A stretch of DNA of 64,000 bases from Antedon mediterranea (taxonomy: Eukaryota; Animalia; Echinodermata): assembly GCF_964355755.1 (NCBI RefSeq), contig NC_092670.1, positions 34,336,388 through 34,400,387 on the forward strand. The letters run 5' to 3'. The first letter of the stretch is position 1. Every line of letters starts with the position of its first letter. This document shows positions 1 through 64,000 of this stretch, one piece after another. Under the pieces are notes generated by a model. The model had not been told where the DNA came from and searched no databases. It saw only the letters and a list, made by a program, of their open reading frames with translations. The position numbers and the translations under genes were made by a program.

Positions 1-3000
1 GACATAGATCTTGATCAACCAATCAGATATGACGGATTTGGCGGACAAATTGGCACTGGGGATCCTCTCTTAGGTGAGAAACTTTCTATTGATTTGTTAT
101 ATAAAGGTAAGATATTTCAACATGAGTGTTTTTTTATGTATTTATTTTTTTCTTTGTTTCCTTTAGCCAATACATAAGTATTAATTGTTCCATTTAATTT
201 ATTTCATTATTTGTTTTAAATCAATAGCGTTAATGAAATGATCATTGATTGCTATCTTTCATAAACCTAATACAAGCTTTCCTAATAATAAATTCATTCC
301 ATTGGAATTTTCCTAAACAATATCGTTATATAACAAGAGCAATCCGAGAGTTGTAACCTCCACCATAAGTTAAAGATCTGTCCTGTAGTTTTTATGTATG
401 GCCTAAAATTACTATAATGAAAGTTGTCCAGAATTGAGATCGTTGTTCGGATTGTCTCCAATGGTCCTCCTGGTCGAAATTAAATTGAGAACCCACACCA
501 ATTTTGCATAATATTGAAAAGAATATTTATGTGGTTTTTCCTTTTTAAATTCACAGGAGATGGGTTCATGACAGGAGCCAGTGACCTTTTTGATGAGCAG
601 CCTGAAATTCCTGCTCAAGAAATTTCACTTCGACCTGACGATGCGATGTCGACAACAAGCTCTGTTGGAAAAAGAGATGATGAACAAAAAGACAGAGAAG
701 CAACCATTGCAGAAAGTATGTATCTTTCTATAATATCTATTTGTGATGATACTGTTCATAGGCTTTCACTCAATGCCAGACTTTCTGAAAACCATTTCCA
801 AAAGGTCCCAAATTCTTTTTTACAATTAAAAACACTTACCAAATACCAGACATATTTGGCTAGCCCAAAGCTGTTTGGTATTGTAAGAGTTTTGTATTAT
901 ATATGTTTTTATAAATCAATTTAATTTAATTTTTTAATTTTATTCAACGATTAAGTTGATGGAATATTGTGAAATATAAATCATCTACAATGATCTTGCA
1001 CTAATAATAATATTTCTTTAGACTTCAAATTCTTTGCTGCTATTTTAAAATAAATATTGAAAATATTTTTGGACCAGTTAAAGGAACTGAGAGATTTTTC
1101 CTGTATATATTTTTGCTTTCTACTAATTATGATGAGGTATTTTTTACTTTAATAGTTGATAGTCAGGAGTCATCTGCAAACAAAGCTACTAGTGAAGAAA
1201 CGGCTGAACAACATCAGCCAAATGCACCTGTAGATCAGACCACACTTGTTGCCAATGAGGAAGAAGCATTTGCGCTGGAACCTCTTGATGTTACAGGTAT
1301 GTATAGTTAAATACATTGTTCAGCATTCTTCCTAAACATGTTAAAGAAATGCCATAGGGTTTGGCAACATCGCCACTCTTGATGTAATTTGTTAACCTGC
1401 CCTGTCAATGATAATAATGCGACATTTATATAGCGATATTTCGTAAAGATCAGAGCGGTTTCAATTAGGGATTATATTAAAATACGGATTAAGCTTAACT
1501 TTTTTTTCCAAGGATTCATCCTTTAGAGTAGGGTTCCCAATAGGATGCAAAGCAAAGACATAAGAGTGATGTAAGTTGACCAATAAAGATTTGACATATT
1601 ATCCAAACTATTGCTTGTGATTGGTCAACTCATTTGCATTGTCTACATTATTGTGCCCAAGTGGAAACGAATGAATTGAGGCTGGATAATGTGTTCATAG
1701 ACATTCTGTCCTCCAAATGTTTCCATTTTGAGGAAGGTTTAAAGTCAAAATTGTTATGTGAATTTTGATTTTTGATTTTTATAGGTGTTAAGGAAACAAG
1801 GCATAGAAGAAAACGAAAGTTAATTGTTGACGAAGTAAAAGAATTAGCTGGTGACATCATCAAAGCACAACTCAAGGACACGTCGGACATTGTCACCACT
1901 TTAGATTTAGCCCCACCCACCAAGAAGCTTATGTTATGGAAAGAGACAGGCGGAGCAGAGAAACTCTTTGTTCTACCTGGTAGATTACACGCTGTAGAAA
2001 CTATATTGAGGGTAAGGCAACCATACAAAAGGGTCTTTCGCACTTGTTTCGGTCCGGCAAATCAACTCGAACCTCAAACCAGCTATGGGCATATAGATAG
2101 TGTGCATAGCCGTGTGGAGCGTTGTGAAAACGAAACATCAGCATTTGATTTGCCAGTGCCGGAACGAGTGTGAAAAAACCCTTAATACAGTCAACTCTCT
2201 TAATACGGGACACCTGTTGCTGGCATACTATGTCTGGTTTTGCTGGAAAGTCTGGTATTCGCAATGTTTTTAATGGTAGAAATGAAATTGGGACCTTTTG
2301 AGCCTCAAGTTTTCAGAGAGTTCGGTAATGGGAGAGTTGACTGTAACATATTTACCATGTGAATATGGTGTATAATTTCTTACATTTATAGTACAATCAA
2401 ATATTTTGAATTACAATCTATGAAAGGCCTGTGCCACTGTAATTTTTTTATCCACATTGACACTAATGTGAGATCAAGTATTCTATAGTAAATAGAAAAT
2501 ATTTGTGTTTAAAAAAAAAAAAATTGATTATTATAAAATAACATAATATCAATAACAAATTCCAATTTGTTGCTAATGTTTTATGTTTTTCAATCGACTT
2601 TAGTGCTATACAAAAAATTTAACTGCTGAGATCCCGAAAGACTTGCCAAAGAGTGTAACTGATCAACACCATATGGACCTTGAAGAACCGCACATTCCTC
2701 GACAAAAGAGGAAACACAGTGAAATAGGTGAGTATATTATGCATTGATTTAAAGCCAATGACACGCGAGACCTCCATTTAAGATTTTTAAACTTGAACAT
2801 TCTCTCAAATAGTGTCTCTCAAGCCTTATTTAGATTTGTTTTTTAAATTTAATTTAGGTATTATTGTAAATTAGTCATTTATTTTATTTTTTTTTATATA
2901 TTTTATTATATTATATTTTTTTTGGCTATGATATAATCGGTATCCATTAAAATAAATCAGAATAACAATAATCTATGCTGTAAAGTAGACGGTCTCCAAA

Positions 3001-4359
3001 TGTTTTCCCAAATGAGCGTAAAAACAGTACTAGATATGTCCAACTAGCGTTCATTTTACCAGCTGATCATGAAGAGGTTAATCTGTGGCTGCTAGAATTG
3101 ACCCTACATCCTTCTAATATGAAAATAATGTTTAAAATGCTTCCCATTTTGTTTGTCCTCACCAGACATTGCACCCAGAGAATCCCTGCCACCTGCAGTA
3201 GAAATCATCGAACCACCACAGCCAGTACCAGAGCCTGAACTACCAAGCACATCGAACATGGGTGATCTGTCGTTTGCACATGGTAGGAGGCCGTCGTCTG
3301 ACGATGACGATGGTGGATTCGGTTTTGGCGGTTACGAGGATGACGACGACGATGATGATGTGCCAGCGTTTGCGCCTTCGGTCCTACCACCAGTTACTCT
3401 TGTGGATGAAGCAGAATTACTAGAAGAGAAAGAAGAATCTTCATCAGACGAAGAGGTTAGTTTGACCTTCTGCTTTTGTTTATTAGCAACATTTATAATT
3501 TGGAGTATAAATCTGGCTGACTGGCTACTTTTCTTGAGTTGATACAAGTATATAGCAAAGTAAACAGAATGCTTACAATTATTCTAAAGCTTTGTCTACA
3601 CTATCAAATGTGATCACTGCACCATGTTTGGGCATATATCGCCACCATATTTGGGAACATCAACATTTTTTTGTCAAACTAGTTTAATAGTGTAGACAAA
3701 GCAAACGATCACTCTATATTTAAACATATTTATCTATCTATATCAATTTAAATTGTTTATAATAATTATGTTAATGGTATATTATGGTATTTTAACTTGT
3801 TTCTCATAATGGTTTTTCTCATCTATGTATTGCTTGGATATATGGCGCATTATAAATGCATTTGTTATTATTATATACATCTAAACATTCTCATTGTCTC
3901 AACTAACAGTACTAGTAATTTTATCGTCACACCTGGTATTTACGCAAATTACTATGGACCATACCATTAAGCAGGATTACATAATCTGTGCCGTTGTACA
4001 GGGGATTAGAAAGATACACAGCAATTGTTCAACCCATTTTGGCATAAATTACTATCCAATCAAATTTAATAAAAAATAACCTACATTTTTAGGACGACGA
4101 AGAAACAACTGAAGAAAGGACGGAACGAAAATTAAACAAACGAGCAACACAGATGCTGAACACAATCAAGAAACAGCTTGAGAAAGAGGAATATTCATAC
4201 TTTGGAGATCTTGTACGAAACAATAACAAAAAGCAAGTGGCTGCCAAGTTTTACTCATTACTAGTGTTAAAGAAACAACAAGATATTAGTGTTGAACAGA
4301 TTGAACCTTTTGCAGATATCAGGATATCAAGAGGACCTGGATCACAACTAGTATTTTAA
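1..4359 (+). CDS. RAD21: Cohesin kleisin subunit RAD21/SCC1, 3' portion (5' exons lie outside the window)
   Basis: Phase-consistent GT-AG exons: <1-73 (or 106), 557-715, 1156-1296, 1785-2011, 2604-2727, 3166-3455, 4093-4359 (TAA). Hallmark motifs are DQTTLVANEEEAFALEPLD, RRKRKLIVD...DLAPPTKKLMLWKETGGAEKLF and the C-terminal winged helix NNKKQVAAKFYSLLVLKKQQ...PFADIRISRGP. Confidence 0.95.
2030..2182. mobile_element. MITE (PIF/Harbinger-like) in RAD21 intron
   Basis: Imperfect TIR GGGTCTTTCGCACTTGTTTCGG...GCAAATCAA versus TTGATTTGCC...CCGGAACGAGTGTGAAAAAACCC, followed by TTA. Confidence 0.55.
2188..2343. mobile_element. Tc1/mariner-pogo-type MITE
   Basis: TA|CAGTCAACTCTC...GAGAGTTGACTG|TA: 12-bp perfect TIR with TA duplication. 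Confidence 0.7.
3587..3702. mobile_element. ~130-bp MITE family A (TIR AGCTCTGTCTACACTATCAAAC), degenerate copy
   Basis: TIR TGTCTACACTAT...ATAGTGTAGACA and internal CACCATATTTGGG. Other copies lie at ~11150, 11505, 36892, 39500-39757, 41046-41300, 41520, 41740 and 53200. Confidence 0.65.
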
Positions 4360-7300
4360 GAAAATGTTTTTATATATTATATAAAAGGTAAATTACTTGC
4401 AGCTGTTCCTGTAGCCCTCCGTGCATGAGTGGTCACGTGAACTTTGACACAATGGGAGAGTAATTGTCATGGGGTAGGCTTATAACCAAGTCAGTATGGT
4501 AAAGGCTTAACAACATCTATTTTTGTACATACTGTTGTGGTTTATACCTTGTTTGTACAATCTGGTCTATGATCCATGATGCCGATTCACACTGAATTCA
4601 AATTTAAACCAATTGGTGTTATGTTAAATTTTAATTTAGCACTGGTGTGAACCCAAACTTAGCCCTTACAGTTTGTTCACTAGCTTGATATTTGCACTGT
4701 TGCCTTATTTAACATTAACTCTATATTGGTTTTTTATAGACTTAAAATAACATTACAAAAATCAAATTGTATACAATGTTAAGATGTATTATAGTGGTGA
4801 ACAATGAATGATTCGTACCACTAAATAGGCATAGTCTATTTCTTCCAGTATAGATTTTATATGTTTACATCATTAACAAAAATGTTATATAAAAAGCTGA
4901 TGCTGATTCAAAAATTGCCAAAATTTGTCAGTTTCATAGCATTTTATTGTTAAAATGGAAAATACAGTATTTGTAAGTGTATTTGCAATGTTCATTATCT
5001 CATACCAGGTGCCCTGATAACTTAAAATTCTCTTCAAACAAAAAGATCCCAAATTACTGCTATTTAAATTTGACTCTGAAGAGTTCACTAAAAAGGTCTT
5101 CATGACATTTAAAATGAAATTAGAAGGATGTTTTTTTTATTCAGTAAAGTTAGGCCTACTGATAAGAAGTTGTGAGTGCCTTTTGATGGTACAGTATAAG
5201 GAACAGCTATTTGAGTGGATTGTAAAAAAGTATAAATTATTTAACAAGGTTTGTTATCCAAAGTAGTTGGTTTCTCTGTATTTCTGTAATGTAGATGTTT
5301 TATATTTTCCTTTTTGTTGTCTTGTTCCATGTTTAGGCTGGCCCAACTCAAGATATATGTTTTCTCGAGTATTACGCCCTTTTCCTTCTGAAGTTTACTT
5401 ACAGTATAGTTCATTTTTTAATGCCATTTATTTCTCAGCAGAAAGGAAGTACGTAACATAAACGTTGATTGATTTGATAGTATATTTGTTATTGCATCGA
5501 TAGTATTATAGTACTAAGTGTATAGCTTATCACGTTCCAAATGTACGGTGTAGATTTATCAATTTCTCTTTAGTTGGAGGTTACTCCAATTTGTGTGTGA
5601 GTGTACACTGTTAATGACTAAATACTCAAACAAGATATCCGTTTTTTTTTTCAAACCAGATATGTCTATTATTAAAGTATTAAGTGAGGGCTTAGTATAG
5701 TAATTGATATATTCAGGACGTCAAACTTGTACAGGTTAAAGAAACAATTTATTATGTTTTTAACATTAAAATGTTATTAAAAATTCCAGAAATGAAAGTT
5801 TCTTTACTTGTGCCATTAACCAAAGCCTGTTTATTACTTGCACCATTAAATTTCATTGGATTCTATCACTGTACATCCTCCAACAGAATTCTTATTATTG
5901 AACTAAAACTGTAAATGTGAACTCATAGAAGATAATTAATATTTGTACAAAATATATGTTAAAAATCGTAGAAATATATGCGAATTGATATAGCATTATC
6001 GTTAGGTATGTAACACATTTTCTGAAGTAAATACAACAATGCTGTTTTTGCTGCATTCATATCATTTATCTCAAAATTATTGCTTTTTAAAATTAATTAT
6101 ATATCACTATTTACAAACCACCTGATTATTTGAACTGTATCTCCACATGACATAATTTTGTCCAGTATTATAGGAAAAGTTTTTTTTTTATGCAGTGTTA
6201 CATATCACAAGTGGTGCCTGTACTGTATTAAGGTTAGGCTTATTACCTAGGATACAGGCATATGTTGCACTGTATTTCAGAATTAGCCTAGGATACTGGG
6301 AAAATTATACATACATACAGTACAGAGAATCTGCTAAACAAACTAACCCAAATTATTTTAAACTGATTGATAAACTTTTTTTTCCAATGTGAACAAACTT
6401 TTTTGAAAAAAGTAATATACAAGTGCAATGTTTTTTATATAAATACAATTTTAAAACTACCATGCACTTTTATAATGGGTTATTTGTAAAAGAAATTATT
6501 TGTAGTTTACACTAGTTAATCATTTTAATATTTTGATCTAGTTATAATAATAAAACGGTTTGTGTTTTCTTCCTATGATTTAATACCTGGTCATTTAAAA
6601 ATCTCAATTATTATTATAAATCAATTAAATGATAATTAAACTTTTAATCTCACAGTAGAACCTCTTAGGAACCCAATAAACTGTGCTCCTATTACTAATA
6701 GGGATTTAGCTTGAATAGGGGATGGTGGTAGTGTTACAACATAGTTCCCTTGTCAGGAGTGTCCCCTTAATAGAAGTATCCACTCACTAGAGGTTGACCA
6801 TAGTGACATAGTTCCCCTTGTGTGTGTTTCACAGGAAAATGTCCCCTTAATAGGAGTATCTACTCAATAGGGTTGGTTATAATGTTAAATTTCCCTATGT
6901 TTATTTATGTTCCGGTAATAGTTTTACTGCCATTGTAAAATTCTATGACTTGATCTGTTAATTATCGACTTGATAATCCTGTATTAAACATGTATGTTTG
7001 CTTAGGGACCAAAAAAAATTATTAATATAGAAAATAAATGAACTAAAATATGTACAAAATTACATAAAATTTAAAAACTTTGTTGCACCCAAATGTTTAA
7101 GTTAGATTTTACTGTGCCTATGTGGAGGTTAAAGTTATAAATAAAAATGTACATAAAATTCCATTTATACTTTGCCAAGCCTGAACTATTTCAATGTACA
7201 CACTGTTATCAATGTATACTTTTCATGCTCTAAATTTGAATTCTTCAAAATTCCATCAAACCTTAGCCAGTTATATTAATGTGCACATATTTTGTAGCCA

Positions 7301-7760
7301 AGGTTAATCATTTTTTTCTTTATTGAGATGTGTAAATAAAAGTCAGAAAATATTTACCACTCAGTATATGAGTGTGGATATTACCTAGAATTGATTGTCT
7401 TAATAAAATGTTTTATGGAAAATATTCTTTGTTAGTTGATTTTTTTGCAGTCTGTTTGTTAATACCAAAACATGACACAAAGAGCAAAATCAGTAAACAA
7501 AAATAGAAAAAAAATTGATTTTATTTTAAGATGTTATTATTCTTTTTAAATAATTAAACATAATATTTACTGGACACATAATTTTCAATAGTAAGTTGAC
7601 CATGTACAAATTCAAGGCTCACAATTGTGTTTAAAAAAAAGTTTACTGTATAGAGAATAAGATCAAATACATTTCACAAACATCTGAAAAAGAAAACACA
7701 CAATTTATACCAAATATATATCAAAGCTAAGCCTCTTTGCTTGGTCTAACAACCTTATTA

Positions 7761-8241
7761 ACGATGTATTGTCCCTTGAAACACAAAAAATGAAGGTCAA
7801 AATATTCTAAATTTAAATTGGCCATATCAAAGAGCTAAATTAATTTGATTACATTTCGTCTGGATAATCGTCCCGAGCGAAAGTAAACAAAGATTTCAAA
7901 CCATGAGTATACATTATGCATGATGCTAATTAGGATTGTTTACAACTCGTCACGGATGAGAAGGTGTTTTCACACAGATCGCGAGGAAGTTTTATGATTA
8001 TGCATACAGAGTAGCCAAATAAGCGTGTTGCATTACGAGATATGTTTTGATAGAAAACTTTGACTGAAAGTCAAGTTATTTTTTGAACCAAAAAACGTCT
8101 GTATTTCATTGAAATCATTTTCGACTCATTTTTGGTGAAAATCAATTACTACAGGTATTATAATACTTCAAAATGACCCACTTTTTTCGAAATCTTTTTT
8201 TTTTTTTTTTTGGAATTTGACAAAGGGACAATACATCTTTA
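7761..8241. mobile_element. Non-autonomous DNA transposon, TTAA-associated (Kolobok-like)
   Basis: Termini GATGTATTGTCCCTT ... AAGGGACAATACATC(TTTAA). The same TIR recurs at ~10001 and ~10795. Confidence 0.6.
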
Positions 8242-8641
8242 AGGCCCATTCACACTAGGACGATAACGATCGACGATAAATATATAAGCATGACTTTTTT
8301 TAACATAAAACAAAAGAAATTAGAAAGGGTTTCGTTCTAGGACTATAGGATAATCATTTATGCTGTCTTTGATAAAAATAATATTTTTTAAATTCCAATC
8401 AAATGACGTCATGATACATAAAAACAATAAAATCGTTGTATTGTCACGATATTATTGCTCTTACTAATCATGACGTCATTTGATTGGACGTGTGAAAATA
8501 TAATTTTCATCAAAGGAAGCATAGATGGTTATTCTATAGTTCTAGAGTGAAAAGGTTTTATATTTCTTTTATTTTATGTATGAAAAATGCAAATTATTGT
8601 CTATTATCGTCGATCGTTATCGTCCTAGTGTGAATGGGCCT
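8242..8641. mobile_element. ~400-bp palindromic MITE (PIF/Harbinger-like, TTA TSD)
   Basis: TTA|AGGCCCATTCACACTAGGACGATAACGATCGACGATAA ... TTATCGTCGATCGTTATCGTCCTAGTGTGAATGGGCCT|TTA. Inverted similarity continues to the centre (CCAATCAAATGACGTCATGAT / ATCATGACGTCATTTGATTGG). Confidence 0.85.
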
Positions 8642-9269
8642 TTAAGCTTTGTACATTAATGGGTTACAACTACAAATTATTTCATCTGTAACTTTTGTAG
8701 TTATTCACAAAACATGTACAGTATTCCTACTGAATACACTGTACTGTGTTGTGTGAGATTATACTATAGTAGTACTGTACAATTTATATTCATGCTACCA
8801 AAACAAAAACACAGTTTATGTCCACTGCTGCTTTGACGAATTTCTATTTTAGACAATGTACAGTAGAAACTGTCCCGTAGAACCACCTTTACTTTCCTGT
8901 GAAACGAAACGAAGGGCAACCCCTATTCAGTGGAAAACGCTATTACTGTATTTTAAAATTAAATGTATATTTATTTTAATATATACATGCCCCACTGACA
9001 TTACCAGAGCATCTTAATCTCAATTTAATTTATATATTGGCTCAATTTTGTCAAGGTATCTAAACAGGAATGTAAATATACTGTAATGAAAATATATTTC
9101 TTAATTATTTGCCATACTTTACTAAATATGGGTAGGCTTCTAAATTACAGTAAAAAATTATACACACAATTAAATCTTCTAAATAAAAATATGTATTCGT
9201 TTATAGAATCCACTATATTACAACAAATATTGTGAAACAAGGTATAAAATGGTTATTTAAAATGGGTTT

Positions 9270-9598
9270 AAATTCGTTAACAGTTAAACGCATAGAGCGT
9301 AATTACATAGCCATAACATTGGCAACGGTTCAATGCTCACTCGCTTCATGGTTCTGGTAGTAGAACAAATCTTCTCGGATAAGGACTATAAACCGTAGGT
9401 CCAGTGTACACATCTAGCTCAGGTGCACTTTAAAAAACCTAGTACATCCTTCGAGACGAGAGGGTTACCCTGGTGTAAGCTAGTACACTCACAGGCAATG
9501 TCACTCACACAGCTACTGATCATAACTGGCCCTCTGGAAGACCAGTCTTTGGCTGAAGAGGTCACCCAGTATAAATAAATAATAAAATAAATACACAA
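9270..9598 (+). mobile_element. SINE with Deu/Nin-like central domain, decayed tRNA-like head and A-rich tail
   Basis: CTTCTCGGATAAGGACTATAAACCGTAGGTCC...GCACTTTAAAAAACC...GGGTTACCCTGGTGT resembles the conserved Deu/Nin SINE core. A B-box-like GGTTCAATGC lies upstream and the tail is (AAATA)n. Confidence 0.65.
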
Positions 9599-9888
9599 CA
9601 AGAGGTATTACTCCACAATTACAGCTCAAAAACTGGACAGGGACCACCTCAATCTGTCAATCAGATATATATGCCAGTTTGATGATACGCCTACTTCTCA
9701 GTCACGCATCACTACATCTGCGTTTCTGCATGTTGAGCACATCAACACAAGCATATTTTTATCAGTGACCCAATGTATTGGACAATGTACAACTACTACA
9801 AAGTCATTGATTTCATTGCCATAATAACAAACTAGTTTCGATGTGGTTTTATTCTATCAAATCGACCACACCCACTCTTTGACGTTTA

Positions 9889-12800
9889 TCACCTCTCATC
9901 GTCAGACGATTCTAGGTAAACCGTTGTCCATGCTTGAGTTGGGAATAGATTTTTAGCTGTGGAATTAATATCACTAACAGGTTAAAATCATATATAACAT
10001 TAAAGATGTATTGTCCCCCTGAAAAAATAATTCTTAAAAAATCTTTTGTTGAATATGCCATTTTAATGCCACCTTATAGTTATCCACTTTGACCAAAAAT
10101 TGGATCGAAGTTTTTTACGGAAGTGATTAACTTTATTAAAACTACAAAATAATATATTAAAAGTCTGATTTTATTAAAGGCCAGGTGTGGGCAAAAAATT
10201 TCTATTGATCATACATTCCAATAATTATCTATCTATAGTTTCCCCTATGTTTCATAATTTTTGGGATTTTATTTGTGTTACACAAGCTTGTTGAAAATAA
10301 GCACTTTCTTATCAGTGGTGGGATAGTTCAAATTACACAGTAAAATCTCTATTCTTTTGTACACAAATTTTGTAAATAGAGAGGCATTTTAAAAAGCTAT
10401 GAAAAATAAACAGTGTGGTAAAAAATGTTATCAGATGACTAAATATAGGTAATATAACTTGAATATTACATTTCTGATATTTTTATTCAACTTCAGCTTT
10501 TTATTTTCATGCTATAGCAAAAATTATCCACTGTATATCCACCATTTTTTTTCACTGTCTAGGGAGTCACCAGACATAATATTACATTAGGTTAACTACC
10601 TAACTACTGTACTGAAAAAAAGTCTTTCTGTTTTTTATGGAAGAATTTTGCAAAATTTTGTATTTGACCATATTAAGGGAAATTCATGTTTTTTCGTCTC
10701 GATTTCTGTTACAAATATTTGATTTATGTACAATTAACCAAATATTATATTTAAAATTCATGCCTGTACCTGAGCTTTAATCTTTATTTTTTTGGGGGAC
10801 AATATATCAAATAAACTCGCCCGGAGGAAGAGCTAGTGTTGCCCGAAAGCTCTGAAATTTATTTCTGGCTGTTTTATTTGACCATTTTGATTTAGCTTTT
10901 TGCTTATTTTATTTGTATCTTTATTGAGATCTAGCCACTGATACCCATAGCATTGTCATTTTTCAGTAATTTTCTTTTGGAATTAAATAAATGATACATA
11001 CACACTGAGTGAATACTAGAATGAATTAAACAAGGAACTATATTGTAGGCTGTAGCAGGCATAGTGGTGCTTTTCAACGTCTCAATCAGTGTCTCCACCA
11101 ACAAAATTATTTCTTTGTAAACTCTTTACATTTTGAGAGAATCTATGTAAAGCCTTGTCTACACTATCAAACTTTATGTGACAAAAAAGGTATATATATA
11201 TATATAAATGGACATGATGATGTCATATCACTACCATTTGGGCACATCACACTTTTTTTGACAAACAAGTTTGATACCGTAGACAGAGTTTTTACATACC
11301 TGGCGGGTGCCTTTCTGTTCGTGTGACTGCCGTTGATGAAGGGACTGGCTTAATGATAGGTGCTGGTCTGCCTACACTAGTACTTAGATCAGTGGACTGG
11401 TAAGGGTTGGCTTCTGAGCTTCTTGCCCAATCTGGACGGCCATCAACGTCACTAACGTTCTGAAATGTAATGCAATCAATCTTACTAAATGGTCTAGCAT
11501 ATAAACTTTCTGTGACAATAAAATGTGATGTGCCCATATATGAAAATGATGATGTGATATCACTACCATATTTGGGTGCATCATACTTTTTTTGACAAAC
11601 TAGTTTGATAGTGTAGACAGAGCTCTGGTGCAAGCCTTTTACAATCAATAACTCTACACTTACCGATGCTGATCTTGCTTTCTTTAATTTGTAGGACATG
11701 CTGGCAGACATTGGTCTAGCCTGCTGATGGTTAGCTGTTTGCTCCATGTCAGTAATTGACCCACTTTTCTTCAATCTTGTATTACCTCTCTTTTCCATCC
11801 TTTTCTGCCTATTAATACAATGATATCCTAGTTAATAATATTTAAACTCAGCACTCTTATATTTAACATTTTAAAAAGAAGTATATGTTATGAAAGTACG
11901 ACAACTGTAGTACGTCCATATTCATAAATAAACTTTGAAAATTACGCAGAATTCAACAAAATATAACAACACAAGAGGACACTTTCCTTTGCTTTTACGT
12001 GCATTTCTTGTCGTCTATCGGTAAAACACATGTTTTCTGTTACAATACTTTTACGTTTGTGCACAGATTTGTTTGTTGGTCTTGTTTGTACATATCTTGG
12101 TACAGTATTACATAGTAATTGCATACTACCATTAAGCTATAAGCTCCATTGCATACTATTATATTACATAACATTTACACTAATTACACAGAGCTTCACA
12201 GTCACAGTATATTATTTTAATTTTATTCAATCGAAACCAACAGCGATAATTACCGCCACTAACCGATAGTTTGATTCAAACAAAGCCAGGACCTTGATTG
12301 GTCCTAACATTGATCAAGGGCTTCTCTCGTCCAGTGCCCACCTTGACCAGAGGAAAGGCATAAGCCAATACGTCTGAGTCAGATACTAGATGCAGGAGCT
12401 GCCATAAGAGCCAGCAGTGCTGATTTCAAATGCCTAACGGGACCCCAGCTTCATATACAGCACCCGATATTCCCAGATGGTCTCCTATCCAATCTCTAAC
12501 CAGGCCCAACGTTGCTTAACTTCGGTGATCTGACGATAACCGGTGTTTCAACGTAGTAAAGCCGTATATACTGCATTAATTACCTTGCTTTTAGAATCTC
12601 ATCTTCATTATCTAAGTAATTGTTCCTCATTGTGTCGGTGGTCTTTGGATCTGACCCCCTCCAGGGTTTATGCTCCAGCGGTTTTGATGAGGTTGCTGAC
12701 CTAGGCCTTGGTGGCTTTCTGGCACTGGTTCCACTTTTAGCATGTTTTTGCTCACCGTTCACAGGGGAAGCAGAAGCAGTCTTTGGTGAAGGGGAATTCT

Positions 12801-14784
12801 AAATTGTTTGTAAAATATTGTTTAACACAGTAGTACAGTTTGGGTAGAATATTTAAATATTGTTTTAAATAGCAATATTGGATGTTAATAGAACACAGGT
12901 CAATATTTTTCATACATTTCAGCATTTACTTTTCCACCATGGGGTGCAACTGGATTGGAACAACTGGAGTTTTTTTCTAGGAAGTTATTATCATCAGCTT
13001 TTTCTTATTTAAATCTGTCGATCTCTCTCTATATTTTTTTCATTTTAAAGAGGGGACCCTAGGATATCAGCTTGCCTGCAGGTTCAGCTGAAAGGGTTAC
13101 ACTCTCTAAATAAAAGTTGAAATAAATAAATAAAAGAAATAAGAAATCTGTGTGGAGATCCTTTGTCTGAATAGCAAGTTTATAAAATATATTCTCTATA
13201 CATCTCTTACTAGAGCTTAGTTGAGAGTGTACTCACAGTCTTGCTGGCCATAACATAGTAACACTATTAATTAAACCTACCTTTGGTGGTAAATAGTGTA
13301 AGCTCCTGACATTCTCAAGGTAAAGCCTTTTCCACACACCAGTTTCAAATGGGCTTGGTTGGAAAGTGAGATGCCAGTTCAGTTTCAAGGCCTTAGGCAT
13401 CCACACCTGATCAGCCTCACATAAAAACTTCCAATACCAACATACCTGATGATAACAATTATCAAAATAATGCAAAATATTGTACAATACATATTCATAT
13501 ACTGTATGTATTTTGATGTTTAATTTGTTTTTTTATGACCTATAGCAGTACTTTTTAAAAAGTATTTTTAACCAATTTTATACATTTGTAAATTGAAACG
13601 AAATCAGCATTTTTGCTGCCATGTTTTAATCTTTTTTGAATAAATAATACAACAAACAGTTTATCTGATTTCCTTGCCCAGTAATTAATGATGATTAATT
13701 TTACAGTACAATTACAATACAAGCTATTTTTTATATTTTAAGGGTACAGTAACTGAAAGGGGCCTTAGTACAATATTTGGAGAGGTCCCATGGTATATTA
13801 TACTCATATTGCTTTAAAGCTCAGGTACAGGCATGAATTTTAAATACAATATCTGGTTAATTGTACATAAATACAATATTTGTAACAGAAATCAAGACAG
13901 AAAAACATTTCCCTGAAAATGGTCAAATACAAAATTTGGCAAAATTCTGCTATAAAAACGATGAAGACTTTTTTCAGTAGTTTAACCTAATGTAAAAACA
14001 TGTCTGGTGACTCCCTAGAAGGTGAAAAAAGATGGTGGATATACGGTGGATAATTTTTTTTTGCTATAGTATGAAAATAAAACTCTGAAGTTGAATAAAA
14101 AAAAACGTAAAATTCAAGTTATATTACCTATATTTAGTCATCCCCCCACTGATAAGAAAGTGCTTATTTTCAACAGGCTCGTGTAACACAAATAAAATCC
14201 AAAAAAATTATGAAACATAGGGGAAACTATAGATCGATAATTATTGGAATGCATGATCAATAGAAATTATTTTTTGTCCGCACCTGAATGAAATCATACC
14301 CAGTCACATACAGTATGAATATGAAACTAACCTGAGCGCACCGACATAGACTTCTGGGATCCAAAAAAGAAAAGATGTAAATAGATAATACACGTGGTAA
14401 GGCCCTCGTAAAGTCTTCTTTTCTTACAGGAACTTGCAGAGATACCACTCCTTTAACAAACTCAAGTTGATTGAGGTTACTTTGACCCAGAACATGCTCC
14501 AATGCTATTTTCTTCTGTGAGTTTGTCCATTTATCAAACTAGAAAAATGTAATTAAAATATAGTTATATAGTATAGTAAAGTTGAGTATAAACATTATCA
14601 ATGAAATGAGCACTGAAACTGTCAGGTCAGTACCTAATTTTGGTTTGTCAAAATAGAATTTGTTGCATTTATAAAGAGTGATATCCGGGGTAGAGGCAAC
14701 ATGGTGGATATATTGTAGAGCACATGTGTTGATATCTGAATAAAGAATGTTGTTAATAATCATTGTCGTATGAAGTCTTCAATC

Positions 14785-14817
<33 letters not shown>

Positions 14818-16214
14818 TAAATAAAAAAAATAGAAATTGTGTTCATATTGAGATGTTATTTGGTTTATATTTATTTGTTACGAGTATAAGTTAACTCGCT
14901 TGTTTGGTCAGAGTTAAGAGAACATAACTTTTGTTTGTCTTTGAAATAAAGGAAAGATGTTGCGCATGTATAAAGAGTGATATCGCCCTCTATCCGGGGT
15001 AGAGGCAACATGGTGGATTATATTGTAGAGCACATGTGTTGATATCTGAATAAAGAATGTTGTTAATAATCATTGTCGTATGAAGTCTTCAATCATAAAA
15101 ACAATACATAAAACAGAATTTAAAATAAATTATCTGTCCAGATACTAGAAAACAGAAGTTACTGTACATTCATTTGTGTCTGCACGTGTTTATAGTGGAC
15201 ATTTATAATTTACTGTTTGTAATTCAATTTTCAGGTGAAAATGTGAAAAGCAAATGTTTGTCAGACCAAGAAACAAGTAAAGACTAATGCGGAATGTTGG
15301 CATGTACAGTATGATGATCTATGATCATTTTATTTTATCAAATTACTTTTACTTTTATTGTTTTCTATTAATAGAATACATAATAATAATAATCAAATAA
15401 AACATTTAAATGAAATTATTATTATTACATTAATATAACTTAATTTTTTAAATAACTTAATTGTAATTGAATTTTCAATTTGTTTTGTGTACTTTATTTT
15501 TAGTTATTCAATTCATGTTTATTTCTGAACAAGTCCATATCAAAAAACAAACAATAAATAAATACAAAAATAATACTTGAAATAAATGGTTGCACAAAAA
15601 GATTAGATTACAAAAAGTTACATGTTTGCTCAAGAAGGATTCATTGGTTTCAGGGATCGGCTAAAAAAATTGGATAAGATTGAATATGATACAATGATAC
15701 TTACAGTATAGAAGGAGATCCGTATAGAATAAATAGTATGCAAAACAACAGAATTAAAATTGGTTTTCTTACCCATTTGTGAAGAATTTCTAGTCTTTCT
15801 TCAAACACCTAAAAAAAATAATAAATTATTATCATTTATTATTAATTATACAATTAAAAGAGAGAGAGACGATAGAGAGGTGGCCAATCCCTCCTATCAA
15901 GCCCTGACCACCTGAAGAAGAAAGGCTAGCCTAGCTAGTAGTAAGCTCTAGGCTTAGCCTAGCCCTAGGTAGACTGGAAGGCGTACTACTACTAAGCCTC
16001 TCTACTAGCCTAGCTAGCTAGGCCTACTAGCTAGCTAGCCTACTAGCTAGGCTAGGCTGCCTTGCCTAGGGCCAGGCCTAGCCTAGTATATAGAAAATCT
16101 TACCTTATCATTTGTAGGTTGGTGGTTCATAGGCGTCCATGTGCTAAACCTTGCTTTTGAATCAAGATTTCTTCTTTTGTTATCTAAACGCTTTTGGTCG
16201 CCAGACCAAGCCAT
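9889..16214 (-). CDS. FBXO16: F-box only protein 16
   Basis: Eight phase-consistent exons: 16214-16104, 15808-15773, 14538-14332, 13445-13281, 12798-12584, 11808-11664, 11459-11300, 9956-9889 (TGA). The translation FSTWTPMNHQPTNDKVFEERLEILHKWFDKWTNSQ...[43 protein letters not shown]...FQPSPFETGVWK matches the FBXO16 N-terminus and F-box. The last exon is less certain. Confidence 0.9.
10178..10776. mobile_element. ~600-bp TTAA-flanked non-autonomous transposon (Kolobok-like family K), nested in the element at ~10001-10808
   Basis: TTAA|AGGCCAGGTG...GTACCTGAGCT|TTAA. Inverted copies occur at 13818-~14287 (internally deleted) and 52526-53113. Confidence 0.75.
11150..11292. mobile_element. MITE family A copy
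   Basis: TGTCTACACTATCAAAC...GTTTGATACCGTAGACAG. A second partial copy is at ~11505-11625. Confidence 0.7.
12210..12569 (-). mobile_element. 5S rRNA-derived SINE (SINE3-type) in FBXO16 intron; 5S-like head at 12453-12569
   Basis: The minus strand reads ATATACGGCTTTACTACGTTGAAACACCGGTTATCGTCAGATCACCGAAGTTAAGCAACGTTGGGCCTGGTTAGAGATTGGATAGGAGACCATCTGGGAATATCGGGTGCTGTATAT, a full-length 5S-like sequence. There is no T-run terminator; it continues into a ~230-nt body and an AATAAAATTAAAATAATA tail. Confidence 0.75.
13818..14287. mobile_element. Family K copy (internally deleted, one end degraded)
   Basis: TTAA|AGCTCAGGTACAGGCATGAATTTTAAAT...; inverted match to 10178-10776. Confidence 0.7.
14668..15103 (+). 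repeat. Local ~120-bp direct duplication (14668-14788 / 14968-15098), LTR-like
   Basis: ATAA(A)GAGTGATAT...CCGGGGTAGAGGCAACATGGTGGA...GAATAAAGAATG...CTTCAATCATAA occurs twice. It contains TATA-like and AATAAA motifs, and the second copy ends in ...ACA. Confidence 0.55.
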
Positions 16215-16762
16215 GTTTTTGTTGATTAAAATTTCAAAACATTGAAAAATTTTGGAGTAAATTCTATTTAGCCGTTATTGCGTTCATCGATTTAAAGACA
16301 TGTATAACAGATTTCTACACAACCAAGGTTGTACAATATCCACGGCAGTCGTTTAATCAACAACATTGATGCAGGCATAACGAACAAATTGTCAATTATA
16401 CTTTCATAATTAGCTTTTAAAATATATGTAATAAATTTTCTTTAAAAAAAAGTAACTGAAATATATAAAATAATTTAAAATAAAGTATATTTGAAAGCAA
16501 ATTGTTATGAAGTTATGTTTGTTTAAGTTTATTTATAAAATGTGTGAGTTTTTTTATTTCGTCGGCAACAAATTATCATATGGCTATATAACCGACGAGG
16601 TGGGGAATCGAAAAAGGACAGCGTGACTTGATTCGAGGATATAAAAACTTCTGGCATTTTCTTTCGAGTTTGCCATTCCCAGCCTTCACAATTTCACTAT
16701 AAACGAAGGTTAGGGAGTGCTGCACACTTGGTTACAAGGTTTTGATACCTAAACGTTAAAAG
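16215..16762. promoter_or_regulatory. Probable bidirectional promoter for FBXO16 and Staufen, including Staufen untranslated exon 1
   Basis: FBXO16 ATG at 16214 (-). A more GC/CpG-rich + strand segment from ~16590 ends in a consensus donor AG|GTGAGT at 16762/16763. The next convincing acceptor (TTTGTAG, 35306) precedes the Staufen ATG. CTAG/TAGGCC-rich tracts flank both sides. Confidence 0.55.
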
Positions 16763-17351
16763 GTGAGTTTTTAAAATTGAAAAAATGAGATTGAAACAAA
16801 AGGCTTGACCCGGCCATCCTTCTTCTGATCCTCTCCTCCACCCTACCGTTCATTTAGTATAGCCGGTATTCGCATAGCCTACCATTCTTCTATATCTAGC
16901 CTAGCTAGGCCTAGGTAAAACTATCCATCAATTTAGACTAAATAACAAATCTTGTATACTCCATCCTTCGATGTGTAACATGATGTAGGTAGCCTAGGCC
17001 CTAGTCATTTGTTTATAACTTAGCGCCGTGAAGTTGGTTACTTATTCCTTATTCGACATTCGTCAATGGAAGTTGGTTCCTTATTCGACGTTCGACATTC
17101 GCTAGGCTAGGCCAAAATTTCGAAAATGATAATTTCCCAGCGGTAAATATGCCGTGCGCCACCAACCAATCTCCTGCTGTTACTTATTCCCTATTCGACA
17201 TTCATTCGTGAAGTTGGTTCCTTATTCGACGTTCGCTAGGCCGCGGCCGACCGGCTGGCCCAAATTCGTACCAAAGTAGACCTAGTGTAGATGTACCTAT
17301 TTTATCACAGATTTACATTTTTTAGTTCCGATATTACGACCATACCAACGC

Positions 17352-20300
17352 CTCGGGCCGGGTTCACAATAGTATAGATTGACGTAGTATGGTCCTGGAA
17401 TTCCAGAAATGTGCCACTTGCCCCGACCCAGATGATCGGGCAAGTACGGATTTTAAAGCAATTTAAAATGCGTATTTTTAGCATTAATTTAGTAAACACC
17501 ACTTTTAAAGTGGCCATATGACCACACACCGACGCCTCGCGTCGGGTACACAATAGTATAGATTGACGTAGTATGGTCCTGGCATTCCAGAAATGTGCCA
17601 CCTGCCCCAGCCCAGTGCGGGCAAGTACGTGTTTTAAAGCAATTTCAAATGCGTATTTTAGCAATAATTTACTAAGAATTAATAGCACCACTTTTAAAGT
17701 GGCCATATGACCACACCCCGACGCCTCGGGCCGAGTACACAATAGTATAGATTGACGTAGTGTGGTCCTGACTTTCCAGAAATGTGCCACTTGCCCCGGC
17801 CCAGTGCGGGCAAGTACGGGTTTTAAAGCAATTTAAAATGCGTATTTTTAGTGTTATTTTACTAAGTATTAATAGCACCACTTTTAAAGTGGCAATATGA
17901 CCACACCCCGACGCCTCGGGCCGGGTACACAATAGTATAGATTGACTTAGTATGGTCCTGGCTTTCCAGAAATGTGCCACTTGCCCCGGCCCAGTGCGGG
18001 CAAGTAAATGTTTAAAAGCAATTTCAAATGCGTATTTTTAGCATTAATTTACTAAGAATTAATAGCACCACATTTAAAGTGGCCATATGACCACACCCCG
18101 ACGCCTCGGGCCGGGAACACAATAGTATAGATTGACGTAGTATGGTCCTAGCATTCCAGAAATATGCCACTTGCCCCGGCCCAGTGCGGGCAAGTACGGA
18201 TTTTAAAGCAATTTAAAATGCGTATTTTTAGAATTAATTTAGTAAACACCACTTTTAAAGTGGCCATATGACCACACCCCGACGCCTCGGGCCGGGTACA
18301 CAATAGTATAGATTGACGTAGTGTGGTCCTGACTTTCCAGAAATGTGCCACTTGCCCCGGCCCAGTGCGGGCAAGTACGTGTTTAAAAGCAATTTCAAAT
18401 GCGTATTTTTAGCATTAATTTAGTAAACACCACTTTTAAAGTGGCCATATGACCACACCCCGACGCCTCGGGCCGGGTACACAATAGTATAGATTGACTT
18501 AGTATGGTCCTGGCTTTCCAGAAATGTGCCACTTGCCCCGGCCCAGTGCGGGCAAGTACGTGTTTAAAAGCAATTTCAAATGCGTATTTTTAGCATTAAT
18601 TTACTAAGAATTAATAGCACCACATTTAAAGTGGCCATATGACCACACCCCGACGCCTCGGGCCGGGAACACAATAGTATAGATTAACGTAGTATGGTCC
18701 TGGCATTCCAGAAATATGCCACTTGCCCCGGCCCAGTGCGGGCAAGTACGGATTTTAAAGCAATTTAAAATGCGTATTTTTAGCATTAATTTAGTAAACA
18801 CCACTTTTAAAGTGGCCATATGACCACACCCCGACGCCTCGGGCCGGGTACACAATAGTATGGATTGACGTAGAATGGTCCGGACATTCCAGAAATGTGC
18901 CACTTGCCCCGGCCCAGTGCGGGCAAGTACGTGTTTTAAAGCAATTTAAAATGTGTATTTTTAGTCTTATTTTACTAAGTATTAATAGCACCACTTTTAA
19001 AGTGGCCATATGACCACACCCCGACGCCTCGGGGCGGGTACACAATAATATAGATTGACGTAATTTGGTCCTGGCATTCCAGAAATGTGCCACTTGCCCA
19101 GGCCCAGTGCGGGCAAGTATGGGTTTTAAAGCAATTTAAAATGCGTATTTTTAGTGTTATTTTACTAAGTATTAAAAGCACCACTTTTAAAGTGGCAATA
19201 TGACCACACACCGACGCCTCGGGTCGGGTTCACGATAGTATAGATTGACGTAGTATGGTCCTGGCATTCAAGAAATGTACCACTTGCCCCGGCCCAGTGC
19301 GGGCAAGTACGTGTTTTAAAGCAATTTAAAATGCGTATTTTTAGCATTAATTTAGTAAACACCACTTTCAAAGTGGCCATATGACCGCACCCCAACGCCT
19401 CAGGTCGGGTACACAATAGTATAGATTGACGTAGTATGGTCCTGGCATTCCAGAAATGTACCACTTGCCCCGGCCCAGTGCGGGCAAGTACGTGTTTAAA
19501 AGCAATTTCAAATGTGTATTTTTAGCATTAATTTACTAAGAATTAATAGCACCACTTTTAAAGTGGCCATATGATCACACCCCAACGCCTCGGGCCGGGA
19601 ACACAATAGTATAGATTGACGTAGAATGGTCCTGGCATTCCAGAAATGTGCCACTTGCCCCGGCCCAGTGCGGGCAAGTACGGATTTTAAAGCAATTTAA
19701 AATGCGTATTTTTAGCATTAATTTAGTAAACACCATTTTTAAGTGGCCATATGACCACACCCCGACGCCTCGGGTCGGGTTCACAATAGTATAGATTGAT
19801 GTAGAATGGTCCTGGCATTCCATAAATGTGCCACTTGCCCCGGCCCAGTGCGGGCAAGTACGTGTTTAAAAGCAATTTCAAATGCGTATTTTTAGCATTA
19901 ATTTACTAAGAATTAATAGCACCACATTTAAAGTGGCCATATGACCACACCCCGACGCCTCGGGCCGGGAACACAATAGTATAGATTAACGTAGTATTGT
20001 CCTGGCATTCCAGAAATATGCCACTTGCCCCGGCCCAGTGCGGACAAGTACGGATTTTAAAGCAATTTAAAATGCGTATTTTTAGCATTAATTTAGTAAA
20101 CACCACTTTTAAAGTGGCCATATGACCACACCCCGACGCCTCGGGCCGGGTACACAATAGTATAGATTGACGTAGTATGGTCCTGGCTTTCCAGAAATGT
20201 GCCACTTGCCCCGGCCCAGTGCGGGCAAGTACGGATTTTAAAGCAATTTAAAATGCGTGTTTTTAGTGTTATTTTACTAAGTATTAATAGCACCAATTTT

Positions 20301-23300
20301 AAAGTGGCAATATGACCACACCCCGACGCCTCGGGCCGGGTACACAATAGTATGGATTGACGTAGAATGGTCCGGACATTTCAGAAATGTGCCACTTGCC
20401 CCGGCCCAGTGCAGGCAAGTACGTGTTTTAAAGCAATTTAAAATGCGTATTTTTAGTGTTATTTTACTAAATATTAATAGCACCACATTTAAAGTGGCCA
20501 TATGACCACACCCCGACGCCTCGGGCCGGGTACACAATAATATAGATTGACGTAGTATGGTCCTGGCATTCCAGAAATGTGCCACTTGCCCCGGCCCAGT
20601 GCGGGCAAGTACGGGTTTTAAAGCAATTTAAAATGCGTATTTTTAGCATTAATTTAGTAAACACCACTTTTAAAGTGGCCATATGACCACACCCCAACGC
20701 CTCAGGTCGGGTACACAATAGTATAGATTGACGTAGTATGGTCCTGGCATTCCAGAAATGTACCACTTGCCCCGGCCCAGTGCGGGCAAGTACGTGTTTA
20801 AAAGCAATTTCAAATGTGTATTTTTAGCATTAATTTACTAAGAATTAATAGCACCACTTTTAAAGTGGCCATATGACCACACCCCGACGCTTCGGGTCGG
20901 GTTCATAATAGTATAGATTGATGTAGAATGGTCCTGGCATTCCATAAATGTGCCACTTGCCCCGGCCCAGTACGGGCAAGTAAGTGTTTAAAAGCAATTT
21001 CAAATGCGTATTTTTAGCATTTATTTACTAAGAATTAATAGCACCACATTTAAAGTGGCCATATGACCACACCCCGACGCCTCGGGCCGGGAACACAATA
21101 GTATAGATTGACGTAGTATGGTCCTGGCATTCCAGAAATATGCCACTTGCCCCGGCCCAGTGCGAGCAAGGACGGATTTTAAAGCAATTTAAAATGCGTA
21201 TTTTTAGCATTAATTTAGGAAACACCACTTATAAAGTGGCCATATGACCACACCCCGACGCCTCGGGCCGGGTACACAATAGTATAGATTGACTTAGTAT
21301 GGTCTTGGCTTTCCAGAAATGTGCCACTTGCCCCGGCCCAGTGCGGGCAAGTACGTGTTTAAAAGCAATTTCAAATGCGTATTTTTAGCATTAATTTACT
21401 AAGAATTAATAGCACCACATTTAAAGTGGCCATATGACCAAACCCCGACGCCTCGGGCCGGGAACACAATAGTATAGATTAACGTAGTATGGTCCTGGCA
21501 TTCCAGAAATATGCCGCTTGCCCCGGCCCAGTGCGGGCAAGTACGGATTTTAAAGCAATTTAAAATGCGTATTTTTAGCATTAATTTAGTAAACACGACT
21601 TTTAAAGTGGCCATATGACCACACCCCGACGCCTCGGGCCGGGTACACAATAGTATAGATTGACGTAGTATGGTCCTGGCTTTCCAGAAATGTGCCACTT
21701 GCCCCGGCCCAGTGCGGGCAAGTACGGATTTTAAAGCAATTTAAAATGCGTGTTTTTAGTGTTATTTTACTAAGTATTAATAGCACCAATTTTAAAGTGG
21801 CAATATGACCACACCCCGACGCCTCGGGCCGGGTACACAATAGTATGGATTGACGTAGAATGGTCCGGACATTTCAGAAATGTGCCACTTGCCCCGGCCC
21901 AGTGCGGGCAAGTACGTGTTTTAAAGCAATTTAAAATGCGTATTTTTAGTGTTATTTTACTAAATATTAATAGCACCACATTTAAAGTGGCCATATGACC
22001 ACACCCCGACGCCTCGGGCCGGGTACACAATAATATAGATTGACGTAGTATGGTCCTGGCATTCCAGAAATGTGCCACTTGCCCCGGCCCAGTGCGGGCA
22101 AGTACGGGTTTTAAAGCAATTTAAAATGCGTATTTTTAGTGTTATTTTACTAAGTATTAATAGCACCACTTTTAAAGTGGCAATATGACCACACCCCGAC
22201 GCCTCGGGCCGGGTACACAATAGTATAGATTGACGTAGTATGGTCCTGGCATTCCAGAAATGTGCCACTTGCCCCGGCCCAGTGCGGGCAAGTACGGGTT
22301 TTAAAGCAATTTAAAATGCGTATTTTTAGCATTAATTTAGTAAACACCACTTTTAAAGTGGCCATATGACCACACCCCAACGCCTCAGGTCGGGTACACA
22401 ATAGTATAGATTGACGTAGTATGGTCCTGGCATTCAAGAAATGTACCACTTGCCCCGGCCCAGTGCGGGCAAGTACGTGTTTTAAAGCAATTTAAAATGC
22501 GTATTTTTAGCATTAATTTAGTAAACACCACTTTTAAAGTGGCCATATGACCACACCCCAACGCCTCAGGTCGGGTACACAATAGTATAGATTGACGTAG
22601 TATGGTCCTGGCATTCCAGAAATGTACCACTTGCCCCGGCCCAGTGCGGGCAAGTACGTGTTTAAAAGCAATTTCAAATGTGTATTTTTAGCATTAATTT
22701 ACTAAGAATTAATAGCACCACTTTTAAAGTGGCCATATGACCACACCCCGACGCTTCGGGTCGGGTTCATAATAGTATAGATTGATGTAGAATGGTCCTG
22801 GCATTCCATAAATGTGCCACTTGCCCCGGCCCAGTACGGGCAAGTAAGTGTTTAAAAGCAATTTCAAATGCGTATTTTTAGCATTAATTTACTAAGAATT
22901 AATAGCACCACATTTAAAGTGGCCATATGACCACACCCCGACGCCTCGGGCCGGGAACACAATAGTATAGATTAACGTAGTATGGTCCTGGCATTCCAGA
23001 AATATGCCACTTGCCCCGGCCCAGTGCGGGCAAGTACGGATTTTAAAGCAATTTAAAATGCGTATTTTTAGCATTAATTTAGTAAACACGACTTTTAAAG
23101 TGGCCATATGACCAAACCCCGACGCCTCGGGCCGGGTACACAATAGTATAGATTGACGTAGTATGGCCCTGGCTTTCCAGAAATGTGCCACTTGCCCCGG
23201 CCCAGTGCGGGCAAGTGCGGATTTTAAAGCAATTTAAAATGCGTGTTTTTAGTGTTATTTTACTAAGTATTAATAGCACCAATTTTAAAGTGGCAATATG

Positions 23301-26300
23301 ACCACACCCCGACGCCTCGGGCCGGGTACACAATAGTATGGATTGACGTAGAATGGTCCGGACATTTCAGAAATGTGCCACTTGCCCCGGCCCAGTGCGG
23401 GCAAGTACGTGTTTTAAAGCAATTTAAAATGCGTATTTTTAGTGTTATTTTACTAAATATTAATAGCACCACATTTAAAGTGGCCATACGACCACACCCC
23501 GACGCCTCGGGCCGGGAACACAATAGTATAGATTAACGTAGTATGGTCCTGGCATTCCAGAAATATGCCACTTGCCCCGGCCCAGTGCGGGCAAGTACGG
23601 ATTTTAAAGCAATTTAAAATGCGTATTTTTAGCATTAATTTAGTAAACACGACTTTTAAAGTGGCCATATGACCACACCCCGACGCCTCGGGCCGGGTAC
23701 ACAATAGTATAGATTGACGTAGTATGATCCTGGCTTTCCAGAAATGTGCCACTTGCCCCGGCCCAGTGCGGGCAAGTGCGGATTTTAAAGCAATTTAAAA
23801 TGCGTGTTTTTAGTGTTATTTTACTAAGTATTAATAGCACCAATTTTAAAGTGGCAATATGACCACACCCCGACGCCTCGGGCCGGGTACACAATAGTAT
23901 GGATTGACGTAGAATGGTCCGGACATTTCAGAAATGTGCCACTTGCCCCGGCCCAGTGCGGGCAAGTACGTGTTTTAAAGCATTTTAAAATGCGTATTTT
24001 TAGTGTTATTTTACTAAATATTAATAGCACCACATTTAAAGTGGCCATATGACCACACCCCGACGCCTCGGGCCGGGTACACAATAATATAGATTGACGT
24101 AGTATGGTTCTGGCATTCCAGAAATGTGCCACTTGCCCCGGCCCAGTGCGGGCAAGTACGGGTTTTAAAGCAATTTAAAATGCGTATTTTTAGTGTTATT
24201 TTACTAAGTATTAATAGCACCACTTTTAAAGTGGCAATATGACCACACCCCGACGCCTCGGGCCGGGTACACAATAGTATAGATTGACGTAGTATGGTCC
24301 TGGCTTTCCAGAAATGTGCCACTTGCCCCGGCCCAGTGCGTGCAAGTACGTGTTTTAAAGCAATTTCAAATGCGTATTTTTAGCAAAAATTTACTAAGAA
24401 TTAATAGCACCACTTTTAAAGTGGCCATATGACCACACCCCGACGCCTCGGGTCGGGTTCACAATAGTATAGATTGATGTAGAATGGTCCTGGCATTCCA
24501 TAAATGTGCCACTTGCCCCGGCCCAGTACGGGCAAGTAAGTGTTTAAAAGCAATTTCAAATGCGTATTTTTAGCATTAATTTACTAAGAATTAATAGCAC
24601 CACATTTAAAGTGGCCATATGACCACACCCCGACGCCTCGGGCCGGGAACACAATAGTATAGATTGACGTAGTATGGTCCTGGCATTTCAGAAATGTGCC
24701 ACTTGCCCCGGCCCAGTGCGGGCAAGTACGGATTTTAAAGCAATTTAAAATGCGTATTTTTAGCATTAATTTAGTAAACATGACTTTTAAAGTGGCCATA
24801 TGACCACACCCCGACGCCTCGGGCCGGGTACACAATAGTATAGATTGACGTAGTATGGTCCTGGCTTTCCAGAAATGTGCCACTTGCCCCGGCCCAGTGC
24901 GGGCAAGTACGGATTTTAAAGCAATTTAAAATGCGTGTTTTTAGTGTTATTTTACTAAGTATTAATAGCACCAATTTTAAAGTGGCAATATGACCACACC
25001 CCGACGCCTCGGGCCGGGTACACAATAGTATGGATTGACGTAGAATGGTCCGGACATTTCAGAAATGTGCCACTTGCCCCGGCCCAGTGCGGGCAAGTAC
25101 GTGTTTTAAAGCAATTTAAAATGCGTATTTTTAGTGTTATTTTACTAAATATTAATAGCACCACATTTAAAGTGGCCATATGACCACACCCCGACGCCTC
25201 GGGCCGGGTACACAATAATATAGATTGACGTAGTATGGTCCTGGCATTCCAGAAATGTGCCACTTGCCCCGGCCCAGTGCGGGCAAGTACGGGTTTTAAA
25301 GCAATTTAAAATGCGTATTTTTAGTGTTATTTTACTAAGTATTAATAGCACCACTTTTAAAGTGGCAATATGACCACACCCCGACGCCTCGGGCCGGGTA
25401 CACAATAGTATAGATTGACGTAGTATGGTCCTGGCATTCCAGAAATGTGCCACTTGCCCCGGCCCAGTGCGGGCAAGTACGGGTTTTAAAGCAATTTAAA
25501 ATGCGTATTTTTAGCATTAATTTAGTAAACACCACTTTTAAAGTGGCCATATGACCACACCCCAACGCCTCAGGTCGGGTACACAATAGTATAGATTGAC
25601 GTAGTATGGTCCTGGCATTCAAGAAATGTACCACTTGCCCCGGCCCAGTGCGGGCAAGTACGTGTTTTAAAGCAATTTAAAATGCGTATTTTTAGCATTA
25701 ATTTAGTAAACACCACTTTTAAAGTGGCCATATGACCACACCCCAACGCCTCAGGTCGGGTACACAATAGTATAGATTGACGTAGTATGGTCCTGGCATT
25801 CCAGAAATGTACCACTTGCCCCGGCCCAGTGCGGGCAAGTACGTGTTTAAAAGCAATTTCAAATGTGTATTTTTAGCATTAATTTACTAAGAATTAATAG
25901 CACCACTTTTAAAGTGGCCATATGACCACACCCCGACGCTTCGGGTCGGGTTCATAATAGTATAGATTGATGTAGAATGGTCCTGGCATTCCATAAATGT
26001 GCCACTTGCCCCGGCCCAGTACGGGCAAGTAAGTGTTTAAAAGCAATTTCAAATGCGTATTTTTAGCATTAATTTACTAAGAATTAATAGCACCACATTT
26101 AAAGTGGCCATATGACCACACCCCGACACCTCGGGCCGGGAACACAATAGTATAGATTGACGTAGTATGGTCCTGGCATTCCAGAAATATGCCACTTGCC
26201 CCGGCCCAGTGCGAGCAAGTACGGATTTTAAAGCAATTTAAAATGCGTATTTTTAGCATTAATTTAGTAAACATCACTTTTAAAGTGGCCATATGACCAC

Positions 26301-29300
26301 ACCCCGACGCCTCGGGCCGGGTACACAATAGTATAGATTGACTTAGTATGGTCCTGGCTTTCCAGAAATGTGCCACTTGCCCCGGCCCAGTGCGGGCAAG
26401 TACGTGTTTAAAAGCAATTTCAAATGCGTATTTTTAGCATTAAATTTACTAAGAATTAATAGCACCACATTTAAAGTGGCCATATGACCACACCCCGACG
26501 CCTCGGGCCGGGAACACAATAGTATAGATTAACGTAGTATGGTCCTGGCATTCCAGAAATATGCCACTTGCCCCGGCCCAGTGCGGGCAAGTACGGATTT
26601 TAAAGCAATTTAAAATGCGTATTTTTAGCATTAATTTAGTAAACACGACTTTTAAAGTGGCCATATGACCACACCCCGACGCCTCGGGCCGGGTACACAA
26701 TAGTATAGATTGACGTAGTATGGTCCCGGCTTTCCAGAAATGTGCCACTTGCCCCGGCCCAGTGCGGGCAAGTACGGATTTTAAAGCAATTTAAAATGCG
26801 TGTTTTTAGTGTTATTTTACTAAGTATTAATAGCACCAATTTTAAAGTGGCAATATGACCACACCCCGACGCCTCGGGCCGGGTACACAATAGTATGGAT
26901 TGACGTAGAATGGTCCGGACATTTCAGAAATGTGCCACTTGCCCCGGCCCAGTGCGGGCAAGTACGTGTTTTAAAGCAATTTAAAATGCGTATTTTTAGT
27001 GTTATTTTACTAAATATTAATAGCACCACATTTAAAGTGGCCATATGACCACACCCCGACGCCTCGGGCCGGGAACACAATAGTATAGATTAACGTAGTA
27101 TGGTCCTGGCATTCCAGAAATATGCCACTTGCCCCGGCCCAGTGCGGGCAAGTACGGATTTTAAAGCAATTTAAAATGCGTATTTTTAGCATTAATTTAG
27201 TAAACACGACTTTTAAAGTGGCCATATGACCACACCCCGACGCCTCGGGCCGGGTACACAATAGTATAGATTGACGTAGTATGGTCCTGGCTTTCCAGAA
27301 ATGTGCCACTTGCCCCGGCCCAGTGCGGGCAAGTGCGGATTTTAAAGCAATTTAAAATGCGTGTTTTTAGTGTTATTTTACTAAGTATTAATAGCACCAA
27401 TTTTAAAGTGGCAATATGACCACACCCCGACGCCTCGGGCCGGGTACACAATAGTATGGATTGACGTAGAATGGTCCGGAAATTTCAGAAATGTGCCACT
27501 TGCCCCGGCCCAGTGCGGGCAAGTACGTGTTTTAAAGCAATTTAAAATGCGTATTTTTAGTGTTATTTTACTAAATATTAATAGCACCACATTTAAAGTG
27601 GCCATATGACCACACCCCGACGCCTCAGGCCGGGTACACAATAATATAGATTGACGTAGTATGGTCCTGGCATTCCAGAAATGTGCCACTTGCCCCGGCC
27701 CAGTGCGGGCAAGTACGGGTTTTAAAGCAATTTAAAATGCGTATTTTTAGTGTTATTTTACTAAGTATTAATAGCACCACTTTTAAAGTGGCAATATGAC
27801 CACACCCCGACGCCTCGGGCCGGGTACACAATAGTATAGATTGACGTAGTATGGTCCTGGCTTTCCAGAAATGTGCCACTTGCCCCGGCCCAGTGCGTGC
27901 AAGTACGTGTTTTAAGCAATTTTTTAATGCGTATTTTTAGCAAAAATTTACTAAGAATTAATAGCACCACTTTTAAAGTGGCCATATGACCACACCCCGA
28001 CGCCTCGGGTCGGGTTCACAATAGTATAGATTGATGTAGAATGGTCCTGGCATTCCATAAATGTGCCACTTGCCCCGGCCCAGTACGGGCAAGTAAGTGT
28101 TTAAAAGCAATTTCAAATGCGTATTTTTAGCATTAATTTACTAAGAATTAATAGCACCACATTTAAAGTGGCCATATGACCACACCCCGACGCCTCGGGC
28201 CGGGAACACAATAGTATAGATTGACGTAGTATGGTCCTGGCATTCCAGAAATATGCCACTTGCCCCGGCCCAGTGCGAGCAAGTACGGATTTTAAAGGAA
28301 TTTAAAATGCGTATTTTTAGCATTAATTTAGTAAACACCACTTTTAAAGTGGCCATATGACCACACCCCGACGCCTCGGGCCGGGTACACAATAGTATAG
28401 ATTGACGTAGTATGGTCCTGGCTTTCCAGAAATGTGCCACTTGCCCCGGCCCAGTGCGGGCAAGTACGTGTTTAAAAGCAATTTCAAATGCGTATTTTTA
28501 GCATTAATTTACTAAGAATTAATAGCACCACATTTAAAGTGGCCATATGACCACACCCCGACGCCTCGGGCCGGGAACACAATAGTATAGATTGACGTAG
28601 TATGGTCCTGGCATTCCAGAAATATGCCACTTGCCCCGGCCCAGTGCGGGCAAGTACGGATTTTAAAGCAATTTAAAATGCGTATTTTTAGCATTAATTT
28701 AGTAAACACCACTTTTAAAGTGGCCATATGACCACACCCCGACGCCTCGGGCCGGGTACACAATAGTATAGATTGACGTCGTATGGTCCTGGCTTTCCAG
28801 AAATGTGCCACTTGGCCCGGCCCAGTGCGGGCAAGTACGGATTTTAAAGCAATATAAAATGCGTATTTTTAGTGTTATTTTACTAAGTATTAATAGCACC
28901 ACTTTTAAAGTGGCAATATGACCACACCCCGACGCCTCGGGCCGGGTTCACAATAGTATGGATTGACGTAGAAAGGTCCAGACTTTCTAGAAATGTGCCA
29001 CTTGCCTCGGCCCAGTGCGGGCAAGTACGGATTTTAAAGCAATTTAAAATGCGTATTTTTAGTGTTATTTTACTAAGTATTAATAGCACCACTTTTAAAG
29101 TGCAATATGACCACACCCCGACGCCTCGGGCCGGGTTCACAATAGTATGGATTGACGTAGAAAGGTCCAGACTTTCTAGAAATGTGCCACTTGCCCCGGC
29201 CCAGTGCGGGCAAGTACGTGTTTTAAAGCAATTTAAAATGTGTATTTTTAGTCTTATTTTACTAAGTATTAATAGCACCACTTTTAAAGTGGCCATATGA

Positions 29301-32300
29301 CCACACCCCGACGCCTCGGGCCAGGTACACAATAATATAGATTGACGTAATTTGGTCCTGGCATTCCAGAAATGTGCCACTTGCCCCGGCCCAGTGCGGG
29401 CAAGTACGGGTTTTAAAGCAATTTAAAATGCGTATTTTTAGTGTTATTTTACTAAGTATTAAAAGCACCACTTTTAAAGTGGCAATATGACCACACACCG
29501 ACGCCTCGGGTCGGGTTCACGATAGTATAGATTGACGTAGTATGGTCCTGGCATTCAAGAAATGTACCACTTGCCCCGGCCCAGTGCGGGCAAGTACGTG
29601 TTTTAAAGCAATTTAAAATGCGTATTTTTAGCATTAATTTAGTAAACACCACTTTTAAAGTGGCCATATGACCACACCCCAACGCCTCAGGTCGGGTACA
29701 CAATAGTATAGATTGACGTAGTATGGTCCTGGCATTCCAGAAATGTACCACTTGCCCCGGCCCAGTGCGGGCAAGTACGGATTTTAAAGCAATTTAAAAT
29801 GCGTATTTTTAGCATTAATTTAGTAAACACCACTTTTAAAGTGGCCATATGACCACACCCCGACGCCTCGGGCCGGGTACACAATAGTATAGATTGACGT
29901 CGTATGGTCCTGGCTTTCCAGAAATGTGCCACTTGGCCCGGCCCAGTGCGGGCAAGTACGGATTTTAAAGCAATATAAAATGCGTATTTTTAGTGTTATT
30001 TTACTAAGTATTAATAGCACCACTTTTAAAGTGGCAATATGACCACACCCCGACGCCTCGGGCCGGGTTCACAATAGTATGGATTGACGTAGAAAGGTCC
30101 AGACTTTCTAGAAATGTGCCACTTGCCCCGGCCCAGTGCGGGCAAGTACGTGTTTTAAAGCAATTTAAAATGTGTATTTTTAGTCTTATTTTACTAAGTA
30201 TTAATAGCACCACTTTTATAGTGGCCATATGACCACACCCCGACGCCTCGGGCCGGGTACACAATAGTATAGATTGACGTCGTATGGTCCTGGCTTTCCA
30301 GAAATGTGCCACTTGCCTCGGCCCAGTGCGGGCAAGTACGGATTTTAAAGCAATTTAAAATGCGTATTTTTAGTGTTATTTTACTAAGTATTAATAGCAC
30401 CACTTTTAAAGTGCAATATGACCACACCCCGACGCCTCGGGCCGGGTTCACAATAGTATGGATTGACGTAGAAAGGTCCAGACTTTCTAGAAATGTGCCA
30501 CTTGCCCCGGCCCAGTGCGGGCAAGTACGTGTTTTAAAGCAATTTAAAATGTGTATTTTTAGTCTTATTTTACTAAGTATTAATAGCACCACTTTTAAAG
30601 TGGCCATATGACCACACCCCGACGCCTCGGGCCGGGTACACAATAATATAGATTGACGTAATTTGGTCCTGGCATTCCAGAAATGTGCCACTTGCCCCGG
30701 CCCAGTGCGGGCAAGTACGGGTTTTAAAGCAATTTAAAATGCGTATTTTTAGTGTTATTTTACTAAGTATTAAAAGCACCACTTTTAAAGTGGCAATATG
30801 ACCACACACCGACGCCTCGGGTCGGGTTCACGATAGTATAGATTGACGTAGTATGGTCCTGGCATTCAAGAAATGTACCACTTGCCCCGGCCCAGTGCGG
30901 GCAAGTACGTGTTTTAAAGCAATTTAAAATGCGTATTTTTAGCATTAATTTAGTAAACACCACTTTCAAAGTGGCCATATGACCACACCCCAACGCCTCA
31001 GGTCGGGTACACAATAGTATAGATTGACGTAGTATGGTCCTGGCATTCCAGAAATGTACCACTTGCCCCGGCCCAGTGCGGGCAAGTACGTGTTTAAAAG
31101 CAATTTCAAATGTGTATTTTTAGCATTAATTTACTAAGAATTAATAGCACCACTTTTAAAGTGGCCATATGATCACACCCCAACGCCTCGGGCCGGGAAC
31201 ACAATAGTATAGATTGACGTAGTATGGTCCTGGCATTCCAGAAATATGCCACTTGCCCCGGCCCAGTGCGGGCAAGTACGGATTTTAAAGCAATTTAAAA
31301 TGCGTATTTTTAGCATTAATTTAGTAAACACCACTTTTAAAGTGGCCATATGACCACACCCCGACGCCTCGGGCCGGGTACACAATAGTATAGATTGACG
31401 TCGTATGGTCCTGGCTTTCCAGAAATGTGCCACTTGGCCCGGCCCAGTGCGGGCAAGTACGGATTTTAAAGCAATATAAAATGCGTATTTTTAGTGTTAT
31501 TTTACTAAGTATTAATAGCACCACTTTTAAAGTGGCAATATGACCACACCCCGACGCCTCGGGCCGGGTTCACAATAGTATGGATTGACGTAGAAAGGTC
31601 CAGACTTTCTAGAAATGTGCCACTTGCCCCGGCCCAGTGCGGGCAAGTACGTGTTTTAAAGCAATTTAAAATGTGTATTTTTAGTCTTATTTTACTAAGT
31701 ATTAATAGCACCACTTTTAAAGTGGCCATATGACCACACCCCGACGCCTCGGGCCGGGTACACAATAGTATAGATTGACGTCGTATGGTCCTGGCTTTCC
31801 AGAAATGTGCCACTTGCCCCGGCCCAGTGCGGGCAAGTACGGGTTTTAAAGCAATTTAAAATGCGTATTTTTAGTGTTATTTTACTAAGTATTAAAAGCA
31901 CCACTTTTAAAGTGGCAATATGACCACACACCGACGCCTCGGGTCGGGTTAGGGATAGTATAGATTGACGTAGTATGGTCCTGGCATTCAAGAAATGTAC
32001 CACTTGCTCCGGCCCAGTGCGGGCAAGTACGTGTTTTAAAGCAATTTAAAATGCGTATTTTTAGCATTAATTTAGTAAACACCACTTTTAAAGTGGCCAT
32101 ATGACCACACCCCAACGCCTCAGGTCGGGTACACAATAGTATAGATTGACGTAGTATGGTCCTGGCATTCCAGAAATGTACCACTTGCCCCGGCCCAGTG
32201 CGGGCAAGTACGTGTTTAAAAGCAATTTCAAATGTGTATTTTTAGCATTAATTTACTAAGAATTAATAGCACCACATTTAAAGTGGCCATATGACCACAC

Positions 32301-33119
32301 CCCGACGCCTCGGGCCGGGTACACAATAGTATAGATTGACGTAGTATGGTCCTGGCTTTCCAGAAATGTGCCACTTGCCCCGGCCCAGTGCGGGCAAGTA
32401 CGGATTTTAAAGCAATTTAAAATGCGTATTTTTAGCATTAATTTAGTAAACACCACTTTTAAAGTGGCCATATGACCACACCCCGACGCCTCAGGTCGGG
32501 TTCACAATAGTATAGATTGATGTAGAATGGTCCTGGCATTCCATAAATGTTCCACTTGCCCCGGCCCAGTGCGGGCAAGTACGTGTTTAAAAGCAATTTC
32601 AAATGCGTATTTTTAGCATTAATTTACTAAGAATTAATAGCACCACATTTAAAGTGGCCATATGACCACACCCCGACGCCTCGGGCCGGGAACACAATAG
32701 TATAGATTGACGTAGTATGGTCCTGGCATTCCAGAAATATGCCACTTGACCCGGCCCAGTGCGGGCAAGTACGGATTTTAAAGCAATTTAAAATGCGTAT
32801 TTTTAGCATTAATTTAGTAAACACCACTTTTAAAGTGGCCATATGACCACACCCCGACGCCTCGGGCCGGGTACACAATAGTATAGATTGACGTCGTATG
32901 GTCCTGGCTTTCCAGAAATGTGCCACTTGCCCCGGCCCAGTGCGGGCAAGTACGGATTTTAAAGCAATTTAAAATGCGTATTTTTTGTGTTATTTTACTA
33001 AGTATTAATAGCACCACTTTTAAAGTGGCAATATGACCACACCCCGACGCCTCGGGCCGGGTTCACAATAGTATGGATTGACGTAGAAAGGTCCAGACTT
33101 TCTAGAAATGTGCCACTTG
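17352..33119 (+). repeat. Tandem satellite array, left arm: about 85 monomers of 181 or 190 bp
   Basis: Monomer GACCACACCCCGACGCCTCGGGCCGGGTACACAATAGTATAGATTGACGTAGTATGGTCCTGGCATTCCAGAAATGTGCCACTTGCCCCGGCCCAGTGCGGGCAAGTAC... The length variants differ by 9 bp (TTTAGTAAACACC versus TTTACTAAGWATTAATAGCACC). ORF-track offsets of 181 and 190 confirm the period. Confidence 0.97.
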
Positions 33120-34735
33120 GTCATATGGCCACTTTAAAAGTGGTGTTTACTAAATTAATGCTAAAAATACGCATTTTAAATTGCTTTAAAACACGTACTT
33201 GCCCGCACTGGGCCGGGGCAAGTGGCACATTTCTGGAATGTCAGGACCATTCTACGTCAATCCATACTATTGTGAACCCGGCCGCCCGAGGCGTCGGGGT
33301 GTGGTCATATGGCCACTTTAAAAGTGGTGTTTACTAAATTAATGCTAAAAATACGCATTTTAAATTGCTTTAAAACACGTACTTGCCCGCACTGAGCCGA
33401 GGCAAGTGGAACATTTCTGGAATGCCAGGACCATTCTACGTCAATCTATACTATCGTGAACCCGGCCCGAGGCGTCGGGGTGTGGTCATATTGCCACTTT
33501 GAAAGTGGTGCTATTAATACTTAGAAAAAAAAAACTAAATATACGCATTTTAAATTGCTTTAAAACACGTACTTGCCCGCACTTGGCCGGGGCAAGTAGC
33601 ACATTTATGGAATGCCAGGACCATACTACGTCAATCTATACTATTGTGTACCCGGCCCGAGGCGTCGGGGTGTGGTCATATGGCCACTTTAAAAGTGGTG
33701 TTTACTAAATTAATGCTAAAAATTCGCATTTTAAATTGCTTTAAAATCCGTACTTGCCCGCACTGGGCCGGGGCAAGTGGCATATTTCTGGAATGCCAGG
33801 ACCATACTACGTCAATCTATACTATTGTGTTCCCGGCCCGAGGCGTCGGGGTGTGGTCATATGGCCACTTTAAAAGTGGTGTTTACTAAATTAATGCTAA
33901 AAATACGCATTTTAAATTGCTTTAAAACACGTACTTGCCCGCACTGGTCCGGGGCAAGTGGCACATTTCTGGAATGTCAGGACCATTCTACGTCAATCCA
34001 TACTATTGTGAACCCGGCCCGAGGCGTCGGGGTGTGGTCATATTGCAACTTTAAAAGTAGTGCTGTTAATACTTAGTAAAAAAACACTAAATATACGCAT
34101 TTTAAATGGCTTTAAAACACGTACTTGCCCGAACTGGGCCGGGGCAATTGGCACATTTCTGGAATGCCAGGACAATACTACGTCAATCTATACTATTGTG
34201 TACCCGGCCCGAGGCGTCGGGGTGTGGTCATATGGCCACTTTAAAAGTGGTGTTTACTAAATTAATGCTAAAAATACGCATTTTAAATTGCTTTAAAACA
34301 CGTACTTGCCCGCACTGGGCCGGGGCAAGTGGCATATTTCTGGAATGCCAGGACCATTCTACGTCAATCTATACTATCGTGAACCCGGCCCGAGGCGTCG
34401 GGGTGTGGTCATATGGCCACTTTAAAAGTGGTGCTATTAATTCTTAGGAAATTATTGGTAAAAATACTCTTTGAAATTGCTTTAAAACACGTACTTGCCC
34501 GCACTGCTGGGCCGTGGCAGGTGGCACATTTATGGTATGTCAGGACCATTCTACATCAATCTATACTATTGTGAACCCGGCCCGAGGCGTCGGGGTGTGG
34601 TCATATTTCCACTTTAAAAGTGGTGCTATTAATACTTAGTAAAAAACACTAAAAATACGCATTTTAAATTGCTTTAAAATCCGTACTTGCCCGCACTGGG
34701 CCGGGGCAAGTGGCACATTTCTGGAATGCCAGGAA
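33118..34735 (-). repeat. Same satellite inverted, right arm: about 9 monomers
   Basis: From 33118 the sequence is the reverse complement of the monomer (GGTCATATGGCCACTTTAAAAGTGGTG...), and the repeat-derived ORFs switch from the - to the + strand here. Confidence 0.95.
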
Positions 34736-35320
34736 GCGTTGGTATGGTCGTAATATCGGAACTAAAAAATTGTAAATCTGTGATAAAATAGGTACATCTA
34801 CACTAGGTCTACTTTGGTACGAATTTGGGCCAGCCGGTCGGCCGCGGCCTAGCGAACGTCGAATAAGGAACCAACTTCACGAATGAATGTCGAATAGGGA
34901 ATAAGTGAATAAGTAACAGCAGGAGATTGGTTGGTGGCGCACGGCATATTTACCGCTGGGAAATTATCATTTTCGAAATTTTGGCCTAGCCTAGCGAATG
35001 TCGAACGTCGAATAAGGAACCAACTTCCATTGACGAATGTCGAATAAGGAATAAGTAACCAACTTCACGGCGCTTTATAACTTAATAATATTATTAATGA
35101 TAATATTGATGGTTTTTTTTTTATTAATTTTTAATTTTATGCACATTTAATTTATGTATTTTTTGTTAAAATGACAGTTTTTCTCTGTAATATGGTTCAT
35201 TCAGTGTTGTATGTTATTGCGTTTTTAAGCATCCGGAAACCAAATGTCATGTTTGCCTATGCTTGTGTTCATGACAATAAAGAATTTATCTTAATTTTAT
35301 TTGTAGTGAATAGAGAAATA

Positions 35321-38300
35321 ATGTCTCAATTCCTTGGAACCAAGCAGACAAGCCAGGCAATACACCATGTTAATAACAGCATAATGTTGTCCAATCATAC
35401 AACACCTGCTACTGTTAACACAGTGTTGCCAGGACAGGCAACACCAGACAACAACAGTTCAGTGTTGCAAGGTCCGACCGAGATGGCTGCGGCAGCCACT
35501 CGGCCTGCTGCGAGTCCAACAAGTTTGAGCACCAACCTCACAGAAGCAAGCAAAGATGTTGTTGTTAGTTTCTTTTATTTAAAAAATTCCAAATTAGGCT
35601 TCAAACAATTTAAAGTGCTTTTTACATTATATAAATACTGGATTTAAGAATATTTGTTATTTTGCACAGTTGAATTGCAATAGAATCTATGTTTTTTTTT
35701 ACATGGACTCTCGCATTGTTTTAAATTAGTTTTCATGCTTTTTTTATAGGTTCCAACTGAGATGGGTCCTCAGATGGCAAACCCCAAAGAGAAGACGCCT
35801 ATGTGCCTTCTAAACGAACTAGCCCGCTTTAACCGGCTTCAACCAAAGTACGAACTAACAGACCAAACAGGACCTCCACACTTAAAAGTCTTCAGAGTAC
35901 AACTATGTCTTGGTGATAAGAAATATGAAGCCACTGGTTCAAGTATTAAAAAAGCTCAGCACGAAGCAGCCAAACAAGCTTTGATGGAATCAACTCTTCC
36001 GAAACCATTGCCCAGACCGCCTTCCTCGCGCCCTCACAAGTTCAATCCAAACCCGGATGCGTTGACTGCCACCGTGTTACTGAATGGATACAGCATGAAG
36101 AAAGGTGTACCCATTAATTATTCAACTGTGCCATCCACGCAAATCGATGGCGGTGGCGGTGTTCAATCACATGTCTATCCATATACACCTTCGCATCATC
36201 AGCAGCAGGTGTACTATTCCAGCTATCGTCATCCACATCCACGCGGTGTATACAGGTACGGCAGAATTTTATTGATTTATTTGACCAATACTTAATAACA
36301 GAACAAATAAAAACAAAAGGTCAAGGAAAAAAAGTGACAAAGGTAACTATATAAGCAGGGTTTTTGTTAGCGATTATTGAAGACCATTTGGTTCCCACCG
36401 TATAAGAAAGTCTCTACCCTAGGCCCAGTTTTAACACAGCACCTACCTAAGAAACTTCTAAATACCTGACAAAATTGTTTTTTCCACCCCACTTTTTACT
36501 TTGTGAGATCAAAACCCAATTCTCTTATTACATCCCTAGCTGCTTAAATGACAAATTATCTTTTTGTGTTTTTGTGGTAAATGTATAATTTTTATTCATA
36601 AATTATATCAGTTTCTATGAAATTATTTAAAATAAAATTTTCAGGCATCCTCCACGCACATTTAGCGTTGTTTTAAACATAGCCAGTAAAGAATATACTG
36701 GAGAGGGCCGAAACATGAAAGAAGCCAAACAGAATGCTGCTACCAAGGCCTTGCATGACCTTAAAGAAGCTGGAGAAGATGTCACAACTCTTACTAAAGA
36801 CCAGGTAATTGATATGAATTCTGGGCCCATTGTCATGGCTGTTACAGTGGCGTGGGGAAACTAAGAGTGTAGGCAGCAACAACCTCTTCCTAAAGCTCTG
36901 TCTACACCATCAAACTGTATGTGACAAATAAATGTTATATGGCAATAATGGACATGATGACGTCATAACACTACCATATTTGGGCTTTACGTACATACGT
37001 CCAGTTTTGGAATGTGCGTGTCCCTTGTGGCATAGCTCATTAACCAATATCCAATGTTTTAGAATTTAAAAGGTACAGAAGAGAGCTCTAAGATGTATTT
37101 ACGGTGCTAATTACATCAGTTATGAAAATGTTTTATCCATGTCTGGATTATGTTCCCTTGAAGCCAGAAGAGATAACCTGATGATGAAGTTTGGGAATGG
37201 GCTACTACTCTCTAAACTGTTTTTATGAATAAATACCTACATATATATCACTACCATATTTGGGCATATCACACTAGTTTGATAGTGTAGACAGCTTAAC
37301 AGGCTTTTACATGAAAGGACAACATCTAGCCAAGTAGCACTCCAACTTACCTAATGTTGTTTATCATGTTTTATAGGCTACAAGCACGGCATCCTGTGAT
37401 GTGCAGACTGAAACAGCTGTTGGTAAGACTATGTCAACTTAGTAAAACAATGTAGATAAATAGTGAGGAGCCTAGTACAAAAGAATTTTAACGTACCACA
37501 AATGGCGAAACTTGTTATTACCATTGTAGTAGTTAAGGAGCAGACACAGTGTATTTGAAACAAATTGTGGGAGCCACTCAATTAATTTCACCTCAAACTA
37601 TATAACATGTCCACATACTGCTGAATTTATTGATTGTGGCCACAGCATGTAAAGTCACATAAATGAATAGCTGTATATACTGAGCATCTGACCAATTATG
37701 GTATTAATTATAAATTCCAATCACTCAACCTGTAGCCAAGGAGTTTGTAGGGTTCGAAAAAAAATCCCTTTTGCTTTAATTAAGTGCCATTTTCAAACTA
37801 GAGACGAGCAGTGAAAGTTTTAGTAAATAGGCCTAACTTATGACAATGTTATGGCCAATTCTACCTAGCCAGCCGGCAAATTATATCCATCTACTAGGTG
37901 TAGGCCTAAATATCTTTCCCCTTTTTGTGTAAAAACGGGCTACAGGCTTGTTACTGTGATAAATTTTTATCCTTTTTAGAATTAATGTTACTTTTGGTGT
38001 TTTTTTTTTTTAGCTTCATGTGAAGTAGCTGAACCAGGGAAGTCTGAGATCAGTCTAGTCTATGAACTTGCTCACCCACATAATCTCAATGTACAGTTTG
38101 AAGTAAGTTATCATTGTTGACATATTTAAACATTTATTGGAATAGCCACCCTAGGGGGTTTATTGTTCGAAAGGGTTTTAGGATGGGAATTGGCTCACAG
38201 TAATTGAAAGCTCTTGGTTTGACAATAAGAGTTCATTCAGACTTTACAATTTACACATGTAAAGGTCACGTGTGGTGTAAATTTTAAGATAAATCAGCTG

Positions 38301-41300
38301 TTGCAAAAACCTAACTCATGAGGTGGATTTTTCAATTAACACCTTAAACCGCCAGCTGATAAGGAGCAATTTGACCTTATTCGTGTAATAAGGTGCACGA
38401 AATATGACCTAGCTACTGCTAGGTAAATTTGTTTACATTTGTAAATTTGTTGTAGTTCAAACAGTTCGTCTGGTTAGCCCTAAGTGTAATTTAGTTACAC
38501 ATGTAATTTAGTTTAAAGTTCGAACACAGCCCAAGTGTAATATTTATGTTTTCCATTGTTACAGGTACTTGACGAGTCTGGTCCCGCACACATGAAAAAG
38601 TTTAGGATGAAGTGTACCTGCGGTGATTTTGTATGTGAAGGAGAAGGGCTGTCAAAGAAACAGGCCAAGCACATTGCAGCAAATGCTATGCTAAAGAAGC
38701 TATGCACTCTACCAAGGGTAACAACTCTGTACAGGCCTAGGCCACGCTTTCCAAAGAAAAGCAAGAAAACCAAGTCTATTTCTAAAGTTAGTATATATTT
38801 TTTCCTTAATTATTTTTTATTTTTCCAAAATTATTCTGCTGCATTACTGCAGTAACTCATTAACCTTCTTATCCAATTAATTAGCAAGCGCTTTTTTCAA
38901 CTAATACCTCATACATACTGTTTATTGCAGTAACATCTACATTGAAACAAAAATCAAAAGGTGTATTTACTTGGCCCCAAATTATGGGAACAACTACCAA
39001 TTCAGCTGAAATCCAAGATGTCCGTAGCCAGTTTTAAAATCACCTACAGTATAAGCAATCACTAATTAACAACTACATTTCCTAATTTATCTTTTTTGAG
39101 ATCTGTTTTGTTGATTTTACAGTAAATAACCACTTATTAGTTAGTTTTAACTTTTTTGGCATAATTACTTGATAATATTCAATGTTTTTTATATATTTTT
39201 TTCCTTATAATATTTTTTTGTCGCCAATTATTTAGATTTATTAGTTTTCTTGTCATGTCGACAACTGTTCAGGTGGTCAATGCTTAAAGTAATTTTTACT
39301 TATTTTGATCTCCTTTCACACATTGTCTTCTTTTTTCTTTTCTTATAGTTCATATATCTGTTCCTTTTGTTCAATGTGTGGAAAATAAATAAATGAAACA
39401 AACAAACAAACTGCAGTAACTGCAGTAGAAATAGGTCGAAATAATCCCTTAAATAAACAAACAACAAAGTGGCATGAGAATGTAATAGAGTGGATGGTAG
39501 TGAAGTAGTTCATATGCTTGCTTATATTATTAGTACCAAATATGATAGTGATATGTCTACATTTTTTAGTGATATAAATAACATCATCATGTCCATATAT
39601 AGGCACATTCACATGTTGTCTTTCTACACTATCAAACTTTATGTGAAAAAAAAATGCGCTGTGCCCATATATGGACATGATGATGCCATATCACTACCAT
39701 ATTCAGGCACATCACACTATTTTTGTCAAACTAGTTTGATAGTGTAGAGAGAGCTTTAGACTGCTATTTGATGTACTATAAAAAATAAATATTGTACAAT
39801 ATTCAATATTTTGTATATTCTATCAATAGGCTGCTGCTACAAGTCCTGAGCTAAATGCTGCCCTCAATCCCATCAGCCGACTTGTCCAGATTCTTCAGAA
39901 ACAAGAGAAGAAAGTAGAGGCCATGTTTTCAGTGATTCAAGAAAAAAAGTTGCCTGTTAGAAGACGAGAGTTCACAATTCAGGTAGAAATTCAATCCGTG
40001 CTGCCACCCTCTATTCCATCACCACCCTCATTCTTCCTCCGACCCTTCCCCCTTCCCCTCTTTTTTTCACCACCATTTTCTTTACAATTACTGACGTACA
40101 GAAATCGAGATAAATAATACAGATATACAAACTATGCAAAATTATGATTTGACATAATAGTATACGAAACCCACAGCAAAACGCAATAGACAAATAAATG
40201 ACTATGTTCGTAAAGGTTTCAAAACACAGCATGGTTAGCCTTTCGTTTCATGACACACACGAAACTACAAAACTAATAATAATGAAATACTTTTTATAAA
40301 GACTACTGAAATTAATTATGGCAAATTGAGAAGTAATTTTTCTTCTCCCCTCCTCTTGTATATATTCCTTACACAATTATTAATTCCAGTAATTTGTCCT
40401 AATATAGTGTATGGCTGGCCCTCACAAGTGCACAGGTGTGGGACCAACCAAAAAAACAGCCAAGAAAGCTGCGGCAGAGGAAATGCTGAGACTTATGGGA
40501 TACGAAAGCGAACAAGTGCCAAGTGTCCGGCCAGCACTGAAGAAGGCATCAGCAGAAACAGGGGTAAAGACCTTTTTCTTAATTTCTAAATACCTTAATA
40601 CACCTTTCCAATTCTAAAGGCAAAAAGCAGTTATTGTTATCGTTGTTTACAAAACCTTGATAGTATAACATTTCATGACCTATGACCTAAATCTACAATT
40701 GATGTATTATCTGCCTTATTGGATTTTTGTCAGAGGAGTAAAGTTATAAAAAACTAGATTTGAATAAATGTTTGCTTGCATTGTTAAATTTTGTGAGAAA
40801 TTGGTTTTAGGAAATTTATTATTATTATGAACCCTGTAGAATATATTGTATTTATTGAATTGGAAGGTCAACTCATAAAATGTATTGATGTATCATTCTA
40901 TTTTAGACAAAAGATGAAAAAGCAGACAGGAAAGTTACATTTGCTGCAGATGCAAAAGGTATTTTAAAACCACCATAGAATTGTGTTTTGTATAAATGTT
41001 AATTATATGATAGTTAAAATGTGATTTTTACCATTATAGCTTATTAAGCTCTGTCTACACTATCACACTTTATGTGACAAAAATGTCCCATAATGGACAC
41101 AATGACATCATATAATACCATATATGGGCACATCACACTTTTTTGTCCAAAATAGTTTGATAGTGTAAACAGAGCTTCTACACTATCAAACTTTATGTGA
41201 AAAAAAAATTGTAATGGACACAATGACACCATATAATACAATATTTGGAAACATCAAATTTTTTTGGTCAAAATAGTTTGATAGTGTAGACAGAGCTTTA

Positions 41301-42519
41301 TCCCAAAATCCAAATTGCACTAGAAAAAAAAATCTTCATAATGGTAAATCTTGCATATTTAGTATTATGCTTGTTTGTTTTTGTTAACCTTTATTCAATT
41401 GATTATTTCGTTGTTATTTGTATACAGCAGGACGATCCCATGGGCTTGTACCAGGACTGCTTCCAATGTTACCTGGAATGACCTCGCCAGGATTTGCAGG
41501 TATACGCTTATAGTACAGTAGTAATCAAACTTTATGTGACAACAAAATGTGATGTGCCCTTATATGGACACGATGATGTCATATCACTACCATATTTGGG
41601 CAAATTTTTTCACATAACGTTTGATAGTATAGACATAGTTTTAGAGTGTATACTTAGAGGTTCTCAACAGTGTTGTATTGTAGGCAAGTTTGTAATTTAC
41701 AAAATAATCTTGTGAGCCAGATATAGAGCATTAAACCTTAAGTTCTGTCTACGCTATCAAACTAGTTTCACAAAAAAAGTGTGATTTGCCCAAATTTGGT
41801 AGTAATATGACATCATCATATGGGCACATCACATATTTTTGTCACATAAAGTTTGATAGTGTAGACTAAATTCTTTTTTCCTTGAGTGTCAATATATGCC
41901 AAAAATGTTTTTTAAGATTATATAAAAAAAAACAATTAAACATTTTTTTAGGTATTAACCGTGTACCGCCAGTATCATCCAACAACAAGCAGTCGCAGAC
42001 GACCGCAGTGATCGCACGTGAACTGCTGACAAACGGACACTCTGAGACGGCGGCAGAACTAATCAAAGCTGGTAAATCACATACTATAGGCTTAGATGAA
42101 GACGCAAAGTTGGTGCGCCCTAAAACTCAGCTAGAATATTTAGGTCAACTTCAAGGACTAGGCGTTCACTTTCAAGACTTTCCAAAGGTATTTAAAATTG
42201 TGTTTACTGCAGTACTTGATGCTTTACTGCAGTAACAAAGGTCATATATTTTACCCAAAAATATTTTTTTCAAATTACATAAATATCTTGTTTCTCTCAT
42301 TTTTGTATGAGTTAATTTTTTTTTACTCACTGTTGCTAAACAACATTTTTTATATTGCAGAGCAACAAATCTGAGTTTATGTCACTTGTGTCCGTCACCA
42401 CTAGCCCAAAACTAGTTGCCCACGGATCCGGCCCGACCACTGAGGCATCACACGACGCAGCGTCAATGACTGCCCTGAAGTTGCTTTCTGAAATGGACAA
42501 ACAGCACGAAATGCCATAA
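35321..42519 (+). CDS. stau: Double-stranded RNA-binding protein Staufen (STAU2-like, five dsRBDs)
   Basis: Coding exons 35321-35563, 35750-36255, 36645-36804, 37377-37422, 38014-38102, 38565-38786, 39830-39982, 40408-40563, 40907-40958, 41428(or 41431)-41499, 41952-42187, 42361-42519 (TAA). Motifs: MANPKEKTPMCLLNELARFN (dsRBD1), split dsRBD2 with Pro/Tyr/His-rich insert, KSEISLVYELA...ESGPAHMKKF (dsRBD3), NPISRLVQI (dsRBD4), RKVTF, TAVIARELL (swapping motif) and dsRBD5. Confidence 0.96.
36892..37296. mobile_element. MITE family A copy interrupted by a LINE ORF2 fragment (36986-37248)
   Basis: MITE halves with CACTACCATATTTGGGC duplicated (36969-36985 and 37249-37265) around an insert translating YIRPVLECACPLWHSSLT...*KVQKRALRCIY...SYENVL...SLEARR, a CR1/L2-group post-RT segment. 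Confidence 0.7.
39500..39757. mobile_element. Cluster of MITE family A copies in opposite orientations
   Basis: Inverted partial copy at ~39500-39615, then TTCTACACTATCAAACTTTATGTG...GTTTGATAGTGTAGAGAGAGCT. Confidence 0.65.
41046..41866. mobile_element. Four MITE family A copies (41046-41300 tandem pair, ~41520-41640, ~41740-41866) flanking a small Staufen exon
   Basis: Repeated CTACACTATCA...TGATAGTGTAG termini with an ATGGACAC...CCATATTTGGG core. Confidence 0.7.
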
Positions 42520-42762
42520 AAGAGTTTTCCAGTGAAATTTAGTAACATGTTCTCAAAGTTGAAATTGGTGCATGCTTGCTTGTTTCATTCATTACATATA
42601 ATATATCAAAATATGACCATACTATTGTAATTAACCTTTGACCTTGTAGTAAAGTAGAAACACACGTACAGGATGTTTACTAACATGTAAATAGTTTGTC
42701 AACATACGTAAGTTGAAAAAGTAAATTTGAAGATTCTGATAGATTAGAAACAAACTATAACA

Positions 42763-43166
42763 CAGGTGTTCTCAACAGAGATAACCTTTGGGTCAAGTTC
42801 AGCCTACGAGTGAAATTCATATGGCCCGCAAAGAGCAACTGCTAATTAATATCCCTAAACCCATGAGATTCCAGTTCGTAACGCACAGGCCTGATGCCCC
42901 TAGTTTAGGAACCCCAAGTGGCCCTCCAACGCTAGAGGCCTCGGATGCTTTTAGCCTTTTTCTACATATTTTAATGCCCGTTTTTTCTACTTGGCACTGC
43001 TCAGGGACCCCTATAAGCTCCGGGGCCCCTGGGTTTAGCCAGTGAGCGCTCATAGCCACTGTCCTCGCCCCATGTGACCCTACACTCTACAGTACAGTAT
43101 ATCTAGCCTGCAAGATTATTTGTATATTACAATCTGGTCCACGATAGAAACTGTTGAGAACACCTG
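42763..43166. mobile_element. hAT-type MITE in the probable Staufen 3' UTR
   Basis: TIR CAGGTGTTCTCAACAG / CTGTTGAGAACACCTG. The flanks CTATAACA and CTATAGTA match at 6 of 8 positions, a decayed 8-bp TSD. Confidence 0.75.
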
Positions 43167-44199
43167 CTATAGTATCCGCTATGAAAGAAAGAACAGAATA
43201 AAATTACCATTCTTTGAATGATAACCAATGATTCAATCATTTTTAATTAGAAATTTATCAATTGTAAGATTATTTGTTTAAGAATTATTTATTTGCAATT
43301 GAATTGTTTTACTCTTATTATTTTAATACAAACCTGCTTTATTACTTTAAGAATACATTTTATTATAAGCAATTATATTTGAAGGTTACTATAGCATGTT
43401 ACAAATGTAAAAATAAAGTCAGAAATTGTCGTCAGGCATGCATGTCGGAAACTTGTACAGGTTTTTATTTTAGTTTGTCATTTCATTTATTTATTCGACC
43501 CCAAAAGCAACAGAGTCACCATAACATATGATGTCTGGGGGCTCGGAGGCATTTTTTCCCCTATGCAGTTAAGGCAAAAATCATGAATAATTCATTAGAA
43601 TAATTAAGACGTAATATGGGACATTATAGAAGGCGCTATATAAGCATGGAGAGAAAAAATAATATGTGTAAACAGCGTTTGCCAACCGAAATGTTTGGTC
43701 TAGTGGTAAAGGCTTTATTTAACCTATTACACTGGAGGTACAAGATTAATAGTTGAGAGAGATTAATTAGATGGTTAGGTGTAGTTTATTTAGTAAGTAG
43801 ATCAGCTATCTTGCAATTTCTTATAATAGAAAATAATTAACATTATTCATGATTTTTTCCTTAACTTCATAGGAAAAAAATGCGGAGTTTTGTCTTAATA
43901 TTAGTAAAAAGATAAATATTTTGAATATCAAACAATCAATTTGTTTAAAGGTTTTTGTTAAGATAATAACGAAATCATAAATGTATATATGGCTCTGTAC
44001 TGAGGGTTCTCGGCTTAACATAACACCAGCAGAGTCTTTGAAATGTCCATCATCCAGGCTGCGGCAAAAAATCGCTTCTCGTCGTTTTCACGTCGTGGCT
44101 CGCGCCAATCTGTTTTAATCGACGCGCGTATCGTGTGGGTCTACACAATCCGGTAAAAGAAAGCCGGTTTTTTTTGCATTGTGGTCCTGTTAAATACAA

Positions 44200-44400
44200 A
44201 ATAAATCTTGGGGAAAAAAAATAGTTTTGTGAAAAAAAATATGATCGAAATCTAGCTTTGAATAAAGCAATTGTTGGAGAATTTTTAATTTCAGTACGGT
44301 AGGTTATTCCATATTTTAGCGACTGCAACTTTGACGACGAGCTCATCTTACCAAAGAAATTATTATTATATAGTTCTTTGATCTTACTAAGGCATACAGT
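44200..44400 (-). mobile_element. Decayed L2/CR1-group LINE 3' fragment
   Basis: The minus strand encodes, across a frameshift, AVAKIWNNLP...EIKNSPTIALFKARFRSYF, typical of the ORF2 C-terminal WNxLP...FK motif. Confidence 0.5.
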
Positions 44401-45358
44401 AGTAGGGTATTGTAATTAGAAAAGAAAATGAAGATCCTACAAAAATTCTTACTTTTCACACAACACAAAGTAAACGAAGAGGTCGGAAAATACCATCAGT
44501 ACTTGATAAAGTTGTACAACAAAGTCAACTTACTAGATGCAACTTCATTGGAAATTTATAATTCCCAGCAATGTGTTAACTGTATATATGAACTGTTTTA
44601 TAAGTTGTTTTGTGACTGTGCAATTTGGTAGTAGTCACTCTCATACTGTACATTTAAAAGTAACACATCCAATGCCAACTTTAAGTCAATGGCTACCAGA
44701 TGTCTCTGTGAGACGTTTATTTGAATTACCAGTACCAGTACCAGTTATAATACTGCTGCTGGACCTTATTTTGGCGCATTCTTTTTGGGGAAATACAGGA
44801 AAAGCGCGTCATTATTTGCGCGCCCGAAGATATAGCACGCATTGCGCGTACATAGAAACATGTATCCCCGTGAAACAATTCACCACAACAAATAATCATA
44901 CCTACGAATTCGCTTAGTTGAGAAGTACACGTACTTACAAACTACGCTATTAAATTGCCTGTTTTCTTAAAGCACGGTTTGTCAACCAAACATTGGTAAG
45001 CAATACAAATAAGTTTTTTTTTTAAATCATCGGTAACCTATCGGTAACCTTTTTTTTTTTTAATTGCTGTAAAATCGGAATACGTATTATAGCCTAGTGA
45101 AAAGGTTCATCTAGGCCTAGATGTCTTGTTACAATTTTTATAGACCTAGTAGTAGCCTAATGGGTTACGTAGTAGAAGTTTAGTTAGACTGATGATGTCA
45201 TCTACAAAATTTTGTTGATTTTTCTTTTATTTTTTTAAAAGCAATTCAATAAAATAATCAAATAAATGTTACTTTTTTTTTCCATCATTGAGATTTCAAT
45301 TCAGATATTATTTATTTAATTCTATCATATATGTTTTCAGCTTTCTTTTTTACCAAGG

Positions 45359-48300
45359 ATGGGTAGAAAAAAGAAAAATAAAGTTCACCCTGACGCCAAT
45401 AAGGCCGCTGGATCAAGGTAAGCCCAAAATGTAGCCCGCAGTCTGCTGACATAAGCCTTTTGATAATTTGGCAGTTTCTTTCTTTGAACACGTCATTCAA
45501 CATCTATAGTACATGTCAAAATTATTCTACTGCAGTAACTATATATTTCATGAAGTAACACATTATTTTAGTTTGCTTCAAAGTCTACGAGACAGTCACT
45601 ACAATAAAGAGTTTGATTACACCCCACTCAAGCACCTCACACGAAGATGCTTTTAAAAAAAAATAATTGCATAAACAATGAACAAAGTGTAGATACTGCA
45701 GTAGCTGCAGTACAATTTTGGTTTAAAAAAAAATATATATAAATACAACATTTTCTTTAAAATAATGAAAATCTTTCATTGTGGATTTTAATTCTAATAA
45801 TTTTATTGTAGGGAGGATAATGCATCATTTGCAAGCCGCTTCACAACCTTCATCTTTGGAATGTGCATGCTGAGGCAAGCGCCAACAACTGGCAGCTATG
45901 AGAAAGTTCCGAAAAAAGAACAAGGTTGTCAGACTTCCGGTGTCCAGAATCAGCAGGAGGCGACCACAAAGAAAGACGCTTGGTGCCAATACTCTTACGC
46001 AGATGGCAAGTCAACTCGAAATGCATCTGTTCAAACCCGTTCCAAGCGAAAAGGGAAAAAGACGATTGTCATGAAAGATGCCTCGTGCCAATACTCCCAA
46101 CCGGATCCCAAGATAATCTGCCATGCATCTGTTCAGACTGAGGAAAACCAGAAAAAGACGGTTATGAAAGATGCCTCATGCCAACCGGATCGCAAGACAG
46201 CCTGTCATGCATCAGTTCAGACTCTACCCAAAGAGTTAAAGAGTACATCAACGACAACTTTACCAATGAACGACGGATTATGCCAAGTCAATGATGCAAG
46301 TACCATGACCTCTATGTTGTGTCAATGTGGTGACGGACTCCTGCCTCCTGCCAAGAACCCAGGTGTAACTGCAGCAGAAGCTACATCATCTGTATCTAGC
46401 TGCTCTAGTAGATCCTCCATTCAACCAGATAGTGAATCTGAAAATGAAGAAGACATCTGTAAATACACAAGTCTGATCCGAAAAGTTGCCCAGTGGAAAA
46501 AGGGGGTAAATTACAGACTGAAGGATCTAGAAGCACGTCTATCATTTGACCTTCCGACTTGTAATGATATTATCAAACCTGTCTTATGCAGAGGTAAAGA
46601 AATAATTATTGGGAATGGAACATCTGGTTTAATGAAACTAGCAGAGAAAATATCAGAAAGTGGTTCAGCAACGATGATTGCAGTGAAGTCCATCGATCCG
46701 ACATCTGTCCTGGAGGAAAAACCAATGTTAATTTATGAAAAGAATTATTACATTAGGAAAGGTTTTATTGAGGCCAAAATACTGTCAAAATTATCAGATT
46801 GTGTACTCTTCCCAAAGATTTATGGCATACATCATGATCCAGATGAGCATATATTGGACATTTATATGGAACTCTTTAGCATAGGTGGTTATCATAATGC
46901 TTCACTTCAGGAGTACCTTCAAGAAAACAAAGGCATCAAGAATGAACATTCTCTACTACTATGGCTTCTCATTGCTTATGACATCACATCTGGAATCCAG
47001 GTCTTGCACATTAACGGATATCTGCACAACAACATTGCATCGCGCAACATTGTTTTGACAAATACGAAGGAACGAGTGTGTGGAAGAATCGTCGACCTTG
47101 GTTCCGTATCACTTGCATCTACACAACAACCAAGACTTTACCAAGAAGACTTCAGTAAGGAGGAGGAAAGAGAAAGATTTTCTACTATTTGGCCGGAAGT
47201 TGCTCCAGAATTCATAACTGGTGACTTTTTTTTTTTTTTTTTTTTTTTATTTTTTTTTTTTTTCATTTTTTTTTTATTCATTTCAAAAAATACAACCATA
47301 ACACAAATCACTTAAATATAAAGTAATAGGTATCAAAAAGATATGAACGTTTAAATAAAGTAACTTACAGTGATCAAACAATATTAAAAACTATAAATTA
47401 TTAATTCCATTTTTTTTTAAAAGTAAATAATTAATTAATTTGGTAAATGCTGTGTTTTCCACAATTATGTAACTAATCTAACTAAATATAATTGTATTAA
47501 TCAAATTAGCCAGAGATATACATTTACTAACATATTAATTTTTTTTTTTGTCTTTACATAGCAATAATAAATAATACTCATATTTATACATACACATACA
47601 TACACACAAATATATCTTAATCTGTACTATTACCAAGGAACTATAATATATTTGTGTTAATTAAAATCAGATACATACATTTAACAACATAACCATTTTT
47701 GTTTCTTTAAAATAATACATATATATTAATAAAATACATATTTTTAATTATCTGTATTGTAACCAAGGAACTAATAGTATGCCTATAATAAATACTTAAA
47801 TATATCTAACAAGTGCAAATAATAATTTCTGGTTTACATTTTAATTTAATACAATAATAAAGAGCAAGCGTAATAATAATAATAATACACAAAAGTAAGT
47901 CATTTCCTCGAGAAACAGTATCGTTAAGTTATCAAATATAATCTTCTATTAATCTCCACTTTTGTCTGAAATTATACAATGTACTTCTTTTAGAAGCAAT
48001 GTTTTTCTCTACGTTATAATTAAATTTTAACCGATTAAAGAAAACCTGGAAGACTGGCTTTTTGTGAGTTAATTTGTAACTAAATATAATTTTCTTAATC
48101 AACAAAATACATAGATTTAATAACATATCAGGATTTTCTGTATTGTAACCAAATAATATGGAGGTTTTATCAAGGTAAATCTTTGTTTTTGAAATGTTTG
48201 GTTGCAATGTTACATTCAACCAAAAGATGGGTCATAGTTTCACTATTTGATTCACAATAGGAACACATATTACTCGGCACAATATTCATTTTATGTAGTC

Positions 48301-49960
48301 TACTATTAGTTGACAAGCAATTCACATTAATTTTATACTGAAATATTCTGGTTCTTACCTCCTGAGAACATTTAAATGGTAATACATAGATATTTTCCCA
48401 TTTATCGCTATCTACACCTAATTTATCCTGCAATTTACTTTGAGATGTTGGTATTTTAAAGATTTTTTTAATTAAGGCTCTGTATATATTTTTTGTACTC
48501 ATACTTTCTAATTCTTTCTCTTCATTCTTTACTTCCACTATAAACCCTCTCTTTTTATAATTTGTTCGTAAAAACCCTAGCTTCATGTTTGCTTTCCACT
48601 GTGGGGGTATTGCAGATATCGTCATTCTCCAGTGCATGAAATTACTTGTCGATAAGCCTCTCTTTATCCACGTATTAAAGGGAATGATATTACCGTTTTC
48701 ATAAAAAAGGTCGCTTACTAAACATATCCCAACATCTCTGAGGCTCTTGTAATAAAATGGCTTGCCATGTATATGCATGTGCCTATTAAACCATATATAT
48801 TGGGACCCTTCGTTTACTGTATCAGGATGTATTAATTCGAAATAAGCGTTTAACATATCCTTATAAAACAATGGAATATTTTTCCAACTACGGACACAGT
48901 CCGCGCTTACATTACAATAAAAAATAGTGTCGCCTCCTTGCTTATTTAGGAACCTATGTAGTAGAGATCTCCATGCTGCATTGACATTTATGTTATATCG
49001 TTGTATCCATTTTATTTTTAATGCCTTAAACATACTTTTGATATCTACCATTTTTAAGCCGCCTTCTTCAATATTCCCAATTAATGTTGTTCTTTTTATC
49101 ATACCTTTACCACCGTTCCATAAGAAATTAAATAGAATTGTTTCAATTGATTTAACTACATGGGGCGGTATATGTATGACAGATGCTAAATATATAAATT
49201 GGGATATTGCGAATGTTTTAATTAAAATTATTTTTCCTGCTAAGGTTAGTTGTCTGGTTCTCCATATGTTTAATATTGTTTTTAGTTGTTTAATTTTCGT
49301 TTCGAAATTACATTTTTCCCGTTGTCTTTCATTATAAGAAAAGTAAACTCCTAATGCTTTTACTGGTTGTTGTGGCCATTGCATATGTATTGGTTTGTTT
49401 TTACATCGCCTATTTGAACCAAGCCATATAGCCTGCGATTTGCTTATATTTAATTTCAAGCCCGATATTTTTGAAAATTTCTCTATTAAGTTAATTATAT
49501 TTTTTGCTGACACTTCATCTTTCAAAAAGCATGTGGAGTCGTCTGCATATTGAGTTATTTTAATTTCTCTATTATTTACTGCAATCCCCTTAATAGTTTT
49601 ATCGTCTCGTATGGCACATGCTAGTAATTCTATTGATAGGATAAATAAGTAAGGGCTGAGGGGGTCACCCTGTCGTACACCCCTTCCAACTAGAAAATAA
49701 CTTGATGACTGCCCATTATTTATCACGCAACTACTGGTGACTTGGTCGAGACAACGGCTACCGACATCTATGCTCTAGGAGTTTTGTTTAAAGAGCTCTA
49801 TGACCACATTAATTTACCAGAACTTCAGATTTTGAGCCGCGATATGACAGCAGAGGATCCTAGCCAACGCCCATCCGTTAAAGATGTTTTAAATAAACTT
49901 CACAAGTATATTTGTACAGAGAAGGCAGCACTTGGATTTGGAGATGTCAAATTTGTTTAA
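45359..49960 (+). pseudogene. Protein kinase-like gene (~563 aa if restored) disrupted by a LINE insertion; catalytic loop HNN
   Basis: Exon 45359-45417 (MGRKKKNKVHP...) splices in frame to a large exon from 45812. Motifs are IGNGTSG, IAVK, alphaC E, YMEL, LHNNIASRN, IVDLG and VAPE. Removing the LINE and one TSD restores EVAPEFITGD-LVETTATDIYALGVLFK...DPSQRPSVKDV, ending at TAA 49960. Confidence 0.85.
47228..49732 (-). mobile_element. 5'-truncated L1/Tx1-clade non-LTR retrotransposon
   Basis: ORF 49726-48170 has RT motifs GVRQGDPLSPYLF and QYADD and a zinc-knuckle C-x2-C...H...C. The C-terminus continues in another frame (48219-47932). It has a ~650-bp AT-rich 3' UTR, a poly(A) seen as a T-run at ~47226-47276, and TSD ACTGGTGACTT at 47217-47227 and 49733-49743. 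Confidence 0.93.
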
Positions 49961-50803
49961 AGCTCATTCAATAATTCTAATATTCAATGTAAAAAAATCA
50001 ATAATCTCAGAAAATTAATTTATTATATGGCAGTCGCTAATAATTTGTATTCATCACCTGGAATAAAGTTGATTTTAAGGAAATAAATCCATAAATAATT
50101 TAATACTTTGTATGTATTCAGTTTCTCTTCACAATGCTTTTACTAAATTTCTCAACCTAATGGAATAAAATATGTCAACTAATGATTACTTATTACGCCA
50201 AAATGATAACTATGGCAATGTACTGCTGCATCCATCTTAGATCATTGACGAAGGCTAGGCCAGAAATCTAGGCTATTCAAAAAGGCAATGCTCTAAATTC
50301 GAACGCAGAGTAGAACCTGAAGCAAACTACAGTATCTGTACGAGGAGGGCAACTAATCTTCCAGTCTTAGTTCTTTTCGCTCAAAAATCCAAACATGCAA
50401 GTCAAAACAGCCCTTACGGTAGCCTAATCTAGAACATTTTAATGCAAAAAGTATGTCCATATGACTGTCCGTTAATGAGTTATGAATGTTTAAGTAACTT
50501 TAAGAAAATAATATGGCCGTTATTTGGCTACGCTTTGCACATATTTTTATTGTTATCTTCGATATCGTGACATAAAAAAGGCGTATTTCCAGTGGAACTA
50601 TTCGCAACTCCGGTGGTTACCGTACGTTCCTGGCCTTCCTATGTGCTTTCATCTCATTAATTAACCCACTTAGCTTTAATAATGTTTAGAAAAAAATGTG
50701 GTTCCATGTGATTTTGTTTTCTTCAGTGCTGAATAACTGGCACACTTCTAAGTAAACAGTATATAGCGATTGCTTTGCTCTACCAATTTTTAAAGGCAAA
50801 ATT

Positions 50804-52025
50804 CAGGGGCGGATCCAGGATTTTGTGAAAAAGGGGACGCACCTTTAGAGCGTCCACACCAACTCAGCCCCACCACGGTGGGATGGGGGTGGGAGGGGGG
50901 TGAGTTGAGACGATTTTGAAAATATAACACCTCTAGATGGTCGGAAATGGCACTCTTACTTTATTATAAATGTATTAACAATTGATATTTTAAATATGAA
51001 AAACTGAGGTACTAGCCTATGGATGGCATTTTCCCCACAGGCCTATTTTGAGTCAGCGTTTGCACATGGCGCGGAAAAGGTGCTTGCAGGACCGTCGACA
51101 GGACCTGTGGCGATCGAATTGAACTTTGTTAAATGACCCCCAGATGGCCGGAAATGGTACTCTTGCACATAAAATTCATGATAAATGGCACCACCTCTAA
51201 TTTGCAGGAAAAGACACTCTCATATGTAGCATGCTACCAATGAGCAAAACGATCATACCTTTCCCTCCAATAAACACACGTGACTAATTACAGGACGATA
51301 TAAAATAACATTTTATTGCCGATTTCATTCACTCCTCAGTAGGCCTATTTTGTGTTGATTGCGTTGCGTTCAAGTTCAATGCGAACGTACATCTAGGTAG
51401 AAGGGAAGGCCCGAAAAAACCGCAAAATTTAATGCTAATTATAGCTCAATATTTATTTACATCAATTTGTTGAAGAAATTAAATATATAAATATAAATAG
51501 ATATTGATACAGTTGGGTGGGTGGCCTAGAAAAAAAAGTCGGTTTCCATAATGTATACTACAGTACACAGTTACCCCAGTTAGTGTACTATTATTATTAT
51601 TAACATATCCTCTATGATGATGATCTGGTAACCACGGCGTTCCATTTTTGACGTATATACAGTTTTATTTATGCGGTTGTATGTCATTTTTGTATGAATC
51701 GTTCGTGCCCCGAGTAGGCCTATAGGTACGATACACGCATCAATATCATGTTACATCCGGGGACCAAAAGCGTTTATTTTTCAGGTGAAAATAGGCAATT
51801 CATTTCGCAACTCTTAGAAATTTACAGACAGCAACAGCAATGGTGACCTCTAATAAAAGTAAATTAGCACGGCGCTGAAACAATGTGTTTTAATCAAAAG
51901 TGAAAGTACTTTACTCTTTTTTACGCTTCTTTTTCCCAATTTTTTTTCCTTATGGTAGGATAATTTTGTTCTCTCGAGATTTATAGGGGGCGTGCGGAGG
52001 GCGCGCCCCTCTGGATCCGCCACTG
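50804..52025. mobile_element. hAT-like non-autonomous element(s)
   Basis: Termini CAGGGGCGGATCCAG / CTGGATCCGCCACTG and an internal repeat AGATGGYCGGAAATGG. The flanking 8-mers do not match, so the two ends may belong to different insertions. Confidence 0.5.
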
Positions 52026-52194
52026 ACTGATGGTGCTGGTGGTCCAATGTAATTGTTAAGAAACCCAGTGCATCTTTCGTAAGAGCAAGATATTATTACC
52101 CTATATCTATATGATACTGGCCCATCGCTGTCGAAATAAGAATTAGATCCGTGTAGTAAGAATATAAACATCTATGTTTTTATTTACTAGTAGA

Positions 52195-52441
52195 AGGATA
52201 TGTTAAAAAGCAGAAATTGTGCTATTTTGGCCACATTAAGCGGCAAGATGGAATGGAGACGAGAGTGTTGGAGGCTTATATTCCAGGGAAGAGAAGAAGA
52301 GGAAGACCAAGATGGAAAAAGACTATAACAGATGTGTTTGACTCTATGGAGCAAGCAAGTAGGATCACAGAAGACAGGAGATGGTTTCAGAATACTGTTA
52401 GAGAAGCCACGTTCAGCGTTTGCTTTGACGACGACGACGAG
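52195..52441 (+). mobile_element. RTE-clade LINE 3' end
   Basis: KLCYFGHIKRQDGME.RVLEAYIPGKRRRGRPR..W...EDRRW is the typical RTE ORF C-terminus, followed by a (GAC)n microsatellite tail. Confidence 0.75.
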
Positions 52442-52525
52442 TATAAGGAACTTTTACGAGAAATTGAAACTATGAAGGAGGGTGCACGGGGTCATTAAAA
52501 AAATGTCTGTCGTTCTTTCTTTTAA

Positions 52526-53113
52526 AGCTCATGTACAGGCATGAATTTTAAATATAATATTTGGTTAATTGTACATAAATCAAATATTTGAAACAGAAAT
52601 CAAGACGAAAAAACATGAATTCCTCTTAATATGGTCAAATACAAAATTTGGCAAAATGTTGCCATAAAAACCAGGAAGAATTTTTTTCAGTAGTTAGGTA
52701 GTTTAACCTAATGTAATAACATGTCTGGTGACTCCCTAGAAGGTGAAAAAAGATGGTGGATATACGGTGGATAATTTTTGCTATAGCATGAAAATAAAAA
52801 TCTGAAGTTGAATAAAAATACCAGAAATGTAAAATTAAATTTATATTACCTATATTTAGTCATCTATTAACATTTTTTACCACCCCGTTTATTTTTCATA
52901 GCTTTTTAAAATGCCTCTCTATTTACAAAATGTGTTTACAAAAGAATAGAGATTTTACTGTGTAATTTGAACTATCCCCCCACTGAGAAGAAATTTTCAA
53001 CAAGCTCATGTAACTCAAATAAATCCAAAAAAATTATGAAACCTAGGGGAAACTATAGATCGATAATTATTGGAATGTATGATCAATAGAAATTTTTTGC
53101 CCGTATCTGGCCT
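52526..53113. mobile_element. Family K copy (TTAA TSD)
   Basis: TTAA|AGCTCATGTACAGGCATG...GTATCTGGCCT|TTAA; full-length inverted match to 10178-10776. Confidence 0.8.
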
Positions 53114-53624
53114 TTAAGTGGTGTTCATCGGTTCTGCAGTCACAGACATTACAGATTCCAAAACTGTATAAAACTGTATTTGATTTTAAAGCTATATGTC
53201 TAAACTTTTTGAGAAAACGTGTGATGTGCCCAAATGACATTATCATGTCCATATAATGGGCACATAACATTTTTTCTCATATAAAGTTTGATAGTGTAGA
53301 CTAGACTTAACTTGTTCTTGTACTTTTTCTTGCATAACCTTTGTTGAAATTGATTTTGAAAAATGAATGAAAGAATGTAGGTTAAGTTCGCAAGGATTCT
53401 TTTATATTTTAATAATATGAATTGTTAAATCTGGTGTAAGATTAATATGAATTTCGATACTACTAAACTCATAAGAGGGCGCTCTTGGTTGTGGTAACAG
53501 TGTGTTTTCATAGTTGGTTAAGTATTAAATTTAAATCTCTAAAAATCACTTTAATCCTTCTAAATTGTAACACTATCTGTAAGAGATATTAATAATTACC
53601 TAATACTAGAGCTATACTTTACTG

Positions 53625-54905
53625 TTTAACAAAATGAATAGTTTAAGAGATAACAGGCAAAAATGGCTCAAGTGCATAATTAATGTGCACATATTGCTAC
53701 AATAGCGATATTTAAATGGACATAAGTTTTATACTGAAACCCCTAGAACATCACAACTTGTTATCTTAGCAAAACTTTTGATCCTGAATCCATTTTTACA
53801 ATCAATGAAGTAACAAAATCAATAGTTTTAAAGATACATTTGCTAAAAAATGGCCCTAGAGTGAATGCACACAGCAACAATTGCAAATATGTATATGGGC
53901 AATTAATTCCAGCAAAATGTCACCCAGTGCAACAAAAATTTAAATTGACATTGAAAAATCATAAATGGTGTCATTTTAAAGATTATTAGTTGAACTTTTA
54001 TTAATTATAATTGTTTTTTTATATAATAATCAGAAAAAACAAATATTTTGTCTGTTGAATATGTACGTACATTTTGAAAAATGTTTTTTTCCCATTTTTT
54101 TTCTGAATTTTGCTAAAAATTCAATTTACAAACATAATAACATAATAACATAACATAATTATTAAAAATTTTCCCTAGAAATTAAAAAATTCTGGCCGTG
54201 CAAAATTTGTAAATTTTAGGTGTGACGTGTACGTCCATATAACAAAATTACAACAAATCATTTTTTCTTAGTTGCGTAATTGCATATTGATATGGATTTT
54301 TTTTAGCTGAACTATCATTTTTTAGCCTTTATGATTAAAAAATAATTCATAAATCATGAACATTTCATTTAATTTTCTTTTCTTTTTGTTGTTAATTATA
54401 ATATGGACGTACATTTTTATGTATGTCCATACAGTACGTCCATAACGTTAGTTGAACGGGCTCTGAGATGATAAATTTCCTAACAAAATGTATACATCAA
54501 TGTTAATATAGGTAGTGGTGTTCCCTCTCAAATATAGTAATCTTTTTATAAAAGTACTTATGATAAAGAATGGAACATTGGAGGAAAAATACTTGAAAGA
54601 TCAGAAGAAAATATGGCCTGGACGTACGTCTATGTAAAATTCATGAACATCCAAGAAGCGCACCAGCAGTCTAATGAAAACTATTCATTTTGTTACTTTG
54701 AATGAAGCAGAAATGGATTCAGGATCAAAAGTTTTGCTGGTGATAACAAGTTGTGAGGTTTCAGTATAAAACTTATGTCCATTTAAATATCGCGATGGTA
54801 GCTAGCAATATGTGCACACTATTTATACACTTGAGCCATTTTTGACCACGTATATCTTTTAAACTATTCATTTTGTTACTTTGAATGTTGCAGAAATGGA
54901 TTCGG
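53625..54905. repeat. Diverged ~200-bp inverted repeat pair (53625-53830 / 54675-54880), old long-TIR element
   Basis: AAAAATGGCTCAAGTG...GATATTTAAATGGACATAAGTTTTATACTGAAACC...AGCAAAACTTTTGATCCTGAATCCATTT and its reverse complement about 1 kb downstream. Confidence 0.7.
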
Positions 54906-55756
54906 GGCCAAAAATTGTCTAAAATTGAATGTATTGAAAGCACTAGGAAATAAAATACTGAAATTATGATCTTCCGAAAATTGACGATAGCACGTTTTAC
55001 ATTGAAATTGCTACAAATATACACAAAACGCCTTCATTTCATAGTCATATTTCGACATGAAGGAATAAAGACATCAAACTGGTATTTGGAACATAGCTGA
55101 ATCATGCATTGATGAACTTATATGATGAGTTTCAACTTTGGGAATAATTGCCCACAAGGTCAAAGTTCAAAACGAAAAAGTAATGATTTTTTGTATTTTG
55201 TGTCCCGAGTGACTTTTTGACACGCAGTGTACCCCTAGGATGAATTTTTAATATGATAAACTTTTTTGTATGGATACATTTAGCACCATATATTAACATT
55301 GTATAGAAAAAAATCAATTAAAAAATGTATTTTCATATTTAAATAAAGGGTAAAAATTGCCGAAACTGTTTGCAACAAAATAAATTGGGGTCTCTAGGGA
55401 CAAAAATCTCGGAAAATAATTGAGATACAGCCATTTTTTTATATATTTTTAATCTATGATCAAAATTATGTCAGTCTATCAATATTCAACTTATTAGCTC
55501 TGATAGTTTTTAAAATAATGGCTAATTAAAAATGCAACTTTACAAAAAGGTAATTTATTAAGACCAAAAATTCTACAGACGACACATTTTCAAATGGCCA
55601 TAACTTTTTAACGACTTGGAGTTGGCAACTGAAATGTTTGGTGCGTACGCGTTCGTGAGACATAGTTGCATATTTTATGAAAGTTTCAAGAAAATCTGAG
55701 GGGGTACCCAGCCATGATTTTCAGAAAATTTGTTGAGTTGGCATGGAATGACCCAT

Positions 55757-55915
55757 AGTAAATGCATCCTCTATCAATAATTTTAAAACCCACCTTGAAA
55801 CACACTGGAAAACCCACAACCTAAAGTTTGAGCCATATAACCAAGATGTTCAAAGAGGGACTCACAAACCTTAACAGGTTTATAGTCTAAAGGTCAAGGT
55901 AAATCAAGGTAAAAT
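55757..55915 (+). mobile_element. CR1-group LINE 3' end relic
   Basis: VNASSINNFKTHLETHW-type C-terminus followed by a short repeated tail (AAGGTCAAGGTAAATCAAGGTAAA). Confidence 0.5.
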
Positions 55916-56788
55916 CATGAACTTTTAACAATTGAAATGTCAATTATTATCCATAAATAGGTAGGTTTGTATAGACATATCCTATAGCTTTTGTTAAGTA
56001 TTGTGTGCTTTTAAATCCACCATTCCAACACAGATCAGTGAGTTTTATTGTCAACGCATGATAACAAATAACCCAGGCCTATCTTCAGCTACAGGCCAAC
56101 CATCCATTCGTTATGGTTAGAAAATGATTAGAAGGCATGGCCAAATATAGAATAATGAAGCTCCCGACCGAATGAAATTTTGTAGCTGTTAGGCCTATAT
56201 TTTATATAAAAAAACAAATTATGATAATATTTTGATAAATATTTCTGTTATCTGCAAACATTTTGTTTACTTTTTTAAAACCCGTTTTGTCATATCGTTT
56301 TTATTTAGGCATGATTGCCATGCATGGCATGTTTGTCCGACGTTAAACAAAAGTGTTCAAATTGAGTCATCCTTTTCCATTTTTTAACGCCCTTCTTTTA
56401 GCTATTTTTGCGACACATTTTTTTAATTTCCTTAAAAAGACCATTAAACTGTTCCGCCATGATACAAGAAAAGAAAGTGTATGGATTATTATCAGGTTAT
56501 TATTTATTCAGGTAAAATAAGGAATAATTGATCTTTCGGTTGACGACTTTTTTCTAATACTGATAGCTTGCCGATTGCATTTTAAGTCTCCCAGTACAAG
56601 GTTCCTTCATTACATACAGGAGTATTTAGGCTACGTTTATCATCAGTTAGGCCTAGCATAATAATTAGATCTAATTACGGTAATTAAAATTAGAATTATA
56701 GAAAATTATTTTACAAGAGTTAGAATTATGTTCTTTATAAATTCTTATCTTTATGAATCATAGGCTCTTTCTTATGATACTTACCGTA

Positions 56789-59159
56789 CACACTAAAAAA
56801 AAAAGGTGCAAATCTCTACCTAAAAAGGTGCAAACCGATGCAACAATAGCAGCTTCCTTTAAGGTGCACAACTGCACCTTTGACGGAAGGTGCAATTTTG
56901 AACCCTGATAAAGGGTGCTATAATGCTCCTTTGGAGTTCACATTTGCACCATATAAGGTGTAATTTTCTACCCTAAAAGGTGCAAACTAAATGCAACAAT
57001 AGCAGCTCCCCAAAGGAGCAAAATTCAACCTCTAAATAAAGGTGCAACTTTACACCCTAATAAAAGGTTCAATAATGCTCCTCTAAGATTCAAATTTCTG
57101 TTAAAAAGGTGCACAAATAAAAATCACTAAAATACAAAAAATATTGATTAAGCTTTGTATAATTTTATTCAACTTTAAAACATTACATTATTCAATTCAA
57201 CTGCTGAATTAATGGATGGCAATTACCAGTCTCTGCACCTTAAATAGAGTGTGGCCATCTCTTCTCAAACCAACAATAGGCCTATTGTTAAAATTATCTA
57301 ATGATGACATCTTTGGCAGTATTTTCTTCTTATCCCCATATATCTGAAACAGTGTTCTTGATGTCTGGTTCACCTTTTCCGAACATTTTCACCTGATTAT
57401 GTACTTTCCTAAAAAGCATGAAATAGGAAGGGAAACAATTATATTAATATTATCATTAATATGACAACATCATACAATACATTATTGACATTGTTCTGAT
57501 TTTTAAAGTCAAATTACCTTGACCACATGCTTCACATACTTTAAAGTATGTTCCTCTCCCTTTCCTCAGCTCGTAGTATAGTAGGCCCTATATACTAGAG
57601 TATTACAGTACATGTGGTCACATTTCTTTCTCCTTTTCTGAACATCTTTATTGCTGCTGATTAGAGCAGAGGTGCTCTTTCATGTTTTAAACTTATTTTA
57701 TCCCTCCATGACATCATGGCATGTAGGCTGTAACTATAATTAAAAATAATGATAATGTGTATAAAAGAATTTAATATAGGCCTAGGCCTAGGCCTAATAA
57801 TACCCAGCTACTGTAATAACTAATATTAATAACTAGGCCCCTGGCCTGCCTAGCTAGGCCTATTATTAATTATAGGCCTAGCCGGCTAGCTAGGCCTCGG
57901 ACTGTAAATAAGTTTAAGGTCTAGGCCTAGGCCTACCTAGTGAACCTAGGCCTAGGCATAGCTAGCCTATTATGCCTAACCTACTAGCTAGACCCAGGTA
58001 AGTAGGCTAGGCCTGGTCTAGGACTAGCCCCCGCCCGAAAGGCTACTGTAGGCTAAGTAGGCCTCTAGACTGCCTACTTTAGGCTTAACCTAGCCTAGGC
58101 CTAATAGAGGCCGCCTAGAGGCCCTAGATAGGCTAGGTAGGAGGCCTCTAGCTAGCCATATTTATTTATTTAGCTATCATTTTTAAGTTTTAGGCCTAGC
58201 CTAGGCTTATAGGCCTATACAATAATTAATCTAATAAAAACAACCAAACTACATGCCTATAAAGCTTCGTTACTTACTTTTAACAGCTATCCTACACTGG
58301 AGAGGTGTGGGAGCTAGGGCCTAGGCCTAGGCCTAGGCCTAGGCCTAGTTTAATTTTATAGCCTGATTTTTTGGGCGCAAACTCCTCAATTCAAACTGCA
58401 TGTTTAACAACCGCACGCGCTTAAAATTATTGTTCAATTCCTGTTTCAAATAAATTTAGAACAGATGCCTACATTATGATATTAGATATTCTAATAATAT
58501 TGTTAAATATGAAAGAAAAGTTTACTTATTCTAGACAAACCAGAGTAAATAACCTCTGAAATTCAATATTTTAACAATTGTTTACAGACATCTTGCGTGC
58601 GCATACGGTACGAAAATTGTACAAAAATGGTACAAAAAGGTGCTATTATGCACCTTTTAACTGATGTTAAACCTTATAGGGTGCCCAGTTGAACCTTTGA
58701 ATTTATCATGTTAAAGGTATTAAACTTTAATTTTCAGTTACAAGCCAGCGACTTTCTAATGTTCCGTAAAAAAAAGATTTGTTCGAATTCCGATAGCTGT
58801 CCCCACAAACCTATCTATATTATTATTAATCTTTCTTATTTTTGTTTTAACTTACCACAATAATGTCATTCTAAAAAAATTGTCCTTATCATCACCTTTT
58901 AAGCTTTTAGAAGCCCTAAGTTAAACATATCAAGAAGCGTTCATTAATTTAATAGGTCTTATTTGTCACACAGTCACCATGGCCTACTTGGGCCTTTGCG
59001 GTGCAGTTCTGCACCTTTTTATACTTGTCTGCATTTTCGATATAGAAGGTGCAAAAAATAAACCTTTTATGAACTCTGCACCATTTTATGAGAAAAAGGC
59101 GCAAATTAGCACCCTTTTATAGGTTTGCACCTTTTATTGCACCTTTAGTTTTAAGTGTG
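56789..59159. mobile_element. EnSpm/CACTA (CMC)-like non-autonomous transposon, 2.37 kb
   Basis: TA|CACACTAAAAAAAAAAGGTGCAA ... TTGCACCTTTAGTTTTAAGTGTG|TA, with many subterminal AAAGGTGC(AA) / GCACCTTT motifs at both ends and a 2-bp TSD. Confidence 0.75.
57775..58350. repeat. (TAGGCC)n / CTAG-rich low-complexity tract
   Basis: Runs such as GGCCTAGGCCTAGGCCTAGGCCTAGGCCTAG. Similar tracts occur at 15925-16085, 16895-17005, 45090-45160, 60045-60205 and ~62295. Confidence 0.8.
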
Positions 59160-61857
59160 TACATCAACATTTGTAAACTTAAATTTATATTTGGAGGTGG
59201 ATTTTCCAACTTTTGGCAGAGTATTATTAAATGATTGCGCCATCTTAACTCCAATGTTGACTAGTGGCAAAGGTAAAGGAACAGCAACACTATAAAAACA
59301 GATAAAACTAGAATTCCCCAGGTAGGGGGCAGAAGTTGGCGCAGCTCGCAAAACAATCGGTCCCAGCGTTTAAAAGCCTTTGCCAAAAAAGATGTGGCTC
59401 CAGGCCCACTTTATGAGAAAATCGCTTCAGACATAGAACCCAGTCAGTTTGAGCTGACTGGGTAATATTACTTGAAACTATAGGCATTGCCAGCGGCTTA
59501 CCCGATACCCGTTTTAAAACTATTAATAGTCTTAGCAGGAACAACCGATTCAGGTAAATTAGGTCTAGTGTAAAAATAAATACCCAAATTAAAAACAATA
59601 TAGAATAGATAAAATGTGTTCAAGGAAATTTTCATAGACCGTTTTAGTTTTAATAGTTATTCACACACAAATAATAATTTCACTTTAAAAAGTAATAAAG
59701 TATAAAATACAACAAATACAAAAATAAAATTTGACCTTTGCCCTCCTCAGGTAAATTCCTTTCTTTTTATAGAATGCAATCAAAAATTACGTTTTGTTCA
59801 AATTCTCGACTTTACATTTTATTGAATGGTTATTTTGAACTGTTCAACTGGCGAATCGTAGGCATAGCGTGACCATTTGACTATAAGCCTTATAATCATG
59901 GATCAATACATTATTAATCTTCACTAATAAAAAGCATAGATGCGGAGCGAGTTTTAATTCTCTTTTTATCAAATAATAGGAGAATAGAAAAACAAGTCTT
60001 TACAACCACAATTAGGACTATGCCGTTTTTTGGCTGGATTGTTTAGGCCTAACAAATTGGAAGTTTCTAGCCTAGACTAGACCTACGATTGATGGTAATG
60101 GGTGTGTCTAGAGTGTTTACTATAGGCCTAGGTCTATAGTGGATTTACCAAGCGACCATCTATATAATATTATAATATTATTATTATTAAGTCTTTATGT
60201 AGCCTAGAGTAAAAACTATAGTTTAGTGATAGGGGCTATTATTAACTTGGTCTGTCTTATATGATGTGGCATTGCGTTACGGTACACGAAATGTATGGGC
60301 CCTCCTTGTTAATATTATCACACACCACAGCACTTGCCTCTACCAGAAATCAGATCCAACGGGGTGGGGGGTTGACAAGTCCATAAGATCTACCCACAAA
60401 TTCTTCCATTGTATTATGCGGATTAACACATCGAAAATATAAATGATTGTGTTGCTGGTCAGAGATTTGATTGTGAACAAATTCCGAATCTTGAGAGAGG
60501 CTAAACTTAAAAGTTGAATTGAGGCCGTCGCGGATTCCTGAAACAAAAGCTTTTTTATTTTGTTTTTTTTTATTTGGATTTAGATAGTTTAAGTGGATTT
60601 TTGGTTGTAAACGATCGTAAAATAGAAAAATACTTTCTATTTTTATTTCGCCGTCCATATGCGGTCAACTTCCACCAGTCTAATCTCATATTGGATTTAG
60701 TAAGATTAATAGACTTATTCGTTTGTGTAAATTATATCCTAATGAGCCGACCAATATTGATAATTTAATCTCAATAACTCAAAAATATTTGACACAAAAC
60801 TAGGATAAACTATTAAGACAGATATTACGCCGTCCGTCTACAGACAATCTTTCCCTAATCTAATCTCATATTGGATTCATATTGGAGACAGAAGAGCTGG
60901 TGACTGACTGTAGTATGCAATTTTAAGTGAAACCTTACTCGGAAGGAGACTTCATCTCAGTTCGACTCCAGTACGTGACAATATTACAGAGTTACGAAGA
61001 TCAGAATTTATTATTATTCCAGTAATCGTGTTCTTTAATGAGAAGGACCCGTATGACATCTTAACTTCTGTAATGTTTAATAATGTCAAAGTTCTACAAC
61101 ATAAATGTTTAATGCATTCCAATATTCGTCGGAAAGTGTACACTCGAGTAACAAGCACGTAGACATAAAGAGCTATCATTCTAATTTGTTAACAGAAAAT
61201 CGGCATTTATTTTCTTTTATTCGAAGCGGAATTCTCAAAATCGTTTTTAGAATACTGATAGTATATATTATATCTTCATCAGCAGTACACATGGGGTATT
61301 TCTTGAACACAGAATCTTGGTAAATTCAGGGACGGGTAGGCCTACGTAAAAAATAGAACATTTAGAATTTTTTCTGCGAAGTGTTTTTTTCCAGGCCCAA
61401 CCAAATTCAATTTCCCATTGACTGATAAACAAAAAACACACAAATATACTGTACTTAGTTAAAAAAATATTTATTTTAGAAAAACACAAAACATATTTGA
61501 GGGCCACCGATACATCGAGGGAAAGCAGGCTGACGTCATGCAGATAGCACATGATTACAAGCCAATGCTTCCCTTCTATCAGCCTAAAATGTTGAAGTCT
61601 AATTGTAAACAGGTAATTCAAGGGAATAATTAATTGCTTTGGATGATAAAAGAAACTTATATAAAATGGATTTTAAAAACTCCATTTAATGACAACTTAA
61701 CAACATGTACAGCTTTCTTGTAGAAAATATAGCTTCAGTGCATGATTTTTGTTAAATTAAAATTTCCCCTATCAAAAACATTTATTTAATATTCGTAAAT
61801 TGTGTAATCTGTGAATAAATTAATAACGATGTGACGTCGTTGCTGTTATGGCATCGT

Positions 61858-64000
61858 CTAAAAGGATGATAGACGCACGAAAACAGCCGCAACTATCAGT
61901 GTCATTACCGACATTGTAGACATGCTGGCGACGCTAGGGTCTGTGTAATATGACTTGTAGAGAACCCTGTCGAGACGTGGCTGTGGTGGACGCCAGTTGT
62001 CAGAGAGGGTATGTCCATCGTTATCGTCAAGAGCTCGAAATATTTCCATCTGTATACATAAAGAAGCAAATATATCTTGGTAAAAGACATTCCATTTAAA
62101 GCAATGTAATCAAGATATAGACATGTCGGTATTTTCGATTTTCAAATAGATGTTCTCTTTATTAAAAAAGCTTGGCTGCTTGCTACCTTAAGCCACATTC
62201 ACATTAGCCCTAATTGTTACGTTTTCTATTATTTAACAAACGTATTCAGGTGAATATAACTTTAGTTCGACGTAAAAAATTTGCCCGGGTCCTCGCTAGC
62301 CTAGCTAAGCCCAAGGCTTTTTAATTATAGTTGATGATTGTCATTTATTATTTCATTAGACATAGAAAATGTCTAAATAGAATAGGCTATTGGCGTTTTC
62401 TACTTTGTCGATAGTCCAAGGAGATTCAAACGGTGAACAGACTTACCTGTTCTGATGAAAGTACAATGGATTTCTCAAAGACAGTCCATATTACAGCTTC
62501 GTTACACGAAGGCGTAGTTAGCGACCCATCGTATCGGTAGAAGTGGTCGGTGGAATCGGGTAGAAGATGCGACAAGATAATTGTACTGTTGAGCGTAGCC
62601 ACTTCTGCAAAAACGACAATTAAATGCTTATTATTACTAATTGCTGCGTGGCAGCTACATTCTCCATTCCCGCTTAAAGGCTTCCGAACTCCATCTTTAA
62701 AATATGTAACGTTTTTGCAAATAACTTACCGTTGTCTTTAAGCTGCTGAACGGCAGCCAATATCGGCACGAAATCCTCATTATCAACATCTCCTACCTGA
62801 CAATCAAACAAAAATGAATGAGTAATATTATGTCTCATTGATAATTGATGTAATCGGTAATCGGTGCATGCGTTGCAATTGCGGTAATCATTCGCGCCGT
62901 AAGCTTGGTTCTCACTAGGATGCAACGTAAGGACGTAGGCCGCACGTCAACGAATTAACCCATCACAAGCAACAGATGGAATAAGCCTAGCTTTCGATTG
63001 GCCAATTCGCTTGCGTTGCGGCTTACGTCTTGCGTTACGTTCTAGTGGGAACCAAGCTTTAAGCGTGGTTCTCACTAGAGCCGCAACGTAACGCAATCTA
63101 CGCAACGCAAGAAAATGCCCTTCCAATAATTGTGTTTGCCCCCGCCTGCGTGAAATCAAACCTGTGATGTTTGCAGCATTGTCGCGTCGTCGGTTCCCGG
63201 TTGTGATAACGCAATACAGCACTTTGCGTCGATACGTCGCTGCGTTACGCTACGTTGCGTTCTAGTGGGAACCACGCTTTACTGAGCAAATGTATTCAAC
63301 TCACCTCAATATGAACGCCAAGAACGGCAAGACCAATCGGATCATTAACAGCATCAGCAAGTTCCATACCATCTTTCACGTGCACAATGTGCATCTGTTT
63401 AGAAAAATAATACTTCTTTATAAACGTTTACTATGCGATTGTTTTTTTAATTACTATTTTTTGGTCGGTCTATTGTAGAATATCGAAAAATCGAGATCAG
63501 TAGCCTATACACTATAGGATGTGTGCAAACTTCAAGTTAGCAAACTACTTTACTTGTGTTGACTTATATAAACTTGTTTTCTGCACTTTGCCGAAGTTAG
63601 TCAACAGCTGAACAAAGTTAGCTCAAGTTTGCAAACAATCGTTACAGGCTATGCTATAATACTGATAAAATCAAGTCACATCATCAGATGATTTCGACTA
63701 ATTCGACCATCAGATGATTTCGACCATATGATTTCGAAAACCTTTTAGTTTAGTTGTGTAGGGGTTGTAACCTAATATTATTGCAAATGGCAGCGGCCTA
63801 TACTACACTTGAGCAAGTCAACGGAAATCTTTTGGTGTCTCTACCAAATCATCATAATCTTATCTGGACTTACCTCAGCCGGATAATGTTGTCCATCAAC
63901 TGTGTGCTCAGAGCCTTGACTATCAATCGAGCCCCAATGAAAGTGAATTTGAGCTGCGTGGTACGCATCCGGTAGGCCACCACCACTGATATTATAGTCG
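61858..64000 (-). CDS. Alpha-carbonic anhydrase, probably GPI-anchored (CA4-like), 3' exons
   Basis: Exons >64000-63874 ([37 protein letters not shown]), 63394-63305 (MHIVH...[10 protein letters not shown]), 62796-62730, 62604-62447 ([22 protein letters not shown]) and 62049-61858 (DNWRPPQP, then a hydrophobic C-terminal tail). All three zinc-ligand His residues are present. Confidence 0.93.
62901..63280. mobile_element. Two adjacent related PIF/Harbinger-like MITEs in a carbonic anhydrase intron
   Basis: AAGCTTGGTTCTCACTAG...CTAGTGGGAACCAAGCTT (62901-63059) immediately followed by AAGCGTGGTTCTCACTAG...CTAGTGGGAACCACGCTT (63061-63279), with TAA/TTA contexts. Confidence 0.75.

What the first reader, a model, noticed from the sequence alone, without database searches (positions are those of the whole stretch)
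17013..35083. 18-kb foldback transposon whose whole interior is a nucleosome-length satellite
Seen: ~330-bp TIRs that are nearly identical, a perfect 9-bp TSD (TTATAACTT), short repeated motifs in the outer TIR (AAGTTGGTTCCTTATTCGAC-like), and ~17.4 kb of 181/190-bp monomers arranged as two opposed arms with no coding sequence. Established: long modular inverted repeats with 9-bp TSDs define Drosophila FB and other MULE-related foldback elements, and some TEs are known to seed satellites. Inference: this is a young non-autonomous element that acts as a mobile satellite cassette, either moving whole arrays or seeding an array that then expanded in place. I do not recognise the family.
Basis: partly seen in the sequence, partly recalled or inferred. 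Interest (0 to 1): 0.88.

Follow-up and report, generated by a model that had tools for sequence, protein, structure and literature searches.

The report
Satellite-filled foldback transposon in Staufen intron
An 18-kb gene-less stretch, 96% made of one 181/190-base repeat laid out as a long and a short opposed array between matching transposon-style ends, sits in the first intron of the Staufen gene of a likely feather star; it is likely a jumping element moved by an enzyme encoded elsewhere, a large example of a design already described in flies and beetles.

Summary
Observation confirmed: a 9-bp target duplication, 330-bp terminal inverted repeats (TIRs) with no substitutions and two indels, and 17.4 kb of 181/190-bp repeats without genes. 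The arms are very unequal (about 85 versus 9 monomers). The element lies in the first, non-coding intron of an intact Staufen gene, likely of an Antedon feather star, about 0.4 kb inside the transcript, back to back with an F-box gene. Contigs of public runs suggest roughly 10-16 copies, show the TIR running straight into the monomer, and show related ends and the same satellite in a sister species whose orthologous site looks empty (inferred, not read through). The long arm grew by recent block duplications of about 13 monomer types; the short arm did not. The centre join (2-bp overlap) was bridged by no listed contig, so it is copy-specific or unverified. No transposase partner could be sought (no genome held). 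It works like Drosophila Tetris and Tribolium Rehavkus satellites (arms over 11 kb are published): a new member of a known kind. The scan noted two similar 19-kb elements in this genome and others in sea urchins.

The parts
17013..17021 (.). left target-site duplication, 9 bp
17022..17351 (+). left TIR, 330 bp, modular: outer 40 bp likely shared with other families; 17022-17172 is also the whole TIR of a short-TIR subfamily; 17173-17240 repeats the outer module; last 4 bp overlap the monomer
17348..33119 (+). long arm, about 85 monomers of 181/190 bp, built from about 13 multiplied monomer types; longest exact internal repeat 1,346 bp
33118..33119 (.). centre junction, 2-bp overlap, cutting a long-arm monomer at base 56 and a short-arm monomer at base 157; bridged by no listed contig
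33118..34739 (-). short arm, 8.7 inverted monomers, not recently multiplied, about 91% alike to the long arm
34736..35074 (-). right TIR, 339 bp, with an 8-bp duplication and a 1-bp insertion
35075..35083 (.). right target-site duplication, 9 bp
16612..16762 (+). host: Staufen non-coding exon 1 (no ATG in this stretch; true start may lie further 5')
   Evidence: (X8 record 25)
16763..35306 (+). host: Staufen intron 1, 18,544 bp with the element, 482 bp without; element 259 bp from the donor and 223 bp from the acceptor
35307..42516 (+). host: Staufen exon 2 (ATG at 35321) and further coding exons, covering all 696 residues of P0001
14260..16214 (-). host: 5' part of a divergently oriented F-box gene (FBXO16-like by recall only), likely ATG at 16214

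Best explanation
This is a real, gene-less, multi-copy element with intact inverted ends and a 9-bp target duplication, likely a non-autonomous foldback DNA transposon of the Mutator/Rehavkus type that was likely cut and pasted into Staufen intron 1 by a transposase encoded elsewhere. Steps: (1) shown: ends, TSD, arrays, intron position, TIR-to-monomer join in many copies; (2) inferred: a transposase binds the short sub-repeats of the outer TIR and makes a 9-bp staggered cut near an open, divergent promoter, as maize Mu does; (3) inferred: the ancestor had two short arms of about 10-15 diverged monomers around a middle part, and the middle plus the inner arm ends were lost by a deletion joined at a 2-bp overlap, as long inverted repeats are prone to (established knowledge, recalled); (4) shown: the long arm was multiplied in blocks of 2-8 monomers very recently while the short arm was not; inferred: by slippage or unequal sister exchange, in this copy or its immediate donor; (5) inferred: the insertion is tolerated because it is intronic and is spliced out.
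For: Ends and TSD. Run X1: left junction in one contig (16968-17049, only 28 letters on the TIR side, under the tool's 31-letter bar), TIR contig 17036-17377 with 0 differences at depth 787 against 24.5 and 40.4 for the flanking contigs, about 19-32 ends, running unbroken into the monomer. Organism B (X5): a contig starts matching at exactly 17022 with another flank; a joint links TIR base 17172 straight to the monomer (a like joint in X1); the orthologous flank contig goes on 655 letters past 16946 without matching the TIR 75 bp away. Block duplication: 67 of 84 long-arm monomers have a neighbour within 2 differences, 0 of 7 short-arm monomers within their own arm; 7-monomer block with 1 difference; longest exact match 1,346 bp long-long, 150 bp short-long. 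The last long-arm monomer is identical over its 56 bases to 5 whole ones, so the centre cut is as young as the amplification. Precedents: PMC4079207, PMC12581902, 9-bp TSD of Rehavkus (PMC6446971), TSS targeting by Mu (PMC7337890).
Against: No listed contig bridges the centre junction in 4 of 4 runs (32 pieces shown, 264 not shown); short-read contigs drop rare joins between high-copy words, so this neither proves nor excludes a misassembled or collapsed centre. TSDs of other copies were not seen. The empty site in organism B is inferred from non-alignment; the 655 letters were not matched to the right flank. No transposase is linked to these ends, and foldback structure has also arisen in the P superfamily (Galileo). 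Contig depth is not a copy number. The spliced RNA contig comes from another sample, which may lack the insertion.
Confidence: 0.75

Rival explanations
1. The ends are real but the interior is misassembled: the true element has longer or more symmetric arms, or a middle with a transposase gene, and the assembler collapsed it or joined two arrays at 33118.
For: No listed bridging contig at the centre. The 61-mer before the junction occurs 6 times in the window but its contig has depth 401, about 10-16 times the flank, and continues as an ordinary monomer. Two other such elements noted in this genome are also 19 kb long (unchecked notes), close to typical long-read lengths (recalled).
Against: The join has a 2-bp overlap only and sits at different monomer phases, unlike an overlap-driven misjoin; the short arm has its own diverged monomers (0 of 7 with a near twin in its own arm, 1 of 7 in the long arm); extra depth is expected from other family members and from a second chromosome copy.
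Confidence: 0.15
2. The satellite is an older, independent satellite DNA that a short-TIR transposon captured; the element is a carrier, and long arrays are moved whole as cassettes.
For: The monomer has no similarity to the TIR or to the rest of the window. In organism B summed monomer depth is 2.6-4.3e5 against a flank of 156, while TIR-like depth is only 110-1,900 and inner TIR 17220-17329 is absent: far more monomers per recognisable end. Capture is the published model for Xenopus miDNA4 (review PMC12628747).
Against: TIR-monomer joins exist in both species, so the link predates their split; in X1 the ratio of summed monomer depth to TIR depth (35-78 per end) is close to this copy's 47 per end, so elements could hold most of the satellite (crude: bins range 3,900-24,600). 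Escape from the element, as for TCsat12, explains organism B equally well. Not exclusive of the best explanation for steps 1, 2 and 5.
Confidence: 0.2
3. Not one element: two one-ended events or two neighbouring elements recombined, leaving the left end of one and the right end of another.
For: The arms are only about 91% alike, with no colinear mirror match, and the two TIR-array junctions differ.
Against: A perfect TSD around both ends and a clean 482-bp remaining intron need a single insertion event at this site; a chimeric donor formed elsewhere and then moved as one unit stays possible and would not change the verdict.
Confidence: 0.05

Closest known systems
Rehavkus-associated satellites of Tribolium: TfSat06 elements, Rehavkus-3_TC/TfSat23, TfSat25-TCsat12 (PMC12581902; passages and section 12 read; supplementary figures S14 and S16 not seen)
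   Same: Inverted termini made of a TIR plus a variable number of satellite monomers; arms sometimes over 11 kb; up to 50 repeats per terminus; species differences in array length; Rehavkus TSD 9 bp, TIR 26-400 bp (PMC6446971 Table 1, passages).
   Different: No sequence link tested; no transposase or PHD finger here; no middle domain; one arm ten times the other; crinoid host; inside the first intron of a conserved gene.
Tetris of Drosophila virilis (PMC4079207; parts 1-3 of 6 of the text read)
   Same: Non-autonomous foldback; outer non-tandem domain then about 220-bp tandem repeats; 8-10-bp TSD; array change by monomer duplication inside a copy; long arrays flanked by two outer domains seen by fibre-FISH; Mutator assignment from TSD only.
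   Different: Complete Tetris copies have TIRs up to 1,735 bp, an inner and a middle domain and are enriched near heterochromatin; this copy is 18 kb, lacks inner and middle domains and is genic.
Muta1 of Aedes aegypti (PMC5225508, passages) and Tm1 of Meloidogyne (PMC3169594, passages)
   Same: MULE foldbacks with 8-9-bp TSDs and composite TIRs holding short 9-15-bp sub-repeats; unequal repeat numbers at the two ends (Tm1).
   Different: Their repeats are 12-15-bp motifs, not 181/190-bp monomers; both have a known transposase-coding member.
Galileo / CDSTR177 of Drosophila koepferae (PMC13553610, passages)
   Same: Foldback element with up to 82 copies of a 177-bp repeat amplified in situ.
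   Different: P superfamily; the repeat comes from the middle region and forms one array, not opposed arms.

Membership tests
Foldback elements (structural class) | long modular TIRs with internal tandem repeats, flanked by a TSD | tested here: met
Foldback elements (structural class) | multiple dispersed copies sharing the ends | tested here: met
   TIR contig depth 787 vs 24.5-40.4; another flank at 17022 in organism B; rough, depth is not a copy count
Foldback elements (structural class) | middle domain between the arms (variable, may be lost) | tested here: not met
   arrays abut with a 2-bp overlap; centre not verified by contigs
Mutator/MULE superfamily | 8-11-bp TSD | tested here: met
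   9 bp at this one copy; other copies' TSDs not seen
Mutator/MULE superfamily | long TIRs, often hundreds of bp | tested here: met
   330 bp
Mutator/MULE superfamily | MULE-type DDE transposase in an autonomous partner with the same ends | not testable with these tools
   no genome held; no coding part in this copy; end pattern absent from metagenome contigs
Mutator/MULE superfamily | insertion bias to gene 5' ends | tested here: inconclusive
   one site, about 0.4 kb inside the Staufen transcript
Rehavkus | 9-bp TSD and subterminal tandem repeats inside inverted termini | tested here: met
   definition
Rehavkus | transposase with PHD finger, in the Rehavkus clade | not testable with these tools
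   no partner sequence available; Repbase not on hand
Nucleosome-positioning satellite | about 10.5-bp AA/TT/TA periodicity and phased nucleosomes | tested here: inconclusive
   weak in the 181-bp type, absent in the 190-bp type; no chromatin data

The most novel reading that the evidence does not exclude
In this feather star, promoter-seeking foldback transposons deliver ready-made 18-19-kb satellite blocks next to the shared promoters of conserved genes, and this one survives in Staufen's first intron because its perfect ends pair in the pre-mRNA and loop the whole array out, bringing donor and acceptor back to about 0.5 kb, while loading Staufen's own transcript with over 1 kb of double-stranded RNA; in the sister species the same repeat has outgrown its carrier as a free satellite.
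Probability: 0.12. Interest if true: 0.62.

Novelty: new member of a known kind. Interest (0 to 1): 0.32.

Why it matters
It is a clean snapshot of a satellite growing inside a mobile element: one arm keeps about 9 old monomers while the other has been multiplied to about 85, and a close sister species shares the repeat with different ends. That makes the transposon-to-satellite route, so far shown mainly in insects, testable in crinoids by a two-genome comparison. It also enlarges a 0.5-kb intron of an important RNA-localisation gene about 38-fold, a natural allele for asking how a large satellite and a long inverted repeat affect splicing and a divergent promoter. None of this is a new kind of system.

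Tried and rejected
Whole-genome search: no genome held, so copies, TSDs and the autonomous partner could not be tabulated. Exact scans of metagenome contigs with a 24-base end pattern and a 27-base monomer pattern: 0 and 0. Look-ups of the scan's own notes by sequence (TIR plus monomers; monomers) and by nearness: nothing, so the two other 19-kb elements noted in this genome are probably other families, unverified. No listed holder is on record as RNA; X8 is RNA by guess and by its spliced contig; its low-depth TIR and monomer contigs cannot tell transcription from DNA carry-over. X8 gave no cover of the F-box first exon: no conclusion. Monomer-like contigs at depth 3-7 in X12 (organism C) and small shares in X9-X11, X13 were not used. 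The 'opposite strands' joints are ordinary head-to-tail neighbours, not the centre. Centre junction: no listed bridge, inconclusive. Heterozygosity: no empty-site loose end among 24 rows shown, 190 hidden, inconclusive. Monomer derived from TIR, tRNA or another Rfam family: no hit. Coding in the array: 113-179-aa stop-free frames recur with the monomer; 0 of 2 tested hit Pfam. Mirror correspondence of arms: only L02 and R01 pair, without strong support (90/71). Absence of AATAAA and of acceptor-like motifs on the sense strand is compatible with tolerance but expected by chance for a short repeated unit. Paper searches for central deletion of palindromes and for stem-assisted splicing of large introns gave no paper that I read; those two points rest on recall. 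Searches for Antedon with transposable elements (7 papers, listing only), sea-urchin foldback TU (only Tetris) and crinoid satellites (none of the 15 listed mentions crinoids) showed no description of this family; Repbase, Dfam and subscription journals were not searched.
Full report
Observation. The structure is as described. The same 9-mer flanks both ends (17013-17021, 35075-35083) and occurs on that strand nowhere else in the window; its chance under local composition is 2.3e-5. The TIRs (17022-17351, 34736-35074) have no substitution and two indels on the right, 8 bp and 1 bp. Between them lie two opposed arrays, 84.4 and 8.7 copies, 15,772 and 1,622 bp, 96% of the 18,053-bp element. Of 91 whole monomers, 53 are 190 bp, 30 are 181 bp and 8 are other lengths. 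The monomer resembles neither the TIR nor anything else in the window; Rfam gave nothing over 15500-18500, and 0 of 2 array ORFs tested hit Pfam.

Setting. Downstream exons encode Staufen (dsrm and Staufen_C), 99% identical over the tested exon to a protein named for Antedon mediterranea and 80% to Anneissia japonica, with all 696 residues found in order; the host is therefore likely an Antedon feather star. A contig of run X8 leaves the window at the donor 16762 and continues at 35307, 14 bases before the start codon. The element thus sits in a 5' non-coding intron that would be 482 bp without it, 259 bp from the donor and 223 bp from the acceptor. An F-box gene starts at about 16214 on the other strand (the name FBXO16 is my recall). 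X8 is another sample and may lack the insertion, so splicing across the 18.5-kb intron is not shown.

Other copies. No genome is held, so I used public runs: 13 were listed, 4 holding half the words or more, all of one sample that may be the window's source. I laid 4 runs on the left flank, TIR and one monomer. In X1 the flank contigs have depth 24.5 and 40.4, and one contig equal to the left TIR (0 differences, 17036-17377) has depth 787 and runs unbroken into the monomer: roughly 19-32 ends, 10-16 elements, with the caveat that depth is no copy number. So the left-type TIR-monomer join is the family norm and the right end of this copy, with its indels and 40-bp shorter join, is likely the derived one. 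Depth over the outer 40 bp is about three times higher, and contigs in three runs leave the TIR at 17061 into unrelated sequence, which likely marks other families with the same tip. In organism B (flank 20 substitutions and 12 gap letters in 847 bp) a contig begins matching at exactly 17022 behind a different flank, a joint links TIR base 17172 directly to the monomer (a like joint exists in X1), the inner TIR is absent, and the monomer is abundant. B's orthologous flank contig continues 655 letters past 16946 without matching the TIR that starts 75 bp on, so the site is likely empty there; I did not match those letters to the right flank.

How the array grew. Monomers differ by 7.4% within the long arm, 8.5% within the short arm and 8.3% between arms, but the long arm is made of repeated blocks: 13 multi-copy classes hold 70-79 of 84 monomers, and 67 of 84 have a near twin within 2 differences, against 0 of 7 within the short arm and 1 of 7 across arms. 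A 7-monomer block recurs with 1 difference; the longest exact repeats are 1,346 bp within the long arm, 150 bp between arms and 116 bp within the short arm. The tree of all 91 monomers intermingles outer, middle and inner long-arm monomers and puts short-arm monomers on longer private branches in 4 places. This fits two ancestral arms of about 10-15 diverged monomers, one of which was then multiplied. One copy cannot tell whether that happened here or in the donor.

The centre. The arrays meet with a 2-bp overlap, cutting one monomer at base 56 and the other at base 157. The cut long-arm monomer is identical to five whole ones, so the cut is no older than the amplification. Against my reading: laid on 33058-33180, none of 4 runs showed a listed contig bridging the join (32 pieces shown, 264 hidden), and the exact pre-junction contig (depth 401) continues as an ordinary monomer. 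The join is therefore not the family norm; it is either private to this copy, which short-read contig cleaning would tend to remove, or an assembly join.

Predicted folding. The TIR pair gives a duplex of -634 kcal/mol against -119 for 20 shuffles; 32600-33700 folds at -804 with 428 of 460 pairs across the centre and a loop of about 100 bases, against -348 for an equal stretch inside the long arm. These follow from the inverted structure and are not evidence of function. A 10.5-bp AA/TT/TA periodicity is weak in the 181-bp type and absent in the 190-bp type; nucleosomal length is common among satellites (PMC8122249, start of abstract only).

Mechanism. Most likely a non-autonomous Mutator-type foldback element, moved in trans, that landed near an open divergent promoter as maize Mu does (PMC7337890, passages), lost its middle by a deletion and had one arm multiplied. 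The superfamily rests on the 9-bp TSD and long sub-repeated TIRs (PMC6446971, PMC5225508, PMC3169594, passages), not on a transposase; Galileo shows that foldback form also arises in the P superfamily (PMC13553610, passages).

Comparison and novelty. Tetris has the same layout and long arrays between two outer domains (PMC4079207, parts 1-3 of 6). Tribolium Rehavkus-like elements carry satellite arms of over 11 kb, up to 50 repeats per end, and one repeat escaped into 80-kb arrays in the sister species (PMC12581902, passages and section 12; supplementary figures not seen, and they may show copies as unequal or as middle-less as this one). It works like these; membership of Rehavkus or MULE is not established because the transposase test could not be run. 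I found no description of this family; repeat databases were not available. The scan's unchecked notes list two 19-kb elements of this design in the same genome, both next to gene starts, and others in sea urchins; they gave me the promoter-targeting lead but I did not test them.

Verdict. Real feature, new member of a known kind, interest 0.32. The extras are the ten-fold arm asymmetry with a readable growth history, the shared satellite with different ends in a sister species, and the position in Staufen intron 1.

Noticed in passing
window:17022-17061: The outer 40 bp has about three times the depth of the inner TIR, and contigs in X1, X5 and X8 diverge exactly after 17061: likely other families, perhaps the autonomous partner, sharing the tip.
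   Followed up: partly
window:17022-17172: Short-TIR subfamily: joints link 17172 directly to the monomer in both species (to 17402 in X1, 17441 in X5); the 330-bp TIR looks like this module plus a partial repeat of it plus about 110 new bases.
   Followed up: partly
window:45801-49960: A 504-aa kinase-domain frame on + with short internal repeats, inside or beside a truncated non-LTR reverse-transcriptase frame (534 aa, - strand, RVT_1 and zf-RVT); a further kinase-like piece follows at 49709-49960, so the LINE may interrupt a kinase gene.
   Followed up: no
window:10174-10780, 13813-14286, 52521-53117: Three copies (84-92% alike) of a 0.5-0.6-kb dispersed repeat, two in introns of the F-box gene.
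   Followed up: no
window:3636-3702, 11147-11624, 36891-36985, 39619-39763, 41046-41868, 53202-53311: A dozen copies of a 120-140-bp partly palindromic MITE-like repeat, many in Staufen introns, in both orientations and one tandem pair of period 121.
   Followed up: no
window:53627-53862 and 54677-54925: A 1.3-kb element-like unit with about 200-bp inverted ends (83% alike).
   Followed up: no
window:15926-16090, 16890-17003: CTAG-rich low-complexity tracts at the start of intron 1 of both divergent genes; a GCTAGG motif also recurs in the TIR.
   Followed up: no
window:16517: All three covering runs (X1, X5, X8) read T where the window has G: an allele or an assembly error.
   Followed up: no
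window:17013-35083: This and the two similar elements noted in this genome measure 18.1, 19.1 and 19.5 kb: a size optimum, a limit of assembly, or selection by the scan's window size.
   Followed up: no
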